The notes under the pieces: generated by a model | The model's database searches: none | Seen by the model: the letters and a program-made list of their open reading frames with translations, nothing else | Told to the model about the DNA's origin: nothing | Shown here: positions 1-59,873 of the stretch, in pieces | Layout: each line of letters opens with the position of its first letter | Position numbering within the stretch: the first letter of the stretch is position 1 | Source: Candidatus Dormiibacterota bacterium | GTDB lineage: Bacteria > Chloroflexota > Dormibacteria > Aeolococcales > Aeolococcaceae | Assembly (NCBI GenBank): GCA_036844485.1 | Contig: DAIUFS010000005.1 | Span: 4,825 to 64,697 of the forward strand | Reading direction: 5' to 3' | Length of the DNA stretch: 59,873 bases | Position numbers and translations under genes: made by a program

Positions 1-173
1 CGGCGGGCGGCCCGCCGGATGGCTCAGGGCGCGCTGAGGCGGCCCGCGTCGGTGCGCCGCGTCGAGGTGGTGGCCCTCTTCTGGCATCCTCCATTCGGGA
101 CCGACGCCGGCCTGACGATGACCTCCCCAGGCGAGGGTGCACTAGCTGGTTACCTGGCTCAAGGTCGAAACCC

Positions 174-202
174 TTGACGCTGCCCTCCCACCCGCCTACC
201 GT
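174..202 (+). promoter_or_regulatory. Sigma70-type promoter for the tad-like operon
   Basis: TTGACG (174-179), 17-nt spacer, TACCGT (197-202), about 100 nt upstream of the ATG at 303. Confidence 0.55.
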
Positions 203-302
203 CTCCGCCCGTCTGGCGTCGGGCCGCACCGCCGAATTCTCAATCAACCTGCCTGGCGCCGGACGGGGCACGGACGAGGGTTGACGGGGAAGGGCGCGAA
301 CG

Positions 303-938
303 ATGAACCGGCGTCGCCTGGCTGCAGCTGTGTTGTTCAGCACGGTCATCGTGCTGGTGCTCGGCGTGATGGTCTACCTCCAGCAGGCGGGCGGCCAGCA
401 GACGGTGACCGTGTACATCCTCAGGCACTCGGTGCTGGCCGGAAGCACCTACAGCGCCGACGACGTCGTTGCGGTGCCGGTGCACGCAGCGGAGGGTGAC
501 TTCAACTACGAGCACCGTTCAGCGGCGCAATACGCCGCCCGCTACACCGAGGACCTGCGGGGCAACGACATCCTGCGGGACGACGACCTTGTGGATCTCC
601 GGGCGGAGGTGGAGATCGCGCTGACGCTGCAATCTCCCCCACCTCTTTCTGCCGGAGATCGCGTCGATGTGTTCGCAACCATGGGCGGGGGCCGCCAGGC
701 ACGTATCGGGCAGGCGATGACTGTGCTGACCGTCTCCGGCGGCGCGCTCACCATCTTGGTGCCCATCGACCAGGAGGAGGCCTGGATCTCGGTGGCTGCA
801 TCGAGCATTGCGTTGCACGGGGCTCGATCGGGCCAGCAGGCTGGCGCGGCTGTGCAGCCGCTCAGTCCGGCTGACGCCGTGAGCGGCCTGTGTGGATCGA
901 ATTGTTCGGGGTTGATCGGCGGCAGCCCCTCGCCATGA
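303..938 (+). CDS. SAF-domain / CpaB(RcpC)-like Flp pilus assembly protein with N-terminal TM anchor
   Basis: N-terminal hydrophobic helix, SAF-like segment (VYILRHSVLAGSTYSADDV...LRGNDILRDDDL), RcpC-like 'LSAGDRVDVFAT'; first gene of a tad-like cluster. Confidence 0.7.
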   Translation: MNRRRLAAAVLFSTVIVLVLGVMVYLQQAGGQQTVTVYILRHSVLAGSTYSADDVVAVPVHAAEGDFNYEHRSAAQYAARYTEDLRGNDILRDDDLVDLRAEVEIALTLQSPPPLSAGDRVDVFATMGGGRQARIGQAMTVLTVSGGALTILVPIDQEEAWISVAASSIALHGARSGQQAGAAVQPLSPADAVSGLCGSNCSGLIGGSPSP

Positions 939-1657
939 GCACGCTCATCGCGGTCTACACGACTCGAGCCGGACAGACGTCGACTCACTGGGCGGTGTGC
1001 CTGGCGTGGGCCTTGGCCGAACGCCACCGGGTGCTGCTGGTCGATTGCGACATGGAGGGCGGCACCATCGCCGACCTGCTCCTCCTGCGGACTGATGGCC
1101 GAGGTGTCGCCAACTGCTTCGGTGATCGTCCTGCAACCACGGCTCAGCTGGCTGACCAGGCCGTGGCCCATCCGGCGAGAGAACGACTGCACGTGGTTCC
1201 CGGACTGGCACGGAGCTACGGGTATGAGGTCAGCGAGTGTCTTCGAAAGCTGGCGCCGGCGCTGGCGGGTGCAAGCGCAGACGTGGTGGTGGCTGATCTC
1301 GGCCACCCGCTGTCGCATCCCGGGCTGCGTTCGCCGAGAGCCGCTGCTGAGGCCATCTGTTCCGTGTTCGGGAGGGCCTTCATCGTCATTCGCGACGATC
1401 CCGCTCTGCTGTCACGGAGCATCGCGGTCCTGCAGGCGGCGAGGCCGCCCCATGGCGAGCTGATCATCTGCCACCAGCACGGCCGTGCCTACCGCCGGGC
1501 GATCCTGGAGAGCCTGCAGCACAACCTTCCCGAGATGGCGATCCGCGACGTATGGCAATGGGACGAGGCGCGGGCCGCGAGGATGGCCGAGAGCGGAGTG
1601 CCGGCGTCGTTGCTCGGCGTGATCGCGGACCTCAACATCGTGCCTGTGAGCGCGTGA
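935..1657 (+). CDS. CpaE/TadZ-like MinD/ParA-family protein with degenerate P-loop
   Basis: ATGA overlap with the upstream gene; 'RVLLVDCDMEGG' and 'DVVVADLG' are MinD/ParA-like; the Walker A position reads TTRAGQTST. Confidence 0.7.
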   Translation: MSTLIAVYTTRAGQTSTHWAVCLAWALAERHRVLLVDCDMEGGTIADLLLLRTDGRGVANCFGDRPATTAQLADQAVAHPARERLHVVPGLARSYGYEVSECLRKLAPALAGASADVVVADLGHPLSHPGLRSPRAAAEAICSVFGRAFIVIRDDPALLSRSIAVLQAARPPHGELIICHQHGRAYRRAILESLQHNLPEMAIRDVWQWDEARAARMAESGVPASLLGVIADLNIVPVSA

Positions 1658-3069
1658 TGCCTCCAGCCACCGACTCCGCCACCACCGAGCTCCGGCACTC
1701 GGCCATGTCGGCGAACCCAGAGGTGCCGGTCACCAGGTGGCCGGAGATTGCCTCCGAGGAGCTCGAGGTGGCTCAGGCCATCGCTGACGCGGTGATCCGA
1801 GGGCGCGGCGGGGAGCCGGCATCCGTGCTCCATGAAGAGCGGCTGCACACTGATGTTTCTGCCGTGATCGAGCGGGCCATCGCCTCGCCATCCACCAGCG
1901 GCCTGCCACTCGCCGTGGTCAGTGAACTCTCCGCCAACCAGGGATATCGGGACGTTGCCCGCCGCAACGCAGCCATCCTGGCCTCGCACCTCTGGCCACT
2001 GTCGCTGCTCATCTACGGCGCGGACCTGGAGAACATCACGTGCCTGGGGCACGACCACTGGCTGGTGAGCCTGGTTGGACGCAAGCTCTCACTGGTTGGC
2101 AACAGTCCCTTCGCCAGCGATGAGGATTGCATCGAGTTCTTTCGACGCGCGGTGCGGCTTCGCGGTGTCACCGGCGATCACAGCATCACGGACGCGGCAC
2201 CAATCGCCGAAGCCAATATCGGCAGTGTCGCGCGACTGTGCGTCGCCAAGCGCCCCGCCGTGTCGGGACAGGCGGCACTCAAGGCGGCAATCCGAATCCC
2301 GGCGAGGTCCAAGGTGCGCGACCTCGACGACTACGTGCACGCCGCGGTGATGCCGGAGGGGATGGCGCGCTTCATCGGAGCTTGCGTCGACGCGCGCGTG
2401 AACCTCATGATCGCCGGGGGCACGAGCACTGGGAAGACCACCCTGATGCGCGTTCTGTGCGGCATGGTCCCGCCCAGCGAGCACTTGGTGGTGGTCGAGG
2501 ACGGAGCGGAGCTTCATCTGGACCAGGATCGTGGCGACGGTCATCCGTGGCACACGCTGACCTCGGCTCTGTCGACAATCCCGTCGGTTCGCGCGGAGGT
2601 GGAGGCCGGTCAGTTGACAATGTTCGACCTGGTGCGTCACGCCCTGCGTTTCCAGCCGGACAGGCTGATTCTCGGTGAGTCCCGCGGCGAGGAGATGGCC
2701 GCCGTGTGCAAGGCTCTGATGACCGGGCACGATGGTTCCATGACCACAATCCATGCCGAGGACGCCGAGCTGGCGCTGGACCAGGCGGTGCAGTACGTCA
2801 TGGAGAACCGTCGTTTCACGGGCAACGAGAAGATGGCCAAGCGCGTCGTCGAGCACGCCATTCACCTGGTGCTGCACCTCGCCAACCAGGACGGACGCAG
2901 GCGCGTCACCGGCATTCTTGCGGTCGAGCGCGGTGGCAATCACAAATGGATCTATCGTCAGACCGACGGAGGTGGCTGGCGACGCATGACCGAGCTCGTA
3001 GGCAACCTCAGCCGCCTCGGATCACGATTGCACGCTCATCTGCAAAGTGACGAGATTCCGGTCCCGTGA
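1657..3069 (+). CDS. cpaF: CpaF/TadA (VirB11-family) secretion ATPase
   Basis: Walker A GGTSTGKTT, Asp box VEDGAEL, Walker B LRFQPDRLILGESRG, His box GHDGSMTTIHA; TGATG overlap gives the start. Confidence 0.93.
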   Translation: MPPATDSATTELRHSAMSANPEVPVTRWPEIASEELEVAQAIADAVIRGRGGEPASVLHEERLHTDVSAVIERAIASPSTSGLPLAVVSELSANQGYRDVARRNAAILASHLWPLSLLIYGADLENITCLGHDHWLVSLVGRKLSLVGNSPFASDEDCIEFFRRAVRLRGVTGDHSITDAAPIAEANIGSVARLCVAKRPAVSGQAALKAAIRIPARSKVRDLDDYVHAAVMPEGMARFIGACVDARVNLMIAGGTSTGKTTLMRVLCGMVPPSEHLVVVEDGAELHLDQDRGDGHPWHTLTSALSTIPSVRAEVEAGQLTMFDLVRHALRFQPDRLILGESRGEEMAAVCKALMTGHDGSMTTIHAEDAELALDQAVQYVMENRRFTGNEKMAKRVVEHAIHLVLHLANQDGRRRVTGILAVERGGNHKWIYRQTDGGGWRRMTELVGNLSRLGSRLHAHLQSDEIPVP

Positions 3070-3986
3070 CTCTGATCAGTGTCGGCCTGAGCGGGACGCA
3101 GTTCGTCGGGTTTCTGGTCGTCATCGCGTGCGCCTGTGGTGCTGTGGCAGCCATCCTCGACCTCGACATCCACGCTCTGGGGCGCGACCGTGCCCCGTCA
3201 CCCCTCCTGGAGCGCGAGCGCGACCTCGCCGCCAACCTCGGATGGCGATGGCGGAGTTGGGTCACCGTCCGCCTCGCTCTGATCGCAGCCGGGGTGGGAC
3301 TGGGACTCCTGTCGCGCATCTGGATCCTGGTTCTCATCGGCGGCCTGCTCGGCGTTTTCGGGTTTCGGTTCGCCCTGGCCGGCCGCGCGGCAACCCGTCG
3401 GCTGCGCGTCGAACGAGCCTTTCTGGGACGTTTGCGCGACCTCCGCGATCGGATGGCGATTGGCAACCAGTCTCTCGACACGGCGCTCCAGGAGATCGGT
3501 CGCAACCCCGGCCCCGAGCTGGAATACGTTCTGGCGCCGTTGGCTCGCGGGGGCTCGGTTCTCGATAACATCGTGGCTGTGGGAGCGCGCGCGCGCTCGC
3601 CCGTGGTCGAGTACGCGTGCGCAGTCCTGCTGTGGACGCGCAGCCGCAGCCTGGACGCGCTCATCGAGGCGATCGATGAGCTTCTTCTGCCGGTAGGTGA
3701 AGCACAACTGGCGGTTGAGGAGGAGGCCTCGGTCACCCTCACGCAACAGCGCGCGGTCACCATCGCCATGTCGGTCTTGATGCTCGTCATGTTCGCGGTG
3801 ATCGTGCGTGTGGATACCTTCCGCGCCTTTTACCAGTCGTTGGAGGGCAACGTGGTGCTGGTCATGGTGGTGCTGATCTTTGCCGCGCTGGTCGGACTTC
3901 TGGGTGTCATCGTCCGAGTGCGCGGCTGGACTCGTTGGGATCTGCGTCGCCTCGCCGAGGAGCAGGAGAGACTCGGTGCCCAATGA
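3066..3986 (+). CDS. tadB: TadB-like type II secretion system F-family membrane protein
   Basis: Follows cpaF (GTGA overlap); N-terminal TM pair, central helical domain ('GNQSLDTALQEIG'), two C-terminal TMs. Confidence 0.75.
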   Translation: MTLISVGLSGTQFVGFLVVIACACGAVAAILDLDIHALGRDRAPSPLLERERDLAANLGWRWRSWVTVRLALIAAGVGLGLLSRIWILVLIGGLLGVFGFRFALAGRAATRRLRVERAFLGRLRDLRDRMAIGNQSLDTALQEIGRNPGPELEYVLAPLARGGSVLDNIVAVGARARSPVVEYACAVLLWTRSRSLDALIEAIDELLLPVGEAQLAVEEEASVTLTQQRAVTIAMSVLMLVMFAVIVRVDTFRAFYQSLEGNVVLVMVVLIFAALVGLLGVIVRVRGWTRWDLRRLAEEQERLGAQ

Positions 3987-4875
3987 CCTCTGGCCGTATG
4001 TCCTTCTGACCATCGCCGTGGTGGCCCTGTGGGCGCTGGGACTCGCGCGTCTGGGCTTCCTGACGGGCGCCGACGTCCGCGCCTGGCGCCGGCTTGCCGT
4101 CCTGCGCGGCTACAGCCGGCCGCAGACCAGGTTGGAACGTGCCGCGGGACGGAGCCCGGTGCTGCGCCGGCTCCAGGAGGAGCTCGATCTCCGTCGTCTC
4201 CTGGCTGTTGCCGATCGCGATGAAACCGATACCGCCTTCCTCGCCCGCACGGTCTTCCTCGCCCTGCTGGCCATGACCGTGACCCTGGTGGTGGATACCG
4301 GCACGCGCCTCGGTGCCGGAGACTTCATCGTGTCTCCGTGGATCGCGGCCCTCATTGCCATGTTGGTCGTGCTGCTCCGCTTTTCTGCCCTCCGGGCCGC
4401 AGCACGGCGACGGCGGGAGAATGCTGACCGCACCCTCGGCGACATGATGATGCTGGTTGCCATCATGACCGACGGTCGCGGCCTCCAGGTCGAGGACGCC
4501 GTGCGGATCCTGGCAAGGTGTGTGAGATCGTCCGACTTGCGCAGCCTCGTCGAGGGCGGCTGGCGGCGGCTCATCCCCTCTCAGCCACGCAGCACGGCCG
4601 ATCTGTACCGGGCAATCGGCACCGAATACCGGCTCATGCAGTTCACGCTGGTCTCTGACGCCCTCAGCACAACCAACGTCGGAGTCGCCGAGCGGGACAC
4701 CTACACGCGTGTGGCCCAGGCGGTCTACCAGCAACGCCTCACCGAGGCGAGGATGCGTGCGGCGAGAGCGCGAATCCTGGTGACCTTGCCGGTGGCCGGG
4801 ATGCTCGTACCCCTGCTGCTGCTCCTCGGCGCCCCCACCTTTCAGAGCATCACCGTGGGCCTCGGGGGCGGCTGA
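3976..4875 (+). CDS. tadC: TadC-like type II secretion system F-family membrane protein
   Basis: Follows tadB; T2SSF-like 'GRGLQVEDAVRIL'; C-terminal '...ARARILVTLPVAGMLVPLLLLLGAP' is typical of TadC; GTG start inferred. Confidence 0.75.
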   Translation: MPNDLWPYVLLTIAVVALWALGLARLGFLTGADVRAWRRLAVLRGYSRPQTRLERAAGRSPVLRRLQEELDLRRLLAVADRDETDTAFLARTVFLALLAMTVTLVVDTGTRLGAGDFIVSPWIAALIAMLVVLLRFSALRAAARRRRENADRTLGDMMMLVAIMTDGRGLQVEDAVRILARCVRSSDLRSLVEGGWRRLIPSQPRSTADLYRAIGTEYRLMQFTLVSDALSTTNVGVAERDTYTRVAQAVYQQRLTEARMRAARARILVTLPVAGMLVPLLLLLGAPTFQSITVGLGGG

Positions 4876-4876
4876 C

Positions 4877-5254
4877 GTGGTGGTGCACCGCTTGCTCAGC
4901 GCCGCCGCCCTGATCGGCCTGACAGCCGCGCTCGCAGTCGTCGCCGGTTGGCCGGACGTTGGTCGAAGTCTGGATCTGGTGACCGGCCGCACCGTGACGG
5001 GCGCAACCGAGTTCGCCGTCATAGGCTTGCTCTGCTGGTTGATGCTCGCCGTCATGTCCGTCTTGGCGACTGTGGACGCTCTGCGACGCGCATCACGGCA
5101 GTCCGGCATCTTCACCCGATGGCTGTGGTGTTTGGTGATTCTTACCGCGGGAAGCACTCTGCTCGTCGCCGGGATCGCTCGGCATCAGAACCAATATCGG
5201 GTGTGCTGTGCCAATGCAGACACCGCTCAACAGGCGGAGCAACTTGTCCACTGA
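4877..5254 (+). CDS. Hypothetical 3-TM membrane protein (in the usual pilin position of the operon)
   Basis: ORF starts 1 nt after the tadC stop; three hydrophobic segments; C-terminal vicinal CC. Confidence 0.65.
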   Translation: MVVHRLLSAAALIGLTAALAVVAGWPDVGRSLDLVTGRTVTGATEFAVIGLLCWLMLAVMSVLATVDALRRASRQSGIFTRWLWCLVILTAGSTLLVAGIARHQNQYRVCCANADTAQQAEQLVH

Positions 5255-6782
5255 AGCCCGAGGGCTCGCCTTCATCTCGCTGCTCCGCGATGAGGTCGAG
5301 GCGCAAGCGCTCGCGTACCAGCTGGAGCGTGTCTCTCGCCCCTCCGCCAGAACCCCGATGGTGTTCCTGGTCCCCGGTGTGCGCGGCCTGGACTTCTTTG
5401 CCTCCACCGCCAGCCAGCCCGCGGTCGACCGCTGGTGGGCCAGCCATGTGCCGCCATCAGCGATGCCCGTCTACCTGCTCCGCCACGAGCACGGCCTGGC
5501 CGAATGGTTGGGCGGTTTGGACGGCGTATTCATGGTGGCGGCGCACCAGTCGGCGGCAGCCGCCTACTCCTCTTGGACGGTCATCGACGCCGACCACGAA
5601 TCAGCACCATCGGCACTCGCGAACGCAGCGATCGGCCGTTTTGGGATGCCTCCCGAGCCGGTTCAGCCCTCGGTGGCCGACATCTTCGATCGCACCGCCG
5701 CACCAATGATCGCCGCAGCCACCTCTGCCGGCAGCGCTGGCTCCGGCCGTCCCCGGCTTCCAACTCTGCTGCGTATCGACGGCGCTGAGGAGTCGGAGCC
5801 AGGCGGGGCTTCCGTGGCTGCCCCCGATCCCTTCGACCTCCTCGCCGCCGAGAGCGCTCGCAGCGAAGCGCAATCGCCCTCCATGGTCTCCCACAGCGAC
5901 GGGGGGTTCCGCCGGCCCCGGTCTGCAGCGGCGGGCATCCGGTCGCGGCTGCCACTGCTGGCCCGGCGCAGCAAGCCGGGCATGACGGACGCCGCCCTCG
6001 CGGCCCTCCTCGTCAATCGCGCTCCGACCCTGGTCGTCCTCGGATCGCGAAAGGGCGGCGTGGGCAAGACCAGTCATGCGGCGGGAATCGCCATCGCTGC
6101 CGGTGGAGTGCTCGACTCGGTCGGCCACCAGGCCGCGCTCGTCGACGCCAACATCGCCAACCCGGATGCGTGGGGCCAGCTCAACCTCCCCGCGCACGCG
6201 GCGACGGTGCGCGACGTGGCAGCTGCGCTCGGCAACGGCACCGAGCCGCCTCTCCCCATCCATGCGGCCACGCCGGCCCTGGCCTGCTATCCGGAGCGGC
6301 GCGACGGCGCCGAGTACAGCCGCACCGATATCCGACGGCTGGCAGCGCACCTGCGCGCCCGGTACACGTTCGTCGTGGTGGACATGAGCAACCGACTCCC
6401 GGATCCGACCGGCGGACCCGAGGCCACGGTGGCGGCGTACTGGCTGGAGGAGGCGGACGCGCTCGTTCTGCCGACGGCGACGAGCCGGCAGGACTTCAAC
6501 GGCGTCCTCGACTATCTCGACGTGTCCGACCTTCCGCCAACCGTGGTCCCCTGCATCGTGTCCTCGGCCCGTCGCAATCGACGTCACCCCATGACCCGGC
6601 AGTACCTCGACTCGATCACCGCGCGTGTGCAACGGCTGATCGAGCTTCCCGACGAAGCCGACAGCGTTCGCTTGGCAAGCATGGAAGGAGCCGCTGTGCA
6701 GGACCTGTCGCCGAGGATGCGCCGCGCCTACCGTGATCTCACCGAGGCGGTCGCACGACTGCCGGCGCGCGGGCGCCGATGA
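5244..6782 (+). CDS. MinD/ParA-family ATPase with long N-terminal extension
   Basis: Deviant Walker A SRKGGVGKTS, 'ALVDANIANPD', 'FVVVDMS'; TTG start at 5244 with GGAG upstream, overlapping the previous stop. Confidence 0.8.
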   Translation: MSTEARGLAFISLLRDEVEAQALAYQLERVSRPSARTPMVFLVPGVRGLDFFASTASQPAVDRWWASHVPPSAMPVYLLRHEHGLAEWLGGLDGVFMVAAHQSAAAAYSSWTVIDADHESAPSALANAAIGRFGMPPEPVQPSVADIFDRTAAPMIAAATSAGSAGSGRPRLPTLLRIDGAEESEPGGASVAAPDPFDLLAAESARSEAQSPSMVSHSDGGFRRPRSAAAGIRSRLPLLARRSKPGMTDAALAALLVNRAPTLVVLGSRKGGVGKTSHAAGIAIAAGGVLDSVGHQAALVDANIANPDAWGQLNLPAHAATVRDVAAALGNGTEPPLPIHAATPALACYPERRDGAEYSRTDIRRLAAHLRARYTFVVVDMSNRLPDPTGGPEATVAAYWLEEADALVLPTATSRQDFNGVLDYLDVSDLPPTVVPCIVSSARRNRRHPMTRQYLDSITARVQRLIELPDEADSVRLASMEGAAVQDLSPRMRRAYRDLTEAVARLPARGRR

Positions 6783-7219
6783 ACCTGGCGCGGGCGATCC
6801 GCGGGCGCCGTATTGGTGCGGACGACGATGCGCGACGCAGCCAGCGGGTGGCTGAGGTGTTGGGACTTATCGAGCGCTTCGTGTACGACCTCGGACTGCT
6901 CATCGCCGGTTGCGTCGTCGACCTCCATACCTACGTGGAGATGTCCGCGGCCTCGCGCTTGCGCAGCGCGCTCGAACCGGCTCGGACCGTTGTGGGGATG
7001 GTGCGCCCCGATTTCGGTGAGTACGCGCAGGTTCGAATCGAGGGCGACCTCCTCGACCTGTCCGCATCGGTACGGGCCGTGGTTGAGTTCGACGATCGCT
7101 CCACGCGTTCGGACGGCCCGGGAGGTTCGGTGGCCAGGTCGCGACGGCGGATTCGGGTGCGGCTGGTCCTCGATCCGGGGATAACCACGGTTCTCGACCA
7201 CCGCATCGAGGTGATGTGA
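6779..7219 (+). CDS. Hypothetical protein (possible NTF2/cystatin-like fold)
   Basis: ATGA-coupled to the MinD-like gene; helical N-terminus followed by alternating beta-strand pattern. Confidence 0.6.
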   Translation: MNLARAIRGRRIGADDDARRSQRVAEVLGLIERFVYDLGLLIAGCVVDLHTYVEMSAASRLRSALEPARTVVGMVRPDFGEYAQVRIEGDLLDLSASVRAVVEFDDRSTRSDGPGGSVARSRRRIRVRLVLDPGITTVLDHRIEVM

Positions 7220-7806
7220 TGTCTGGTGCCCGGGAGCCCGGCGTCATCGATCGTCGTCCGCAGAACCTTCCGGTGCCGCTGGGTGGGGACGCACCGGTTC
7301 GGGCACACCGCTCGCAGCGACGCCGACACATCCGAGGGCGCGCCGGGTTCCTCGTCGCCGGTGCCGGAGTCACCTGCGCCGCGCTGGGTCTGGGGCTACT
7401 TGCCGCCCCCGCGGCCACCGCGGCATCGCTGCTCGGGGACCGCGTCGAAATAGGCAGCATGGTGCTGCGCGAGAAAGGCCAGATCGGTGGATCCCATGCG
7501 ATTGTCTATTCGGGCGACGCATCCTACGTTCTGACCGAACATGGCGACGGGTCGGCGACGGCCGCGGCAGCGTGGGTGTCTTCGGGGGTGAACCTCTCCG
7601 GGGTATGCACCCTCAGGCCAGTGGAGGCTCGGCTGATCGACGAGTGCACCTTCACGATGAGCAGCGGGCAGCTCACGTCCGTCGACGTGCTCGACCCCGC
7701 TCGAGGCCAGGAGTGGCAGCGGACGTACGACGATGGTGTGCGCGCCTCCATCGTGGTGTCACCGGACGGTGCCGCAATCCCGGTGCCGTTCCCGATCGGG
7801 CGCTAG
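7216..7806 (+). CDS. Hypothetical secreted/membrane-anchored protein
   Basis: Overlap-coupled; Arg-rich n-region, hydrophobic stretch, AxA motif (ATAAS), beta-rich C-terminal domain with 2 Cys. Confidence 0.65.
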   Translation: MMSGAREPGVIDRRPQNLPVPLGGDAPVRAHRSQRRRHIRGRAGFLVAGAGVTCAALGLGLLAAPAATAASLLGDRVEIGSMVLREKGQIGGSHAIVYSGDASYVLTEHGDGSATAAAAWVSSGVNLSGVCTLRPVEARLIDECTFTMSSGQLTSVDVLDPARGQEWQRTYDDGVRASIVVSPDGAAIPVPFPIGR

Positions 7807-7888
7807 CGGCTGCAGCGGCCCGGGGAAGCGGAACATCCCGTCTCTGGCAGGATGGAGGAGCCATGACCGACCCGTCGCCGGATCTCAC

Positions 7889-8647
7889 ATGACCGCCAGC
7901 TCCATCCTCCTCGTCGTCGCCGTCTTCCTCGCCAGCGCGGTGGAGATGGTGGAGGCGGCCACCATCGTGGGCGCGGTCGGGGTCACCCGCGGCTGGCGCG
8001 GAGCCCTCCTCGGGGTGGGCGCGGGGCTGCTGGCGCTGGGGGTGGTCGTCGCCGCCCTGGGGCCCGCCCTCACCGCCATCCCCCTCAGCGCGCTGCGCCT
8101 GGCGGTGGGCGGGCTGCTTCTGGTCTTCGGGCTGGGATGGCTGCGCAAGGCCATCCTCCGCGCTGCCGGCCTCAAGGCCCTCCACAACGAGACGGAGACC
8201 TTTCGCGAGCAGCGCGAGCTCGCCCGCGAAGCGGCCGTGGCCGCCGGCCGCCTCGACACGTACGGGTTCACCCTGAGCTTCAAGGGAGTGCTTCTCGAGG
8301 GCCTGGAGGTGGTGTTCATCGTCATCACCTTCGGCAGCAACCAGGGCGGCATCGGGCTGGCCGCGCTCGGTGCTCTCGCCGCCGCCGTGATCGTCCTGGG
8401 CACGGTGGTGGTGGTGCGGGCACCTCTGTCACGCGTGCCGGAGAACACCATGAAGTTCGTCGTCGGCTGCTTGCTCACCTCCTTCGGCACCTTCTGGGGA
8501 GCCGAGGGGGCCGGCGTCACATGGCCGGGCGCGGACATCGCACTGGCCGTGCTCATCCCGGCGACGGTGCTGATCAGCGTCGCCATGGTCGCGGCCCTGC
8601 GTCGCACCACGGGGGCTGCGGCTGTCACGCAACCCGGTGCCGCGTGA
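7889..8647 (+). CDS. COG4280-type multi-pass membrane protein (GDT1/UPF0016-like repeat architecture)
   Basis: Two internal repeats with acidic TM motifs 'SAVEMVEAATIV' and 'VLLEGLEVVFIV'. Confidence 0.8.
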   Translation: MTASSILLVVAVFLASAVEMVEAATIVGAVGVTRGWRGALLGVGAGLLALGVVVAALGPALTAIPLSALRLAVGGLLLVFGLGWLRKAILRAAGLKALHNETETFREQRELAREAAVAAGRLDTYGFTLSFKGVLLEGLEVVFIVITFGSNQGGIGLAALGALAAAVIVLGTVVVVRAPLSRVPENTMKFVVGCLLTSFGTFWGAEGAGVTWPGADIALAVLIPATVLISVAMVAALRRTTGAAAVTQPGAA

Positions 8648-8865
8648 TGCGGCACGTGCGCGCCTTCGTCCTGTTCTGGTGGGACTTCATCGTCGGCGAC
8701 GACTACCGGATCGCGCTTGGGGTGGTTGTCCTGCTCACGGCCACCGCCCTGCTCAGCCGAGCCGGCGTCGCGGTGTGGTGGCTTCTGCCGCTCGGCGTGG
8801 TGGCCATGCTGGCGGTGTCGGTGTTCTCCGTCGCCCGCGACCGTCGCGGTCAAGGCAAGGGATGA
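8647..8865 (+). CDS. Small 2-TM membrane protein
   Basis: TGATG coupling; 'FWWDFIVGDDYRIALGVV' followed by two hydrophobic helices. Confidence 0.75.
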   Translation: MRHVRAFVLFWWDFIVGDDYRIALGVVVLLTATALLSRAGVAVWWLLPLGVVAMLAVSVFSVARDRRGQGKG

Positions 8866-8874
8866 CCGGTGCGG

Positions 8875-9762
8875 TCAGGGCGTCCGCTGCCGAGCGCGTG
8901 AGCGGCGCACCGCCGCGCGGAGCGGCGCCGTCATTCGCCAGCTTCGGGACTGGGTCAGGCTCTCCAGCCTCGACTCGGCGCGTTGCAGCAGGTCACGCAG
9001 CTCGCTGAGCTCCTCGCCGCTCCCCTCCGGAATTCGCGGCACCACCGGTGGCTGCGTGGCGATGCCCTTGGCGAACACGAAGATGAACTCCCCGTCGTCG
9101 TCTCCGTAGCAGGGGATAAATTCCAGCGGCTCGAGGGACAGGTCACCCTCCTTGCAAGCCGCCACCAGGAACTCAAGGAACGTGTCCGGCCTGAAGACGT
9201 GGAAATGGATGCTGTAGTCGAGCTCCATCAGCTCGCGCACCCGCGCCGCCATGCCGGCGGCGTCCAGCTTGGGCATGCCGGCGACGTGCGCCTCGACGTT
9301 GTGCACCCAGTCGCGAAAGTGCTCTTCGCGGGCGGCGTCGGGCCCGTTGCGATACTCGTCAACGACGTGGGCGATCGGCGTGATATCGCGGAACCTGTCG
9401 AAGCTCACACGTGGCTCGGGCAGCGCGACGTAGAGAACGCCGCCCGGACGCAGGACCCGCACCATCTCCTTCAACCCTCGTATGGGATTGTCGAGATGTT
9501 CGATCAGATGATTGGCGATCACGAAGTCGAGGGAGCCGTCCGGGATGGCGCTGAGATCGTGCGCGTCTCCGATGATCGACACCGGTGCGAGGTTCTCGTT
9601 GGCGAGCTCGGGATAGTGTCGCCGGAGCTCTTCGCTCCGCATGCGATCGACGTAGCGCACGTCAACGTCCGGTGGCAGGTGCAGCGGCTCGTGAAGGGCG
9701 CCGATCTCTATCCCGGACCCGCTCACCCACCGCGCCGCGCGCCAGCGTTTCCCCGCTTTCAT
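8875..9762 (-). CDS. Class I SAM-dependent methyltransferase with C-terminal coiled coil
   Basis: 'GIEIGAL', 'SLDFVIANHLIEH', 'VLRPGGVL'; C-terminal 'ESLTQSRSWRMTAPLR'. Confidence 0.85.
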   Translation of the reverse strand: MKAGKRWRAARWVSGSGIEIGALHEPLHLPPDVDVRYVDRMRSEELRRHYPELANENLAPVSIIGDAHDLSAIPDGSLDFVIANHLIEHLDNPIRGLKEMVRVLRPGGVLYVALPEPRVSFDRFRDITPIAHVVDEYRNGPDAAREEHFRDWVHNVEAHVAGMPKLDAAGMAARVRELMELDYSIHFHVFRPDTFLEFLVAACKEGDLSLEPLEFIPCYGDDDGEFIFVFAKGIATQPPVVPRIPEGSGEELSELRDLLQRAESRLESLTQSRSWRMTAPLRAAVRRSRARQRTP

Positions 9763-9951
9763 TGACGGCCCCGATCCCTCCCAGCACTGATGGTCGGCGA
9801 TGCTAACACCGGGTGCCCGGCCTACTCGACAGCTTGGAAGGGCGGCGGTCGCCGGGGCATGGCCGCACTGGCCGGGCACGGCAACCTCGACGGTCAGAAC
9901 CCTATGGGACGGCTCTGACGCGGTGGGCTCAGGGGAACGCCCAGACTCCGA

Positions 9952-10431
9952 TCAGCCGTCGTGCTGGGGTTCCCCCGCAGTGACCAGCTCGCCGTTGGCC
10001 TCGCCGACGCCGGCGGATTCCCCGGGCCTCGGCTCCTCGCTGTCGTCGAGGTCCTTGCCGCCGCTCATGTTGATGCTCCCGTTGAGAGTGGCGCCGTCAT
10101 CGACCTTGAGACGTGCGGCGGAGGCGTCACCGTGAAGACTGCCGGAGCCGCTCAGCGAGAGGCGCCTGCTGCTGGTGACGTTCCCCTTGACCTGTCCGCG
10201 AATGTCGATGTTGCGACCCTCGATGGCGGCCACCACCGTCGCGGACGCCTCGACGATCACGTCGCCGGCCGCAAAGATCTCACCCTCCACTGCACCGCCA
10301 ATGGTGACGCCGCTGTCGGTGCGCAATGTCCCATTCAGGGAATCATTGGGTCCGAGCACGATGGGGCCGCCGGTGCCGCCGGCGTTGCCGCGCTGGCGCC
10401 CGGCACGGATGCCCGGGGTCTCAATAGCCAT
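9952..10431 (-). CDS. Bactofilin (polymer-forming cytoskeletal protein, CcmA/DUF583)
   Basis: Beta-helix repeats 'IVLGPNDSLNGTLRTDSGVTIGGAVEGEI...IRGQVKGNV...LKVDDGATLNGSINM'. Confidence 0.93.
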   Translation of the reverse strand: MAIETPGIRAGRQRGNAGGTGGPIVLGPNDSLNGTLRTDSGVTIGGAVEGEIFAAGDVIVEASATVVAAIEGRNIDIRGQVKGNVTSSRRLSLSGSGSLHGDASAARLKVDDGATLNGSINMSGGKDLDDSEEPRPGESAGVGEANGELVTAGEPQHDG

Positions 10432-10538
10432 CTTTCACCACTCCCAGCGTGAGCACGGCTCGAGTGAGGGGTGCTCTCCTGCCCAACCGCTACGATTCTA
10501 GCGCTCCTCGCTCCTGGAGGATCGCACGGAGTGTGACG

Positions 10539-11519
10539 ATGGGCAGCCCGAGTTCGCGCGAGACCGCTGGCTATGACCGCGCGCTCACCGGCTTCCTGCA
10601 TACGCTCGCCGACCATGACGACCAGTGGGAGGGGGGGCTTCATCGGGAGGTTGCCACCCGCCTGGTGGACCTCACCGGCGCCGAGGCCGGCGAAGCGTGC
10701 CTCGATATCGGAGGCAGTGCGGGGATCGTCACCACCGCCCTGAGTAGAGCGGTGGGGCCTGATGGGTGGGTGGTCACCACCGACATCAGCGAGCCTTCTA
10801 TCGAGGTCGCGCGCTCCCGAGCGACCGGTCACACCCATCTCGTGAAGATGACCGCGGACGACGTGATCTTTCGCGACCACACCTTCGACGTGGTGGTGCT
10901 GTCTCGGTCGATTACCCACGAGGCCGATCCGCACTCGGTCATCGCCGAAGCCAGCCGCGCCCTCAAGCTGGGTGGACGGCTGGCCTTGTTCTGCCGCCGA
11001 CGCAGCCTGGCCACTCCCGCCGAGCAGGCGTTCCTCGATGAGCTGGCGGTGTTCGTGCAACACCACCCGGTCAATCTGCCCCATCAGTTCCTGGGGTACC
11101 CAGGGTTGGCCGATCGAACAGAGGTGGAAGGGGCGCTGATGGCTGCGGGATTCGACAAGGTCACCTTTGGCGACGTGGTGACCGGTGGACGGGCGGACGA
11201 CTCGGCCTCGTGGAACCGCGAAATGATGCGCTGCTGGCCGGCGGCCGCCATCCTCCTCCGCGGGCTGGGTGCCACCAAGCGTCTGCAGTTCGAGGGGCAG
11301 ATCGAGCGAATCATGGCAACGCTGGGCGACGAGGCCTTCCGCTATCACCATCCCTACCTCCTGGCGACCGGGATCAAGATACGGGATCAGCCGTCAGCCG
11401 TCGCGGTGGTGCTGCCCGGCGGGACGAGAGCCCTGCCACTGGGAAACCGGCATCGCGGCGGTGGCGAGGGTGATCCCCACGAGGAAAGCGACAGTCGTGA
11501 CAACCACGCGACGGCGTGA
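10539..11519 (+). CDS. Class I SAM-dependent methyltransferase (UbiE-like)
   Basis: 'ACLDIGGSAG', 'VVTTDISEPSIEVAR', 'TFDVVV', 'RALKLGGRL'; the C-terminal tail overlaps a convergent gene. Confidence 0.8.
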   Translation: MGSPSSRETAGYDRALTGFLHTLADHDDQWEGGLHREVATRLVDLTGAEAGEACLDIGGSAGIVTTALSRAVGPDGWVVTTDISEPSIEVARSRATGHTHLVKMTADDVIFRDHTFDVVVLSRSITHEADPHSVIAEASRALKLGGRLALFCRRRSLATPAEQAFLDELAVFVQHHPVNLPHQFLGYPGLADRTEVEGALMAAGFDKVTFGDVVTGGRADDSASWNREMMRCWPAAAILLRGLGATKRLQFEGQIERIMATLGDEAFRYHHPYLLATGIKIRDQPSAVAVVLPGGTRALPLGNRHRGGGEGDPHEESDSRDNHATA

Positions 11520-12134
11520 GCCGGGAACGCGCGCCGGGGTGGCCACCCGCGACGGCGCCACATCGGCCGCAACCTCGGCGGGCGTGTCCCAGAGATGGGC
11601 CAGCAGGTGCAGGCCGAGGGCGCCTGTGAAGATGATGGCCGCGCCATTGTGGATGGTGCTCCACGGCCCGAAGCGATTCGCGCCGAGCAGCATCTCGACC
11701 CCACTGAGGAAGAGCACCACTGTCGACAGCACCAGGATCGGCGCGGTGATGCGCGGCATGGGATGCGGTGGGCCATCCTCACGGAACCCTCGGTCGCCAC
11801 GGTAGTACCGCACCGCGCGCCAGCCCGTGCCGGCAAGTTTGAGGACCAGCAGAGGAATGAGCAGCAGGCCGCTGAAGTAGTGCACCCGCCACAACACATC
11901 GAGGTTCAGCGCCGTCGCGTACGGCACCGGAAGCAGCACAAGAAGAGCCAGTCCCGTCATCGCCACCAGGCGCGCGTTGGCCGCCCTCGCGTGGCGCGGA
12001 CGGTGCGCCGCGAACGGTCGCACCCCGTAGAAAGCGAGCAGGTCCACCGCCGCCTGCGTCAGCGGATCCGCTGGCGTGCCCCCACCTCCGCCTGGTCGGC
12101 CGGGGCGAGGTGATCCCTTCCATCCCTGTGGCAT
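11394..12134 (-). CDS. Membrane protein with His-bearing TM helices (cytochrome b-like)
   Basis: 'NARLVAMTG', 'RVHYFSG', 'LKLAGTGWRAVRYY', 'GPPHPMPR', 'IHNG', 'LHLLAH'; start uncertain. Confidence 0.65.
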   Translation of the reverse strand: MPQGWKGSPRPGRPGGGGGTPADPLTQAAVDLLAFYGVRPFAAHRPRHARAANARLVAMTGLALLVLLPVPYATALNLDVLWRVHYFSGLLLIPLLVLKLAGTGWRAVRYYRGDRGFREDGPPHPMPRITAPILVLSTVVLFLSGVEMLLGANRFGPWSTIHNGAAIIFTGALGLHLLAHLWDTPAEVAADVAPSRVATPARVPGSRRRVVVTTVAFLVGITLATAAMPVSQWQGSRPAGQHHRDG

Positions 12135-12518
12135 GTGGGCACTCTACCCAGCCAATCTTGGAGTCCCCTGGGAAGGCATGCTCGGCAGGAAGCACCACGG
12201 ACTGACCGCTCGTCCTGATCACGGCCATCGAAGGCGCTGCGGGCGAGCCGGCGCACCCCAATAGGCCATCCGTCACTCCATCGTTCGGGTGATGTGGTCT
12301 CACGCCCCCGCGTACCAGGTCCCGCCCTCCGATCTGATGTGGCCGCCACGACTCCGTCATTCCGCCTTTACAAGTGGTCACTGGACCGTGAGCGAAAGGT
12401 GGCGAGCATCGCATCCCCAGCCGCCAAGGTGTGACGAACCGCTCCTTCGGCGGCCCAGGAGGCCAAGCAGATCTTTCTTCCGTTCCAACGTGTCACCACT
12501 CGGGTTGGTGGCGTTCTG

Positions 12519-15278
12519 GTGGCACCGGGTATAGTTCTGGCCATACTTGGCGCGTCGATGACGCTGTCTCCAGGGACGGTGCACGCGTTCGGCAAGGTCG
12601 CCTACAGCCAGGTGCCCGAATCGCTGATCGCCAGCGGGGCGGCGAGCCTACCCGTTGGCTACGGCAGCGGAAGCAACTTCTGTGCCAGCGTCTCAGGCAC
12701 TGTCAGCGTCAACGGGCGCCCGCAGACCATCACCGGCGCAAACCTTGTGGGCAGCGGCGGTGTATCTGCGCAGGTCGACAAGGTGTACGCGTGTAGGCCG
12801 GCCGAGGGTTACGCGTGGAGCAACGATGCCATCGAGGGCGATTTCCAGTGCACTGAGCTCAGCGTTCGCTATTTGTGGGACGTCTACGGGATCGGCGCCG
12901 TTGGCGTTCGTTCCGGGTACTCATTGGTGTCCGACGTCAAGGCACAATTCCCCAACATTCAAGTCGGTACGCCCGGTCCGCGCAACCTTCCCCTTCCAGG
13001 TGACGTGCTCAGTATGGGTGGAGGAGCCGCCTCACCCAATGCAAACCCCAACGGCCATACGGCTGTCGTCACCTCCGTCAATGTCGATACCAATCCGCTG
13101 AGCCCCACGTATGGCAACGGAACCATCACCGAGGTCGAGGAGAACGGCAGCAGCACGGGATGGGATCAGCTCACCGTCTCGAACTGGTCGATCTACTTTG
13201 GCGACCCCAGCACGGTCAACCAGCCGATGAACTACTACTACCCGGACATCTCCTGGCTCGAGATGTCGACGGCGGGGACCCCGCCGGCGTTCACCGCTGC
13301 GAACCCTCCTGCAGTCGTCACCGCCGGGATGTCGCCGACGTACACATTCGCTGCCAGCGGCGACCCCCTGCCGGTGTTCGCAGTCCAGAGCGGCGCCCTG
13401 CCCCTCGGTCTCCAGCTCAACACGGCCGGCGTCCTGACCGGCGCCGCTACCACCGCTGGTGCCTCGTCCTTCTCGGTCGCAGCCAGCAACCGCGCGGGAT
13501 CAGCGGTCACCCCCAAGCTCACCATCGTCACGCCGGCGGCCCAGCTCCATGCGGACGTCAACGGTGACGGGAAATCTGATCTCATCGCGGTCAGCGACAC
13601 AACGACGTCTGTGATGCTCTCCAACGGGCCGGGCTTTGGTCCCGCCACATATTGGTCGACAACGCCCTTCTACGGCTCGCGTGGGACATTCGCCGCCGAC
13701 GTCAACGGCGATGGCAAATCCGATCTGGTTACCGTCGACGAGACCGCCACCTGGGTGATGCCGTCGACGGGATCGAACTTTGCTGCGCCACAGAAATGGT
13801 CCTCCACCCCCTTCTACGGGTCGCGGGGCACTTTCCTGGCTGATGTCAACGGGGACGGCCGCACCGACCTGGTCGCTGTCAACGACACCTCAACCTGGGC
13901 GATGCTCTCGACGGGGTCTGGATTTGGTCCACCGCAGCTCTGGTCGACGACGGCCTTCTACGGCACGAAGGCGACCTTCCTGGGCGATGTCAACGGAGAC
14001 GGCAAGTCCGATCTGGTCGCCGTGGACGATACGGCCACATGGGTGATGCTCGCGACGGGCTCCGGGTTCGGTACGCCGCAGCAATGGTCGGCGACTCCGT
14101 CTTCTGGCACCCGCGGCACCTTCCTTGCCGATGTCAATGGAGATGGCAAGTCCGACCTGGTCGCGGTCAACGACACCAGCACGTCGGTGATGTTTGCGCT
14201 CGGCACCGGTTTTGGGCCGCCGGTAAGGTGGTCATCGGACAGCTTCTATGGCAGCAGAGCCACATTCATGGCTGACGTCAGCGGCGGTGGCAAGGCGGAT
14301 CTCGTTGCCGTCAACGACAATTCAACCTGGGTGATGCTGTCAATGGACTCGCGCTTTGGCCCCGCTCAAACCTGGACGTCGACGCCTTTCTTCGGCTCGC
14401 AGGCGACGCTGTCCGGCGACGTCAACGGCGACGGCAGGTCGGATCTGGTTGCCGTCAACGGCAATTCAACCTGGGTGATGCTGTCCACGCCGTCGGGATA
14501 CGCTGCACCGGCCCTCTGGTCATCGACCCCGTTCTACGGCACGAGGGGCACCTTCCTGGCCGACGTCAACGGCGACGGCAAGGCTGACCTGATTGCCGTG
14601 AACGACAATTCCACGTGGGTCATGCTGTCCAATGGGCTCGGCTACGGGCCCCCCCAGCAGTACTCCTCCGGCCCGTTCTACGGTTCCAGGCACACGTTCC
14701 TCGCGGATCTCAACCATGACGGCAAAGCTGACCTCGTCGCCGTCGACGACGCCTCGACCCGGGTGATGCTGTCCACCGGGACCGCCTTCGCGCTGCCAAC
14801 GGTGTGGTCGCAGAGTCCGTTCTACGGCACGAGGGGCACCTTTCTGGCCGACGTCAACGGCGACGGCAAGGCTGATCTGGTGGCGGTCAACGACAGCTCG
14901 ACATGGGTGATGGCGTCGACCGGCACAGGCTTCGGTCCGCCGACCGCATGGTCTTCCACCCCCTTCTACGGCGCGCGAGCGACACTGCTCGCGGACGTGA
15001 ACGGAGATGGCAGGGCCGACTTGGTCGCTGTCAACGCCACGAGTACGTGGGTGATGCTGTCCAGCGGTGCTGGGTTCGGCGCGCCGAGGCTCTGGTCGAC
15101 TAGCGGCACCACTGGTTCGCTAGGAACGTTCGCGGCGGATGTCAACGGCGACGGTTTGATGGATCTGGTGAGCGTCAACCCTCACGGTACCATCGTGACC
15201 CCGGCAACGAGCCCGTCGTTTGACCCCCCAACCGGCTGGTCGGCGCGGCCATTCACGGGTACAAAAGCGATCCTTTAG
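12519..15278 (+). CDS. Secreted CHAP-like amidase + putative Ig domain + 12 FG-GAP/VCBS-like repeats
   Basis: Signal peptide; 'FQCTEL...PGDVL...GHTAVV...VEEN' (Cys-His-Glu); He_PIG-like 'GALPLGLQLNTAGVLTG'; DVNGDGxxDL repeats. Confidence 0.85.
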   Translation: MAPGIVLAILGASMTLSPGTVHAFGKVAYSQVPESLIASGAASLPVGYGSGSNFCASVSGTVSVNGRPQTITGANLVGSGGVSAQVDKVYACRPAEGYAWSNDAIEGDFQCTELSVRYLWDVYGIGAVGVRSGYSLVSDVKAQFPNIQVGTPGPRNLPLPGDVLSMGGGAASPNANPNGHTAVVTSVNVDTNPLSPTYGNGTITEVEENGSSTGWDQLTVSNWSIYFGDPSTVNQPMNYYYPDISWLEMSTAGTPPAFTAANPPAVVTAGMSPTYTFAASGDPLPVFAVQSGALPLGLQLNTAGVLTGAATTAGASSFSVAASNRAGSAVTPKLTIVTPAAQLHADVNGDGKSDLIAVSDTTTSVMLSNGPGFGPATYWSTTPFYGSRGTFAADVNGDGKSDLVTVDETATWVMPSTGSNFAAPQKWSSTPFYGSRGTFLADVNGDGRTDLVAVNDTSTWAMLSTGSGFGPPQLWSTTAFYGTKATFLGDVNGDGKSDLVAVDDTATWVMLATGSGFGTPQQWSATPSSGTRGTFLADVNGDGKSDLVAVNDTSTSVMFALGTGFGPPVRWSSDSFYGSRATFMADVSGGGKADLVAVNDNSTWVMLSMDSRFGPAQTWTSTPFFGSQATLSGDVNGDGRSDLVAVNGNSTWVMLSTPSGYAAPALWSSTPFYGTRGTFLADVNGDGKADLIAVNDNSTWVMLSNGLGYGPPQQYSSGPFYGSRHTFLADLNHDGKADLVAVDDASTRVMLSTGTAFALPTVWSQSPFYGTRGTFLADVNGDGKADLVAVNDSSTWVMASTGTGFGPPTAWSSTPFYGARATLLADVNGDGRADLVAVNATSTWVMLSSGAGFGAPRLWSTSGTTGSLGTFAADVNGDGLMDLVSVNPHGTIVTPATSPSFDPPTGWSARPFTGTKAIL
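13551..15278 (+). repeat. Twelve tandem 144-nt (48-aa) intragenic repeats
   Basis: Repeat starts at 13551 and 13695 are 144 nt apart; 12x144 ends exactly at the stop codon; consensus FLADVNGDGKxDLVAVNDxSTWVMLSTGxGFGPPxxWSSTPFYGxRxT. Confidence 0.95.
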
Positions 15279-17278
15279 CGCGTACGAGGCGTGAGAGCCC
15301 TAAAGAGCTCGGCGTATGACTCACCGTAGTTCTGCTGCCAATGTGCTCCTAGAATAGTGTCACGCGCGCTTTCGCCCGCGGCCCTCCGTGCGTCGGATGG
15401 CAGCGCTAGGAGCCTGTGCATCGCCGCGACGAGTGCGTCCATGTCGCGCGGCGCGAACAACCAGCCGTTATCGCCGTCCTCAATAAGCTCCGGAATTCCA
15501 AATACATCGGCCGATAGAACCGGGACGCGGAATGCCATCGCTTCGAGCATGGAACGGGGGAGGGACTCAATGTCGGAGGCGGAAACGAGGACGTCGGACA
15601 ACGCGTACCAGTCCCAGATATCGGTCGTGGTCGGGACGAGGCGGAGGCGCGACCCCACCCCGGCTGCGTTGGCCAACTCCCGAAGCGCTTCGGAGTACGA
15701 CTGGGATGCGCTCCCCAATAGGACGAGCATGACATCCGGGTGCTCCGATCCGACCTCGACGAAAGCCTCCGCTAGTCCGGGAATGGACTTTCGCTTATCG
15801 TCAGGCTGCCCGACTGCCAGCAGCACTGTAGCCTGCGCTGAAATGTCGTGTGCTCGTCGCGCTGCATCCCTGTCGAAGGTGCTCGCAAACGCATCGATAG
15901 CTTTGACATTGACCCCGTACGGGATCATCAAACGCCGATCAGAATCTGCGTACCTCGCGAAGAGGTCACTCGTCGCACGAGCCTCGAAGACCAATCGGGT
16001 CGCCCCGGCGAGGCAGTTCTTCATGCGTTCGCGGATGTACGGATCCCAGCCATCTTGACCGTAAAATACATTGAGCCAAGCCTCGACGGCGTAGCTCTCG
16101 TGGATGGCCCAGACGGTGGGAATCCCGAGCCGCTCCGCTGCATCCGCTGCTGGCAGCTCGGCGAGAGTGTTCACCAGCACGAGGCCGGCGCCTGTGCCTC
16201 GTATGATCATCGAGAGCTCGCGCACCTGGCCCTCGTAGCTCGCCGCATCCCGGGGTGGGGTGCGGCCGGAAACGATAACGTCGATGCCCAGTTGTTCGAG
16301 CTCAGCACGCAACACCCCACCGGAAGGCGAAACCACGGTGCAGGAGCCGAGTGTCGGCGCCAGCTGTCTGAGCAGCTCCTGAAGGTACAGCTGGCCGCCA
16401 CCGAGACTGAGTTGGTGAGTGAAAACCATCACTCGGGAACCACTCTGCTGGGGCCACCCCGGGACGGATTGAACGGCATGCACCGTCCGCAACCGCGAGA
16501 CCCTGCTCCATTCAGCCTCGGTGGCCGAGCTCATGTTCGGTGAGAGGCGAACCGAGCGTGGCTTGCTGCGAACGGATGTCCCGTTCCCTGCACTGGCGAC
16601 GACGACAACCTCGCGCCCTTCGCCTCCCTGGGCATCGACGGGCTCGGAGTACTCGAAGCCCGCGAAGGGGCCAAAGCGTTCCTTCGCAGCCTCGACGTCG
16701 AACCGCGGCAGGCGTAGACGAGCGCGTCCAGCCACGCAACCGTCGACCTCCACGTCCACGCGTGAGGGGTAGCGACCCTCAACGAGGGCGACACCGCGCA
16801 CGGTGAGGAGGCCATCGGAGATCACCTGGCCATCGGCGGGGCTGTCGAGCAGGACACCCGACCCGATCAAACGGAGAGTTCGATCGAACAGTGTCGCCAC
16901 CTCCCCATGCCGGCCCGTTGCCACCACCTGTACGGAGACGTCCAGGTCGGGCCAGGCGGCGAGGTCGACGGTGCAGCTCCAGCCACAGTCGGATGAGGCC
17001 TCAGGCTCGTTCAGATTCTCGGGGACGTCGGGCCGGGAGAGGCCCAGCTGCGCGGCAAGCCGCTTCTGCCCACCCACGATGATCTCGACCCTGGCCGGGG
17101 TGTCCGACCCGTCGAGCGCCCAGCCGCGGAAGTCGACGAGGAGCGCCCGCCACACCTCGTCGTCGGTGGGCTCGTCGACAACACCTCGGACCGATGCGAG
17201 CTCAGTCGATCGCTGGCGAATGCGGCGGCCGAGCTCGCGAGCCCGACGGATCGGCGCCCGAACAAGTTCAGTTCTCAT
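15275..17278 (-). CDS. GT4-family glycosyltransferase with two N-terminal Ig-like modules
   Basis: 'LSLGGGQLYL', 'VWAIHE', E-x7-E motif 'ESLPRSMLEAMA', 'GIPELIEDGDNGWL'. Confidence 0.9.
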   Translation of the reverse strand: MRTELVRAPIRRARELGRRIRQRSTELASVRGVVDEPTDDEVWRALLVDFRGWALDGSDTPARVEIIVGGQKRLAAQLGLSRPDVPENLNEPEASSDCGWSCTVDLAAWPDLDVSVQVVATGRHGEVATLFDRTLRLIGSGVLLDSPADGQVISDGLLTVRGVALVEGRYPSRVDVEVDGCVAGRARLRLPRFDVEAAKERFGPFAGFEYSEPVDAQGGEGREVVVVASAGNGTSVRSKPRSVRLSPNMSSATEAEWSRVSRLRTVHAVQSVPGWPQQSGSRVMVFTHQLSLGGGQLYLQELLRQLAPTLGSCTVVSPSGGVLRAELEQLGIDVIVSGRTPPRDAASYEGQVRELSMIIRGTGAGLVLVNTLAELPAADAAERLGIPTVWAIHESYAVEAWLNVFYGQDGWDPYIRERMKNCLAGATRLVFEARATSDLFARYADSDRRLMIPYGVNVKAIDAFASTFDRDAARRAHDISAQATVLLAVGQPDDKRKSIPGLAEAFVEVGSEHPDVMLVLLGSASQSYSEALRELANAAGVGSRLRLVPTTTDIWDWYALSDVLVSASDIESLPRSMLEAMAFRVPVLSADVFGIPELIEDGDNGWLFAPRDMDALVAAMHRLLALPSDARRAAGESARDTILGAHWQQNYGESYAELFRALTPRTR

Positions 17279-18513
17279 TCGGGCGCGGTGGGCATTCGGC
17301 GTGCCGTCACGTTGAAGCCCAGCGGGAGCAGTGCTCCATTATCCAGAGGCGACAGCGCCGAGACGGCTCTCGCGACACCTGCGAGTGCGTTGGCGGCCGT
17401 GCGTCGCCGGCCGTCGAGTCCATCGGCATTCGACCCCTCCATGAGCCACGACGGGACGATCTGCATCAGTTGTGCCAGTGTGGTGAAGTAATCACCTCGG
17501 TTGCTGATCTCGATGTCCGCGAATCCCGCGATCTCCAGCAGCATCCTCAGGGCTGATGGCGTGTATCGATAGAAGTCGTTCGGCATCTCATGGAGTATCC
17601 ATACGAAGGGAACGGTCAGCACCAGGCTGCCACCCGGTCGCAGGACCCTTGCCACCTCGGCCAGAGCCCGGTCGGGTGTGCTGATGTGCTCGAGCACCTC
17701 CGTCATGAGGACTGCGTCGACAGAGCGGTCGTGCAACGGGAGGTTGTCTGCCGAAGCATGGATGTCCGAATGCCGCGCGCCCTCGTGAATCGAGTGTTCC
17801 CAGTCGATGGTTACATAGTCGGCGTGGTGAAATAGCTCTCGATATGGAGCGTCTCCAGCTCCGACGTCGACGACGCGAGCTCCGCGAGGGATGGTCTGCG
17901 CGACCTCAGCGACGAAACTCGCGATTCCATCGCGCACGTATGGGGCTTCCCGATTGAAGCCCTCCAGGCTTTCGGAGAAGGGGTGCGTACGCTTGCTGCT
18001 CGCAGCGCTCATTTGGGAGCTCGCCCACCCCGCTTCGCGAAGCACCTCCAGAGCTTGGTCGAGCGCCGAGAGGTCCAGCCTCGTTGCGGCCTTGCTTTCC
18101 GCGTTCTCGTCATCGCGCACGCGGAACACGTAATCCATCAGGGTCGCTTTGGTCCCGCCCTGTCCTGTAACGACAATCTGCACGTGCACATCGGGGTCCG
18201 GCCACCCGATTAGGTCGACGGATCCCGCCCACCCGCACTCGGAGGAGGCTCCCGGCTCACCGAGGTTGACAGGGACGTCCGGGCGACGAAGGCCGAGTTG
18301 AGCGGGACCGCCGCGCTGGCGACTGACCAGGATCTCTACGGCAGACGGAGGTCGGAGTCCGTCGAGCGCCCAACCGCAGAAGGCGGTGTGCTCACCCCGC
18401 CGAAGATTCGCCCCTTCCGGCTCGTCAACACAGCCGCGGATCAGTCCCTCGACCGATGCGCGCGTCCTCGTCCGAGAAACTCGTGCTCGAACGCGGTGGG
18501 CCAGCCAGGGCAT
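17275..18513 (-). CDS. Class I SAM methyltransferase with N-terminal Ig-like module
   Basis: 'VVDVGAG', 'SVDAVLMTEVLEH', 'VLRPGG', 'HEMPNDFYRYT'; start may be 18513 or 18579. Confidence 0.85.
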   Translation of the reverse strand: MPWLAHRVRARVSRTRTRASVEGLIRGCVDEPEGANLRRGEHTAFCGWALDGLRPPSAVEILVSRQRGGPAQLGLRRPDVPVNLGEPGASSECGWAGSVDLIGWPDPDVHVQIVVTGQGGTKATLMDYVFRVRDDENAESKAATRLDLSALDQALEVLREAGWASSQMSAASSKRTHPFSESLEGFNREAPYVRDGIASFVAEVAQTIPRGARVVDVGAGDAPYRELFHHADYVTIDWEHSIHEGARHSDIHASADNLPLHDRSVDAVLMTEVLEHISTPDRALAEVARVLRPGGSLVLTVPFVWILHEMPNDFYRYTPSALRMLLEIAGFADIEISNRGDYFTTLAQLMQIVPSWLMEGSNADGLDGRRRTAANALAGVARAVSALSPLDNGALLPLGFNVTARRMPTAPE

Positions 18514-18539
18514 CGAGGCATTCTCGTCCAGGGCGGGGT

Positions 18540-19514
18540 CTAGCTGCTTCGGCTGGCGATCGCGTCGATCGTTGAGCACCCCACATCTCGCGCGTCCCAG
18601 GTCTTCTGCAACCCATCTTCCAGAGATGTCGGCATGTAGGGAATGAGTGACTGAAGCTTGGATACGTCAAGAACGATGGCGTCGACATCATACGGGCGTA
18701 CGGGCTGAAATTCGAGGATCGCCGGACGACCAACAACGCGGCTCACGCATTCGACCACGTCGGCGACGCTGCTTCCGCGCCCTGAACCAACGTTGACGAC
18801 ATCGAGATCAACTCCCTCGAGGATCAGCTGGGCCAAAGCCTCTGAGACGTCGTCGACGAAGACATAGTCTCGCTTCATCGAACCATTGCCCAGGACCGTG
18901 ATCGGCGCCCCGGTGGAGATGCGCTCGAGGAAGACCGCGATGACTCCCTGATTGCGGTCGTTGGGCTGACCAGGACCATAGACATTGGCGCACCGAACGA
19001 TGCGGACGGGCATACCGTACGTCCTGCGGTACATCCCAGCGTAGGCCTCGGCAGCCAGGTGCGACGCCCCGTAGGGTGAGACTGGCAGGGTCTCGTCCGT
19101 CTCACGCACGGGAGTGCGTACGGGATTGCCGTAGACCGTCCCACCGGACGAGATATAGGTCACTGTGACCCCGGCATGGCGACGCGTTTCCTCGAGCGTT
19201 CTGATTAGCGGGGACAGCGTCGCCTTCGCGTCCTCGAGAGGCTCGGCAGCCGCCGATGGAGGGAGGAGGCCACCTGCCGCAACAACGACGTGGTCAACGC
19301 CGGGCAGCGCATCGGCAAGAGCAGGCGGCTCCGAAGCATCGGCAACAATGATGCGAATTCCGGCGGCTCGTGCTCTCCCAGTTGCGGCGGTTTCGGACCT
19401 GGTCAGGCTGACAACGTCAGCGCCGTCAGAAGCGAGCCGGTGCCCGAGAGCGGCGCCGACAAAACCCCAACCGATGACCAGCACACGCTGCGGAGGTGTC
19501 CGAAGGCGATTCAT
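18540..19514 (-). CDS. NAD-dependent epimerase/dehydratase (extended SDR)
   Basis: 'LVIGWGFVG', 'YISSGGTVYG', 'PVSPYGASH', 'ANVYGPGQ', 'RDYVFVDDV'. Confidence 0.9.
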   Translation of the reverse strand: MNRLRTPPQRVLVIGWGFVGAALGHRLASDGADVVSLTRSETAATGRARAAGIRIIVADASEPPALADALPGVDHVVVAAGGLLPPSAAAEPLEDAKATLSPLIRTLEETRRHAGVTVTYISSGGTVYGNPVRTPVRETDETLPVSPYGASHLAAEAYAGMYRRTYGMPVRIVRCANVYGPGQPNDRNQGVIAVFLERISTGAPITVLGNGSMKRDYVFVDDVSEALAQLILEGVDLDVVNVGSGRGSSVADVVECVSRVVGRPAILEFQPVRPYDVDAIVLDVSKLQSLIPYMPTSLEDGLQKTWDARDVGCSTIDAIASRSS

Positions 19515-19610
19515 TCTTGCACGATAACCATCAAGCGGACGTGATGTGTTCCTCCGGACCCCGCTCGCTCACGGTCGACGGCGTCTGGAACGCATGTCCC
19601 AATGGGCAAC

Positions 19611-19688
19611 TGGTCGGGAAGGGGAGATTCGAACTCCCGACCTCACGGTCCCGAACCGTGCACTCTAACCTGGCTGAGCTACTTCCCG
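19611..19688 (-). tRNA. tRNA-Pro (anticodon CGG), CCA encoded
   Basis: Reverse complement CGGGAAGTAGCTCAGCCAGGTTAGAGTGCACGGTTCGGGACCGTGAGGTCGGGAGTTCGAATCTCCCCTTCCCGACCA folds as a cloverleaf; anticodon loop TTCGGGA; T-loop TTCGAAT. Confidence 0.97.
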
Positions 19689-19697
19689 AGCCGCCGG

Positions 19698-19706
19698 ATT
19701 CTACCA
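19698..19706 (-). promoter_or_regulatory. Extended -10 promoter of tRNA-Pro
   Basis: TGgTAGAAT on the minus strand about 10 nt upstream of the tRNA 5' end. Confidence 0.65.
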
Positions 19707-19770
19707 CCGCCCTTGTTCGGGCTCCTTGCGGCCTGCGCCGTACACTATGGCCCCATCCAGGAGGACAGCG

Positions 19771-20775
19771 GTGAGCAGGCGAATCGCGGCGTCCCCGCCG
19801 TCCGCCCGATCGCGCCGGCCGCCGCGCGCCGTCGCGGACGATCTGCTGGCTCTGGCGGCGGATCCAGCGCGGCGGCGACGCCCCTCTCGACACCGCTCAC
19901 CGAGCATGATCCGCGAGATCATCGACACCCTCGATGGCACCGTCCAAGGCGTGATGGAGCGCGGCCGTCAGGGTTCGCTCGATGAGCGCGATCCGGAGTG
20001 GATCGAGTCGCAGCTGCGCTGGTTGCAGCCGCTCGCCGATATCTACTTCCGCGGCGAGGTTCGCGACATGGAGCGCCTTCCTGCGACCGGCCCGGTGCTC
20101 GTGGTCGGCAACCACAGCGGCGGCTTGGCCACTCCCGACACCTGGGTGTTCATGGTCAATTTCATGCGCCACTTCGGCACCGCGCGAGAGGCGTACGCGC
20201 TGGCGCACAACGTGGTCATGGGGCTGCCGCTGACGGGCACCTGGCTGCGTCGCGTCGGCACCCTTCCGGCACATCCCGATTGCGCGCGGGCCGCATTGCG
20301 GCGCGGTGCGTCGGTGCTCGTCTACCCCGGGGGTGATGAGGACGTGTTCCGCCCCTGGTCAGCACGCAACCGGATCCGGCTGGCGGGTCGCACCGGATTC
20401 ATCCGGCTGGCACTGCAGGAGCGCGTGCCGGTTCAGCCTGTGGTGAGCATCGGTGGACACGAGACTGTCTTCATCGCCAGCGACGGCCGCAGGCTGGCCC
20501 GAATCCTCGGCCTCGAGCGCTTCCGCCTCAAAGCGCTCCCGCTTCTGGTGGGGCCACCCTGGGGGATCTCGCCCGGCGATTTTTTGCTGCACTGGCCGCT
20601 CCCCGCCAAGATCACCGTGCAGGTGGGTGAGGCAATCGACTTTCACAGCCAATTCGGGGAGCTCGATCCGCGAGACCCCGAGGTGATCTGGGCGTGCTAC
20701 CACTACGTCGAGCAGCGGATGCAGAGCATGCTCGACACACTTGCCCAGGAGCGCAGACTGCCGGTGCTGGGCTGA
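19771..20775 (+). CDS. Lysophospholipid acyltransferase (PlsC/DGAT-like)
   Basis: 'VGNHSGG...PD', 'VYPGG', 'GRTGFIRLAL', 'VPVQPV'; GTG start with AGGAGG; alternative ATG at 19906. Confidence 0.88.
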   Translation: MSRRIAASPPSARSRRPPRAVADDLLALAADPARRRRPSRHRSPSMIREIIDTLDGTVQGVMERGRQGSLDERDPEWIESQLRWLQPLADIYFRGEVRDMERLPATGPVLVVGNHSGGLATPDTWVFMVNFMRHFGTAREAYALAHNVVMGLPLTGTWLRRVGTLPAHPDCARAALRRGASVLVYPGGDEDVFRPWSARNRIRLAGRTGFIRLALQERVPVQPVVSIGGHETVFIASDGRRLARILGLERFRLKALPLLVGPPWGISPGDFLLHWPLPAKITVQVGEAIDFHSQFGELDPRDPEVIWACYHYVEQRMQSMLDTLAQERRLPVLG

Positions 20776-20801
20776 TCGGCCCAGACGCAGGGGAGGTTGG
20801 C

Positions 20802-21278
20802 ATGGGACACATCACGTGCACCGAACGGATCGCCGCGCCCGCCGAGGTGGTGTTTGCGTACGTCGATGACCACCGCAACACCACCAAGTACATGAAGGAC
20901 CTGACCAAATGGGCTCCGGTGGGCTCCACGACCCATGGCAAGGGAGCCAAGTTCCAGGTCGCCATGAAGGCCGGGCCGATGACGCTGTCGTCGGTCGTCG
21001 ACATCACCACCTGGACGGAGAACCGCGCCATCGCCTGGACCTCGCTCGAGGGGTTCAAGCAGACGGGCAGGTGGTCGTTCAAGAAGGACGGCGACGGCAG
21101 CGAGGCGACCTTCGACATGGAGTACGAGCTGCCCGGTGGCATCGCCGGCCGCATGTTGTCGCGCGTGGCCGAGCCCATCGTTCGCGGCAACATCGAGCAG
21201 TCAGTCCGCAAGCTCCGGTCGCAGGTCGAGAAATTGTCCAGGAAGCCCATCCGAGCCACCCCCGGGCGCAAGCGCTGA
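20802..21278 (+). CDS. SRPBCC (START/polyketide cyclase) family protein
   Basis: 'IAAPAEVVFAYVDD', 'WTENRAIAW', C-terminal amphipathic helix. Confidence 0.85.
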   Translation: MGHITCTERIAAPAEVVFAYVDDHRNTTKYMKDLTKWAPVGSTTHGKGAKFQVAMKAGPMTLSSVVDITTWTENRAIAWTSLEGFKQTGRWSFKKDGDGSEATFDMEYELPGGIAGRMLSRVAEPIVRGNIEQSVRKLRSQVEKLSRKPIRATPGRKR

Positions 21279-21402
21279 GCCGCCTCTCCACGGGACTGTA
21301 CCCGCCTGGCCTGGGCCTCCCAAGCCGCCAATGGAACGGGCTGACTGCGAGACCGTCGCAGCCCTGCGACGTGGCCTCCGCGACCGCTCCTGACCGTGTT
21401 CG

Positions 21403-22932
21403 ATGGGCACCATGCCGAGAATCAAAGCCGGAGCACGGCCTCCCCTGGTCGCGCTCGGTACGCCGATCGCGCCGCGGATCGGAATTGTCGTCGTCGCCTA
21501 CAACGCCGTCTCGACGCTTGCCCATGTCCTGGATCGCATCCCCGCACACTTCCGATCGCGAATCGAGGAGATTCTGGTATGCGACGACGCCAGCCAGGAT
21601 TCGACCTACCTCGTCGGCCTCGGCTACAAGCAGGTTGTGACCGACCTCCCTCTGACCATCGTCCGGCACCCCCGCAATCTGGGCTACGGTGGCAACCAGA
21701 AGGCGGCTTACCGCCTCGCCATCGAGCGCGGCCTCGACATCGTCGTGCTGCTCCATGGCGACGGTCAGTACGCGCCCGAGTGCCTGCCTGAGATTGTGGC
21801 GCCGCTGGAGCGCGGCGAATGCGACGCCGTCTTCGGCTCGCGAATGATGGTCAAGGGGCAGGCGCGCAAGGGCGGGATGCCCCTGTACAAGTACGTCGGC
21901 AACCGGATTCTCACCCGCTTTGAGAACCGCGTCCTCGGTACCTCGCTGTCCGAGTTCCACTCCGGGTATCGTGCCTACAGCGTCAGGGCGCTGCAGGGCC
22001 TCGACCTCGAGAAGAACAGTGACGGATTCAACTTCGACACCCAGATCATCATCCAGCTCGTCGACGCAGGCAAACGTATCGTCGAAATTCCCATCCCCAC
22101 GTACTACGGCAACGAGATCTGCTCCGTCAACGGCATGAAATACGCGAAAGACGTAGCTGGCGACGTGCTTCGATACCGGCTGTCCAAGCAGGGTTTCATG
22201 TCGGGCGGCATCGCGTCTGTCGACAGCGAGTACCAGCTCAAGGAGAGCAATGACAGCTCCCACGGCGTCATGCTCGACTGGCTCCGGCAGATGCCACCCT
22301 CGCGCGTTCTCGACCTCGGCTGCAGTGGCGGCGCCTTTGCGTCGCGAGTCCGCGCTCTCGGGCACCACGTGACCGGCGTCGACAACGAGGAGCTTGGCCA
22401 CGTCCGGGAACGCTGCGACGCATTCTTCGAGGCCGACCTGGACCGCGGCCTTCCTCATGAGGTCACCGCCGCCGACCCATTCGATATCATCGTCTGTGCC
22501 GATGTCCTCGAGCACCTTCGACGGCCCGAGGATCTGCTCGCGCAGTTGCGCGGTGTTCTCGTGCCGCGCGGTGCCGTGATCGCCTCGGTGCCCAACTTCG
22601 GCCACTGGTACTCGCGCGGCCGGACCGCGCTTGGGTTGTTCGACTATGACCAACGGGGCATCCTCGATCACGGCCACGTGCGCTTCTTTACCCGACGCAG
22701 CTTCGAGCGGCTCACCCGCAACGCGGGGCTCACTCCGCTCCGTCGCCGTGTGACCGGTCTTCCCCTCGACGCTCTGACCAACACGCCACAGCGTTCGCTA
22801 ACCCGTGCGGTGAGGGCGGCCGACCGTGTCGCGGTGGCGTTGCGGCCAACGCTGTTCGGGTATCAGTTGATCTACCACTTCGAACTTTCATCGTCGGCGC
22901 GCGTCCACGATGCTGCCCACGTCGCTGCCTGA
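21403..22932 (+). CDS. Bifunctional GT2 (polyprenol-phosphate sugar synthase-like) / class I SAM methyltransferase
   Basis: N: 'VVAYNA', 'CDDASQD', 'NLGYGG', 'LHGDGQY', 'SEFHSGYRAY'; C: 'VLDLGCSGG', 'FDIIVCADVLEHL', 'DHGHVRFFT'. Confidence 0.9.
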   Translation: MGTMPRIKAGARPPLVALGTPIAPRIGIVVVAYNAVSTLAHVLDRIPAHFRSRIEEILVCDDASQDSTYLVGLGYKQVVTDLPLTIVRHPRNLGYGGNQKAAYRLAIERGLDIVVLLHGDGQYAPECLPEIVAPLERGECDAVFGSRMMVKGQARKGGMPLYKYVGNRILTRFENRVLGTSLSEFHSGYRAYSVRALQGLDLEKNSDGFNFDTQIIIQLVDAGKRIVEIPIPTYYGNEICSVNGMKYAKDVAGDVLRYRLSKQGFMSGGIASVDSEYQLKESNDSSHGVMLDWLRQMPPSRVLDLGCSGGAFASRVRALGHHVTGVDNEELGHVRERCDAFFEADLDRGLPHEVTAADPFDIIVCADVLEHLRRPEDLLAQLRGVLVPRGAVIASVPNFGHWYSRGRTALGLFDYDQRGILDHGHVRFFTRRSFERLTRNAGLTPLRRRVTGLPLDALTNTPQRSLTRAVRAADRVAVALRPTLFGYQLIYHFELSSSARVHDAAHVAA

Positions 22933-22965
22933 ACAGCAGTCGACGCTGGTCAGCACAGCCGTCCG

Positions 22966-24354
22966 ATGACTCAATCCGATCGCCGCCTGCTCAGCCTTGT
23001 CCTCCTCAGCGTCGGCGTCCTCGACCGTTTCGGCAACCTCTCTACTCCGGCGCTCATACTGATTGTCTTGTCCGTGGGGCTGGGCATCCAAAGTTTCTCG
23101 CGGAAGCCCTTGGGCCCGGCCCTGCCGCGCTCGGCGGGGATCGCGTTGCTGGTGGCGCTCGCGGCGACCACGCTTCTCTATCAGAGGAAGTTTGGCGATC
23201 CGCTGTTCCTGGACACGTTCGCCCTGCTCGCTGCCGCCGTCGTCCTCTACAGCGTGGCAAAGCGCGGCGTGGCCAAGGCTGTGGCGTTCGCATTCGCTGG
23301 TCTGTCAACCATGGCAGCGATCCTGGCGAACGCCAGCTGGGCGTACGCCGACATCGACGTGTTCCACTTCCAGCAGCAAGCGTCGCAGGCGTTGTTGCAC
23401 GGGCAGAACCCCTACTCCCCCGTGGTGCCAAGCCCGCAGATGGTCGCGCCCGGAGTCCTGGGGTGGTTGCACCTGCATTTTCCCTACGGACCCATCCTGC
23501 CCGTGCTCGAAGCCCCGTTTCGCCTTCTCGGCGACGTTCGCATCCTGCACGTGGTGGCAGCCCTCATCACCTCGGTGGCCGTTCTGACGCTGGCACGCCG
23601 GGCAGGGACACTCGACCGCAGCGCCTGCGTGGTGATGGCGTTTCCGCTGACCGTCGGCATGATCATCTTCAGCTGGGTCGACGTCATCACCATGGCCGGC
23701 CTGGCGGTGTGGCTCGTCTCCTTCCGCAGCCATCCGAAGATCGCGACCTTAGCGCTGGCGCTGGCACTGGGAGCCAAGCCGACGACCCTCATAGCGTTGG
23801 TGCCGATCTTCTTCTGGTCGATCCGCGCCCGGCGGCAGGTGATCCTCGCCGCCATCGTCGCCGGGCTGTTCGTGCTTCCTTTCGCGGTGGTCACCGGCCT
23901 CTCACAGTTCTACTACAACGTTCTCGGTGTCCAGCTCGCGGTCCTTCCCCGGTTCGACGCCCTCACCATCAACTCGTACCTCCACTCGTACCAGCTGCCC
24001 ATTCTTCCGTTTGCGGTGTCGGCTTCAGTCATTGCCGCCGCGACTGTGCTGGTGTTGCGCCAGCGTCCCACCACGTACGGTGACCTCCTCACAGGGACGG
24101 CCATCCTCGCCACCGTGTCCTTCCTGGTCGCCAAGTGGGCATACCTCAACTACTACTACATCCCTGCGGTGCTGCTGATGCTGGCGATTGCGGGCAACGG
24201 GCTGGCTCTCGACGTTCCCGAGATGATCAGACCCCCCGCTGTGTTCCTCAGATCCGGTGATTGGTTACGCCGAACATTGGACCGCCTTCCTACGCCTCGG
24301 CGCCTTCCGGGTGCGAACATCCCTGCTCGTGAGGCACCTGAATCGGTGGCCTGA
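22966..24354 (+). CDS. GT-C fold (GT87/DUF2029-like) multi-pass membrane glycosyltransferase
   Basis: 'IDVFHF...ALLHGQNPY', 'FPYGP', 'ALGAKP', 'NYYY'; many TMs; next to the GT2 gene. Confidence 0.7.
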
Positions 24355-24424
24355 CGGCGTGGGTTCTCCCTGCCCCTTGAGTAGAATCACACTCCAGGAC
24401 CCGATCCACCAGGTACACCACATC

Positions 24425-25345
24425 ATGAGCGCCAGCCACGTCACCGCCAAGAAGAACGGACACCACCTGACCGGCGGCCTGCGCGTCAAGCGCGGCCTCG
24501 CCGAGATGCTCAAGGGCGGGGTGATCATGGACGTGGTCACGGCCGAGCAGGCACGGGTCGCGGAGGAGGCAGGCGCCGTCGCCGTCATGGCGCTGGAGCG
24601 GGTCCCGGCCGACATCCGCCGCGACGGGGGAGTGGCCCGGATGAGCGCGGTCAGCCTGGTGCGCGAGATCAAGCAGGCGGTGACCATCCCGGTCATGGCC
24701 AAGGCCCGGATCGGTCATTTCGTCGAGGCCCAAGTGCTCGAGGCGCTCGGCATCGACTACGTCGACGAATCAGAGGTGCTGACCCCCGCCGACGAGGAGC
24801 ACCACATCGACAAGTGGGCGTTCACCATCCCGTTCGTCTGCGGAGCGCGCGACCTCGGCGAGGCGCTCCGGCGCATCGGTGAGGGCGCTGCGATGATCCG
24901 CACCAAGGGCGAGGCGGGGACCGGCAATGTCGTCGAAGCCGTCCGCCACATGCGCGCCGTCCGCGGAGGCATCCGCCGCATCCAGGGGTTGCGCCGCGAC
25001 GAGCTCATGGCTGAGGCCAAGCGCCTCCAGGCCCCCTACGAGCTGGTGGTTGAGATCGCTGAGACGGGCCGCCTCCCGGTGGTGAACTTCTCGGCGGGGG
25101 GCATCGCCACGCCGGCGGATGCGGCGTTGATGATGCAGCTCGGCGCGGAGGGCAACTTCGTCGGCAGCGGCATCTTCAAGAGTGAGGATCCCCTCAGCTA
25201 CGCGAAGGCGTTCGTGGCAGCCACCACCTACTTCGACAAGCCCGACGTGATCGCGGAGGTCAGCACCGGTCTGGGGCCCGCCATGCGAGGTCTCGATGTC
25301 GCCGCCATGCCGCGTGAGGAACTGCTGTCCACACGCGGCTGGTAA
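24425..25345 (+). CDS. pdxS: Pyridoxal 5'-phosphate synthase lyase subunit
   Basis: '[13 protein letters not shown]', '[10 protein letters not shown]', 'MAKARIGH', '[10 protein letters not shown]', '[16 protein letters not shown]'. Confidence 0.98.
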
Positions 25346-25392
25346 GCTGCTCGCCACGGTGATGGAGTGGACGGCGGGGGTACACTGAGTCT

Positions 25393-25455
25393 GTGCTCCT
25401 GACGCTGCTCAGGCTCCGGCGCGACCGGAGCTGCCACGTCCGCTGGGAAAGCTGA
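25393..25455 (+). other. Candidate leaderless 20-codon upstream ORF (MLLTLLRLRRDRSCHVRWES) containing tandem hairpins
   Basis: TACACT at 25381-25386, 6 nt, GTG at 25393; TGA 25453-25455 overlaps the in-frame ACG of pdxT. Confidence 0.35.
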
Positions 25456-26057
25456 CGATCACCACCATTGGTGTACTCGCCCTCCAGGGCGACGTCCGCG
25501 AACATCTCGCCGCCTTTGGGCGATGTGGTGTGGAGGCGATGCCGGTCCGTCTCGCCGCGGAGATCGAGGCGGTTGATGGGCTGGCGATCCCGGGCGGCGA
25601 GTCGACCACGATGGGGAGGTTGCTCGCAGCTTTTTCGCTCGAGGAAACTCTGCGGCGGCGCCTGGCGGACGGACTGCCTACGCTGACCACATGCGCGGGC
25701 CTGATCCTGCTGAGCCGGTCCATCGCGGACGGCCGCCCCGACCAGGTGGCCACGGGAACCCTCGACATCGCGGTGAGGCGGAACGGCTGGGGAAGCCAGG
25801 TGGACTCCTTTGAGGCCGACATGAGGTTTGCCGGCCTGGGCGACATCCCCTTCCGCGGCGTGTTCATCAGGGCTCCGCGAATCGAGGCCACGGGAGACGG
25901 CGTCGAAGTCCTCGCCAGGCTTGACGGCGAGCCGGTGGCGGTGCGCCAGGGAGCCCACATCGGTATGACCTTCCATCCTGAGATGACCGGCGACGACCGG
26001 ATCCATCGCCTCTTCCTGGAGCAGGTCGAGGCGGTTCGCGGGGAGAGTGCCGCATGA
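25455..26057 (+). CDS. pdxT: PLP synthase glutaminase subunit (no ATG/GTG/TTG start; ACG 25455 or CTG 25452 inferred)
   Basis: 'IGVLALQG', 'IPGGESTT', 'TCAGLI', 'FIRAP', 'FHPE'; in-frame stop at 25386 with no canonical start before the conserved N-terminus. Confidence 0.93.
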   Translation, partial: TITTIGVLALQGDVREHLAAFGRCGVEAMPVRLAAEIEAVDGLAIPGGESTTMGRLLAAFSLEETLRRRLADGLPTLTTCAGLILLSRSIADGRPDQVATGTLDIAVRRNGWGSQVDSFEADMRFAGLGDIPFRGVFIRAPRIEATGDGVEVLARLDGEPVAVRQGAHIGMTFHPEMTGDDRIHRLFLEQVEAVRGESAA

Positions 26058-27124
26058 ACGTGCGCTCCGCATCGTTCCGGGATCTGGCTCGCGTCGAGCA
26101 GCTCTACCGCGACGCCCTGGCCGCCGACGAAAGCGGCCCCGGGCCCCATCCGGAGAGCCCGGTTCCGCAGGCGACACTTCTGCGGCTGTGGTACGCCCTC
26201 AGCAAGACCCTGTCATCGCTGGTCCCGCTCAGCGATACCGGCGGCGTCCTCTTTGTCGCGGAGGACGGCGGCGAAGGAGTGGTGGGCTTCATCCAGGCGC
26301 AGGCCACCTCGACGCGGCCCTCGGTGTGGCAGATCGTCAACCTCTGTGTGGCGCCCGGCGGTGCCGGCCACTTCGCGCGTGAGCGCCTCCTCACCCACCT
26401 CTGCAACCGCGGCCTCGAGCAGGGTGTGCACCGCTTCCACGTGCGCCTGCCTCTCGATCATCCCATGGTGGGAGTGTTCCTGGAGCATGGTTTCACCCAG
26501 TTCGCCACCGAGCAGATCCTCTTCCACGAGACGCCCGAGCTGATCCACCCCAGCGACGCGCAGCCCCTCGCCGTGCGCCCGGGCCACCGCGAGGACGCCG
26601 CCGCCATCCACCTCCTCTATCGCCGGGTCACCCCCAGCCAAATCGCCGCCTTCGAAGCGCCCAACCTGAAGACGTGGCAGGCATCGTTCGCGCAGGGGAG
26701 CGTGGCGCGCATCGGCCGCGATGAGACCAAGCACCTTGTCGCGGAGCATCCTGGCGTGGTCGGCTGGGCCGCCATCCGCCCCGCCGGGGCGGGCCGGCCG
26801 AGCATCCTCTCGCTGATGTGCGAGGCTCATGATCGGGCCATCCGGGAGGGATTCCTCGATGCCGTCCTCGCCGAGCTCCCCCCGCAACCGGTCTCCTGCG
26901 TGTTGCGCCACTACGACTCCGAGCTGATCCGCTCGCTGCAACATCGCGGGTTCGCCGTCTACGGCACCCAGCTGCTGCTGGTCCGCGACCTCGGCATCAA
27001 GGTGCGTATCCGGGCAGCCGCCAAGCAGAGCAAGCAGGTGCTCGCCCACGCCGGGGTTGCCAGCTCCCACGTCTCCGCGCCGTCGCTGACAGTTCTGCAT
27101 CCACCAGAAAGGAGAGAGAGATAG
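26054..27124 (+). CDS. Hypothetical protein, probable tandem GNAT-like folds
   Basis: '[16 protein letters not shown]', 'VVGFIQA', 'IVNLCVAP', 'VFLEHGF'; second repeat '[16 protein letters not shown]...LQHRGF'. Confidence 0.6.
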
Positions 27125-27132
27125 TCGCCGAG

Positions 27133-28782
27133 ATGATGCCGTACGGTTCGTCATGGCACGAGGAGCTCAACCTCCTCATCGACGCGCTGCCGCCCCGCAT
27201 CGCGAGTGCTGCGCAGCGCCTGACCCAGGAGCGCCGTGAGCTCCTCGAGATCGTGCTCGACCTCGGCCGTGAGCCTGAAGCTCGGTTCACCGACGGAGAG
27301 GAGATCCTCGACAGCGTGCAGGTCACTCACCATGACCTCGAGTACGTGACAGAGCGTGTCGGTGACTTTGGCGACGACAATCGCGCGGGCATCGAACGAA
27401 CCCTGCACCGCATCAGCGCCATCCGCAACCGTGCGGGCACGGTGGTGGGGCTGACCTGCCGCGTCGGTCGCGCCGTCACCGGCACCATCGACATCATCAA
27501 GGACATCGTGGTCAATGGCCAGTCCATTCTCCTGCTCGGTCCACCCGGAATCGGCAAGACGACGATGTTGCGAGAGTGCGCCCGCGTGCTAGGCGATGAG
27601 TGTGGCAAGCGCGTGGTGATCGTCGACACCAGCAACGAGATCGGCGGCGATGGGGACATCCCTCATGCCGGCATCGGGCGCTCCCGGCGCATGCAGGTGC
27701 GCACCCCTCCCGAGCAACACGCGGTGATGATCGAGGCGGTGGAGAACCACATGCCGCAGGTCATCGTCATCGACGAGATCGGCACGGGTTTGGAGGCGAT
27801 GGCGGCTCGCACCATCGCAGAACGCGGCGTGCAGCTGGTGGGCACGGCCCACGGATCAAACCTCGACAACCTGCTCGTCAATCCCACGCTCAACGACCTG
27901 CTCGGTGGTATCCAGACAGTCACGCTCAGCGACGAGGAGGCGCGGCGGCGGGGTACGCAGAAGAGCGTGCTCGAACGCAAGGCTCCGCCCACGTTCGACG
28001 TCCTCATCGAGATCCAGGAGCGAGACCGCGTGGTGGTGCATATGCCACTCGACGAGACGGTCGACGAGGCGCTGCGCGGACGCATGAAGCCGCCCCAGCT
28101 GCGACTGCGCGGCGAGGGCGGCCAGATTGTCAGCCGCATCGATACCAGCATCCCCCCGCCGCCGTCGTTCGAGCCCAGCCCTTTCGCGGCCGGGGCGGGA
28201 CGGCGGCGCGGCCGTGAACGAGGCCGCCGCCGCGGTTTCGACGTCGAGGAGTACATGGCCCAGCGATCGCGTGAGGCCTCGTCGGACGGAGGGAGCGCGA
28301 CGCACACATCGGCACGTCCGATGCAACCGCTCGCGGTGTTTCCGTACGGCGTCTCCAGAACCTACCTCGAACAGTCGGTGCGTGAGCTCCACGTGCCGGT
28401 TCGCATCCAGCACAACGTCGACGACGCCGACATGGTGCTGACGCTGAAGAACTACTACCGTCGCAAGGACTCGCCGGTTCGCTCCGCCGAGGCCACCGGC
28501 ATTCCCGTCCAGGTGTTGCGAAGCAACACGGTGGCGCAGATCAAGGGCGCGCTGGCCAAGGTCTACGGCGTTGAGGACGTGGATGAAACCGAGAGCGCGC
28601 TCGAAGAGGCACTCGAAGCCGTCGAGCGGGCGCGGCACACCACCTCGGACGTCGAGCTGGCGCCACAGAACTCGTACGTGCGCCGCCTCCAGCACCAACT
28701 TGTCGAACGCCACGACATGGCCGCGCGCAGCACCGGGAACGAGCCCAACCGCCGCCTCGTCATACTCGGTGCCGAGGAGTGA
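27133..28782 (+). CDS. Ycf45/SpoIIIAA-like AAA ATPase with C-terminal R3H domain
   Basis: '[13 protein letters not shown]', '[14 protein letters not shown]', 'VIVIDEIG', 'GTAHG'; R3H '[14 protein letters not shown]'. Confidence 0.9.
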
Positions 28783-28788
28783 GCAGTT

Positions 28789-29454
28789 GTGACACGTCCC
28801 GGATTCTTCGTCTCGTTCGAGGGCCTCGACGGGGCCGGTAAGAGCACCCAGGTGGCGGCGCTCGGCGCGGCGCTGCGCGCCGACGGCCTCGACGTCGTCA
28901 CCGTCCGGCCCAACGACACCCCGCTGGGGGAGCTGGTCAGCGGGGCTGTCCTCCAGCACCAGCTCGCCGCCTCGCTGCAACCGTGGACGGAGGCATTGCT
29001 GTTCAACGCCGGGCGCGTGCAGCTCCTCGCCGAGGTGGTGATTCCGGCACTCGAGCGCGGCATGGTGGTGATCGCCGACCGCTACACCGATTCGACGCTG
29101 GCGTACCAGGGTGGTGGGCGCGGCGTCGATCAGCAGGCCCTGCTCCGCCTGCACCGCGATTGCTGCGGTGACGTGTGGCCGGACCTGACCATCTACCTCG
29201 ACCTCGACCACACCATCGCCGTGCATCGCCAGCACGCGCAGCAGCTTCCGCTGGATCGCATCGAAGGGGCGCCGAGCGACTTTCATGCGAGAGTTCACGC
29301 CGCCTTCGATCGCCTCGCCGCCGAACACCCCGACCGGATCGTGCGCATTGACGCGAGCCGTCCGGCGATCGCGGTCTCACAGGACGTGATGCGGCTCGTC
29401 CAGGAGCGGCTGCGCACGGCGAGGACCGCCCCCCGGCCGGCCGTGGTGCGGTGA
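28789..29454 (+). CDS. tmk: Thymidylate (dTMP) kinase
   Basis: 'SFEGLDGAGKST', 'EALLF', 'IADRYTDSTLAYQG', 'PDLTIYLD'. Confidence 0.95.
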   Translation: MTRPGFFVSFEGLDGAGKSTQVAALGAALRADGLDVVTVRPNDTPLGELVSGAVLQHQLAASLQPWTEALLFNAGRVQLLAEVVIPALERGMVVIADRYTDSTLAYQGGGRGVDQQALLRLHRDCCGDVWPDLTIYLDLDHTIAVHRQHAQQLPLDRIEGAPSDFHARVHAAFDRLAAEHPDRIVRIDASRPAIAVSQDVMRLVQERLRTARTAPRPAVVR

Positions 29455-29780
29455 AGCTGATCTTCGCCGTCGTCCAGGCTCAGGACGTCGACGCCTGCGC
29501 CGACGCGCTCACCGCCGGCGGTTTCGTGTGCACGCGCTTCGCCACCCATGGCGGATTCCTCGACAGCGGCAATTGCACTCTCATGATCGGCGTCGAGGAT
29601 GAGCAGGTCGATGAGGTTCTCGAGATCCTGCGACGTCGGGCCAAGCGCCGCGTCGAGCTGGTGGACTCGACAGTGACGCTGGCCGGCGCGCTCACGCCGG
29701 TGATGGCGCCGCCGCTCGACGTCGAGGTGGGCGGGGCGACGGTCTTCGTCCTGCCCCTGGACCGGCTCGAAAAGCTCTAG
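29451..29780 (+). CDS. darA: Cyclic-di-AMP receptor, PII-like (DarA/PstA/YaaQ)
   Basis: 'MKLIFAVVQ', 'GGFLDSGNCTLMIG', 'VEVGGATVFV'; tmk-yaaQ synteny. Confidence 0.92.
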   Translation: MKLIFAVVQAQDVDACADALTAGGFVCTRFATHGGFLDSGNCTLMIGVEDEQVDEVLEILRRRAKRRVELVDSTVTLAGALTPVMAPPLDVEVGGATVFVLPLDRLEKL

Positions 29781-29804
29781 CCGGCGCCCGAGGGACAGCG
29801 CCGG
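29781..29804. terminator. GC-rich hairpin between convergent genes
   Basis: CCGGCGC-N10-GCGCCGG; no U-tract. Confidence 0.35.
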
Positions 29805-29834
29805 TCCCCGGGGTGGGAACGCTGCGAGCACCGC

Positions 29835-30410
29835 TCACTCCGCCCGGACGACCACCTCCGCAGCGTCCACGACGCGCTCCACGCGAGTGCCGATGAGGTG
29901 CACCCGGACCCCCGGCACCCCCGGCGACCCGGGCTCCCAGCCCTCCGCATAGAGGTGGTGCGCCTCCCCCCAGGTGCGCGCGCTGCGGAGCTGGCGGCCG
30001 TCGGTGAACGACACCGGGCCGGGTCGGGTTGCGTACCCGAAGCGGACCTCGCCGCCGCTCTTCAGGAACGCGGCCACCTCGGCGAGAGGGCGCTCGTCGG
30101 GGGCGAACTCCGGGGTGGCCAGCGCATCGAGCACGGTGGGCATCTCGCCACTCCTGGCCTGCTCGCGGACAGCGGCGCGGGCTGCGATGTGGGCGGCGCG
30201 CTCCCGCCGTCGCCGTTCGGTGGCGATCTGTCCGCTCCGCGCTCGCAGCTCTCGGAGCTGGGCCTGGTGCGGCGCCATCGCCGTCACCGTGGCCCGCTCC
30301 ACGGCCGCAAGCGCCCCGAGCATCTCCTCGAGCGCGCCGTCGTCGATCGTGGCCAGGGCGTCCTGATCGAAGGAGGGAGGCAGGTCGGGGAGGGGAGGGA
30401 GGTCGCTCAC
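29835..30410 (-). CDS. Hypothetical protein with coiled coil
   Basis: Only coherent long ORF in the gap; Glu/Arg/Ala-rich helix then a mixed alpha/beta C-terminus; start inferred. Confidence 0.6.
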   Translation of the reverse strand: MSDLPPLPDLPPSFDQDALATIDDGALEEMLGALAAVERATVTAMAPHQAQLRELRARSGQIATERRRRERAAHIAARAAVREQARSGEMPTVLDALATPEFAPDERPLAEVAAFLKSGGEVRFGYATRPGPVSFTDGRQLRSARTWGEAHHLYAEGWEPGSPGVPGVRVHLIGTRVERVVDAAEVVVRAE

Positions 30411-30499
30411 CGCCCAGATGATGGCGCCCGACCCGCGTCGCGTGCCGCTCGCGCTACCGTTGCCAGCCACGGCCAAACGACCCGGAGGGGTGCACGACG

Positions 30500-31276
30500 G
30501 TGTCCACGGACCTCAACGACTCGGTTCGAGTTGAGCGCGACGGCGCGCTCGCCATCGTCACCATCGACCATCCCCCGGCCAACGCCATCAGCCGCGCCGT
30601 CGTGGCCGGGATCACCAAGGCCCTCGGCGACGCCGAGGCCGACCCGGGCTGCCGTGCCCTCATCCTCACGGGAGCCGGGCCCAAGTTCTTCGCCGCCGGT
30701 GCCGACATCAGCGAGTTCGGCTCCGAGGGGGCCGACAGCATCGCCACCGGTCAGCGGCTGACCCTCGGCATGGAACGCTCTCGCCTCCCGATCATCGCCG
30801 CTGTCAACGGCATCGCGTTTGGCGGAGGGTGCGAGCTGACCCTGGCCTGTGACGTTCGCATCGCCTCCAGCAGCGCCCGTTTCGGCCAGCCCGAGATCAA
30901 GCTCGGCATCATCCCGGGCTGGGGTGGCACCCAGCGTCTGCCCCGCCTCATCGGTCGGACGGCGGCGATGCATCTCCTGCTCACCGGCGACCCCATCGAT
31001 GCCGCGCATGCCCTCGAACTTGGCCTGGTCTTCAATGTTGTCGAGCCACACGAGCTGCTGGATTCGGCACGGGAGCTCGCCGGCCTCTACGCGGCTCAGG
31101 CGCCGCTGGCCCTGGCGGCGACCAAGCGAGCCGTTGCCGAGGGACTGGATCGCCCCCTTCCCGAAGGGCTGGAGGCCGAGCGCCGCGAGTTCGTCGGGCT
31201 CTTCTCCACGGATGACGCGCGGGAGGGCATCACCGCCTTCCTGGAGAAGCGCGCGGCCACCTGGACCGGTCGGTAG
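30500..31276 (+). CDS. Enoyl-CoA hydratase/isomerase (crotonase)
   Basis: 'FFAAGADISE', 'AFGGGCEL', 'GQPEIKLGIIPGWGGTQRL'. Confidence 0.95.
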   Translation: MSTDLNDSVRVERDGALAIVTIDHPPANAISRAVVAGITKALGDAEADPGCRALILTGAGPKFFAAGADISEFGSEGADSIATGQRLTLGMERSRLPIIAAVNGIAFGGGCELTLACDVRIASSSARFGQPEIKLGIIPGWGGTQRLPRLIGRTAAMHLLLTGDPIDAAHALELGLVFNVVEPHELLDSARELAGLYAAQAPLALAATKRAVAEGLDRPLPEGLEAERREFVGLFSTDDAREGITAFLEKRAATWTGR

Positions 31277-31358
31277 GCGTCGGCGGTGACATCCCCGTCA
31301 ATGTCGGCATAATCGCCGCCGATTCCGACGGCACGATACGGCTGAGTGGAGGGCCCCG

Positions 31359-33701
31359 GTGACCGCGATCGTCAGTCCCATCTGCCTGGTGGCGCTCGCC
31401 GGCACCGCCGCCGTGGCGACCGGCCTGCGCTGGCGCTTGCTGATCGCGGCGATGATGCGCGGCAAGCGACCTGACCCTCGCTTCGACCGCATCGGCGAAC
31501 GTGTCAAGGCGTTCTTCATCTACGTCATCGGCCAGGGCCGCCTGCTCCGCTGGCCGTATTCCGGGATCCTCCACGCCCTGATCTTTTGGGGATTCCTGGT
31601 GCTGCTCACCGCCATCGCCCAGGCGATCGTGGAGGCGCTCTGGCAGGGGTTCCACTTCAACGACGTGCCGGGGGCGTTCGTGATCGCGTTCCTGCAGGAC
31701 ATCTTCTGCGTGGCGGTGCTCGCCGGCGTGGCGCTCGCCCTCATCAACCGCCTGCTGGTCAATCCCACCCGGTTCCGGGGCAGCCACCGCGGCGACGCGG
31801 TGCTGATCCTCGCGTGGATCGGCACCCTGCTGATGTTCATGAGCCTGAACTACGCCACGCTCATCGCGGAGGGCAGCCCCGCCCAGGCGCTCGCCGCCGA
31901 CCGTCCGTTCGCCAGCGCGCTCTCCCGGCTCTTCACGCCGCTGGGCGCCCACAGCAATGTGCTCACCGGCCTCCACGGTCTCTTCTTCTGGGGACACCTG
32001 GTGATGGTCTTCGGCTTCCTCGTCTACCTCGGCTACAGCAAGCACCTCCACATCGTCAGCGCGGCGCCCAACGTCTTCTTCAAGTCGACCAAGCCCAAGG
32101 GGAGGCTGCCGCTGGTCGACATCGAGGCGGTCATGAACGCGGAGGACGAGACGGATCAGCACTTCGGTCCGGTGACCCTGGAGCACTTCAGCTGGAAGGA
32201 CATGCTCGACCTCTACACCTGCACCGAGTGCGGCCGCTGCCAGACTCACTGCCCGGCCTACAACACCGGCAAGGTGCTCTCACCGAAGACCCTGATCACC
32301 GACCTACGCGATCACCTCTACGAGAACATCGCCGGTGGCTACGCCGCCACCAAGCACGACACGCACGTCGTGCAGGGCGCCGACGCTGATGGCAAGCCGA
32401 GCGCCGACGGCGCTGTGATGTGGGCGACGGGCGACCACCATGCGGGCGCGCTCCATGACCTGCCCGGGCTCTTCCAACCCTCGTGGATCGCGCCCGACGA
32501 CGTGGCCACGGCGGTCGAGGCGGGTGGAGGCGAGCGCCCGCTCTTCGGCGGCACCATCGCGGACGACACGCTCTGGGCGTGCACAACCTGCGGTGCCTGC
32601 ATGGATCAGTGCCCCGTGCTCATCGAGCACGTCCCCAAGATCATCGAGATGCGCCGCCACCTGGTGCTCGACGAATCGCGCATGCCCAAGCAGGCGGAGA
32701 CGGCGTTGCGCGGCATCGAGAACGTGTTCAACCCATACGGGCTCTCCCATCAGACCCGTGCCGACTGGGCTGCCGACCTCGGCGTCAAGTTCGCTGCCGA
32801 GAAGCCCGATGCCGAGTACCTCTACTGGGTGGGGTGTGCGGCCTCGTTCGACGACCGCGCCAAGACGATCGCCACCGCCCTGGTCAAGATCCTCCAGGCC
32901 GGCGGCGTGGACTTCGCCATCCTCGGCACCGAGGAGAAGTGCAACGGTGACCCCGCCCGCCGGATCGGCAACGAGTACCTCTTCCAGGAGCGGGCCAAGG
33001 AAAACGTCGCGGTGCTGGGCAAGTACAGCGTGCGCAAGATCATCGCCTCCTGCCCGCACTGCTTCAACACCTTCGCGAACGAGTACGGAGAGTTCGGCGG
33101 TGAGTACGAGGTCGTCCATCACACCCAGATGATCGAACGCCTCCTCAAGGAGGGCCGCATCACCTTCGACCAGGCCAAGCGGCAGGAGGAGACGATCACC
33201 TACCACGACTCCTGCTACCTGGGGCGATGGAACGACATCTTCGCTCCGCCCCGCGACATCCTCGAGCAGATCCCAGGGCTCAAGGTGGTGGAGATGGCGC
33301 GCAATCGCAACGAGGGGATGTGCTGCGGGGCTGGCGGCGGCCGCATGTGGATGGAGGAGGAGCAGCCGCGCGTCAATCACAAGCGGGTGGAGCAGGCGGC
33401 CGCGACGGAGGCGACCAAGGTGGCCACGGCTTGCCCGTTCTGCCTCTCCATGTTCGACGAGGGCATCGCCAGCAAGCAGCTGGGCGAGCGCCTCGCTGTC
33501 GACGACGTCGCGGTGTACGTGGCGCGCTCGCTCTCCGGCACGGGGGGCGAGCAGGCCGTGGCAGCCATCAGCGCCGCCGAGGAGGCCGCCCTCGCACCGG
33601 AGGCCTCCACTGAAGGGGCCACGTCGCCCGAGGCCGCCACCGTCCCCGACGGGAGCCCCGCCGAGCCCGAGGTGCCGGCACCGGAGCCCGACAACCCATA
33701 A
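31359..33701 (+). CDS. fadF: Membrane-bound Fe-S oxidoreductase (FadF/HdrD-like; TM + 2x4Fe-4S + 2 CCG domains)
   Basis: TM N-terminus; 'CTECGRCQTHCP', 'CTTCGACMDQCP'; 'YWVGC', 'SCPHC', 'YHDSCYLGR', 'CCGAGGG', 'ACPFC'. Confidence 0.9.
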   Translation: MTAIVSPICLVALAGTAAVATGLRWRLLIAAMMRGKRPDPRFDRIGERVKAFFIYVIGQGRLLRWPYSGILHALIFWGFLVLLTAIAQAIVEALWQGFHFNDVPGAFVIAFLQDIFCVAVLAGVALALINRLLVNPTRFRGSHRGDAVLILAWIGTLLMFMSLNYATLIAEGSPAQALAADRPFASALSRLFTPLGAHSNVLTGLHGLFFWGHLVMVFGFLVYLGYSKHLHIVSAAPNVFFKSTKPKGRLPLVDIEAVMNAEDETDQHFGPVTLEHFSWKDMLDLYTCTECGRCQTHCPAYNTGKVLSPKTLITDLRDHLYENIAGGYAATKHDTHVVQGADADGKPSADGAVMWATGDHHAGALHDLPGLFQPSWIAPDDVATAVEAGGGERPLFGGTIADDTLWACTTCGACMDQCPVLIEHVPKIIEMRRHLVLDESRMPKQAETALRGIENVFNPYGLSHQTRADWAADLGVKFAAEKPDAEYLYWVGCAASFDDRAKTIATALVKILQAGGVDFAILGTEEKCNGDPARRIGNEYLFQERAKENVAVLGKYSVRKIIASCPHCFNTFANEYGEFGGEYEVVHHTQMIERLLKEGRITFDQAKRQEETITYHDSCYLGRWNDIFAPPRDILEQIPGLKVVEMARNRNEGMCCGAGGGRMWMEEEQPRVNHKRVEQAAATEATKVATACPFCLSMFDEGIASKQLGERLAVDDVAVYVARSLSGTGGEQAVAAISAAEEAALAPEASTEGATSPEAATVPDGSPAEPEVPAPEPDNP

Positions 33702-33733
33702 TCAGCGACCGCTCAGCGACCCTGGAGGAGCAC

Positions 33734-34156
33734 GTGGCATACGACGCGTACAGCCCTGAGTGGGCCGAGGCCTTCAAGAACGAGATCAACAAGTCGCCGG
33801 TGTACAAGCAGGCCGCGGCCAACTGGGAGGGCACTGTCGGCCTGGTCGTCCTCGCTGAGCCCGACAAGAACGTGCCCGAGGACATGGGCATCTTTCTCGA
33901 CCTCTGGCACGGTGAGGCGCGCGATGTGCGGATCACATCGCGGCCCGAGGCGGAGGGCGCTCAGTTCGTCATCACCGGGTCGTACTCGCGGTGGAAGAAG
34001 GTGGCCAAGAACGAGATGGACGCCACCAAGGGGATCATGCTCGGGCAGCTGAAGCTGCGCGGCGACTTCCCCACCCTGGTGCGCTACACCAAGGCGTCCC
34101 AGGAGCTGACCGAATGCACCACCCGAGTGGAGGTCAACTGGCCGGACGAGAGCTAG
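33734..34156 (+). CDS. SCP2 sterol/lipid-binding domain protein
   Basis: 'YSPEWAEAF', 'LDLWHGEAR', 'ITGSYSRW', 'MLGQLKLRGD'. Confidence 0.85.
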   Translation: MAYDAYSPEWAEAFKNEINKSPVYKQAAANWEGTVGLVVLAEPDKNVPEDMGIFLDLWHGEARDVRITSRPEAEGAQFVITGSYSRWKKVAKNEMDATKGIMLGQLKLRGDFPTLVRYTKASQELTECTTRVEVNWPDES

Positions 34157-34237
34157 CCGGGGCGACCGAGACGGTGAACCATCACTGGCCTTAAGCTAGC
34201 GCGCCGTACACGAGCACGCTGGAGCCGCGCCGATCTG

Positions 34238-35854
34238 GTGCTGCTTGGCGTGCTCGCGGTCGTCTTTGGCCCGCTTGCGGTCGCGTCGGTCTCCACCGGA
34301 AGCTGGGGCATTCCCCACAATGACGACTGGGACTTCATCCGGTCTGCGCTGCTGTTGCACAGCACGGGCACTGTGCAATTCAGCGGGTGGGGACAGATGA
34401 CTCTCGTGGGTCAGCTGGCACTGGTTCAGCCACTCCTTGCAGCGCACGCCGGTCCCGGGGCTTTGGATGCCTTTGGCCTCGCCGCGACCGTTGTTTACGT
34501 GACAGCGTCGTATGGTGTCGCGCGCCCTCTGCTCGGGCACCGGATAGGCCTGCTGGCAGCCGCCACGGTTGCGGTCTCCCCTGTCCTCGCGATCTGTTCG
34601 ACCACCTTCATGACAGATGTGCCCGCGGCCGCTTTGGAGATGAGCGCTCTCTACCTTGGCTGCCGCGCGATCGGCGAGGGCGCCTTCTCTAGGCGGTTCT
34701 TCACGGCCGCCGTTGTTGCATCGGAAATTGCCGCGTGCATCCGTGAGACGCAGGCGGTGGTCATCGTGGCCATCGCGGCGACGGCAATCCTGGTCACCCG
34801 GAACCGAGCAGACGGCAGCCGCCGCTTCGTCGCGGTCACGAGCTTTGTGGCGCTTGCGCTTTTCGCCGCAGTGCTCCTGTGGCGGCATGAGCAGCCGGGC
34901 GCCACCAGTTTCCATTACCTGAGCGCGGCCACGTTCTTCACCGACTGGCTCAGATTGTCGAGCGCAGCAGCCCTTTTTCTAATCCCCGTACTGGTATTCG
35001 TGCCATGGCGCTCGGTTATCCGGAACGCTCCAAGGCTGACATGGCTGGCAGTCGCGGCCGCAGCCATTCTGGGCGCGTACCAGGCGGCGAATGGCAGCCT
35101 CTTGCCTGGCAATTTGATCCTTCCCAGCGGACCGACTGGCGACGCTGTTCTGGCGGGCGTTCGGCCCACCCTGCTTCCTCAATCCATCTGGATGGGACTG
35201 AATTACGCGGCTGCCGCATCGTTGGCTGGCTTGCTGATCCTCCTCTGTTATGGGCTCCGAGTCCTGCTCCGCGGGGCTGGCAAGAAATTGCTCCCTCGAG
35301 GACCTTCCCCCGCTGCGCTCGTCATCGCGGTACTCGCCGGTATGACCTTGGTGACCTCAGCGAGTTTCTATTCGTCGACGGCACCGTTCGACCGATACAC
35401 GCTGCCGTTGGTGCCACTGCTCGCGATCTGCGTCGGCTTGACTTCCCGCTACGTTCTTCGCCGCGAAGGCGGCAAGCGTTATGTCACTCGAGGGCGTGTC
35501 CTGGCGGCAGGCCTCGCCGGGGTGGGCCTGCTCAGCTTGGGACTCGAGATGGCCGTCTCCAATGACGCCTACGACGCGGCACGCTGGCGCGCGGGTCTTC
35601 TGCTGTCCCAAAGCCTGAACGCGAATCGTATCGACGCTGGCTTCGAATGGAGCGGCTTCCACGCAAGGCTGCCGCTGCAGCGCGGAGCGCCGACGACGGA
35701 CCCAGCCTTCTATGCGGTCCAATTCGGCATCGAGCCGTGCCTGTTGGTCACAAACAGTGCAGGCAACGGTGCCAAGCCCGTCGGGAAGTGGACAGATGCC
35801 ACGGGAGGCACGAATGCTCTTTTTGTTCTGAGGCTGGCGGCGCCCGGCTGTTGA
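34238..35854 (+). CDS. GT-C (GT39/PMT-2-like) membrane glycosyltransferase
   Basis: First-loop acidic motif 'PHNDDWDF', 'FMTDVP', 'IRET', 'DRYTLP'; many TMs; start uncertain. Confidence 0.75.
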   Translation: MLLGVLAVVFGPLAVASVSTGSWGIPHNDDWDFIRSALLLHSTGTVQFSGWGQMTLVGQLALVQPLLAAHAGPGALDAFGLAATVVYVTASYGVARPLLGHRIGLLAAATVAVSPVLAICSTTFMTDVPAAALEMSALYLGCRAIGEGAFSRRFFTAAVVASEIAACIRETQAVVIVAIAATAILVTRNRADGSRRFVAVTSFVALALFAAVLLWRHEQPGATSFHYLSAATFFTDWLRLSSAAALFLIPVLVFVPWRSVIRNAPRLTWLAVAAAAILGAYQAANGSLLPGNLILPSGPTGDAVLAGVRPTLLPQSIWMGLNYAAAASLAGLLILLCYGLRVLLRGAGKKLLPRGPSPAALVIAVLAGMTLVTSASFYSSTAPFDRYTLPLVPLLAICVGLTSRYVLRREGGKRYVTRGRVLAAGLAGVGLLSLGLEMAVSNDAYDAARWRAGLLLSQSLNANRIDAGFEWSGFHARLPLQRGAPTTDPAFYAVQFGIEPCLLVTNSAGNGAKPVGKWTDATGGTNALFVLRLAAPGC

Positions 35855-35976
35855 GGGCGTTGAGGCTGGTATGTCGGGGTCGGTTGCGTGGAGCTTCCGA
35901 CTGAGGTCCGGCGGCGAGCGGTTCGGCGCTTCGGTGGTTGGGTGACCGAGGCCAGCGGCGAGATCTCCTGAGCTGG

Positions 35977-37212
35977 TCAACCAACAACCGGGGCGGCGAG
36001 CCCCCGGGGTCCGGGCCTGAGTGTCCAGACGAGCAACCCCGCCAGGCCCAGCAGCGCCCAGGGCACCAGCCGCCCCGGGGGAGCAGGAGACTGGGCTCCG
36101 AGGTCGAGGGCGGCCGCCAGAGAGAGCACCATCCAGCCGGCGAGCACGGCTCGGCCGCGCGGCCCCGGCCACGGCATCGCCCCGTCGTGGACAGCTGCCC
36201 AAGCCAGCAATCCCACCAGCACGGGGGCGAGCAGCACCAGGTCATGGCTGAGCAGGTGGGGTGAGGCGAGCAGGGACAGCAGGGTGGCGGCGCCCAGGCA
36301 GGGCTCGAGCGCCGAGCGATCGCCGGCCAGCCGGCGGCCGAGGAGGAGACAACCACCCGCAGCGAGCGAGCTCCCGGCGGCGGCCAGGAGCTGGGTGGCG
36401 GCGCCATCGCCCAGCCATGACCCGAACAGGCCGGTGAAGCCGAGCATCGAGGCCAGCGGCCAGCGTCCTGCATCGGCACGGGCAGCGTCCACGAAGCCGG
36501 CCAGCCCGCCCGGTCCCACCGCTACCAGCGACAGGAGCAGCATGGCGGCGAGGCCGGCCGCCGCCCCGGCGAGGACGCGGCGATCGCGCCAGCCCAGGAG
36601 CAGGGCGGCGAGCCCAATGGCCAGGTGGGGCTTGGCGATGGCCGCGGTGGCGGCGAGCACGGCGCCACCGGCGAAGCGGTCGCTGCGGCGCCAGAGCGCG
36701 TAGGCGGCGGCCAGGCCGAGGGCGCTGAAGCCGTCCCACTGGCCGAGCAGACCCAGGCTCAGCGTCCCGGTCCCGGCGAGGGCGACGAGAGCGGCAGCCC
36801 CCGCCACGCCGCGACGCCGCAGCGCCGTCGGCCAGGGCGCGGCCCGGGCCGCCACCACCACGGCGAGCCCGAGCATGAGCAGCTGAAGTGCCTGCCAGAG
36901 CCGGTATGCCGCCGCCAGCGGCAGCAGCGTGACCGGCGCGGCGATGACGGCGGACAGGGGCGGGTTGGGGAACGGGAGGCTGCCCCGGCGCACGGGGGCG
37001 ATCACCGCGTCGTGCACGGCCGTCTCGGCGGTCTGGTCATACATGGTCGCCCCGTGGCCCTCGCGCAGGAGGGTGCCGGCGACGTACGTGGCGGTGAAGT
37101 CGGAGGTGTCGATGTTGACCACGGACACGCCGCTCCACAGCGCCGCGTACGCCGCCAGCAGCACGGCGGCGACCACGGCCACGGCGACGGCGGGCGGGTG
37201 CAGCCGGGACAT
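35977..37212 (-). CDS. GT87 (DUF2029) glycosyltransferase
   Basis: 'SDFTATYVAG', 'FPNPP', 'GQWD', 'AKPHL', 'SPHLLSHDL'. Confidence 0.85.
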   Translation of the reverse strand: MSRLHPPAVAVAVVAAVLLAAYAALWSGVSVVNIDTSDFTATYVAGTLLREGHGATMYDQTAETAVHDAVIAPVRRGSLPFPNPPLSAVIAAPVTLLPLAAAYRLWQALQLLMLGLAVVVAARAAPWPTALRRRGVAGAAALVALAGTGTLSLGLLGQWDGFSALGLAAAYALWRRSDRFAGGAVLAATAAIAKPHLAIGLAALLLGWRDRRVLAGAAAGLAAMLLLSLVAVGPGGLAGFVDAARADAGRWPLASMLGFTGLFGSWLGDGAATQLLAAAGSSLAAGGCLLLGRRLAGDRSALEPCLGAATLLSLLASPHLLSHDLVLLAPVLVGLLAWAAVHDGAMPWPGPRGRAVLAGWMVLSLAAALDLGAQSPAPPGRLVPWALLGLAGLLVWTLRPGPRGLAAPVVG

Positions 37213-37311
37213 CAGACGGCTCGAAGGTAGCATCGATCAGGCGAGCGGTCATCGCCTCCCTGCAACGGGTCCGTGAGCGCCGTGCCGCACGGGCGTTCCA
37301 TACTCGGCCCG

Positions 37312-37737
37312 ATGCTGAGCAGGATCGACCACGTGGGCATCGCCGTCCGCGACATCGACGCCGCCGTGGAGGCATATCAGCGCCTCCTGGGGCGGGCTCC
37401 CAGCCACCGACAGCTGGTGGAGTCGGACGGCATCGAGGCGGTCATGTTCGAGGTCGGCGAGTCGCGCGTCGAGCTGCTCGGATCGACCGGTCCCGAGTCC
37501 AAGATCGCCGGCTTCCTCGAGCGCCGGGGGGGCGGACTCCACCACGTCGCCTACGGCGTCGACGACGTCCAGGCGGCGCTCGACGAGTACATCAGCCTCG
37601 GTCTCCAGACCCTGGACAGCTGCCCGCGCCGGGGTGCTGCCGGCCGGTTGGTCGCCTTCCTTCACCCCTCGGCGGCGATGGGGGTGCTCACCGAGCTCTG
37701 CCAGCCCGATCCCGACGCCGCCGGGCACAGCGGGTGA
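37312..37737 (+). CDS. mce: Methylmalonyl-CoA epimerase
   Basis: VOC fold 'IDHVGIAV', 'VELL', 'FLERRGGGLHHVAY', 'FLHP', 'LTEL'; next to the mutase. Confidence 0.93.
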   Translation: MLSRIDHVGIAVRDIDAAVEAYQRLLGRAPSHRQLVESDGIEAVMFEVGESRVELLGSTGPESKIAGFLERRGGGLHHVAYGVDDVQAALDEYISLGLQTLDSCPRRGAAGRLVAFLHPSAAMGVLTELCQPDPDAAGHSG

Positions 37738-39314
37738 GCGGCGCCGGCGATATCCCCGGGCAGACCGAGAGCGGCCTCCCGCTGCAGCCCTTCTATACAT
37801 CCGCCGAGAGCAGCGACTGGCCCCCGCCGGGCGAGTTTCCGTTCGTCCGAGGGGTCCGCGCCGAGGGCTATCGCGGGCGGCTGTGGACGATGCGCCAGTA
37901 CGCCGGCTTCGGCAGCGCGGCCGAGACCAACGAGCGCTTCCAGTACCTGCTGCGCGCCGGGCAGACCGGGCTGAGCTGCGCCTTCGATCTGCCCACCCAG
38001 ATGGGCTACGACAGCGACGACCCCATGGCCCGCGGCGAGGTGGGCAAGGTGGGCGTGGCCATCGACTCCCTCGACGACATGACCACGCTGATGGCGGGCA
38101 TCCCCCAGGACGAGGTCACCACCTCGATGACCATCAACGCGCCAGCATCCCTGCTCCTGCTTCTCTATGAGCTGGCGGCAGAGGCGAAGGGAATCGACGC
38201 CGCGCGCCTGGGTGGAACCATCCAGAACGACATCCTCAAGGAGTACGCCGCGCGCGGCACGTTCATCTTTCCGCCGCGGCCCTCCATGCGACTGGTCACC
38301 GACACGTTCGCGTACTGTGCGCAGCGGCTGCCGCGCTGGAACACTATCAGCATCAGCGGCTACCACATCCGTGAGGCGGGTGCGACGGCTCCGCAGGAGA
38401 TCGCCTTCACACTCAGCAACGGCATCGCGTACGTGCAAGCGGCCGTGGACGCCGGACTGGCGGTCGACGACTTCGCCCCGCGACTGAGCTTCTTCTTCAA
38501 CGTCAGCAACGATTTCTTCGAGGAGGTGGCCAAGTTCCGGGCGTCCCGACGCATCTGGGCCGAGGTGATGAGCGACCGGTTCGGAGCGCGCCATCCTCGC
38601 AGCCAGACCCTGCGGTTCCACGCTCAGACGAGCGGGGCCACGCTGACGGCTCAGCAGCCGCTCAACAACGTGGTGCGCGTCGCCCTCCAGGCGCTGGCAG
38701 CGGTGTGCGGCGGCACCCAGTCGCTGCACACCAACAGCTATGACGAGGCGCTGGCGCTGCCCTCGCAGCAGGCCGCGGAGATCGCCCTGCGCACTCAGCA
38801 GGTGATCGGGTTCGAGTCCGGGGCGGCGGCCGTTGCCGATCCGCTCGGCGGCTCCTACCTGGTGGAGCGGCTCACCGCCGATCTGGTTGAGGCATCGCGC
38901 GCGTTGATGTCGCGAGTGGAGGAGCGCGGCGGTGCGGTCGCCGCCATCGAGGAAGGCTTCTACCAGCGCGAGATCCAGGACTCCGCCTACCGCCACCAGC
39001 AGATGGTGGAGAGCGGGGAGCGGGCGATCATCGGTGTCAACAGGTTCACGGATTCGTCTCAAAACGCGGTGGAGATACTGCGCATCGGAGCCGAGCTCGA
39101 GGCGGCGCAGGTCGAGCGACTGGAACAGCTGCGCGCTCGCCGCGATGGTGCGGCCGCGGCACGCAGTCTCGACGTGGTGCGGCGCACCGCAGAGGGCAGC
39201 GACAACCTGCTGCCGGTGATGCGCGATGCCCTCGCCGCCCTGGCCACGGTGGGCGAGATCTGCACTGCCCTCCGCGACGTCTTCGGCGTTCACCGCCCGG
39301 GAGGAGATATCTGA
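37734..39314 (+). CDS. Methylmalonyl-CoA mutase, substrate-binding (large) subunit without B12 domain
   Basis: 'WTMRQYAGF', '[12 protein letters not shown]', '[15 protein letters not shown]', '[11 protein letters not shown]', 'SLHTNSYDE'; no DxHxxG. Confidence 0.95.
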
Positions 39315-39341
39315 CCGTTGGGGTATGCCCGGCCCCGCTGC

Positions 39342-40389
39342 TCACGCGGCTGCGGGCGCCCTCGACGGCTGCAGCGGCGCGTACACAGTGGCGGTGCGCT
39401 GGCGGCCGCGCAGCTCGACCTCGCCCCGTGACTCCCAGTGCGACCTCTCCTCAGGGCCGGCCGCCTCGACGCTGGCGGAGTCGACCAGCACGCGTCCCGG
39501 CGCCGTCTTGGCCAGCTCGCACAGCCGCGCGGCGACATTGACCGGATCACCGATCACTGTGTACTCGTAGCGGTGCGGGCTGCCGACGTTGCCCGCGACC
39601 ACCGTGCCACTGGCGACCCCGATCCCGACGTCGAGGTCAGGATGACGGCGCCGCAGCCGGTCGAGCTCGGCACTCAATCGGCGCGCAGCACGCAGCGCCC
39701 GCTGGGCGTGGTCGGGCTGGGGCATGGGAGCGCCGAAGATGCAGAGGGCACCGTCGCCCTCGAACTTGTTGGCCCAGCCGCCCTCGGCCTCGATGGCGGC
39801 CACCACCGCGCCGAAGAGGTCGTTGAGCATGGCCACAACCTGATCGGGCGCGAAGCCGGGTGACCACCGGACGCATGCCCCGCTCCAGGAGCAGAAAGGC
39901 GATGGCGCACGTGGTCAGCCCGCCGAGGAGCACTGTGAGCACGCCTCGAAACACCAGGACGGGGTCGAGCTGGAGCACCGCTGCGAGCAGCACACCGACA
40001 AGCACCGCCGCTCCCAGCCAGTAGAGGGCGGTGTACTGCGTCTGGCGCCACTGGTTGCGCAGCACCCGCTGCAGCTGAGAGGGTGGAACCTCCTCCTGGG
40101 AGGTGAGAACCGCCTCGGCCGCGGCGGCGATCCGCAGCGCCGTGATGCTCCCGAGCACCAGGGTGAGAGCCAGGTAGCCGGCGGCGGCGCCGCCCAGGAT
40201 GGCCAGGCCGCGGTCGGTGACCACGCCGCTCGGGAAGGCGAGCACACCGATCGCGAAGGTGATCGCCGCGCCGCTGATGTTGGCGGTACAGAGCGTGAAT
40301 GCGGTGATCCACCGTGCCCGCTGCATCTCGGGATCCGAGCGGGTGAAGATGCAGCGCACCTCGCGGCGTGCGTTCAGGAGCACGTCCAT
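39342..40389 (-). pseudogene. Class III adenylate cyclase, internally deleted and frameshifted
   Basis: The TM N-terminal frame is joined out of frame at about 39860 to a cyclase remnant 'PDQVVAMLN...KFEGDG...EYTVIGDPVNVAARL'; the first catalytic Asp strand and the HAMP/linker are missing. Confidence 0.8.
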
Positions 40390-40437
40390 GCGGGGCATCG
40401 TACGCCCGGGTATCTCCGCCGCGACTATCCTGCGGGC

Positions 40438-42093
40438 ATGCCGAGGACAACGCGCCGGGGAGTGCCGCCCGAGGGGGCAGGTCAGACCGGGATTGTGCCC
40501 AGCCCGTCGGGCACGTCATCGAACGGCAGCCCCGCACCGCCGGGACCGGCGACCGAACGGGCCATCAACCTGCTCCGCAAGCGCCACTACGACGCCGTCC
40601 ATCGCGGCGGGGCTGCCGAGCGCACCCAGCACCCCAAGGGCAAGCTGACCGCACGCGAGCGCGTCGAGCGATTTCTCGACCCCGGCTCATTCACGGAGAT
40701 GGACGTCTTCGCGGTGCACCGCAACAGCAACTTCGGCATGGAGGAGCGCCGGGTTCGGGGTGACGGAGTGATCACGGGATGGGGGACCGTCGAGGGCCGC
40801 CAGGTGTTCGTCTTCAGCCACGACGCATCCGTCTTTGGCGGCTCTCTCGGCGAGGTGTTCGCCGAGAAGGTGACCAAGGTCATGGACCTCGCCGTCCGGA
40901 CCGGTTGTCCATGCGTCGGCATCAACGACTCCGGTGGCGCTCGGATCCAGGAGGGGGTCGTCTCGCTGGCCGGGTACGCGGAGATCTTCTACCGCAACGT
41001 GGAGGCCAGCGGGGTGATCCCGCAGCTGTCGCTGATCGTGGGTCCGTGCACCGGCGGCGCGGTGTACTCACCGGCGATGACCGACTTCATCTTCATGGTG
41101 CGCAAGGTCGGCTACATGTTCATCACCGGGCCCGACGTCATCAAGGTGACCACCGGCGAGCGTGTCACCTTCGAGGATCTCGGAGGTTCGGATGTCCACA
41201 ACCAGCGCAGCGGCGTCGCCCACTTCAACGCGGACACTGAAGATGAGGCGTTCTCCCAGATGCGTGCTCTGCTCGGCTATCTGCCTGCCAACAACCACGA
41301 GCAGCCCCCCTACCGGCCCACGCTCGACGACCCCCTCCGCGCCGATCCCGAGCTGCAGACGATCATTCCCGACAATCCCAACCAGCCCTACGACATGCGC
41401 GCGGTGGTGTCGCGCGTTGTCGACGACGGCGAGTTCCTCGAGGTGATGCCGTACCACGCCGAGAACATCATCTGCGGGCTCGCCCGGCTCGACGGCCACA
41501 CCGTCGGCGTGGTCGGCAACCAGCCCCGCGTGCTGGCGGGCGCCCTCGACATCGAGGCATCCATCAAGGCCGCCCGCTTCGTGCGCTTCTGCGATGCCTT
41601 CAATGTGCCCCTGGTCACCTTTGTCGACGTGCCCGGCTTCCTCCCCGGGACGGACCAGGAATATGGCGGCATCATCCGGCACGGCGCCAAGCTCCTCTAC
41701 GCGTACTGTGAGGCGACCGTGCCGAAGCTCACCGTGATCACCCGCAAGGCGTACGGGGGGGCGTACGACGTGATGTGCAGCAAGCACATCCGCGCCGACT
41801 ACAACGTCGCCTGGCCCACTGCCGAGATCGCCGTGATGGGCCCCCAGGGGGCGGTCAGCGTCATCTTCAAGCGCGAGATCGCGTCGTCAGATCATCCGGC
41901 AGCCCGCACCGCCGAGTTGATCAGCGAGTACCGCGAGCAGTTCGCCACTCCCTACTACGCCGCCGAGCGCGGCTACATCGACGACGTCATCGAGCCCAAG
42001 CAGACGCGCGCCACACTCATCAAGGCGCTACACATGGCCATGAACAAGCAGGTCAGCCTGCCTCCGCGCAAGCACGGGAATATCCCCCTCTGA
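40438..42093 (+). CDS. pccB: Acyl-CoA (propionyl-CoA) carboxylase carboxyltransferase beta subunit
   Basis: 'GKLTARER', 'GDGVITG', 'DSGGARIQEG', 'GPCTGGAVYSPA', 'DVPGFLPG', 'RKAYGGAY', 'RKHGNIPL'. Confidence 0.93.
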   Translation: MPRTTRRGVPPEGAGQTGIVPSPSGTSSNGSPAPPGPATERAINLLRKRHYDAVHRGGAAERTQHPKGKLTARERVERFLDPGSFTEMDVFAVHRNSNFGMEERRVRGDGVITGWGTVEGRQVFVFSHDASVFGGSLGEVFAEKVTKVMDLAVRTGCPCVGINDSGGARIQEGVVSLAGYAEIFYRNVEASGVIPQLSLIVGPCTGGAVYSPAMTDFIFMVRKVGYMFITGPDVIKVTTGERVTFEDLGGSDVHNQRSGVAHFNADTEDEAFSQMRALLGYLPANNHEQPPYRPTLDDPLRADPELQTIIPDNPNQPYDMRAVVSRVVDDGEFLEVMPYHAENIICGLARLDGHTVGVVGNQPRVLAGALDIEASIKAARFVRFCDAFNVPLVTFVDVPGFLPGTDQEYGGIIRHGAKLLYAYCEATVPKLTVITRKAYGGAYDVMCSKHIRADYNVAWPTAEIAVMGPQGAVSVIFKREIASSDHPAARTAELISEYREQFATPYYAAERGYIDDVIEPKQTRATLIKALHMAMNKQVSLPPRKHGNIPL

Positions 42094-43486
42094 GCTGCAG
42101 GGTCCGGTAGGCGAGAGAGACCCCGCCGACGGCGACCGTCAGCGCTGCCAGCGGGGTCAGTGACACGGGCAGAACGTGAAACGGCCAGACCATGGGCAGG
42201 ATGGCGATCGCCACCAACGCGCAGGCCGCGACACCCGGCTGTCCGGTTCCGGGCCAGCGCCGCCAGATCATCGCCGCCAGGGCCACCGCGAGGACACTCC
42301 CGACCACGAGTGAGGCCAGGAACCCCGCAACGAGCAGGATCGACGCAGCCAGCGCCCACCCGACGTCCCGTTGACGGATGCCGGAGGCGTCGGTGCCGAC
42401 CAGCAGCGCGATCAGCGGGAAGAGGAGGACATCGTCGTAGGGATGACCGTAGGGCGTCGCCACCAACCAGATGGCCATACCGATACCGACGCCGAGAGCC
42501 AACCGCGCCTCGCGCGGAAGCGAGCGCGCCCGTGCGCTGAATCCCCAGACGCAGGCGAAGCCGAGGATCGCGACCACGCCCAGCCCGGTCACCGCTGCGC
42601 CGATGACGCCTCCGCCGGGCAGATGCTCGACCATCCCCGGCAGGCCAGAGAGATCCGGTTGCACCGAGGAGATCTGGCGGCCGAAGGCGAGCAGGTGGGT
42701 GAGAAAGATGCCGGTCGCACCCGGCATCATGAGCTCCGCGCACCCCACCAGACCCACCGCCGTGGAGGCAGCAGTGATCGCGGAGCGGATGGCCGCTCTG
42801 CGATCGGGCAGCTGCGAGGCCGCCAGCAGAAGAGGCAGCGGCCAGAGGATGTGCGGCTTGATGAGCACGGCGGCCGCGCAGACAGCCCCGGCCAATCCGG
42901 GGCGGCGGTGCAGGCACAGGGTCATGGCCCCCAACAGAAGTGCCAGCAGGAGCAGGTCGAACTGCCCGTTGAAGAAGCCGAGCAACGCCGGCCACGACAG
43001 CATGGCGAGGAAAGTCCAGCGCCCCGGTCGCTGCCAGCTCCATCGCCGCAGCCAGAAATACAGGGCGGTGCCGGCGGCGATCATCGCCAGGGCCGCCGCC
43101 AGCGCGTAGCTGACCCAAAAGGGCAGCAGCGTCACCGGCTGCAGCGCCCAGGCGACGATCGGCGGGCTGGCGAAGTTGTCCAGCAGCGGTTGCACCGCGG
43201 CGTAGTGGTCGGCGCTCTGCTCCGCCGCGTGCATGGCGGAAGGGTCGTACGGGCTGCCGCCGCTGTGGACCACGGCGGCCGCGGCGTAGAAGATCCGCCA
43301 GTCGGCGGCCAGGCCATACGGCTGCGCGGGAAACATGCGCGACGCCGCGAAGGCAGCGAAACAGGTCACCAGGACCGCGAGAATCCCCAGCGCCAGGCGC
43401 GGCTGCGCAGGCAGCCGAGACCGGCCGGCGTGCCTCCCGCCGACGTCGGTGGCGGGCGCGAGGATGGTCACCTGGGCGCTCACCAC
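42053..43486 (-). CDS. GT87 (DUF2029) glycosyltransferase
   Basis: 'ADWRIFYAAA', 'FASPP', 'NGQFD', 'LIKPH', 'PYGHPYDD'; start inferred. Confidence 0.85.
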   Translation of the reverse strand: MVSAQVTILAPATDVGGRHAGRSRLPAQPRLALGILAVLVTCFAAFAASRMFPAQPYGLAADWRIFYAAAAVVHSGGSPYDPSAMHAAEQSADHYAAVQPLLDNFASPPIVAWALQPVTLLPFWVSYALAAALAMIAAGTALYFWLRRWSWQRPGRWTFLAMLSWPALLGFFNGQFDLLLLALLLGAMTLCLHRRPGLAGAVCAAAVLIKPHILWPLPLLLAASQLPDRRAAIRSAITAASTAVGLVGCAELMMPGATGIFLTHLLAFGRQISSVQPDLSGLPGMVEHLPGGGVIGAAVTGLGVVAILGFACVWGFSARARSLPREARLALGVGIGMAIWLVATPYGHPYDDVLLFPLIALLVGTDASGIRQRDVGWALAASILLVAGFLASLVVGSVLAVALAAMIWRRWPGTGQPGVAACALVAIAILPMVWPFHVLPVSLTPLAALTVAVGGVSLAYRTLQLRGGYSRACAEAG

Positions 43487-43613
43487 GCGAGTCTCGCCCA
43501 CCGCGGGCGTCCCGGACCTCGATCGCTCCTGCTGCGACGGACACGTGACCCCGCCGTGCGAGCGGCGAGGCCGGTGGCGCGCCGCCGCGGACCCAGGATG
43601 AGCCGGTGTGGCG

Positions 43614-44738
43614 TCAGCCGGCTGATGAACGCGACGAGGCGGGCCGGCGTTCAGCAGGTGCGACGGTTCGACGGCGAGCTCCAAGGGTGGGGGCGAGAGG
43701 CGTGGCGCTGAGCAGCATGGCGACGGCGGTGGCAACGATCAGGCCAGCCACCGTCAAGATCAGGAAGCCGAGAAAGGAGACCGGCAATCCACTGGAGAGC
43801 AGGCCGCCGAGCTGGCGCCCTATGGCGAAGATGAGGATGGGGTGGAGGATGTAGACCCCCAGCGAGTTCTCGCTCAGCGCGCGGATGACGGTGGCCAGCC
43901 GGCCTCCCCGAGCGACCACCGAGCTCCCGGTCAACCAGACAAGGACGGCAACGCTGACCACGAATAGCGGCTCCTGGGGCAGCAGAAAACCTCCCGTCCC
44001 CTGAGCGAAGCCACCGTGAGGCGCCGAGCCGTAGGTGACCGCGATCAGCAACCAGCCTGAGAGTGCAGCCACCGCAGCGGCCGCCAGAGCCGCACCCCAC
44101 CGAATCCGCGCGGGTTCGCCGCGCGAGGCCAGCGTTCGCCCCGCTGCCACCCCCACAGCGAAGTAGCCGATCCAGAATGGGAGCAACTGGAATCCGTGCC
44201 ACAGAAAGAACTGCTCGAGCACCCCGATGGGCATCGGGCCATAGAGCCGGTAGATGCAGAGCAGCGTCTGGGTCACCATCGCCGCCGCCGCCCACCACCA
44301 GAGATTGCGCCGTGGCCACACCAGGTACACGAGGTACATCTGGGGGATGAGCAGCAGGAACCACAGATGGCCGGCGCCGTAGACGATGAAGTTGACGACG
44401 CCGATGACGCTGTGCATCGGGTCTCCGGTGAGGAACCAGCCGGTCAGCGTGTACACCGGTGCCCACGCCAGCCACGGGACCAGGCTCCTGGAGAAACGGC
44501 GGCTCAGGAAGTCTCCGGTCCGCAGAGGTGCCGCGCCGTACTGGTAGCTGAGCAGCACGCCGGTCAACAACATGAACGCCGGCACCGCCAGCCGGCTGAG
44601 CAGGTCGAGATCATCGAAGAGCACCGACCCGCGAGGCCAATGGGTGGTGTGGATGACCACCACGAGCACGGTGGCCAGCGCCCGGAGGGCGACCGCCGAC
44701 TCCAGTCGCGCCGGACGTGCTCGTGCCCCCTCGCTCAT
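43614..44738 (-). CDS. Acyltransferase-3 (OafA-like) membrane O-acyltransferase
   Basis: 'ALRALATVLVVVIH', 'AVPAFMLLTG', 'RRFSRSLVPW', 'HLWFL', 'SLGVYILHP'. Confidence 0.9.
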   Translation of the reverse strand: MSEGARARPARLESAVALRALATVLVVVIHTTHWPRGSVLFDDLDLLSRLAVPAFMLLTGVLLSYQYGAAPLRTGDFLSRRFSRSLVPWLAWAPVYTLTGWFLTGDPMHSVIGVVNFIVYGAGHLWFLLLIPQMYLVYLVWPRRNLWWWAAAAMVTQTLLCIYRLYGPMPIGVLEQFFLWHGFQLLPFWIGYFAVGVAAGRTLASRGEPARIRWGAALAAAAVAALSGWLLIAVTYGSAPHGGFAQGTGGFLLPQEPLFVVSVAVLVWLTGSSVVARGGRLATVIRALSENSLGVYILHPILIFAIGRQLGGLLSSGLPVSFLGFLILTVAGLIVATAVAMLLSATPLAPTLGARRRTVAPAERRPASSRSSAG

Positions 44739-44743
44739 CCGCG

Positions 44744-45925
44744 TCAGCGAGGACTGCGACGTCGCCCGCCGTCGCTCGGTCCCGCTCCTTGCGGCGTCGA
44801 GAGTGGGGTGTAGGCACGGGCGTAGGCCTGGTCGTGGCGTCCCTGGGTGGTGTGGATGTACGGCACCAGGACGCGCAGCAGCACCACCTGCAGCGCGGAG
44901 GCGACGGGGACAGCCAGGAGGGCGCCGATCAGCCCCTCGAGCGCGCCCCCGATGAGCAACGCGACCACCACCGCCAGCGCCGGCAGTGCCACCACCCGGT
45001 TCATGACCTGAGGCACCACGAAGTTGGCGTCGACAAGCTGCACGATGAGGAGTACCACGACCACGAGCACGGCGTGCCCCGGGCCCAGGGTGAGACCGAG
45101 CAACAGCGGTGGCACGATGCCGAGGAACGGCCCCACCAGCGGGATCGCCGCTGTGAGCCCGGCAAAGATGCCGAGCAGAACGGAGCTTGGCAGCCCCAGC
45201 GCGGTGCAGGCCAGGCCGGTGAGCACGCCGACGACCACCATGTTGATGGCGGTGGCGCGGAGGAAGCCTCCCATGCGCAGACCCATCTCGCGGCACACGT
45301 CGGCCGCCAGGTCCTGGTGGCGGAGCGGGAGCAGATCGACGACGAACCGCTTGAGCCGGTCAGAGGTCACCAGCCACAGAAAGCCGATGACCAGCACCAG
45401 GATGAGATTGACGAGCACGCCCACGATGTAGCCGCCGAGGGTCAGCAGCACGTTCTTGGCGGTGTCGAGGCTGCCCGCGAGAGTGTTGCCGATGTTCGGG
45501 CTGCCGCTGCCTCCCAGGTTGAGCGCGTGCTGCCAGGAGGTCACTGTGGATTGGATGCTCGCCTGGTAGCTCGGGAAGTTGTGGGCCAGCGATGTGGCCT
45601 CATCGATGATCGGTTGGACCAGGAGGGTGATGAGCAGAGCCAGCACCGCGATGAACCCGAGGTAGACGGCGGCGATCGCCAGCGGGCGCGGCAGCCGAGC
45701 CTCGGCCATGCGGTTCACCAGCGGACGCATCCCCTCGGCGAACACGATGGCCACGAGGAGGATGAGCAGAAGGTCGAAGATGCGGCTGAGCAGAACCGCC
45801 AGCCCGAGGGTGGCGATCACGATGAGTGCCGCGACGACCAGAGTTCGCACGGCGAGGACGGGACGCTCGACAACCACCGGCTTCAGCGCAACGGCGGGTT
45901 CCTCCGGGGCCGCTGTGTCGGGCAT
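44744..45925 (-). CDS. AI-2E family transporter
   Basis: 'MRPLVNRM', 'LVQPIIDEA', 'LTAAIPLVGP', 'QLVDANFVVPQVM', 'IGALLAVP'. Confidence 0.92.
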   Translation of the reverse strand: MPDTAAPEEPAVALKPVVVERPVLAVRTLVVAALIVIATLGLAVLLSRIFDLLLILLVAIVFAEGMRPLVNRMAEARLPRPLAIAAVYLGFIAVLALLITLLVQPIIDEATSLAHNFPSYQASIQSTVTSWQHALNLGGSGSPNIGNTLAGSLDTAKNVLLTLGGYIVGVLVNLILVLVIGFLWLVTSDRLKRFVVDLLPLRHQDLAADVCREMGLRMGGFLRATAINMVVVGVLTGLACTALGLPSSVLLGIFAGLTAAIPLVGPFLGIVPPLLLGLTLGPGHAVLVVVVLLIVQLVDANFVVPQVMNRVVALPALAVVVALLIGGALEGLIGALLAVPVASALQVVLLRVLVPYIHTTQGRHDQAYARAYTPLSTPQGAGPSDGGRRRSPR

Positions 45926-46031
45926 GGGGCGAGAGTAGCAGCGGGTGGATGACCATGCCCGCAATCCATCCAAGCATCCTGGCGTGTTTCGATTGCGGTC
46001 TCAGTCACAGAGCTCAGGCGAGGAGATGTCG

Positions 46032-46991
46032 ATGAACGAGCTGCCACGCCGCACCCTGGGAGATTCGGGAATCGAGGTCCCCGTCGTCGGCGTCGGGTGC
46101 AACAACTTCGGAGGGCGCACGGACGAGGCGAACAGCCGTCGGGTCATCCTGGCAGCGCTCGACCTGGGGGTGGGGTTCTTCGACACCGCCGACATCTACA
46201 GCCGGGGACGCAGCGAGGAGATCCTCGGCCGCGCGCTGGGCAGCCGCCGCGGCGAGGCGGTCGTCGCCACCAAGTTCGGCGGCTCCATGGGCTCCGCAGA
46301 GCGCGGTGGTGGTTCGCGCCGCTGGATCGCCCGGGCGGTGGAGGACAGCCTGCGCCGCCTCAGAACAGATCGTATCGACCTCTACCAGCACCACTTCTTC
46401 GACGCCGGCACGCCGCTCGAGGAGACCCTGGCGGCTCTCGACGAGCTGGTCCAGGCCGGCAAGGTGCGCGCCATCGGCTGCTCCAACTACGACGGAGTTC
46501 AGATCGAGGAGGCCCACATCATCGCCAGTGGCCACGGGTGGGCCCGGTACGTCACCGCCCAGAACGAGTACAGCCTGCTCAAGCGGCATGAGGTCGAGGA
46601 GTCGGTCATGCCCGTGTGCCGCCGGCTGGGCATGGGCATCCTGCCCTACTTTCCGCTGGCCAGCGGCCTGCTCTCCGGCAAGTACCATCGCGGCGAACCG
46701 CCACCCCCCGGCACCCGCCTGGGGCGCGACCCCAATCGTGCCGACGACCTCATGACCGGCGCCCACTTCGACGTCGTCGAAGCCCTCGAGATCTTCGCTC
46801 GCGAGCGCGGTGTCGAGCTGATCGACGTCGCCATCGGGGCGCTCGCCGCCCAGCCCCAGGTGGTGTCGGTGATCGCCGGCGCCACCAGCCCTGAGCAGGT
46901 GGCCACCAACGCCCGGGCCGGACGGTGGACCCCGAGCGACGATGACCTGGCGGAGATCGAGCGCATCACCAGTCGCCGCGCGCTGGCCTGA
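46032..46991 (+). CDS. Aldo/keto reductase
   Basis: 'GVGCNNFG', 'FDTADIY', 'ATKFG', 'SLRRLRTDRIDLYQHH', 'PYFPLASGLLSGKY'. Confidence 0.95.
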   Translation: MNELPRRTLGDSGIEVPVVGVGCNNFGGRTDEANSRRVILAALDLGVGFFDTADIYSRGRSEEILGRALGSRRGEAVVATKFGGSMGSAERGGGSRRWIARAVEDSLRRLRTDRIDLYQHHFFDAGTPLEETLAALDELVQAGKVRAIGCSNYDGVQIEEAHIIASGHGWARYVTAQNEYSLLKRHEVEESVMPVCRRLGMGILPYFPLASGLLSGKYHRGEPPPPGTRLGRDPNRADDLMTGAHFDVVEALEIFARERGVELIDVAIGALAAQPQVVSVIAGATSPEQVATNARAGRWTPSDDDLAEIERITSRRALA

Positions 46992-47073
46992 GCACGGTGC
47001 GGCGACGCTCCGGGGGCGCCGACGGCGCGGCTAGACTGACCCGCCGTCATCCCCAAGCACGAGGTCCGGCGCG

Positions 47074-48258
47074 GTGAAACTCCTCGAGTACCAGGCCAAG
47101 CAGCAATTCAGCGCCGCCGGCATCCCCATACCCCAGGGCCGGCTGGCGCGGACGCCGGCGGAGGCCGCCGCCGCGGCGCGCGAGCTCGGCCGTGTCGCGG
47201 TCAAGGCCCAGGTGCCCATCGGCGGCCGTGGCAAGGCGGGTGGCATCGCGGTGGTCGAGACCCCTGAGCAAGCGGAGCGCGAGGCGGCGCGCATCCTCGC
47301 CATGGACATCCGTGGCTACCCCGTACGCAGCGTCTGGTGCGAGACCGCCCTGGAGATCGGCAGCGAGTTCTACCTGGGCCTCACGCTCGACCGCGACCGC
47401 CGCCGGCTGGCGATGATCTTCTCAGCCGCGGGGGGGATGGAGATCGAGCAGGTGGCAGAGGAAGCTCCGGAGAAGATCGCCAAGATCTGGCCCGACCCCT
47501 TTGCCGGTCCGCACCCCTTCGAGATCCGCCGGCTGGCCTTCGAAGCGCTGCGACAGGCACCGCAGCTGCGCGACCGGACGGCATTCCTGGTCGCCCAGTT
47601 GGTCGGGCTGGCCGAGAAGCTGTACTCGGTCGCGGTCAGGCTCGACGCCGTGACCTGCGAGATCAACCCGCTGGTGCTGACCAACGATGGGCAGTTCATC
47701 GCGGCGGATGGGAAGCTCGAGATCGACGAGAACGCCGCGTCTCGCCATGCCGCGCTCGCCGAGGAGCTCGCCAAGGACGCCACCGGCGATGACGGCCGCA
47801 CCGGCGACGATCCCTACGAGGTCGAGGCGCAGCGCCGCGGCCTCACCTATGTGCACCTCGACGGCGACATCGGCTGCATCGGCAACGGTGCGGGGCTGGT
47901 CATGAACACTCTCGACCTCGTCAAGCAGCACGGCGGCGAGCCCGCCGACTTCCTCGATGTCGGTGGTGGCGCCAGCGCGGAGAAGGTGCGCAGCGCGCTC
48001 GAGATGGTGCTCCTCGATCCCAAGGTTAAGGGCGTGTTCATCAACATCTTCGGCGGCATCACCCGCGGTGACGAGGTGGCCAGGGGAATCATCGCCGCGC
48101 GTGACGAGCTGCACATCACCAAGCCGCTGGTGGTGCGCATGACGGGCACCCGCGAGGAGGAGGGACGCCGGCTTCTCGCCGAGGCAGGCATCACTCCCGC
48201 GGTTAGCGCCACCGAGGCTGCCGAGAAGATCGTCGCTCTCACCAGGGAACAGCCGTGA
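47074..48258 (+). CDS. sucC: Succinyl-CoA ligase beta subunit
   Basis: 'MKLLEYQAK', '[14 protein letters not shown]', 'EINPL', 'GNGAGL', 'FLDVGGG', 'NIFGGI'. Confidence 0.96.
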
Positions 48259-49124
48259 GCGTGCTCGTCGACAGCTCCAGCCGCGTAGTCATCCAGGGGA
48301 TCACCGGCAGGGAGGGCAGCTTTCACACCGAGCAGATGCGCGCGTTCGGGACCAACATCGTGGCCGGCGTGTCCCCGGGCAAAGGCGGCCAGGACGCCCA
48401 GGGGGCTCCCGTCTTCGACACCGTCGCTGACGCCGTGGCCGGCACCGGCGCCAACGTCAGCGGCATCTTCGTCCCCCCGCCCTTTGCCGCCGACGCCATC
48501 ATGGAATCCGCCGCCGCGGGCATCGCGCTTACGGTGTGCATCACAGAGGGCATCCCGATCCACGACATGATCCGGGCGCGCGCGTTCGTGGAACGAGCCG
48601 GAACCCGACTGCTCGGGCCCAACTGCCCGGGCCTGGTCACGCCGGGCCAGTGCAAGGTGGGCATCATCCCCAACCACATCAACGCCCCGGGGCCGGTGGG
48701 CATCGTGGCCCGCAGCGGCACGCTGACCTACGAGGTCATCCAGGGACTCGGGCAGGCGGGCATGGGCCAGACGACATCGGTGGGCATAGGCGGCGATCCC
48801 GTGCTCGGTCTCAGCTTCACCGACGTCCTCGCGCTCTTCGCCGGCGATGCCGAGACGCGCGCGGTGGTGATGATCGGGGAGATCGGGGGCAGCGACGAAG
48901 AGAACGCCGCGGCGTTCATCCGCAGCTCTGGGTTCGACAAGCCGGTGGTCGCCTTCATCAGCGGCCGGACGGCCCCCCCCGGTAAGCGCATGGGTCACGC
49001 CGGCGCGATCATCAGTGGGAACACGGGCACGGCGCAGAGCAAGATCGACGCTCTCACCGCGGCGGGGGCGGTGGTGGCGGACACCATCGAGGAGGTGGTG
49101 CGGCTCGTCGGGGAGCGGCTCTAG
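48255..49124 (+). CDS. sucD: Succinyl-CoA ligase alpha subunit
   Basis: 'QGITG', 'ITEGIP', 'GPNCPG', 'RSGTLTYE', 'IGEIGG', 'RMGHAGA'. Confidence 0.97.
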
Positions 49125-49177
49125 GTCCTTCTGCGGCCCGCGGCGGTCTCGGTGGCCGCCGCGCTACCGTTCGGGCA

Positions 49178-50338
49178 GTGAACTTCGACCTCTCCGACGA
49201 ACAGCGACAGATCCGCCACACCGTTCGCGACTTCGCCCGCGATGAGATCGCTCCGCGAGCTGCCGCATATGACGAATCCGGCGAGTTCCCCTACGACCTC
49301 GTCGCCGGCATGGCGCGGCTCGGCCTCTTCGCTCTTCCCTTTGACGAGCGTGTGGGGGGAGCGGGCGGCGACTTTCTCTCCTACTGCCTGGCGCTGGAGG
49401 AGATTGCCCGCGCCGACGCCGCCGTGGCCATCACCCTGGAGGCGGCGGTGTCGCTGGGCATCAGCCCCATCGTCAGCTTCGGAACGCCAGAACAGCAGCA
49501 GCGCTGGCTGCCCCGGCTGCTCTCGGGCGAGAGGCTGTGGGCCTTCGGCCTCACCGAGCCCGGGGCGGGATCGGATGCCGGTGGCACGCAGACCCGTGCC
49601 GAACCCAGGGACGGCGAATGGGTCATCAATGGCGGAAAGTCGTTCATCACCAACGCCGGGACGGACATCAGCGCGGGCGTCACCATCACCGCGGTCACCG
49701 GCAGCGCCGGCGGCGAGCGCCAGATCAGCGCCATCGCGGTCGAGCGCGGCACGCCGGGGTACACGCAGGCTCCCAGATACCGCAAGCTCGGATGGCACGC
49801 CAGCGACACGCGCGAGCTGAGCTTCGAGGACTGTCACGTTCCACGTGCCAACGTGATCGGCGCCGAGGGCGGCGGTTACCGCCAGTTCCTACAGATACTT
49901 GAGGGCGGCCGGGTGGCCATCGCAGCCCTGTCGGTCGGGCTGGCCCAGGCCTGCCTTGACGCGTCGTTGTCGCACTCGACCGAGCGGCGCCAATTCGGCG
50001 AGGCGATCGCGCGCTTCCAGGCGACGCAGTTCAAGCTCGCCGACATGGCAACCCAGATCGAGCTGTCCCGGCTGATGACGTGGCGTGCCGCAGCGGCCAT
50101 CGATGCGGGCACCAGTCCGGCACCGTTCGCCTCCATGGCCAAGCTGCATGCCTCGGAGGTGGCCACGGCCTGCGCCAACCAGGCGGTGCAGATTCACGGT
50201 GGCTACGGCTTCATGGAGGAGTCGCCGGTGGCGCGCTACTACCGCGACGTCAAGGCAAGCGAGATCGGGGAAGGAACCAGCGAGGTGCAGCGCATCCTCA
50301 TCGCCCGCCACCTCCTCGCCGACCTGCTCGTGGACTGA
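49178..50338 (+). CDS. Acyl-CoA dehydrogenase
   Basis: 'FGLTEPGAGSD', 'KSFITN', 'RRQFG', 'QIHGGYG', 'IGEGTSEVQR'. Confidence 0.95.
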   Translation: MNFDLSDEQRQIRHTVRDFARDEIAPRAAAYDESGEFPYDLVAGMARLGLFALPFDERVGGAGGDFLSYCLALEEIARADAAVAITLEAAVSLGISPIVSFGTPEQQQRWLPRLLSGERLWAFGLTEPGAGSDAGGTQTRAEPRDGEWVINGGKSFITNAGTDISAGVTITAVTGSAGGERQISAIAVERGTPGYTQAPRYRKLGWHASDTRELSFEDCHVPRANVIGAEGGGYRQFLQILEGGRVAIAALSVGLAQACLDASLSHSTERRQFGEAIARFQATQFKLADMATQIELSRLMTWRAAAAIDAGTSPAPFASMAKLHASEVATACANQAVQIHGGYGFMEESPVARYYRDVKASEIGEGTSEVQRILIARHLLADLLVD

Positions 50339-50381
50339 TGCACGGGGCGGCCGATGAGCCACCGGGCGTAGCATCGGAGCC

Positions 50382-51554
50382 ATGAACGGCGTCGTCATCG
50401 TCGCCGCGGCGCGTACGCCGTTCGGCCGGCTCGGCGGAGCACTCTCCAGCCTGCCGGCCACCGACCTCGGCGCGCGCGTCATCGGTGAGGTGTTGGAGCG
50501 CACCGGGACGGCCGGTGACGAGGTCGACCAGCTCATCATGGGGACGGTGCTCGGTGCCGGCCAGGGACAGGTGCCCTCCCGCCAGGCGGGCCTCAAGGCA
50601 GGGCTTCCCGCCAGCGTGCCCTCGTTCACCGTCAACAAGGTGTGCGCCAGCGCGCTCAAGGCGGTCAACCTGGGAGCCCTGCTCATCAACGCAGGCGAGG
50701 CGGACGTGGTGGTCGCGGGGGGAATGGAATCCATGTCTCGCGCGCCCTACCTGCTCGAGGACCAGCGCTTCGGCGCCCGCCTCGGCGATCGGCCCGCGGT
50801 GGACAGCGTCTTTCGCGATGGTCTGTGCTGCCCCGCCGATGGGGTGCTCATGGGCGTGCACGGCAGTGACGTCGCGGCCGAGCTCGGGGTCAGCCGGGTG
50901 CAACAGGACGAGTGGGCGCTGCGCTCCCAGCAGCGCTACGCGGCCGCCCTGGCCGCAGGTCGCTTCGCCGAAGAGATCGTTCCCGTGACCGTGAGGGAGA
51001 ACGCCGTCGAGCGGGACGAGCAGCCGCGACCGGACTCGTCCCTGGAGAAGCTGGCGTCTCTGCCGGGCGCTTTCGGCCCGGGCAGCACCGTCACCGCAGG
51101 CAACGCGCCGGGCATCAGCGACGGGGCCACCGCGGTCCTGCTGATGAGTGCCGATCGAGCACGCGCCGCGGGGCTGAGCATCCTGGGCCACTGGGTCACC
51201 TCGGCGGAGTCGGCAGCGGAGCATCCTTACCTCGCCACAGTTCCTGCCATGGCTGTCGAGAAGGCGATGTCGCGCAGCGGCGGCGAGATTGATGCCGGAC
51301 GTCTGGAGGTCATCGAGATCAACGAGGCGTTCGCTGCGGTGGCGATCACCAGCACGCGCATGCTCGAGGTCGATCCGGAGCGGGTCAACGTCAACGGTGG
51401 CGCGATCGCCGTCGGACATCCGATCGGCGCCAGCGGGGCACGCATCCTCATGACCCTCTTGTACGAGCTGCGCCGGCGTGGCGGCGGCTACGGCGCCGCG
51501 GCCATCTGCAGTGGCATGGCTCAGGGGGAGGCGACGCTGGTTCGTGTCGATTGA
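50382..51554 (+). CDS. Thiolase (acetyl-CoA C-acyltransferase)
   Basis: 'NKVCAS', 'GGMESMS', 'EINEAFA', 'GHPIGASG', C-terminal 'AICSG'. Confidence 0.95.
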   Translation: MNGVVIVAAARTPFGRLGGALSSLPATDLGARVIGEVLERTGTAGDEVDQLIMGTVLGAGQGQVPSRQAGLKAGLPASVPSFTVNKVCASALKAVNLGALLINAGEADVVVAGGMESMSRAPYLLEDQRFGARLGDRPAVDSVFRDGLCCPADGVLMGVHGSDVAAELGVSRVQQDEWALRSQQRYAAALAAGRFAEEIVPVTVRENAVERDEQPRPDSSLEKLASLPGAFGPGSTVTAGNAPGISDGATAVLLMSADRARAAGLSILGHWVTSAESAAEHPYLATVPAMAVEKAMSRSGGEIDAGRLEVIEINEAFAAVAITSTRMLEVDPERVNVNGGAIAVGHPIGASGARILMTLLYELRRRGGGYGAAAICSGMAQGEATLVRVD

Positions 51555-52704
51555 GGCGCCGGCCGCCGTGTCGATCGCCGATCGCACCCACGCCTTCGTC
51601 GAGGACATCATCCGCCCCTTCGCCCCGGCCATGGCACGTGGCCAGGGGATGCGCCCCGACGCGCTGGTGCGCGCCGCCGGAGAGCGCGGGCTCGCCGGAT
51701 TGCTTCTGCCCGTCGAGTACGGGGGAGCGGGCGCTAGTCACGTCGACTTCATCGCCTTCGTCGAGGCGGTCGCTCGGGTGTGCGCGAGCAGCGCGGTGAT
51801 TCTCGACGTCCATCTCAGTGTGGGCAGCGAACCGCTGCGCCTGTTCGGCAGCGCGGCGCAGCTGCGCCACCGTCTCCCGGCCATCGCTGCGGGCACCTGC
51901 ACCGCGGCGTTCGCGCTCACCGAACCGGCGAGCGGCAGCGACGCTGCGGCCCTCTCCACGCGCGCCGAGCGCGATGGCGCGGGCTACCGCCTCACCGGCA
52001 CCAAGGCCTTCATCACCAACTCCGGCGCCGCCGGCGTGTACACGGTGCTGGCGCGCACCGGGCCGGGGCGGCGCGGCATCAGCGCGTTCATGGTCGACGC
52101 CGACAGTCGCGGATTGAGTGTCGGCGCACCGCTGCACAAGATGGGGCTGGCCGGGTCCTGGACCGGCGAGCTCATCCTCGATGGGGTCCCGGTGAGCGCC
52201 GGCAACCGCCTGGGCGCGGAGGGCAAGGGCTTTGGCGTCGCCATGGCAGCCCTGGACAGCGGTCGCGTCGGCATCAGCGCCCAGGCGGTGGGCCTGGCAC
52301 AGGGATGCCTCGACGACATCGCGGCGGCCGCGCGCGGAGTGGAGACGGACACCGATCAGACGTTGCTCGCCGGCATCCACGCGCGCACCGTGGCCGCGCG
52401 CCTGCTCACCATCCACGCCGCCCGTCTCGCCGACGCTGGGCAGCCGATCACGCGCGACGCCTCCATCGCCAAGCTCTACTCCAGCGACACTTGTATGGCC
52501 GCCGCCATCGCGGCGGTGGAGTTATGCGCGCCCGATTCCGCGTTGAACGACCATCCTGCCGCGATCCGGATGCGCGACGCCAAGGCCAGCCAGATCTACG
52601 AGGGCACCAACCAGGTGCAGCGCATGGTCATCGCCCGGGCGCTGCTCGACGACCAGTCGCGCTCCGCTGCTCGCGAGTCGGCGTCCTCTCCGCGCCGCGC
52701 ATAA
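51544..52704 (+). CDS. Acyl-CoA dehydrogenase, divergent
   Basis: 'FALTEPASGSD', 'KAFITN', 'IYEGTNQVQR'; lacks the RxQFG and GGxG motifs. Confidence 0.85.
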   Translation: MSIEAPAAVSIADRTHAFVEDIIRPFAPAMARGQGMRPDALVRAAGERGLAGLLLPVEYGGAGASHVDFIAFVEAVARVCASSAVILDVHLSVGSEPLRLFGSAAQLRHRLPAIAAGTCTAAFALTEPASGSDAAALSTRAERDGAGYRLTGTKAFITNSGAAGVYTVLARTGPGRRGISAFMVDADSRGLSVGAPLHKMGLAGSWTGELILDGVPVSAGNRLGAEGKGFGVAMAALDSGRVGISAQAVGLAQGCLDDIAAAARGVETDTDQTLLAGIHARTVAARLLTIHAARLADAGQPITRDASIAKLYSSDTCMAAAIAAVELCAPDSALNDHPAAIRMRDAKASQIYEGTNQVQRMVIARALLDDQSRSAARESASSPRRA

Positions 52705-52750
52705 TCGTCGATCAATCGCGGATTCGCCTGACGCCATCTGGAGCACAGAC

Positions 52751-53899
52751 GTGGACGTTCGTTTCAACGAGGAGCAGGAGCTCATCCGCCAGAGCGTCCG
52801 CGAACTCGCCCGGGATCGGATCGCGCCACGCGCCCGTGAGATCGACGCTACCGGCGAGTTTCCCTGGGATGTGGTCGAGCTGTTTCGCAGCCACGATCTC
52901 TTCGCGCTGCCGTTCCCGCCCGAGTACGGTGGCCTGTCCGGCAGCGCGCTGACCCTCAATGTGGCCATCGAGGAGATCGCCAAGGCGTGCGCCAGCAGCG
53001 CTCTCATCCTTGCTGTGCAGGCCCTGGGCGGGTACCCGATCATGCTGGGGGGCAGCGCTGAGCAGAAGCAGCGGTTCCTGCCGGATCTGGCCACGGGCAA
53101 GAAGCTCGCCGCCTATGCGCTCACCGAGCCGGGTGCGGGCAGCGACCCGGCGGCCATGGCGACGCGAGCCACACGTCAGGGCGACGACTACGTGCTCACC
53201 GGCAGCAAGATCTGGATCACCGATGGCGGGGTGGCCGACATCATCGTGGTGTTCGCCAAGACCGATCCGAAAGCCGGGGGCAGAGGAGTCAGCGCGTTCG
53301 TGCTCGACAACGCGCGCGAGCTCAAGGGATTCACCGCCACTCCCATCCATGGCAAGCTCGGCATCCGCGGCAGCAACACCGCCGAGCTCCATTTCGACGA
53401 GGTGGTGGTGCCGGCCTCCAACCTTCTCGGCAAGGAGGGCGGCGGGTTCGCTCTCGCCATGCAGGTGCTCGACCGCTCCCGCCCCGGGGTTGCGGCCCAG
53501 GCGCTGGGGATCGCGCAGGGAGCGCTCGACTACGCCGTCGGGTATGCCAAGGAGCGCAAGCAGTTCGGCAAGCCCATCGCGGAATTCCAGGCGATCCAGT
53601 TCATGATCGCGGACATGGAGACGCAGACGGCCGCGGCGCGCGCCCTCGTGTACCACGCCTCGCGCCTCATCGATGAGCACGCCCCTGAGGTGACCCATTT
53701 CGCGTCGCTGGCCAAATTGGTCGCGAGCGACGCCGCCATGAAGGTGACCACGGATGCGGTCCAGGTTCTCGGGGGCTACGGCTACGTCAATGAGTACCCG
53801 GTGGAGCGAATGATGCGTGACGCCAAGATCACGCAGATCTACGAGGGGACCAACCAGATCCAGCGCCTGGTGGTGGCGCGCTCGCTGCTCGCAGACTGA
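52751..53899 (+). CDS. Acyl-CoA dehydrogenase
   Basis: 'YALTEPGAGSD', 'KIWIT', 'KLGIRGS', 'RKQFG', 'LGGYGY', 'IYEGTNQIQR'. Confidence 0.96.
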   Translation: MDVRFNEEQELIRQSVRELARDRIAPRAREIDATGEFPWDVVELFRSHDLFALPFPPEYGGLSGSALTLNVAIEEIAKACASSALILAVQALGGYPIMLGGSAEQKQRFLPDLATGKKLAAYALTEPGAGSDPAAMATRATRQGDDYVLTGSKIWITDGGVADIIVVFAKTDPKAGGRGVSAFVLDNARELKGFTATPIHGKLGIRGSNTAELHFDEVVVPASNLLGKEGGGFALAMQVLDRSRPGVAAQALGIAQGALDYAVGYAKERKQFGKPIAEFQAIQFMIADMETQTAAARALVYHASRLIDEHAPEVTHFASLAKLVASDAAMKVTTDAVQVLGGYGYVNEYPVERMMRDAKITQIYEGTNQIQRLVVARSLLAD

Positions 53900-54071
53900 C
53901 CCCGTCACGCTCGGGCGGGTCCTAGGCGCGCCGCGGTGCGCTACCCTAGGCGGACACCCCGGCCTCATCCCAACGTCCCTGCCAACTCTGTACTCGGGAG
54001 ACCGGTCGCGCTCTCCCGCGAGCGCGGAGATGCATCGGCGGCCGCGCCGCCCCCATCACTGGAACCCACAT

Positions 54072-55544
54072 ATGGCCACCTCCACACGGCGCCGCCGCTC
54101 CCGCTACAACGTGTTGCCCGGCTGGCTCAGCACCAAGCGGGTGATCGCGCTGGTCGCAAGCACCGCCGTCCTCGTGGTGGGGGTCTTCGCGGTTCGCACC
54201 GTGCTCGGCCTCGCCCACATCACCCGTCAGAATCCCCTGGCCGTGATCGGTGACCTGATCGGCGGCAAGAACAGCTCCGCCATCAACACGGCCAACACCA
54301 ACCTGCGCCGCATCAACTTCGCCTTCTACGGCTACGGCGGCCCGGGACACGACGGCGCCTATCTGACGGACTCGATCATGGTGGTCTCGGTGCAACCTCG
54401 GGCCAGCGGGCCGCCGGCGGTCGCCGAGATCAGCATCCCGCGCGACTGGTACGTGCCCATTCAGCTCGGCAACGGCAAGACCACCGCCGACCGCATCAAC
54501 TCGGCGTACTCCGACGGCGTCAGCGGTCAGGGGACGCTGCCCGCCAACGATCCGGCGGCGGGCTCCTCCGTGACCAATGCCACGCTCGAACACCTGCTCG
54601 GCATCCACATCGACCACTGGATCGGCCTCGACTTCCAGGCATTCAAGGCGGCTGTCGACGCCGTCGGAGGCGTTGACGTGGTCGTGCCCAACACCTTCAC
54701 GGACAACCAGTACCCCGCGGGTGAGTGCAGCAGCGGACCCAATGAGAACTGCCAGTACATGACAGTCCATTTTAACGCGGGGCTGCAGCACATGAACGGG
54801 ACCCGCGCCCTCGAGTTCTCCCGCTCGCGTCACTCCAACGACAACGGTGAGGGCACGGATTTCGCGCGCAGCCGGCGCCAGCAGCTCGTCGTCGCGGCGC
54901 TGAAGCAGAAGGTGGTCAGCCTGGGCGGGCTGGGCAATCTTCCCGACCTTCTCAACAGCCTCGGCGACAACGTGGTCACCGACCTCCATGTCAACGACCT
55001 CGAGGCCACCTACTCGCTGCTCAAGAACGTCGACACCAAATCAATCCTCCACGTCAGCTTCGACGACACCAACTTTCTTTATGAATGCGGCTATCCGGCC
55101 AACTGCGGGGCGTCCTACATCTACGCTCACGACCGGTCGTATGCCGAGATCGCCCACTACGTGCAGAACATCTTCGTCGACCCCGCCGCGCTCGGCCAGC
55201 ACGCCGCGGTGAGCGTCGAGGACGCCAGCGGCCGCGGCCTGAACGCCTCCGGGCGCTGGACGCAGCTGTTCAAGTATCTGTCGCTCAACGCCACCGACGG
55301 CGGCCCCATCCCCCGCCGGGCGACCACACAGGTCATCGACGAGAGCGGCGGCAAGGACGCGGCCACCGCCGCCTGGCTGGCGAAATACTTCGGGGTGACC
55401 GTGACCACGCCTCCCACCCCCACGCCGGGGTCGAGCGCGACGGCCCCCGGCGCGTCCACGGCCCCGACCAGCGGTGGTGTCGTGGTGATCCTCGGCCAGG
55501 ACGAGGAGAGCGCCTTTCTCAATCACCCCGGCGTGGGCAACTAG
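54072..55544 (+). CDS. LCP (LytR-CpsA-Psr) family protein with LytR C-terminal domain
   Basis: TM anchor; 'LTDSIMV', 'SIPRDWYV', 'RINSAY', 'ALEFSRSRH', 'DFARSRRQQ'. Confidence 0.93.
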   Translation: MATSTRRRRSRYNVLPGWLSTKRVIALVASTAVLVVGVFAVRTVLGLAHITRQNPLAVIGDLIGGKNSSAINTANTNLRRINFAFYGYGGPGHDGAYLTDSIMVVSVQPRASGPPAVAEISIPRDWYVPIQLGNGKTTADRINSAYSDGVSGQGTLPANDPAAGSSVTNATLEHLLGIHIDHWIGLDFQAFKAAVDAVGGVDVVVPNTFTDNQYPAGECSSGPNENCQYMTVHFNAGLQHMNGTRALEFSRSRHSNDNGEGTDFARSRRQQLVVAALKQKVVSLGGLGNLPDLLNSLGDNVVTDLHVNDLEATYSLLKNVDTKSILHVSFDDTNFLYECGYPANCGASYIYAHDRSYAEIAHYVQNIFVDPAALGQHAAVSVEDASGRGLNASGRWTQLFKYLSLNATDGGPIPRRATTQVIDESGGKDAATAAWLAKYFGVTVTTPPTPTPGSSATAPGASTAPTSGGVVVILGQDEESAFLNHPGVGN

Positions 55545-55556
55545 CGGAGTGCCGGG

Positions 55557-56591
55557 GTGAGGGTGGGGATCCTCACCGGGGGTGGTGACGCCCCCGGCCT
55601 GAACGCCGCGATTCGCGCGGTCGCCCGATCCGCGCTTGCCGCGGGCGGCACCGTGGTGGGTGTCCGCAACGGCTGGGCGGGCCTGACCGGGGACGGCGAC
55701 CTGGTGGAGATGACCCGTTCCGACTTCTCAGGAATCCTCCAGTTGGGGGGCACCATTCTGGGAAGCTCCCGGGTCAATCCCATGAAGCGCGAGGGCGGCC
55801 TCGACGAGTGCCTCGGCCACCTCCGTGCCGCCCGGCTCGACGCGCTGGTGGCGATCGGTGGCGACGACACCCTGAGCGTGGCCGCATGGCTGGCACAGCA
55901 GGGGGCGCCTGTGGTGGGCGTGCCCAAGACCATGGACAACGACCTCAGCGTGACCGACTACTGCATTGGCTTCGACAGCGCGGTCAGCATCGTCACCGAG
56001 GCCCTCGACCGCTTGCATACCACGGCGGCGTCCCATCACCGCGTCATGGTTGTCGAGGTGATGGGTCGAGACACCGGCTGGGTGGGGTTGATGGGCGGGC
56101 TGGCCGGCGGGGCCGACCTGATCATCATCCCGGAGTTTCAGCTCACCATCGACGAGGTCGTGGAGCACCTTGACCGCCGCCGCACCCAGGGGAGCGACTT
56201 CTCGATCATCGTGGTCGCCGAGGGGGTGCAGATGGAGGGCGTGACCCGGGTCGGCGACGAGCCGTCGCCGACGGACGCCTTCGGCCACGCGCTGCTGAGC
56301 AAGCGCGGGGTGGGCGAGCGGCTCGCCGCCATGATCGAGGAGCGGACGGGGAACGAGACGCGCACCACTGTGCTCGGCTACACGCAGAGGGGCGGCACGC
56401 CGACCGCCTACGACCGGATCTGGGCGACGCGTGTGGGAGCCGCCGCGTACAGCCTGGCCGCCGAAGCGCGCTGGGGCGAGATCCCCGTAGTGCGCGGAGG
56501 CACTGTGGAGATCGCGTCCATCAGTGAGGTCGTCGCCGAACAGCGGCGCGTTCCAGCGGAGCTCTACGAGCTCGCCCGGGTGTTCTTTTAA
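55557..56591 (+). CDS. pfkA: Phosphofructokinase (PPi-dependent signature)
   Basis: 'LTGGGDAPGLN', 'GGTILGSSR', 'GGDDT', 'PKTMDND', 'VEVMGR', 'LGYTQRGG'. Confidence 0.95.
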   Translation: MRVGILTGGGDAPGLNAAIRAVARSALAAGGTVVGVRNGWAGLTGDGDLVEMTRSDFSGILQLGGTILGSSRVNPMKREGGLDECLGHLRAARLDALVAIGGDDTLSVAAWLAQQGAPVVGVPKTMDNDLSVTDYCIGFDSAVSIVTEALDRLHTTAASHHRVMVVEVMGRDTGWVGLMGGLAGGADLIIIPEFQLTIDEVVEHLDRRRTQGSDFSIIVVAEGVQMEGVTRVGDEPSPTDAFGHALLSKRGVGERLAAMIEERTGNETRTTVLGYTQRGGTPTAYDRIWATRVGAAAYSLAAEARWGEIPVVRGGTVEIASISEVVAEQRRVPAELYELARVFF

Positions 56592-56618
56592 CGGGTGCGG
56601 GGCAGATCCCCGCCCCCC

Positions 56619-56645
56619 GCGTGGTCGGAGTGAATCCGACCACGC
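56619..56645. terminator. 11-bp stem hairpin between convergent genes
   Basis: GCGTGGTCGGA-GTGAA-TCCGACCACGC, preceded by the smaller GCGGGG-CAGAT-CCCCGC. Confidence 0.55.
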
Positions 56646-56724
56646 TCCCCCCGGCCCCTCGGCGCGCCTCGCGCGCCGGCTCGGCATTCGCCTCACACGA
56701 GCCGGCAGCGGGGCGGATCCTCCC

Positions 56725-57762
56725 TTACGCCACCCAGGCAGGGGCGGAGGTGGCGTCGAAGTCGAGGTGGGTGGTCACCTGCTTGGGCGGAGCCGGGGTG
56801 GGGGAGTCAGCGTGGTTCAGCCACCACAGCTGGAAGTGTCCGGTGGCGTCGGCGGGGGCGAGATAGACCAGGCTGGTGCCATCGGGTGCCCACGCCGGCG
56901 ATGCGCAGAGACAGGCGTTGACCAGCACTCGCGGAGGGCCGGGGGCGCCGTTCAGCAGGGGGATGACCTCCAGCCTGGCGGTCTGGGTGTCGGACGTGCA
57001 GATGACAGCGAGCTGGCTGCCGTCCGGGCTCACCGCCGGCTCTCCGCAGTCATCGGTCGAGGCTGTGAGGTACGTGGGGTCGGCTCCCGGCCTGGCTACC
57101 GTGGCAATCCGGGAGACGATCTGTGACTTGGCGTTGAGCGCGTACTGGGCGTACAGCACCCCTCCGTCGGCAAGCGGGACCGGGTTGACATCGCCCCCGG
57201 TGTAGCTGGTGGGGGTCGTCCACTGCCGGGACTCCAGCCTGCCGGACAGGGGACCGGACCACACCGCGAAGTGCACCTCGAAGGTCTGCCCGGTCTTGGG
57301 ACCGTCGTAGTTGAAGATCACGGTTCGTCCGTCGGCTGCGAGGTGCGGCCAGAAGGACCAGGCGTTGAGCTCGACATGCGCCGGTGTGGGGGTGGCGTTG
57401 GACGTGAGTTTCTGGACGATCGCGCCGGAGGTTGCGTCCACCAAGTAGATGTCGCTGTACTCGGCGGCGCGAGCCACCACCAGGAGCCTGCCCGGAGTCG
57501 CGACCGACGGCTGGATCCAGGCGCCGTCGGCGGCCGGCAGCCCCATGTCCTTGAACTGGCCGCCGTGGAACCGATAGAGATGTCCCGCCTGGGTCACATA
57601 GATGGTGCCAGGGAGGTTGAATGCCGGGGTTTCCTCGGTGGGGGCGACGACTGGCGGATTGGTGACCAGCGTCGACTTGCGACTCGCCAGGAACCGGTTG
57701 ACCCCAAAACCGAAGCCGACCCACACCACCAGCAGCGCGGCGATGAGACTGAGACGTCTCAC
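56725..57762 (-). CDS. TolB-like/PD40 beta-propeller, membrane-anchored
   Basis: N-terminal TM; 'PAVSPDGSQLA', 'SPAWAPDGTSLVY', 'APAW'. Confidence 0.85.
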   Translation of the reverse strand: MRRLSLIAALLVVWVGFGFGVNRFLASRKSTLVTNPPVVAPTEETPAFNLPGTIYVTQAGHLYRFHGGQFKDMGLPAADGAWIQPSVATPGRLLVVARAAEYSDIYLVDATSGAIVQKLTSNATPTPAHVELNAWSFWPHLAADGRTVIFNYDGPKTGQTFEVHFAVWSGPLSGRLESRQWTTPTSYTGGDVNPVPLADGGVLYAQYALNAKSQIVSRIATVARPGADPTYLTASTDDCGEPAVSPDGSQLAVICTSDTQTARLEVIPLLNGAPGPPRVLVNACLCASPAWAPDGTSLVYLAPADATGHFQLWWLNHADSPTPAPPKQVTTHLDFDATSAPAWVA

Positions 57763-58802
57763 GTGCTCGGGAAATACTTGTGCACGAGCGGGAGGATCAG
57801 ATCCCAATTGGGACTCAGGACGTCCTGAGAACCGATCGTCTGCGTCTGGGTATACGGCGGAAGGAGCACCACCTGCTGCACGTTGCTCAGCGAGACGTTG
57901 CCGGCGATGGGCAGGAGCTCGCCCACCTGGGTCACCGACATGTCGGTGCTGAACTGGTTGCTCATGGCGCTGGCGATGTCGGGGATATCGGCGATGCCGA
58001 GCAGCTTGGCCTTGGCGCGGAGGGCGAGAAGCACCTGTTGCTGGCGCACCGAGCGACCGAAGTCGCTACGCAGGTCGTCGTGACGTGACCGCACATACTG
58101 AAGAGCCTCCGTCCCCGTCATGTGCTGCGGCCCGGGAAGCACAGCCACCCGCTCGATGTCGTAGGGACTGTTGCCGCCGAGGTCCTTGGGATAGAAGTCG
58201 TCGAGCACAGGGTTGCTGGCCACCACATCCACCCCGCCCACCTGGTCGATGAGATGGATGAGGCCGAGAAGACCGATCCAGGCGTAGTGGTCGACATGAA
58301 CGTTGAAGTCCTTCTCCACCGTGGCAATGGAGGCGTCGACGCCACCGTTCAGGTAGGCCTTGTCGATCTTGTCGGTTCCCCCCGTCGACAGCGGGACGTA
58401 GAGATCGCGTGGGATCGAGAGCATGGTCACGTGTTTGGTCGAGGGATCGACGCGGGCCAGGATCATCGACTGCGTCAGCACCTGATTGCTCTGAAACTTG
58501 GCGTCGTTGTCCGAGCCGAGGAGGAGGACCGTGAAGGCGCCGGGGGCGCCGGCGATCGGTGCCGGTGACGCGGTGGCGGCAGGACCGGACGCGGACGGGC
58601 TGGCGCCGGCCGCTGTGGCGTGATGGATGCTGTGGCCGAAGTCCTGGAACGCCGCGGCGATCGCGGGCGAGAAATACAGGGCCGCGCCGGCCCCGCCGCT
58701 GACCGCGAACCCCACCACGATTCCGATGACCGGGAGGATGCCGCGCGGCGGTCTTGACCCGCGCCTGCGCCGGGGGCGCGACGGCACCTCGGGAACGCTC
58801 AC
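57759..58802 (-). CDS. LCP family protein
   Basis: TM anchor; 'LLLGSD', 'SIPRDLYV', 'KIDKAY', 'ALQYVRSRH', 'SDFGRSVRQQ'. Confidence 0.93.
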   Translation of the reverse strand: MSVPEVPSRPRRRRGSRPPRGILPVIGIVVGFAVSGGAGAALYFSPAIAAAFQDFGHSIHHATAAGASPSASGPAATASPAPIAGAPGAFTVLLLGSDNDAKFQSNQVLTQSMILARVDPSTKHVTMLSIPRDLYVPLSTGGTDKIDKAYLNGGVDASIATVEKDFNVHVDHYAWIGLLGLIHLIDQVGGVDVVASNPVLDDFYPKDLGGNSPYDIERVAVLPGPQHMTGTEALQYVRSRHDDLRSDFGRSVRQQQVLLALRAKAKLLGIADIPDIASAMSNQFSTDMSVTQVGELLPIAGNVSLSNVQQVVLLPPYTQTQTIGSQDVLSPNWDLILPLVHKYFPST

Positions 58803-58882
58803 TGGGCGATGGTACGGAAATGCCGAAGCCGACTGGTTCCCCGATCGGCAGCGACGGACTACGCGACTACACTCGGCGGCCG

Positions 58883-59824
58883 ATGGACATCGTCAACCGC
58901 CTGCTCGAGGGCGACGTGCGCGCCCTCGCCCGAGCCATACGGCTCATCGAGGACCGTGATCCGGCCGGCGAGGATGTTCTTCGCCAGGTCCGCGGCCGTG
59001 CCGGGGCGGCTCACGTGGTCGGTCTCACGGGTGCCCCCGGAAGCGGCAAGAGCACCGTCTGCGACCAGCTCATCGAGCGCTGGCGCAGCGCCGGTCATCG
59101 CGTCGGGGTCATCGCCGTCGACCCCTCGAGCCCGTTCAGCGGGGGCGCCATCCTCGGTGACCGGGTGCGCATGCAGCGTCACACCGGAGACGACGGCGTG
59201 TACATCCGCAGCATGGCCGCACGGGGACACCTCGGCGGCCTGGCCAGCGCAGCCCGCGAGGCCATCCGTCTCATCGACGCCAGCGGCCGCGATCGGTGCC
59301 TCATCGAGACAGTCGGCGTGGGCCAGAGCGAGCTGGAGGTGATGCAGACAGTCGACACGACGGTGGTGGTGACCACACCTGTGTCGGGCGACAGCGTCCA
59401 GATCCTCAAGGCGGGCATCCTCGAGATCGCCGACATCTTCGTGGTCAACAAGGCCGACCTGCCCGGTGCCGCCAAGGTCGCCCGCGACCTGCGCGACCTG
59501 GTGCGCCAGACCAAGGGGACGAGCCACTGGAAGCCACCTGTGATCCAGACCACGGGGACCACCGGCGCCGGCGTTGGCGAGCTGCTCGACGCGGTGGAGC
59601 GGCACCACGACGTGATCGCAGGCGATGGTGAGCTGGAGCGGCGACGGCGCGACCGGCTCGCGGCGGAGGTCGAGTCGATAGTCGTCGAGCGCGCCGCCGA
59701 ACGTGCGCGGCGTGAGCTCGAAGAGGGCACAATGGCTACGGAGCTGAGCGGCGATCTCCGTGGTGTCGACCCCTACGCCATCGCCGACCGCATCCTCAAC
59801 GCCCACGCCAGCGAGACCCACTGA
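58883..59824 (+). CDS. meaB: Methylmalonyl-CoA mutase-associated GTPase
   Basis: 'GAPGSGKST', 'VDPSSPFSGGAILGDRVRM', 'IETVGVGQSE', 'NKAD'. Confidence 0.96.
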   Translation: MDIVNRLLEGDVRALARAIRLIEDRDPAGEDVLRQVRGRAGAAHVVGLTGAPGSGKSTVCDQLIERWRSAGHRVGVIAVDPSSPFSGGAILGDRVRMQRHTGDDGVYIRSMAARGHLGGLASAAREAIRLIDASGRDRCLIETVGVGQSELEVMQTVDTTVVVTTPVSGDSVQILKAGILEIADIFVVNKADLPGAAKVARDLRDLVRQTKGTSHWKPPVIQTTGTTGAGVGELLDAVERHHDVIAGDGELERRRRDRLAAEVESIVVERAAERARRELEEGTMATELSGDLRGVDPYAIADRILNAHASETH

Positions 59825-59873
59825 TGGCCCAGACGACCCAGCCCCGGCGGTTGGCACCGGCGGTGCCCGAGGA
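59824..59873 (+). CDS. Partial CDS (5' end only) translationally coupled to meaB
   Basis: TGATG overlap; open to the window edge; too short to identify. Confidence 0.5.
   Translation, partial: MAQTTQPRRLAPAVPE

Follow-up and report, generated by a model that had tools for sequence, protein, structure and literature searches.

Tad/Flp systems of the type IVc filament family, such as the CpaB-CpaE-CpaF-CpaG/H set of Caulobacter, are among the closest described systems to the operon presented here. The thin pilus of the IncI1 plasmid R64 offers a possible parallel, as a type IV filament-family module located within a T4SS transfer region and used in mating; that module is of type IVb and has its own pilins (pilS, pilV), whereas the present operon is pilin-less. 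To our knowledge, no TadB/TadC platform, CpaB or TadZ has been described for the known T4SSs of monoderm bacteria. The tad clusters of the Chloroflexota, a monoderm sister phylum, resemble the operon, by their published description alone, in having rcpC/cpaB in front of tadZ-tadA-tadB-tadC and in a reported duplication of tadZ, and differ from it in including flp and tadE and in being linked to visible pili; in Litorilinea aerophila, two tadZ copies occur together with tadE and flp (10.1101/2025.08.19.671072).

Organisation of the operon and its Tad-like core

The window, i.e. the whole 59.9-kb stretch of DNA that was analysed, originates from an uncultured soil bacterium of the Candidatus Dormibacterota. 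ORF analysis delineated one operon of nine genes (g1 to g9) on the + strand at positions 303-7806, preceded by the end of a further gene (uA):

1..177, + strand: 3' end of uA, a gene of 237-257 aa without family match
303..938, + strand: g1, 211 aa, CpaB/RcpC-like, N-terminal TM anchor and SAF-type domain
935..1657, + strand: g2, 240 aa, ParA/MinD/TadZ-type fold, degenerate Walker A (TTRAGQTST)
1657..3069, + strand: g3, 470 aa, CpaF/TadA-type secretion ATPase, VirB11/TrbB/TadA superfamily branch
3066..3986, + strand: g4, 306 aa, polytopic membrane protein, TadB/GspF-type platform candidate
3976..4875, + strand: g5, 299 aa, TadC/T2SSF-type platform subunit by profile comparison
4877..5254, + strand: g6, 125 aa, 3-TM protein, conserved 'PD' after TM1 and C-terminal 'CCG...EA..LAR'
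5244 (or 5214/5208)..6782, + strand: g7, 512-524 aa, ParA/MinD/TadZ-type ATPase, intact deviant Walker A (GSRKGGVGKTS)
6779..7219, + strand: g8, 146 aa, cytoplasmic protein, conserved motif 'RPDFGxxGxLRIEGDLL'
7219 (or 7216)..7806, + strand: g9, 195 aa, bitopic membrane protein, one TM helix and beta ectodomain

The junctions from g1 to g9 measure, in order, -4, -1, -4, -11, +1, -11, -4 and -1 nt, which bears out the original prediction of genes tightly joined by overlaps (1-11 nt) or a 1-nt gap; 82 nt separate g9 from the next gene. All nine ORFs are intact and display a coding signature (GC3 of 0.78-0.83), and the same gene calls recurred identically on independent metagenome and MAG contigs. 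A search for the single promoter proposed in the original prediction revealed no sigma-70 consensus site. The window opens inside uA, a same-strand gene whose position directly upstream of g1 is conserved in the window's clade; relatives have uA between g1 and T4SS genes of the SLT/M23 hydrolase and VirB6-like kinds. No relation of uA to T4SS or Tad families was detected with hhalign. Housekeeping genes flank the operon in the window, and the scanned window ORFs yielded no integrase.

The nine products were compared with canonical tad loci (L086-L089). Standard family models recognised only the ATPase g3, all other parts staying below family thresholds. No other gene of the cluster is as conserved as g3, with its 63-93% identity across the related loci of the same type (type 1) and 85-93% within the window's subclade. 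g3 matched Pfam T2SSE (9e-27), and its closest solved structure in PDB profile searches was CpaF 8rkd (5e-30, residues 114-423), CpaF 9e24 being also a top match; the CpaF match spans both the N- and C-terminal domains. Best plasmid matches in tblastn were annotated as CpaF, and the TrbB and VirB11 models scored g3 almost as high as the TadA model. The best NCBIfam match (1.3e-40) was the actinobacterial TIGR03819, 'TadA family conjugal transfer-associated ATPase', whose name indicates a TadA-type ATPase in a conjugal-transfer context; since g3 reaches 139.6 bits, far below the cutoff of 373, it is not a member of that family. The assignment of g3 as a CpaF-type ATPase is firm.

The other core genes were compared with Tad families by hhalign profile-profile alignment. 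g5 aligned with TadB+TadC (95%, E 2e-8) and with TadC (91%, E 1e-6), has a TadC-like TM topology, and about 17 of 20 members of its family (an inferred count) matched Pfam T2SSF. g1 aligned with CpaB (59% probability, E 9e-5) and 10 of its 22 family members matched Pfam SAF (best 7e-7), the window's own g1 scoring only marginally when taken alone (E 0.02-0.08). Both g2 (90%, E 1.4e-6, to the TadZ ATPase domain) and g7 (95%, E 4.5e-8) aligned with TadZ, cross-controls giving E 0.3-0.8, in a test which does not separate TadZ from MinD/ParA in general. These comparisons support g1 as putatively CpaB-like, g2 and g7 as TadZ-like and g5 as TadC-like. The degenerate Walker A of g2 was kept in all relatives in the alignment, so that g2, earlier described as a degenerate CpaE, is a pseudo-ATPase; its PDB profile matches (FleN, Soj, BcsQ) were weak. 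In g7, a conserved N-terminal domain of about 130 aa (predicted alpha/beta) is followed by a variable Pro/Ala-rich linker and the ATPase, an architecture resembling TadZ/CpaE, and the best PDB profile match was MinD 4v03 (6e-4). Of the two ATPases, it is g7, formerly labelled a second MinD, that comes closer to TadZ.

g4 did not match Pfam T2SSF. It aligned colinearly with TadB (E 0.007, the hhalign values for g4 ranging over 0.002-0.007) and shares its TM topology, and 12 of 25 family members matched Spore_III_AB (best E 0.0078). In a low-confidence single-sequence model, the best low-rmsd folds were the cytoplasmic domains of SpoIIIAB, PilC-N, OutF and EpsF (TM 0.55-0.63, E not significant). 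No mutual similarity was found between g4 and g5. g4 is probably a very diverged platform subunit of the TadB/GspF type, though weakly supported. The Tad-like core proposed earlier is therefore solid for CpaF, upheld by profile comparison for the TadC-, TadZ- and CpaB-like proteins, and weak for TadB. Its order (CpaB-like, TadZ/CpaE-like, CpaF, TadB-like, TadC-like) is that of Tad/Flp loci. Unlike these, the operon has no Flp, TadE/F or TadV in cis and no secretin, the latter as a monoderm would predict; one of its TadZ-like copies has a dead P-loop, and four conserved genes are added (g6, the second TadZ-like g7, g8 and g9).

Trailing genes and the search for filament subunits

Judged from their sequences, g6, g8 and g9 are new families. 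The lineage-specific g6, whose motifs were defined on an alignment of 38 homologues, matched nothing in Pfam and NCBIfam. A prepilin-like 'GATEF' stretch in g6 is not conserved, and g6 was rejected as a prepilin. g8, without match among families and PDB sequences, is absent from clade C; it was found in clade A, clade B and a single type-2 locus (see below), and roughly half of the loci have it. g9 was predicted with confidence by AlphaFold (pLDDT 85, ectodomain >93) to display an 11-strand, all-beta ectodomain in the form of a beta-barrel with two conserved Cys, for which a Foldseek search of the PDB gave nothing significant, only weak calycin-like barrels; all homologues are unnamed and devoid of Pfam domains. 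In alignments, about 30 N-terminal cytoplasmic residues (motif 'IDRxPQxLPVPLGGxxP') and the C-terminus ('PVPFPxGR') are conserved. With its TM anchor and conserved cytoplasmic N-terminus, g9 is not simply the secreted protein it had been taken for. The trailing genes do belong to the system: g6, g7 and g9 occur in the same order in every type-1 and type-2 locus whose contig reaches them.

Pilins and prepilin peptidase were searched with a local HMM of the TadE N-terminus, a regular expression for class-III signal peptides and phmmer with Flp and A24 queries. TadE, Flp and prepilin peptidase were found neither in the window nor within about ±10 kb of 73 type-1 loci, many contigs being shorter, in agreement with the original prediction of an operon lacking them. 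The best TadE E-value in the window and type-1 search was 0.48, obtained with g6. Flp was absent from the window and the type-1 flanks in what is a weak test with two proteobacterial queries. No Peptidase_A24 match below E 0.3 was obtained with two phmmer queries in the window or any locus, and Pfam scans of about 39 window ORFs revealed no A24 domain.

A paralogous cluster of Dormibacterota, named type 2 (L075, L077-L081 and L084; n=7), is instructive in this respect. Its ATPase is 37-47% identical, and it comprises g1-g7 and g9 wherever the contig extends so far, as well as g8 in L075; a divergent response-regulator gene is common to type 2 and clade C. Unlike type 1, it has three genes resembling pseudopilins immediately before g1, and two of these pass the TadE Pfam gathering threshold. 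Such TadE-type genes are present in 7/7 type-2 loci and, within about ±10 kb or as far as the contigs extend, in 0/73 type-1 loci. Flp, peptidase and T4SS genes were not found within the type-2 flanks. As type 2 combines the same accessory genes with genuine TadE-family genes, the extra genes do not replace pilins, and neither a role of the trailing genes as pilin substitutes nor the earlier suggestion that they include substrates of a pilin-less machine is supported.

The same comparison bears on two other explanations. An envelope or secretion machine independent of pilins and T4SS, in essence the repurposed machine of the original prediction, would act on or through the lineage-specific proteins: g9 would be its substrate or an outer part, g6 and g8 would serve as adaptors, and positioning would fall to g2 and g7. 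The co-conservation of g6, g7 and g9 with the core in both cluster types speaks in its favour, as do the novel g9 ectodomain, the conserved N-terminal peptide of g9, which could dock on the motor, and the intact cluster where T4SS genes are not adjacent. It is nevertheless improbable: the accessory genes co-occur with TadE pseudopilins in type 2 and are thus no alternative to a filament, a whole clade does without g8, and the recurrent T4SS linkage described below would be left unexplained. Less far from the evidence, but still rather unlikely, is an ordinary Tad (type IVc) pilus machine with Flp/TadE and peptidase encoded elsewhere and an incidental T4SS neighbourhood (e.g. an old inserted element). 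All core Tad inner-membrane parts are present, the Chloroflexota tad clusters show a comparable rcpC-tadZABC order with, in one case, two tadZ (10.1101/2025.08.19.671072), and the type-2 paralogue, with the same accessory genes and TadE, shows the gene set to fit a normal Tad system that has pseudopilins, so that the pilins of type 1 may likewise be encoded elsewhere. Because type 2 lacks Flp and peptidase in its flanks in spite of its TadE genes, trans-encoded parts seem normal in the phylum. The distribution of TadE genes between the types argues against an ordinary pilus, and only one MAG was seen with both cluster types.

Linkage to T4SS genes

Flanking genes were called by our own heuristic on MAG contigs. 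A T4SS gene flanks 36 of the 44 type-1 loci whose contigs extend 5 kb or more to each side, and seven of the eight loci without linkage belong to the window's own subclade. The flanks of the relatives contain, by Pfam/NCBIfam, a VirB2-like pilin (T4SS_pilin, 9e-4), a VirB6-type protein (TrbL_4, 1e-9, TrbL matching too), VirB4 (TIGR00929, 1e-28), an M23 hydrolase (6e-15), a VirD4-type coupling protein (T4SS-DNA_transf, 1e-50) and SSB (6e-29). Together with SLT, this is the likeness to monoderm conjugation-type T4SSs (MPF-FA/FATA-like). The flanking families scanned around the loci included no recognisable relaxase. The T4SS gene set is present in three of the four Dormibacterota clades, and the linkage persists while the arrangement varies by clade: in clade B, 28-165 nt lie between the end of the M23 gene and g1, and in clade A2, about 70 nt separate g9 from the start of VirD4, on the same strand in both cases. 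That the linkage has persisted in three clades whose gene orders differ, and is almost contiguous and on one strand in two of these, makes a chance insertion next to an ordinary pilus operon hard to accept.

No T4SS gene (VirB4, VirB6, VirD4) was found in the 60 kb of the window. In one genome of its subclade, VirD4 and F5, a 349-aa protein without family match, remain paired on the contig that carries the cluster, about 180 kb away from it. That the cluster stands alone yet highly conserved in this subclade is in favour of an ordinary pilus. The loss of the adjacent T4SS genes in the window's lineage could also point to a decaying, non-functional remnant of a mobile conjugative element, as could three metagenome contigs (L109, L110 and L114) in which the stretch from VirB4 to g9 is deleted and VirD4 is truncated. 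Such decay is, however, very improbable in view of the intact ORFs with their coding GC3, the identity of the ATPases, the gene order kept in type-1 loci from one-genome-per-species contigs, the housekeeping flanks and the absence of integrase among the ORFs scanned.

A putative motor module of a T4SS-like apparatus

Since most relatives have the cluster inside a set of T4SS genes, it probably works for the secretion system instead of making an ordinary adhesive pilus. A Tad-derived module coupled to the T4SS is our leading explanation, held at about an even chance, and the coupling rests on gene neighbourhood. The nine genes would constitute a strongly diverged Tad/Cpa-type motor module of the monoderm cytoplasmic membrane, carrying no filament subunits of its own, with g3 as a CpaF-type hexameric ATPase, g4 and g5 as a TadB-like/TadC-like platform pair and g1 as a membrane-anchored CpaB-like SAF protein. 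The catalytically dead g2 and the intact g7 with its N-terminal domain, both TadZ/ParA-type, probably position or scaffold the machine, and g6, g8 and g9 would be lineage-specific parts.

The module is embedded in a conjugation-type set of VirB2-like pilin, VirB6-like, VirB3/4, M23 cell-wall hydrolase, VirD4 coupling protein and SSB, with which it is probably co-transcribed in some lineages, and is inferred to be an accessory or energising sub-assembly of a T4SS-like apparatus. It may thus represent a VirB11-like ATPase that brings along proteins for platform, alignment and positioning, and may contribute to assembling or anchoring the pilus or channel of the T4SS; outside MPF-T T4SSs, ATPases of the VirB11 type are otherwise rare (PMC4027160). 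In the window's subclade, the partner genes would have been dispersed to other chromosomal sites. The idea of a repurposed motor, put forward in the original prediction, is supported by the VirB4/VirB6/VirD4/VirB2-like/M23 neighbourhood in most lineages, but not in the substrate role given to the trailing genes.

A more specific reading, which we propose tentatively and hold for possible at somewhat less than an even chance, is an undescribed hybrid in which a complete Tad-type inner-membrane motor (CpaF, TadB/C-like platform, CpaB, two TadZ-like proteins and three new proteins) has lost its own pilins and become integral to the conjugation-type T4SS of a monoderm. There it would do what VirB11 does in Gram-negative systems, e.g. 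in the assembly of the VirB2-like pilus or of the translocation channel. If true, such a hybrid would exemplify, in living bacteria, an exchange of modules between the superfamilies of type IV filaments and type IV secretion.

Organisation of the operon and its Tad-related core

Nine plus-strand genes are located between positions 303 and 7806: g1 (CpaB-like), g2 and g7 (TadZ-like), g3 (CpaF-type ATPase), g4 (tentatively TadB-like), g5 (TadC-like), and g6, g8 and g9, which represent new families. Their GC3 of 0.78-0.83 in a sequence of 68% GC is the codon-position signature of real genes, and gene calling gave the same result on independent public contigs with 99.9-100% identity to the window, MAG GCA_036564445.1 among them. 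The tight joining of the nine genes, as originally noted, was confirmed. Neighbouring genes overlap by 1, 4 or 11 nt or, at one junction, are 1 nt apart, and 82 nt separate g9 from the next gene. A scan of the region upstream of g1 revealed no sigma-70 consensus promoter, so that the single promoter of the earlier reading is putative.

Only g3 was recognised by standard libraries (T2SSE, 9e-27). Its matches to TIGR03819, TrbB and VirB11 each reached about 1e-37 to 1e-40 and each remained under the respective cutoff; the nearest solved structure is CpaF (5e-30, residues 114-423). For g1, g2, g4, g5 and g7, alignments built from related loci were compared with the canonical Tad proteins of four annotated plasmid tad loci.

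Profile comparisons of operon proteins with canonical Tad proteins
g5 against TadB and TadC: 95% probability, E 2e-8
g7 against TadZ: 95% probability, E 4.5e-8
g2 against TadZ: 90% probability, E 1.4e-6
g1 against CpaB: 59% probability, E 9e-5
g4 against TadB: E 0.007, colinear
Controls, unrelated pairs: E 0.3-0.8

In member-wise scans, Pfam T2SSF was detected in 17 of 40 members of g4 and g5 taken together but in 0 of 25 g4 members, so that the matches belong to g5 (about 17 of 20). Spore_III_AB was found in 12 of 25 g4 members and SAF in 10 of 22 g1 members. The transmembrane (TM) layout of g4 resembles that of TadB and the layout of g5 that of TadC. A single-sequence model of g4, of low confidence (pLDDT 57), gave low-rmsd matches only to the cytoplasmic domains of SpoIIIAB, PilC-N, OutF and EpsF, with TM scores of 0.55-0.63 and E-values that were not significant. 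Comparison of g4 with g5 as possible paralogues gave no signal, and PDB profile searches with g4, g5 and g8 returned nothing useful.

The two TadZ-like proteins differ in their Walker A motif, which is degenerate in g2 of all relatives (TTRAGQTST) and intact in g7 (GSRKGGVGKTS). In g7, the ATPase is preceded by an N-terminal domain that is conserved and by a linker that varies; judged from its sequence, this predicted succession of N-terminal domain, linker and ATPase is the architecture of TadZ. A tad operon with two tadZ copies has been reported in Chloroflexota (10.1101/2025.08.19.671072).

The g6 product has three TM segments and a conserved C-terminal CCG motif. That it is a hidden prepilin was considered and rejected, as the candidate motif (G|ATEF) is not kept in 38 homologues. 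The g8 product is cytoplasmic, without TM segment, detectable relatives or match in a PDB sequence search; a VirB8/NTF2-like nature was considered but is conjectural. The g9 product had been described as simply secreted, which did not hold: a conserved N-terminal motif (IDRxPQxLPVPLGG) is followed by one TM helix and by a beta domain of 11 strands, modelled with confidence (overall pLDDT 85). Structural searches with g9 gave no significant neighbour and only weak calycin-like matches. A pilin-like nature of g9 was rejected as well, as no conserved Gly or Glu5 lies near the TM helix and the model, which matches no pilin, displays a helix of 30 residues that carries a beta-barrel-like ectodomain.

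Conservation in Dormibacterota and search for pilin genes

Close homologues of g3 number in the hundreds and are labelled Candidatus Dormibacteraeota or Dormibacteria. A scan of one genome per species delivered 79 related loci, nearly all labelled Dormibacterota, a phylum placed among the monoderm clades (10.1101/2021.05.31.446380). Using tblastn and ORF chaining, the same gene order was found in all related loci up to the reach of each contig, and g1-g7 and g9 are present in every locus whose contig extends far enough. Beyond the closest loci, g6 is too diverged for tblastn and was followed by ORF chaining in 38 loci. Two types of loci were distinguished: type-1 loci, in which no pilin genes were found, and type-2 loci, a paralogous cluster with TadE-family genes. 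The g3 ATPase is 63-93% identical among the 73 type-1 loci (window included) and 37-47% identical in the seven type-2 loci; both types occur in one MAG. Gene g8 was detected in the type-1 clades A and B as well as in one type-2 locus, and is missing from clade C. With this exception, the genes trailing the core are co-conserved with it, which removes one of two objections to the original prediction, namely that they might not accompany the tad core in relatives.

Neither the 59.9-kb window nor any of the type-1 loci yielded a prepilin or prepilin peptidase gene when searched with a class-III signal-peptide regular expression, a TadE N-terminal HMM, or phmmer with Flp and A24 peptidase queries, in agreement with the earlier reading of the locus. 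In all seven type-2 loci, three pseudopilin-like genes lie immediately upstream of g1, two of which exceed the TadE gathering threshold (e.g. 40.9 and 26.5 bits versus 22.9). The type-2 cluster (L078:7277-8630; also L075, L077, L079, L080, L081 and L084) carries g1-g7 and g9, and of its three pseudopilin-like genes two are TadE-family members and the third is TadE/TadG-like; neither Flp nor a prepilin peptidase was found in its flanks. As g6, g7 and g9 occur there alongside true pseudopilins, their role in the Tad-like machines of this lineage is that of accessory parts and not of pilin substitutes.

These data firmly establish a Tad/Cpa-type motor module that has diverged strongly, lacks pilin genes in cis and is vertically conserved in Dormibacterota; that it represents a decaying remnant is most improbable. 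The main rival explanation, less probable but plausible, is that of an ordinary Tad pilus with its pilin and peptidase genes at other sites of the genome; the negative searches cover the window and the type-1 loci.

Linkage to type IV secretion genes

All flanking ORFs were clustered and the recurrent families identified. In clade B (27 loci), the order is a 92-aa VirB2-like gene, a VirB6/TrbL-like gene, VirB4 (TIGR00929, 1e-28), an M23 hydrolase, g1-g9, VirD4 (T4SS-DNA_transf, 1e-50) and the flanking family F5. In clade A2, VirD4 starts about 70 nt past g9 on the same strand; the upstream gene uA precedes g1, with an SLT/M23 hydrolase or VirB6-like gene farther upstream in single loci. In clade C, F5, SSB, TrbL_4 and a T4SS_pilin gene are located downstream. 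Upstream of g1, clade C and type-2 loci have in common a divergently transcribed pair (L055:7242-7910, L057:7165-8450, L078:5992-7258), made of a response-regulator receiver protein (F23) and a protein of about 190 aa without family match (F17 and relatives); this pair might act as a regulator dedicated to the two cluster types.

F5 (L043:17969-19018; L120:11787-12977) is a protein of about 350-395 aa with no Pfam or NCBIfam match, whose N-terminal region may resemble DUF4388/PATAN-type domains. No other neighbour of the system is as constant (42 loci), and F5 accompanies VirD4 even at sites away from the cluster to which both have moved. The plus-strand gene uA (237-257 aa; L001:2626-3399), inside which the window starts and whose 3' end occupies window positions 1-177, is conserved in clade A as the gene immediately before g1 and has no family match. 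Its C-terminus contains VVALFWHPPFG, an ALFWHPP-type motif that may also occur in coupling-protein partners. No relation was found by hhalign when uA was considered as a T4SS-derived fragment; it may be part of the system.

Of the 44 type-1 loci flanked by 5 kb or more on each side, 36 have a T4SS gene. Seven of the eight others belong to the window's own subclade (ATPase at least 85% identical), which keeps uA alone upstream and has an iron permease, methyltransferases and a bactofilin downstream; no T4SS gene was found in the window. In one genome of this subclade, the VirD4-F5 pair is found on the 1.87-Mb contig that carries the cluster (CAWKKS010000001.1), about 180 kb away from it, in a context conserved in other MAGs. 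Scanning metagenomes with VirD4 led to the same view and also revealed a few loci in which the stretch from VirB4 to g9 is deleted as a whole. On contigs L109 (10321-12200), L110, L114 and L115, a truncated VirD4 adjoins the VirB2-like gene, and the apparent lack of the VirB6-VirB4-M23-g1-g9 segment looks like a joint deletion of T4SS core and Tad-like module.

The linkage has survived rearrangements, two clades keep it nearly contiguous and on the same strand, and VirB11-type ATPases are otherwise rare outside MPF-T systems (PMC4027160). Coupling is the best-supported functional reading: judged from its neighbourhood, the pilin-less type has an even chance of working with the T4SS-like apparatus flanking it in most lineages. 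A repurposed machine independent of any T4SS would fit the window's subclade, and is unlikely given the 36 linked loci.

Further genes were noted in the window.

Other features of the window
8875-11519: bactofilin gene (9952-10431, minus strand) between two class I methyltransferase genes, a conserved block that also follows the operon in the identical contigs
12519-15278: large secreted protein 5 kb downstream of the operon, with CHAP domain, dockerin-like repeats and many FG-GAP repeats (FG-GAP_3, 2e-90); may be a cell-wall-active or adhesive surface protein
22966-24354, 35977-37233 and 42053-43735: GT87-family glycosyltransferases
27133-28782: SpoIIIAA-like AAA ATPase with phosphotyrosine phosphatase-like and R3H domains, unrelated to the operon
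38876-38953: ARAGORN tRNA-Ile(GAT) call, probably a false positive, within a methylmalonyl-CoA mutase ORF (37734-39314; MM_CoA_mutase, 3e-216)
53817-55544: LytR-CpsA-Psr gene

The GT87 and LytR-CpsA-Psr genes suggest actinobacteria-like synthesis of cell-envelope glycopolymers in the monoderm Dormibacterota.

Novelty and significance

Tad pili and T4SSs are regarded as separate machines with only a distantly related ATPase in common. The components described here are members of known superfamilies, and the sister phylum Chloroflexota is known to have duplicated tadZ as well as rcpC-tadZABC layouts (10.1101/2025.08.19.671072). What appears to be new is a conserved pilin-less arrangement of nine genes, three of them representing new families (g6, g8, g9), the conserved dead/live pair of TadZ-like proteins (g2/g7) and, above all, a full Tad platform embedded in a monoderm T4SS locus. 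No account of any of the three was found in the searchable literature, which also yielded nothing specific on Dormibacterota pili or on the basis of the name 'conjugal transfer-associated'.

Should the pilins be encoded at another site, the locus would simply be a Tad system of the ordinary kind, albeit a very diverged one. A whole pilin-less Tad motor is retained throughout a soil phylum that is uncultured and abundant worldwide, and has repeatedly been integrated with a T4SS locus. Functional coupling of the two, if real, would reveal how secretion systems can recruit VirB11-type ATPases together with their partners, monoderm T4SSs would gain a new architecture, and DNA or protein transfer would be indicated as a conserved trait of Dormibacterota.

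Follow-up and report, generated by a model that had tools for sequence, protein, structure and literature searches.

An Ig-like module related to Big_7 shared by an adjacent glycosyltransferase and methyltransferase of an uncultured soil bacterium: a candidate docking unit for glycan-tailoring enzymes

The window analysed here is a stretch of 59,873 nucleotides from an uncultured soil bacterium (Candidatus Dormiibacterota), and the genes of interest form an operon on its minus strand (Table 1). The operon is headed by an extended-SDR 'epimerase' gene, followed by genes for a methyltransferase (MT) and a glycosyltransferase (GT4), the stop of the MT overlapping the start of the GT4 in the sequence ATGA. 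It may be noted that the SDR has the catalytic motif YGASH instead of YxxxK. On the other side the operon faces a convergent gene for a secreted CHAP and FG-GAP repeat protein, whose stop codon overlaps that of the GT4 by 4 bases and whose homologs again adjoin module-MT/GT4 genes in relatives. The longest ORF of the MT (17275-18579) begins at GTG 18579 and would run into the upstream gene; judging by the sequence of the ortholog P0119, the start is likely to be the ATG at 18513, which is used throughout. The GT4 protein consists of a basic N-terminal segment, two Big_7-like modules, a linker helix and a GT-B catalytic domain, in this order. Its Glyco_transf_4 and Glycos_transf_1 domains and the EX7E motif (ESLPRSMLE, residues 571-579) assign it to the retaining GT-B enzymes of family GT4, and the solved structures nearest to the catalytic domain are generic GT4s (BshA-type, TarM(Se), PimB). 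The MT has the Gly-rich SAM loop as VDVGAGDA and classifies as a class I SAM-dependent methyltransferase. The first-pass annotation of this DNA had regarded the two catalytic domains as unrelated, which is borne out by the EX7E motif and the 96-bit Glycos_transf_1 match of the one and the 58-bit Methyltransf_11 match of the other.

Table 1. Positions of the operon, its neighbours and the parts of the two module-bearing proteins in the window.
Feature	Position	Strand	Details
tRNA-Pro(CGG)	19611..19688	minus	immediately upstream of operon
Extended-SDR 'epimerase' gene	18540..19514	minus	operon head; Epimerase 2e-42
Methyltransferase (MT) gene	17275..18513	minus	412 aa from ATG 18513
MT basic N-terminal segment (MPWLAHRVRARVSRTRTRAS...)	18445..18513	minus	inside BLASTP match
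MT module, m1-type Big_7-like Ig	18112..18444	minus	53% identity to GT4 module 1, 111 aa
Class I SAM-dependent methyltransferase domain ('type A')	17278..17934	minus	Methyltransf_11 1.3e-15 (58 bits), Methyltransf_23
GT4 gene	15275..17278	minus	667 aa; Glycos_transf_1 1.6e-27 (96 bits), Glyco_transf_4 7e-9
GT4 Arg-rich segment, residues 1-28	17195..17278	minus	10 R/K, 3 D/E; predicted amphipathic helix 10-21
GT4 module 1 (m1-type Big_7-like Ig, 'RPDV'), residues 29-139	16862..17194	minus	pLDDT >90
GT4 module 2 (m2-type Big_7-like Ig, 'RFDV'), residues 140-247	16538..16861	minus	
GT4 catalytic domain, residues 280-667	15278..16441	minus	
Secreted CHAP + FG-GAP repeat protein gene	12519..15278	plus	convergent

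The two enzymes share their N-terminal part. Without gaps, the GT4 stretch GWALDG...EVATL (residues 52-130, positions 17125-16889) and the MT stretch GWALDG...TKATL (18375-18139) are identical at 49 of 79 residues, our recount giving exactly the number reported in the first-pass annotation. By BLASTP the two proteins match over a longer stretch of 127 columns, again ungapped and with 64 identities (E 6e-33), which takes in the basic segment preceding [VI]RGxVDEP. The homology of the two modules is far beyond chance. The second and diverged copy described earlier for the GT4 (residues 140-247, 'RFDV') was also recovered, with 30% identity to copy 1 and an E of 1e-5, and no module copies beyond these three were found in the assembly, a MAG that is 75% complete. 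The basic N-terminal segment is kept in all close homologs; its hydrophobic moment is 0.97 in the GT4 and low, at 0.54, in the MT, and helix 10-21 of the GT4 model has a low pLDDT of about 50.

An HMM built from the three copies matched 1693 cluster representatives, and in 44 of 45 sampled proteins found in this way Pfam places Big_7 at the same coordinates. Aligned with hhalign against bona fide Big_7 repeats, of which 20 of 23 are called Big_7 by Pfam, the module alignment scored 99.6% with an E of 1.7e-23 over 104 columns. The window copies themselves lie under the Pfam Big_7 gathering score of 24.1 bits: GT4 module 2 reaches 18.5 bits within the complete protein and 14.6 bits when searched by itself, and neither GT4 module 1 nor the MT module matches the Pfam Big_7 HMM. 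By profile comparison the module is a divergent member of Big_7 (PF17957) that scores below the Pfam cut-off, and the claim that it belongs to no named domain has to be given up. As for a characterised function, the literature that we found on Big_7 or PF17957 consists of passing domain annotations, with no functional study; the family, a member of the E-set, has a name ('Bacterial Ig domain') to which we could attach no experimentally established function, and in this second respect the earlier reading is not refuted. The Ig-like fold proposed at the outset agrees with an AF2 model of GT4 residues 1-262, calculated from a tandem-pair alignment with 28 rows, which has a pLDDT of 84.7 and contains two beta-sandwiches; with a single sequence (residues 1-259) the pLDDT was 35. 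Strands in the model are confined to 30-138 and 141-245, and the only helices are short ones at 10-21 and 249-260. The top Foldseek matches are Ig-like tandems, the best being 3PDD (CbhA X1/Fn3-like modules, E 4.7e-10). Searching PDB sequences with the module profiles gave nothing or weak matches only (3PDD, E 0.1; EfAmi1 C-terminal region, E 0.1), 3PDD again being the best, though weak, match. The EfAmi1 lead was set aside since its C-terminal domain is missing from the crystal (PMC10167349). Comparison with the Wzt-C carbohydrate-binding modules, which had been suggested as a check, placed no Wzt structure in the top 50 PDB matches of Foldseek, and Pfam gave no Wzt_C (PF14524) match in the modules at E up to 10; with support from neither, this identity for the module was ruled out.

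The proposal of a recent duplication does not survive the comparison of codon positions. The GT4 and MT modules are 59% identical in nucleotides and 41% at third codon positions, and the MT module clades with a foreign ortholog, the window MT module and that of P0119 being sisters in the module tree (99/95). Since third positions have diverged to this extent and orthologous module-MTs are present in three other lineages, the sequences indicate that the duplication is old; recent duplication or gene conversion is excluded by the codon-position identities together with the tree. MT modules are nested in the GT4 module-1 clade and the m2 modules form a clade of their own. The MT module of locus L005 groups apart from those of the window MT and P0119, so that MTs acquired the module twice. 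In at least three further lineages the MT module is conserved at 57-64% protein identity, with synonymous sites saturated. The order SDR/module-MT/GT4 is also found elsewhere at 64-75% identity: L059 has the SDR (75%), the module-MT (64%) and the start of the GT4 with the same 4-bp overlap, and in L060 the C-terminus of the MT (84%) lies upstream of the GT4. The split arrangement is, by these alignments, a conserved one.

A GT4 with one to four modules and an SDR/epimerase gene beside it turned up in 53 species (Dormibacterota, Thermoleophilia, Acidimicrobiia, Solirubrobacterales, Nocardioides); the SDR is its conserved partner, with a homolog adjoining the GT4 in at least 40 related loci. In P0008-10, P0103, P0018 and L008 a type A MT, 45-64% identical to that of the window, forms the C-terminus of a module-module-GT4-MT fusion. 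Just upstream of the GT4-MT fusion of L005 is the gene for an MT of an unrelated kind (type B) that has an m1 module of its own, and a TylF-type MT is fused to the GT4 in P0003/L060 (GT4 79% identical), P0131 and P0027. These same-MT fusions, the type B MT with its own module and the TylF fusion lend comparative support to the coupling of the two enzymes that the first-pass annotation had suggested. Adjacency of MT and GT4 is not obligatory, for in L061/L062 the orthologous module-MTs have FG-GAP hydrolase genes as neighbours and lack a module-GT4 within 5-10 kb. In L004 the MT nearby (329 aa) is without a module. In the majority of the 53 module-GT4 loci no MT with a module lies within 8 kb, so that it is primarily the GT4 that the module serves.

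Related loci supply the pathway context. The module-GT4 often has wzm and wzt genes, the latter with a Wzt_C domain, as neighbours; in L005 and L037 these are accompanied by rml genes and by additional MTs and GT2s. Of 31 genomes with a module-GT4, 25 have Wzt_C, and in about ten it belongs to the GT4 locus or is no more than about 22 kb away. Neither wzm/wzt nor Wzt_C was found in the window or in its own 75% complete assembly, and tblastn of the MAG with the L005 wzm, YfhO and rmlC homologs returned GT2-type matches only; export by an ABC transporter is presumed for this organism. An extracellular location of the GT4 and MT was rejected, as no TM segment or signal peptide was found in either and both catalytic domains depend on cytoplasmic donors (nucleotide sugar, SAM). 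We infer that the two enzymes are cytoplasmic and membrane-proximal.

The reading that we favour, with moderate confidence, is that the basic segment and the Ig module together form a portable unit by which cytoplasmic enzymes making a methylated cell-envelope glycan are docked or assembled. Such a glycan would be built at the inner membrane face, attached to a lipid carrier, and probably be exported by an ABC transporter. Sugars would be added by the GT4 with its two modules, and the product would be methylated by the SAM-dependent MT, whose single module is likewise of m1 type. The unit common to both enzymes would keep them in one place, be it a nascent glycan, a site on the membrane or a protein complex. 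An MT covalently fused to the GT4 would need no module of its own, and one made as a separate protein, as in the window, would carry its own copy. Co-localisation would then be the selected function of the shared unit, which may act by glycan binding, by Ig-Ig association or as a spacer, all of them candidates.

One way to obtain such a complex is homotypic association, whereby the MT m1 module pairs with module 1 or 2 of the GT4, or both proteins join one homo- or hetero-oligomer, so that a non-covalent complex replaces the fusion. The specific kinship of the MT module with module 1 of the GT4s and the alternation of fused and split forms among relatives would fit this, as would the trimerisation of TarS through its tandem Ig-like domains (PMC5156392) and the polymerase/terminator complexes assembled from variably distributed modules in ABC-transporter-dependent pathways (PMC11231755). 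A fixed interface is however a poor fit to orthologous GT4s with anything from 1 to 4 modules, the L005 MT module has its closest relative elsewhere than in the GT4 of that locus, and in L061 the module-MT stands without a GT4 next to it; we consider this association unlikely. Doubtful to a greater degree is a reading without any coupling, whereby the Ig module merely makes enzymes of the GT4 subfamily soluble or stable in a generic way, and the MT copy is a by-product of the rearrangement by which an ancestral GT4-MT fusion was split and a promoter-proximal 5' end supplied. The many module-GT4 loci without a module-MT, the module-less MT beside the GT4 of L004 and the fact that Ig-like accessory domains are sometimes dispensable for catalysis (TarS, PMC5156392) are consistent with it. 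Against this, the further lineages have retained the MT module at the protein identity given above despite saturated synonymous sites, and an unrelated MT has gained an m1 module independently.

Another possibility is that of a spacer or 'ruler', in which the basic segment anchors the enzyme at the membrane and rigid Ig modules set the height of the catalytic domain in the manner of WbdD/WbbB-type coiled coils. The retention of the basic segment in all relatives and the varying module number (a single one in the MT, two in the GT4 and from 1 to 4 among relatives) agree with this, as do the lack of any but the two short helices in the GT4 N-terminal model and the Wzt_C transporters of related loci, which read a terminal cap. 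But membrane binding by the basic segment is itself a conjecture, given its pLDDT of about 50 and the MT hydrophobic moment of 0.54; a difference of one module (about 4 nm) makes a short ruler, and the MT could as well modify a repeat unit as act as a terminator. We rate the spacer as very improbable and lowest of these three readings. A bolder form of the docking proposal takes the cytoplasmic Big_7 offshoot of Dormibacterota/Actinomycetota for an interchangeable address tag (basic membrane-binding segment plus Ig module) that would bring GTs and several unrelated MTs together in one polymerase/tailoring (or terminator) machine, where the reach of each enzyme along the nascent chain would depend on how many Ig modules it has; this coiled-coil-free analogue of the WbdD/WbbB molecular ruler is highly speculative and falls, in our ranking, between the spacer and the reading without coupling. 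Cytoplasmic O-glycosylation of the neighbouring FG-GAP protein (GtfA-like) is also unlikely, as the wzm/wzt context in relatives speaks against it.

How enzymes are gathered on one lipid-linked chain in ABC-transporter-dependent glycan synthesis is understood for a few proteobacterial coiled-coil systems only. The sharing of an Ig module between GT4 and MT, exchanged for covalent fusion in relatives, would offer a simple and testable alternative in groups about which little is known (Dormibacterota, Thermoleophilia and Acidimicrobiia). Big_7, previously seen on secreted proteins, is extended to cytoplasmic enzymes that stay unannotated at current Pfam thresholds. Should the module prove to be a true docking tag, glycoengineering could make use of it to bring glycan-tailoring enzymes together.

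Among known systems, the Big_7 and CbhA X1/Fn3-like tandem modules (Clostridium thermocellum, PDB 3PDD) are of the same profile-level family and share with the window modules the Ig-like sandwich and the tandem habit, and Big_7 has the motifs D-x-P, G-W-A, R-P-D-V and S/C-G-[FYW] in common with them. Typical Big_7 domains occur in 4-9 tandem copies on proteins secreted with a signal peptide (glucosaminidases, Amidase_3, S8 proteases, NHL/Kelch proteins), whereas the window enzymes are cytoplasmic and have 1-2 N-terminal copies behind a basic segment. The C-terminal carbohydrate-binding domain of Wzt (PF14524) is likewise a beta-sandwich and serves the same kind of pathway, but belongs to a different family. 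ABC-transporter-dependent O-antigen pathways resemble the present case through the wzm/wzt genes with Wzt_C in related loci, although none was found in this MAG. In O-antigen polymerase-terminator assemblies GT and MT modules must work on one lipid-linked chain, and as in E. coli O9a WbdA/WbdD, Klebsiella O12 WbbB and O7 ORF6 these modules are variably fused or split (PMC11231755, PMC3482155); the terminator ORF6 of Klebsiella O7 has a predicted Ig-like CBM beside its methyltransferase-kinase (PMC11231755). These systems are from Proteobacteria and the window lineage is Dormibacterota/Actinomycetota-like, and compared with WbdD/WbbB the N-terminal model of the window GT4 has no coiled-coil ruler, nor is there a kinase domain. 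The other parallel is with the wall-teichoic-acid glycosyltransferases TarS and TarM of Staphylococcus aureus, cytoplasmic enzymes whose polymer substrate is later exported by an ABC transporter, such export being presumed for the window. TarM, itself a GT4, oligomerises through a beta-sheet domain, and one of the solved GT4s nearest to that of the window is TarM(Se). In TarS, tandem Ig-like, CBM-like domains raise acceptor affinity and processivity and have been proposed to bind the polymer, and catalysis works without the Ig-like domain (PMC5156392). The TarS domains are C-terminal, CBM48/68-like and trimer-forming on a GT-A enzyme, whereas those of the window are N-terminal, of Big_7 type, on a GT-B GT4, and common to a separate MT.

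The SDR, MT and GT4 genes, all on the minus strand, form a tight operon directly downstream of tRNA-Pro(CGG), in which an ATGA overlap joins the MT stop to the GT4 start (see the table). The GT4 carries an EX7E motif and the MT a Gly-rich SAM loop; no TM segment or signal peptide was found in either, and Pfam and NCBIfam name only their catalytic domains. The best genome matches are Dormibacteria MAGs, with 47% identity for the GT4 and 55-57% for the SDR. In the region 12519-19688, GC3 of the operon is 0.69-0.74 as opposed to about 0.80-0.92 in most other window genes, and no integrase was seen; an ancient acquisition of a glycan island may explain this, or simply the ordinary low-GC bias of polysaccharide loci. 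BLASTP aligned the MT with the GT4 in a single match over 127 columns without a gap, 64 of them identical (E 6e-33); the match spans the Arg-rich N-terminal segment and the entire module. The 49/79 identities counted by hand in the first-pass annotation were exact on recount, and the second, more diverged GT4 copy that it reported lies at residues 140-247 (30% identity, E 1e-5). No other copies occur in the assembly (2.0 Mb, 75% complete).

Coordinates of the operon, its neighbours and related features in other loci
Feature	Locus	Coordinates	Strand	Remark
tRNA-Pro(CGG)	window	19611-19688		
Extended-SDR 'epimerase'	window	18540-19514	minus	operon head
Class I SAM methyltransferase (MT)	window	17275-18579 (longest ORF)	minus	likely start ATG 18513, matching ortholog P0119
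GT4 glycosyltransferase	window	15275-17278	minus	
CHAP + FG-GAP	window	12519-15278	plus	
CHAP/GH25 + FG-GAP	L060	4183-6930		
CHAP/GH25 + FG-GAP	L061	2185-5512		
CHAP/GH25 + FG-GAP	L062	1-2770		
Methyltransferase	window	8875-9879	minus	no module
Bactofilin	window	9952-10431	minus	
Methyltransferase	window	10449-11519	plus	no module
GT2-methyltransferase fusion, then GT87-like GT-C	window	21403-24354	plus	other side of tRNA
GT2-MT fusion with YfhO-type GT-C	L005	1-5718		
TylF-type domain of the GT4, then 394-aa methyltransferase	L060	2240-4171		
GT4-MT fusion, first module split	L008	7744-10655		frames 7744-8043 and 7818-10655

The module, which had earlier been left without a named domain, scores in Pfam at best as sub-threshold Big_7 (18.5 and 14.6 bits vs a cut-off of 24.1). 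An HMM from the three window copies (A1), run on 1.84 billion cluster representatives, gave 1693 protein matches at E <= 1e-3, of which 103 reached E <= 1e-30. In most matched proteins there are 4-9 matches in tandem, each a repeat of about 105 residues, and a signal peptide usually lies ahead. Pfam Big_7 (PF17957) was found at coinciding coordinates in 44 of the 45 sampled proteins (best E 2e-72), which also carry glucosaminidase, Amidase_3, subtilase, NHL/Kelch and further extracellular domains. In the tandem-pair alignment (A3), D-x-P, G-W-A, R-P-D-V, S/C-G-[FYW] and G-x-x-G are common over the full length, and the profile of 24 GT/MT modules (A5) matched that of 23 secreted repeats (A6; 20 of the 23 individually Big_7) with 99.6% probability (E 1.7e-23, 104 columns). 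The AlphaFold2 model of the GT4 N-terminus, with A3 as input, has a mean pLDDT of 84.7; its two beta-sandwiches (residues 30-138 and 141-245) are preceded by a short helix at 10-21 and followed by a linker helix at 249-260. Foldseek against the PDB placed the CbhA Fn3-like/X1 tandem (3PDD, E 4.7e-10) first, followed by SiiE BIg domains, a sulfite-oxidase E-set domain and LdtMt2 Ig domains; no Wzt structure was among the top 50 matches. The Ig-like nature proposed earlier is borne out by the beta-sandwiches and the Ig-type matches, and the A1 survey with the A5/A6 match supplies the missing name. Since profile, motif and fold evidence agree with Big_7, the module is a divergent, presently unannotated branch of this named Ig-like family, for which a literature search found no functional study. 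The usual habitat of the family is extracellular. Because the GT4 and the MT draw on cytoplasmic donors (nucleotide sugar, SAM) and have no export signals, the modules here would act in the cytoplasm, a use of Big_7-type modules that is common to the GT4 and methyltransferases.

The suggestion that the module was recently duplicated does not hold. The GT4 and MT modules share 59% DNA identity, with 72, 78 and 46 of 111 identities by codon position and the same codon at only 28 of 59 identical residues; therefore, synonymous sites are saturated. In the maximum-likelihood tree, GT4 modules 1 and 2 form two starred clades, and all MT modules fall among the module-1 sequences. There the MT modules of the window and of P0119 are sisters (support 99/95), within a starred 10-row clade that also contains module 1 of GT4, GT4-MT and GT4-TylF proteins. 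The split arrangement has orthologs in other loci: L059 combines an SDR (75% identity), a module-MT (64%) and the identical 4-bp overlap at the GT4 start, L060 has the MT C-terminus (84%) directly upstream of a GT4 79% identical to that of the window, and L061/L062 have a module-MT (61%). By these comparisons, the duplication giving the MT module is old and maintained. In L060, the closest relative, the GT4 runs into a TylF-type O-methyltransferase domain, and a further methyltransferase of 394 aa stands between it and the convergent FG-GAP gene. Neither of these (about 1.9 kb) is present in the window, where the GT4 stop overlaps the FG-GAP stop by 4 bases (15275-15278); the two methylation functions are a lineage-specific loss or gain.

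GT4 proteins with 1-4 N-terminal modules were found in 53 species genomes of Ca. Dormibacteria/Dormibacterota, Thermoleophilia, Solirubrobacterales, Acidimicrobiia, Nocardioides and Aeromicrobium, with an SDR homolog directly beside them in at least 40 of the 53 loci. The window SDR reads YGASH instead of the catalytic YxxxK; at the K position these neighbours, compared over loci L004-L055, have K in Acidimicrobiia and Nocardioides, R in Dormibacteria, H in Solirubrobacterales as in the window, and C or T in a few. Because it varies by lineage, the substitution is a subfamily trait and not decay.

In P0008-10, P0103, P0018 and L008 the module-module-GT4 ends in a fused MT of the window type (type A), which shares 45-64% identity with that of the window, and a TylF-type MT is fused to GT4 in P0003/L060, P0131 and P0027. 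In L008, from a Thermoleophilia MAG, the first module is split over two frames, which points to a frameshift pseudogene or else to an error of assembly. Just upstream of the GT4-MT fusion of L005, one gene joins an m1 (RPDV-type) module to an unrelated class I MT (type B), and this module groups with GT4 modules of other loci and not its own, so it was acquired a second time, independently. Thus three unrelated MT families are either covalently attached to module-GT4 or (types A and B) carry their own module, a Rosetta-stone pattern on which a coupling role, proposed in the first-pass annotation and in our view probable, chiefly rests. The null view, that the module is a structural passenger left from a fission event with no coupling, fits two observations: in most module-GT4 loci no module-MT lies closer than 8 kb, and one module-MT (L061/L062 type) stands apart from any GT4; in L004 an MT without module is nearby. 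Against it stand the long-term conservation of the MT module and the independent acquisition in L005.

All close homologs begin with an Arg-rich segment (5-10 R/K, few acidic residues) with a hydrophobic moment of 0.5-1.0, predicted helical at low confidence in the GT4 (AlphaFold2), and a membrane-surface anchor is plausible. The best-supported reading from sequence is that basic segment and Ig module would be a portable docking/assembly unit, putting GT4 and MT on the same nascent, lipid-linked glycan. In such a unit, the modules may associate Ig to Ig between GT4 and MT, serve as spacer or ruler, or, by analogy, bind the acceptor polymer in a CBM-like manner: the tandem Ig-like domains of TarS increase its affinity for the acceptor and its processivity (PMC5156392), and the Klebsiella O7 terminator has a predicted Ig-like CBM, such CBMs being stated as not known in other terminators (PMC11231755).

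As for the pathway, L005 holds rml genes, further MTs, GT2s, a GT2-MT fusion with YfhO, wzm, and wzt with Wzt_C. The order in L037 is MT, Wzt (ABC_tran + Wzt_C), Wzm, an unassigned gene, SDR, module-GT4, PMT_2, a second unassigned gene and GT2, with a TylF-type MT further on the opposite strand. Wzt_C is present in 25 of 31 genomes with module-GT4; about 10, of Solirubrobacterales type, have it in the same locus or no more than about 22 kb from the module-GT4. No Wzt_C or wzm was found in the window's own 75%-complete MAG, and because of its incompleteness we only infer ABC-transporter export there. In three lineages, module-MT or GT4 has beside it a secreted hydrolase, CHAP or GH25, with a fused FG-GAP propeller; in L061/L062 this lies directly upstream of the module-MT with no GT4 nearby. 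The propeller may bind the methylated glycan and anchor autolysins to the wall polymer. Just beyond the window FG-GAP gene lie two further class I methyltransferases and a bactofilin. The pair of GT2-MT fusion and GT-C membrane protein in the window and the similar pair in L005 both suggest that a polyprenyl-phosphate donor supplies the same envelope glycan with a sugar, possibly a methylated one, outside the cytoplasm. Module sharing, known here from sequence and models, offers a checkable assembly principle for glycan machines of little-studied phyla. In ABC-transporter-dependent pathways, a terminal cap, often methyl or methyl-phosphate, is read by Wzt_C, and polymerase and terminator modules, joined in one protein in some cases and separate in others, act as complexes (PMC11231755, PMC3482155, PMC9445017).
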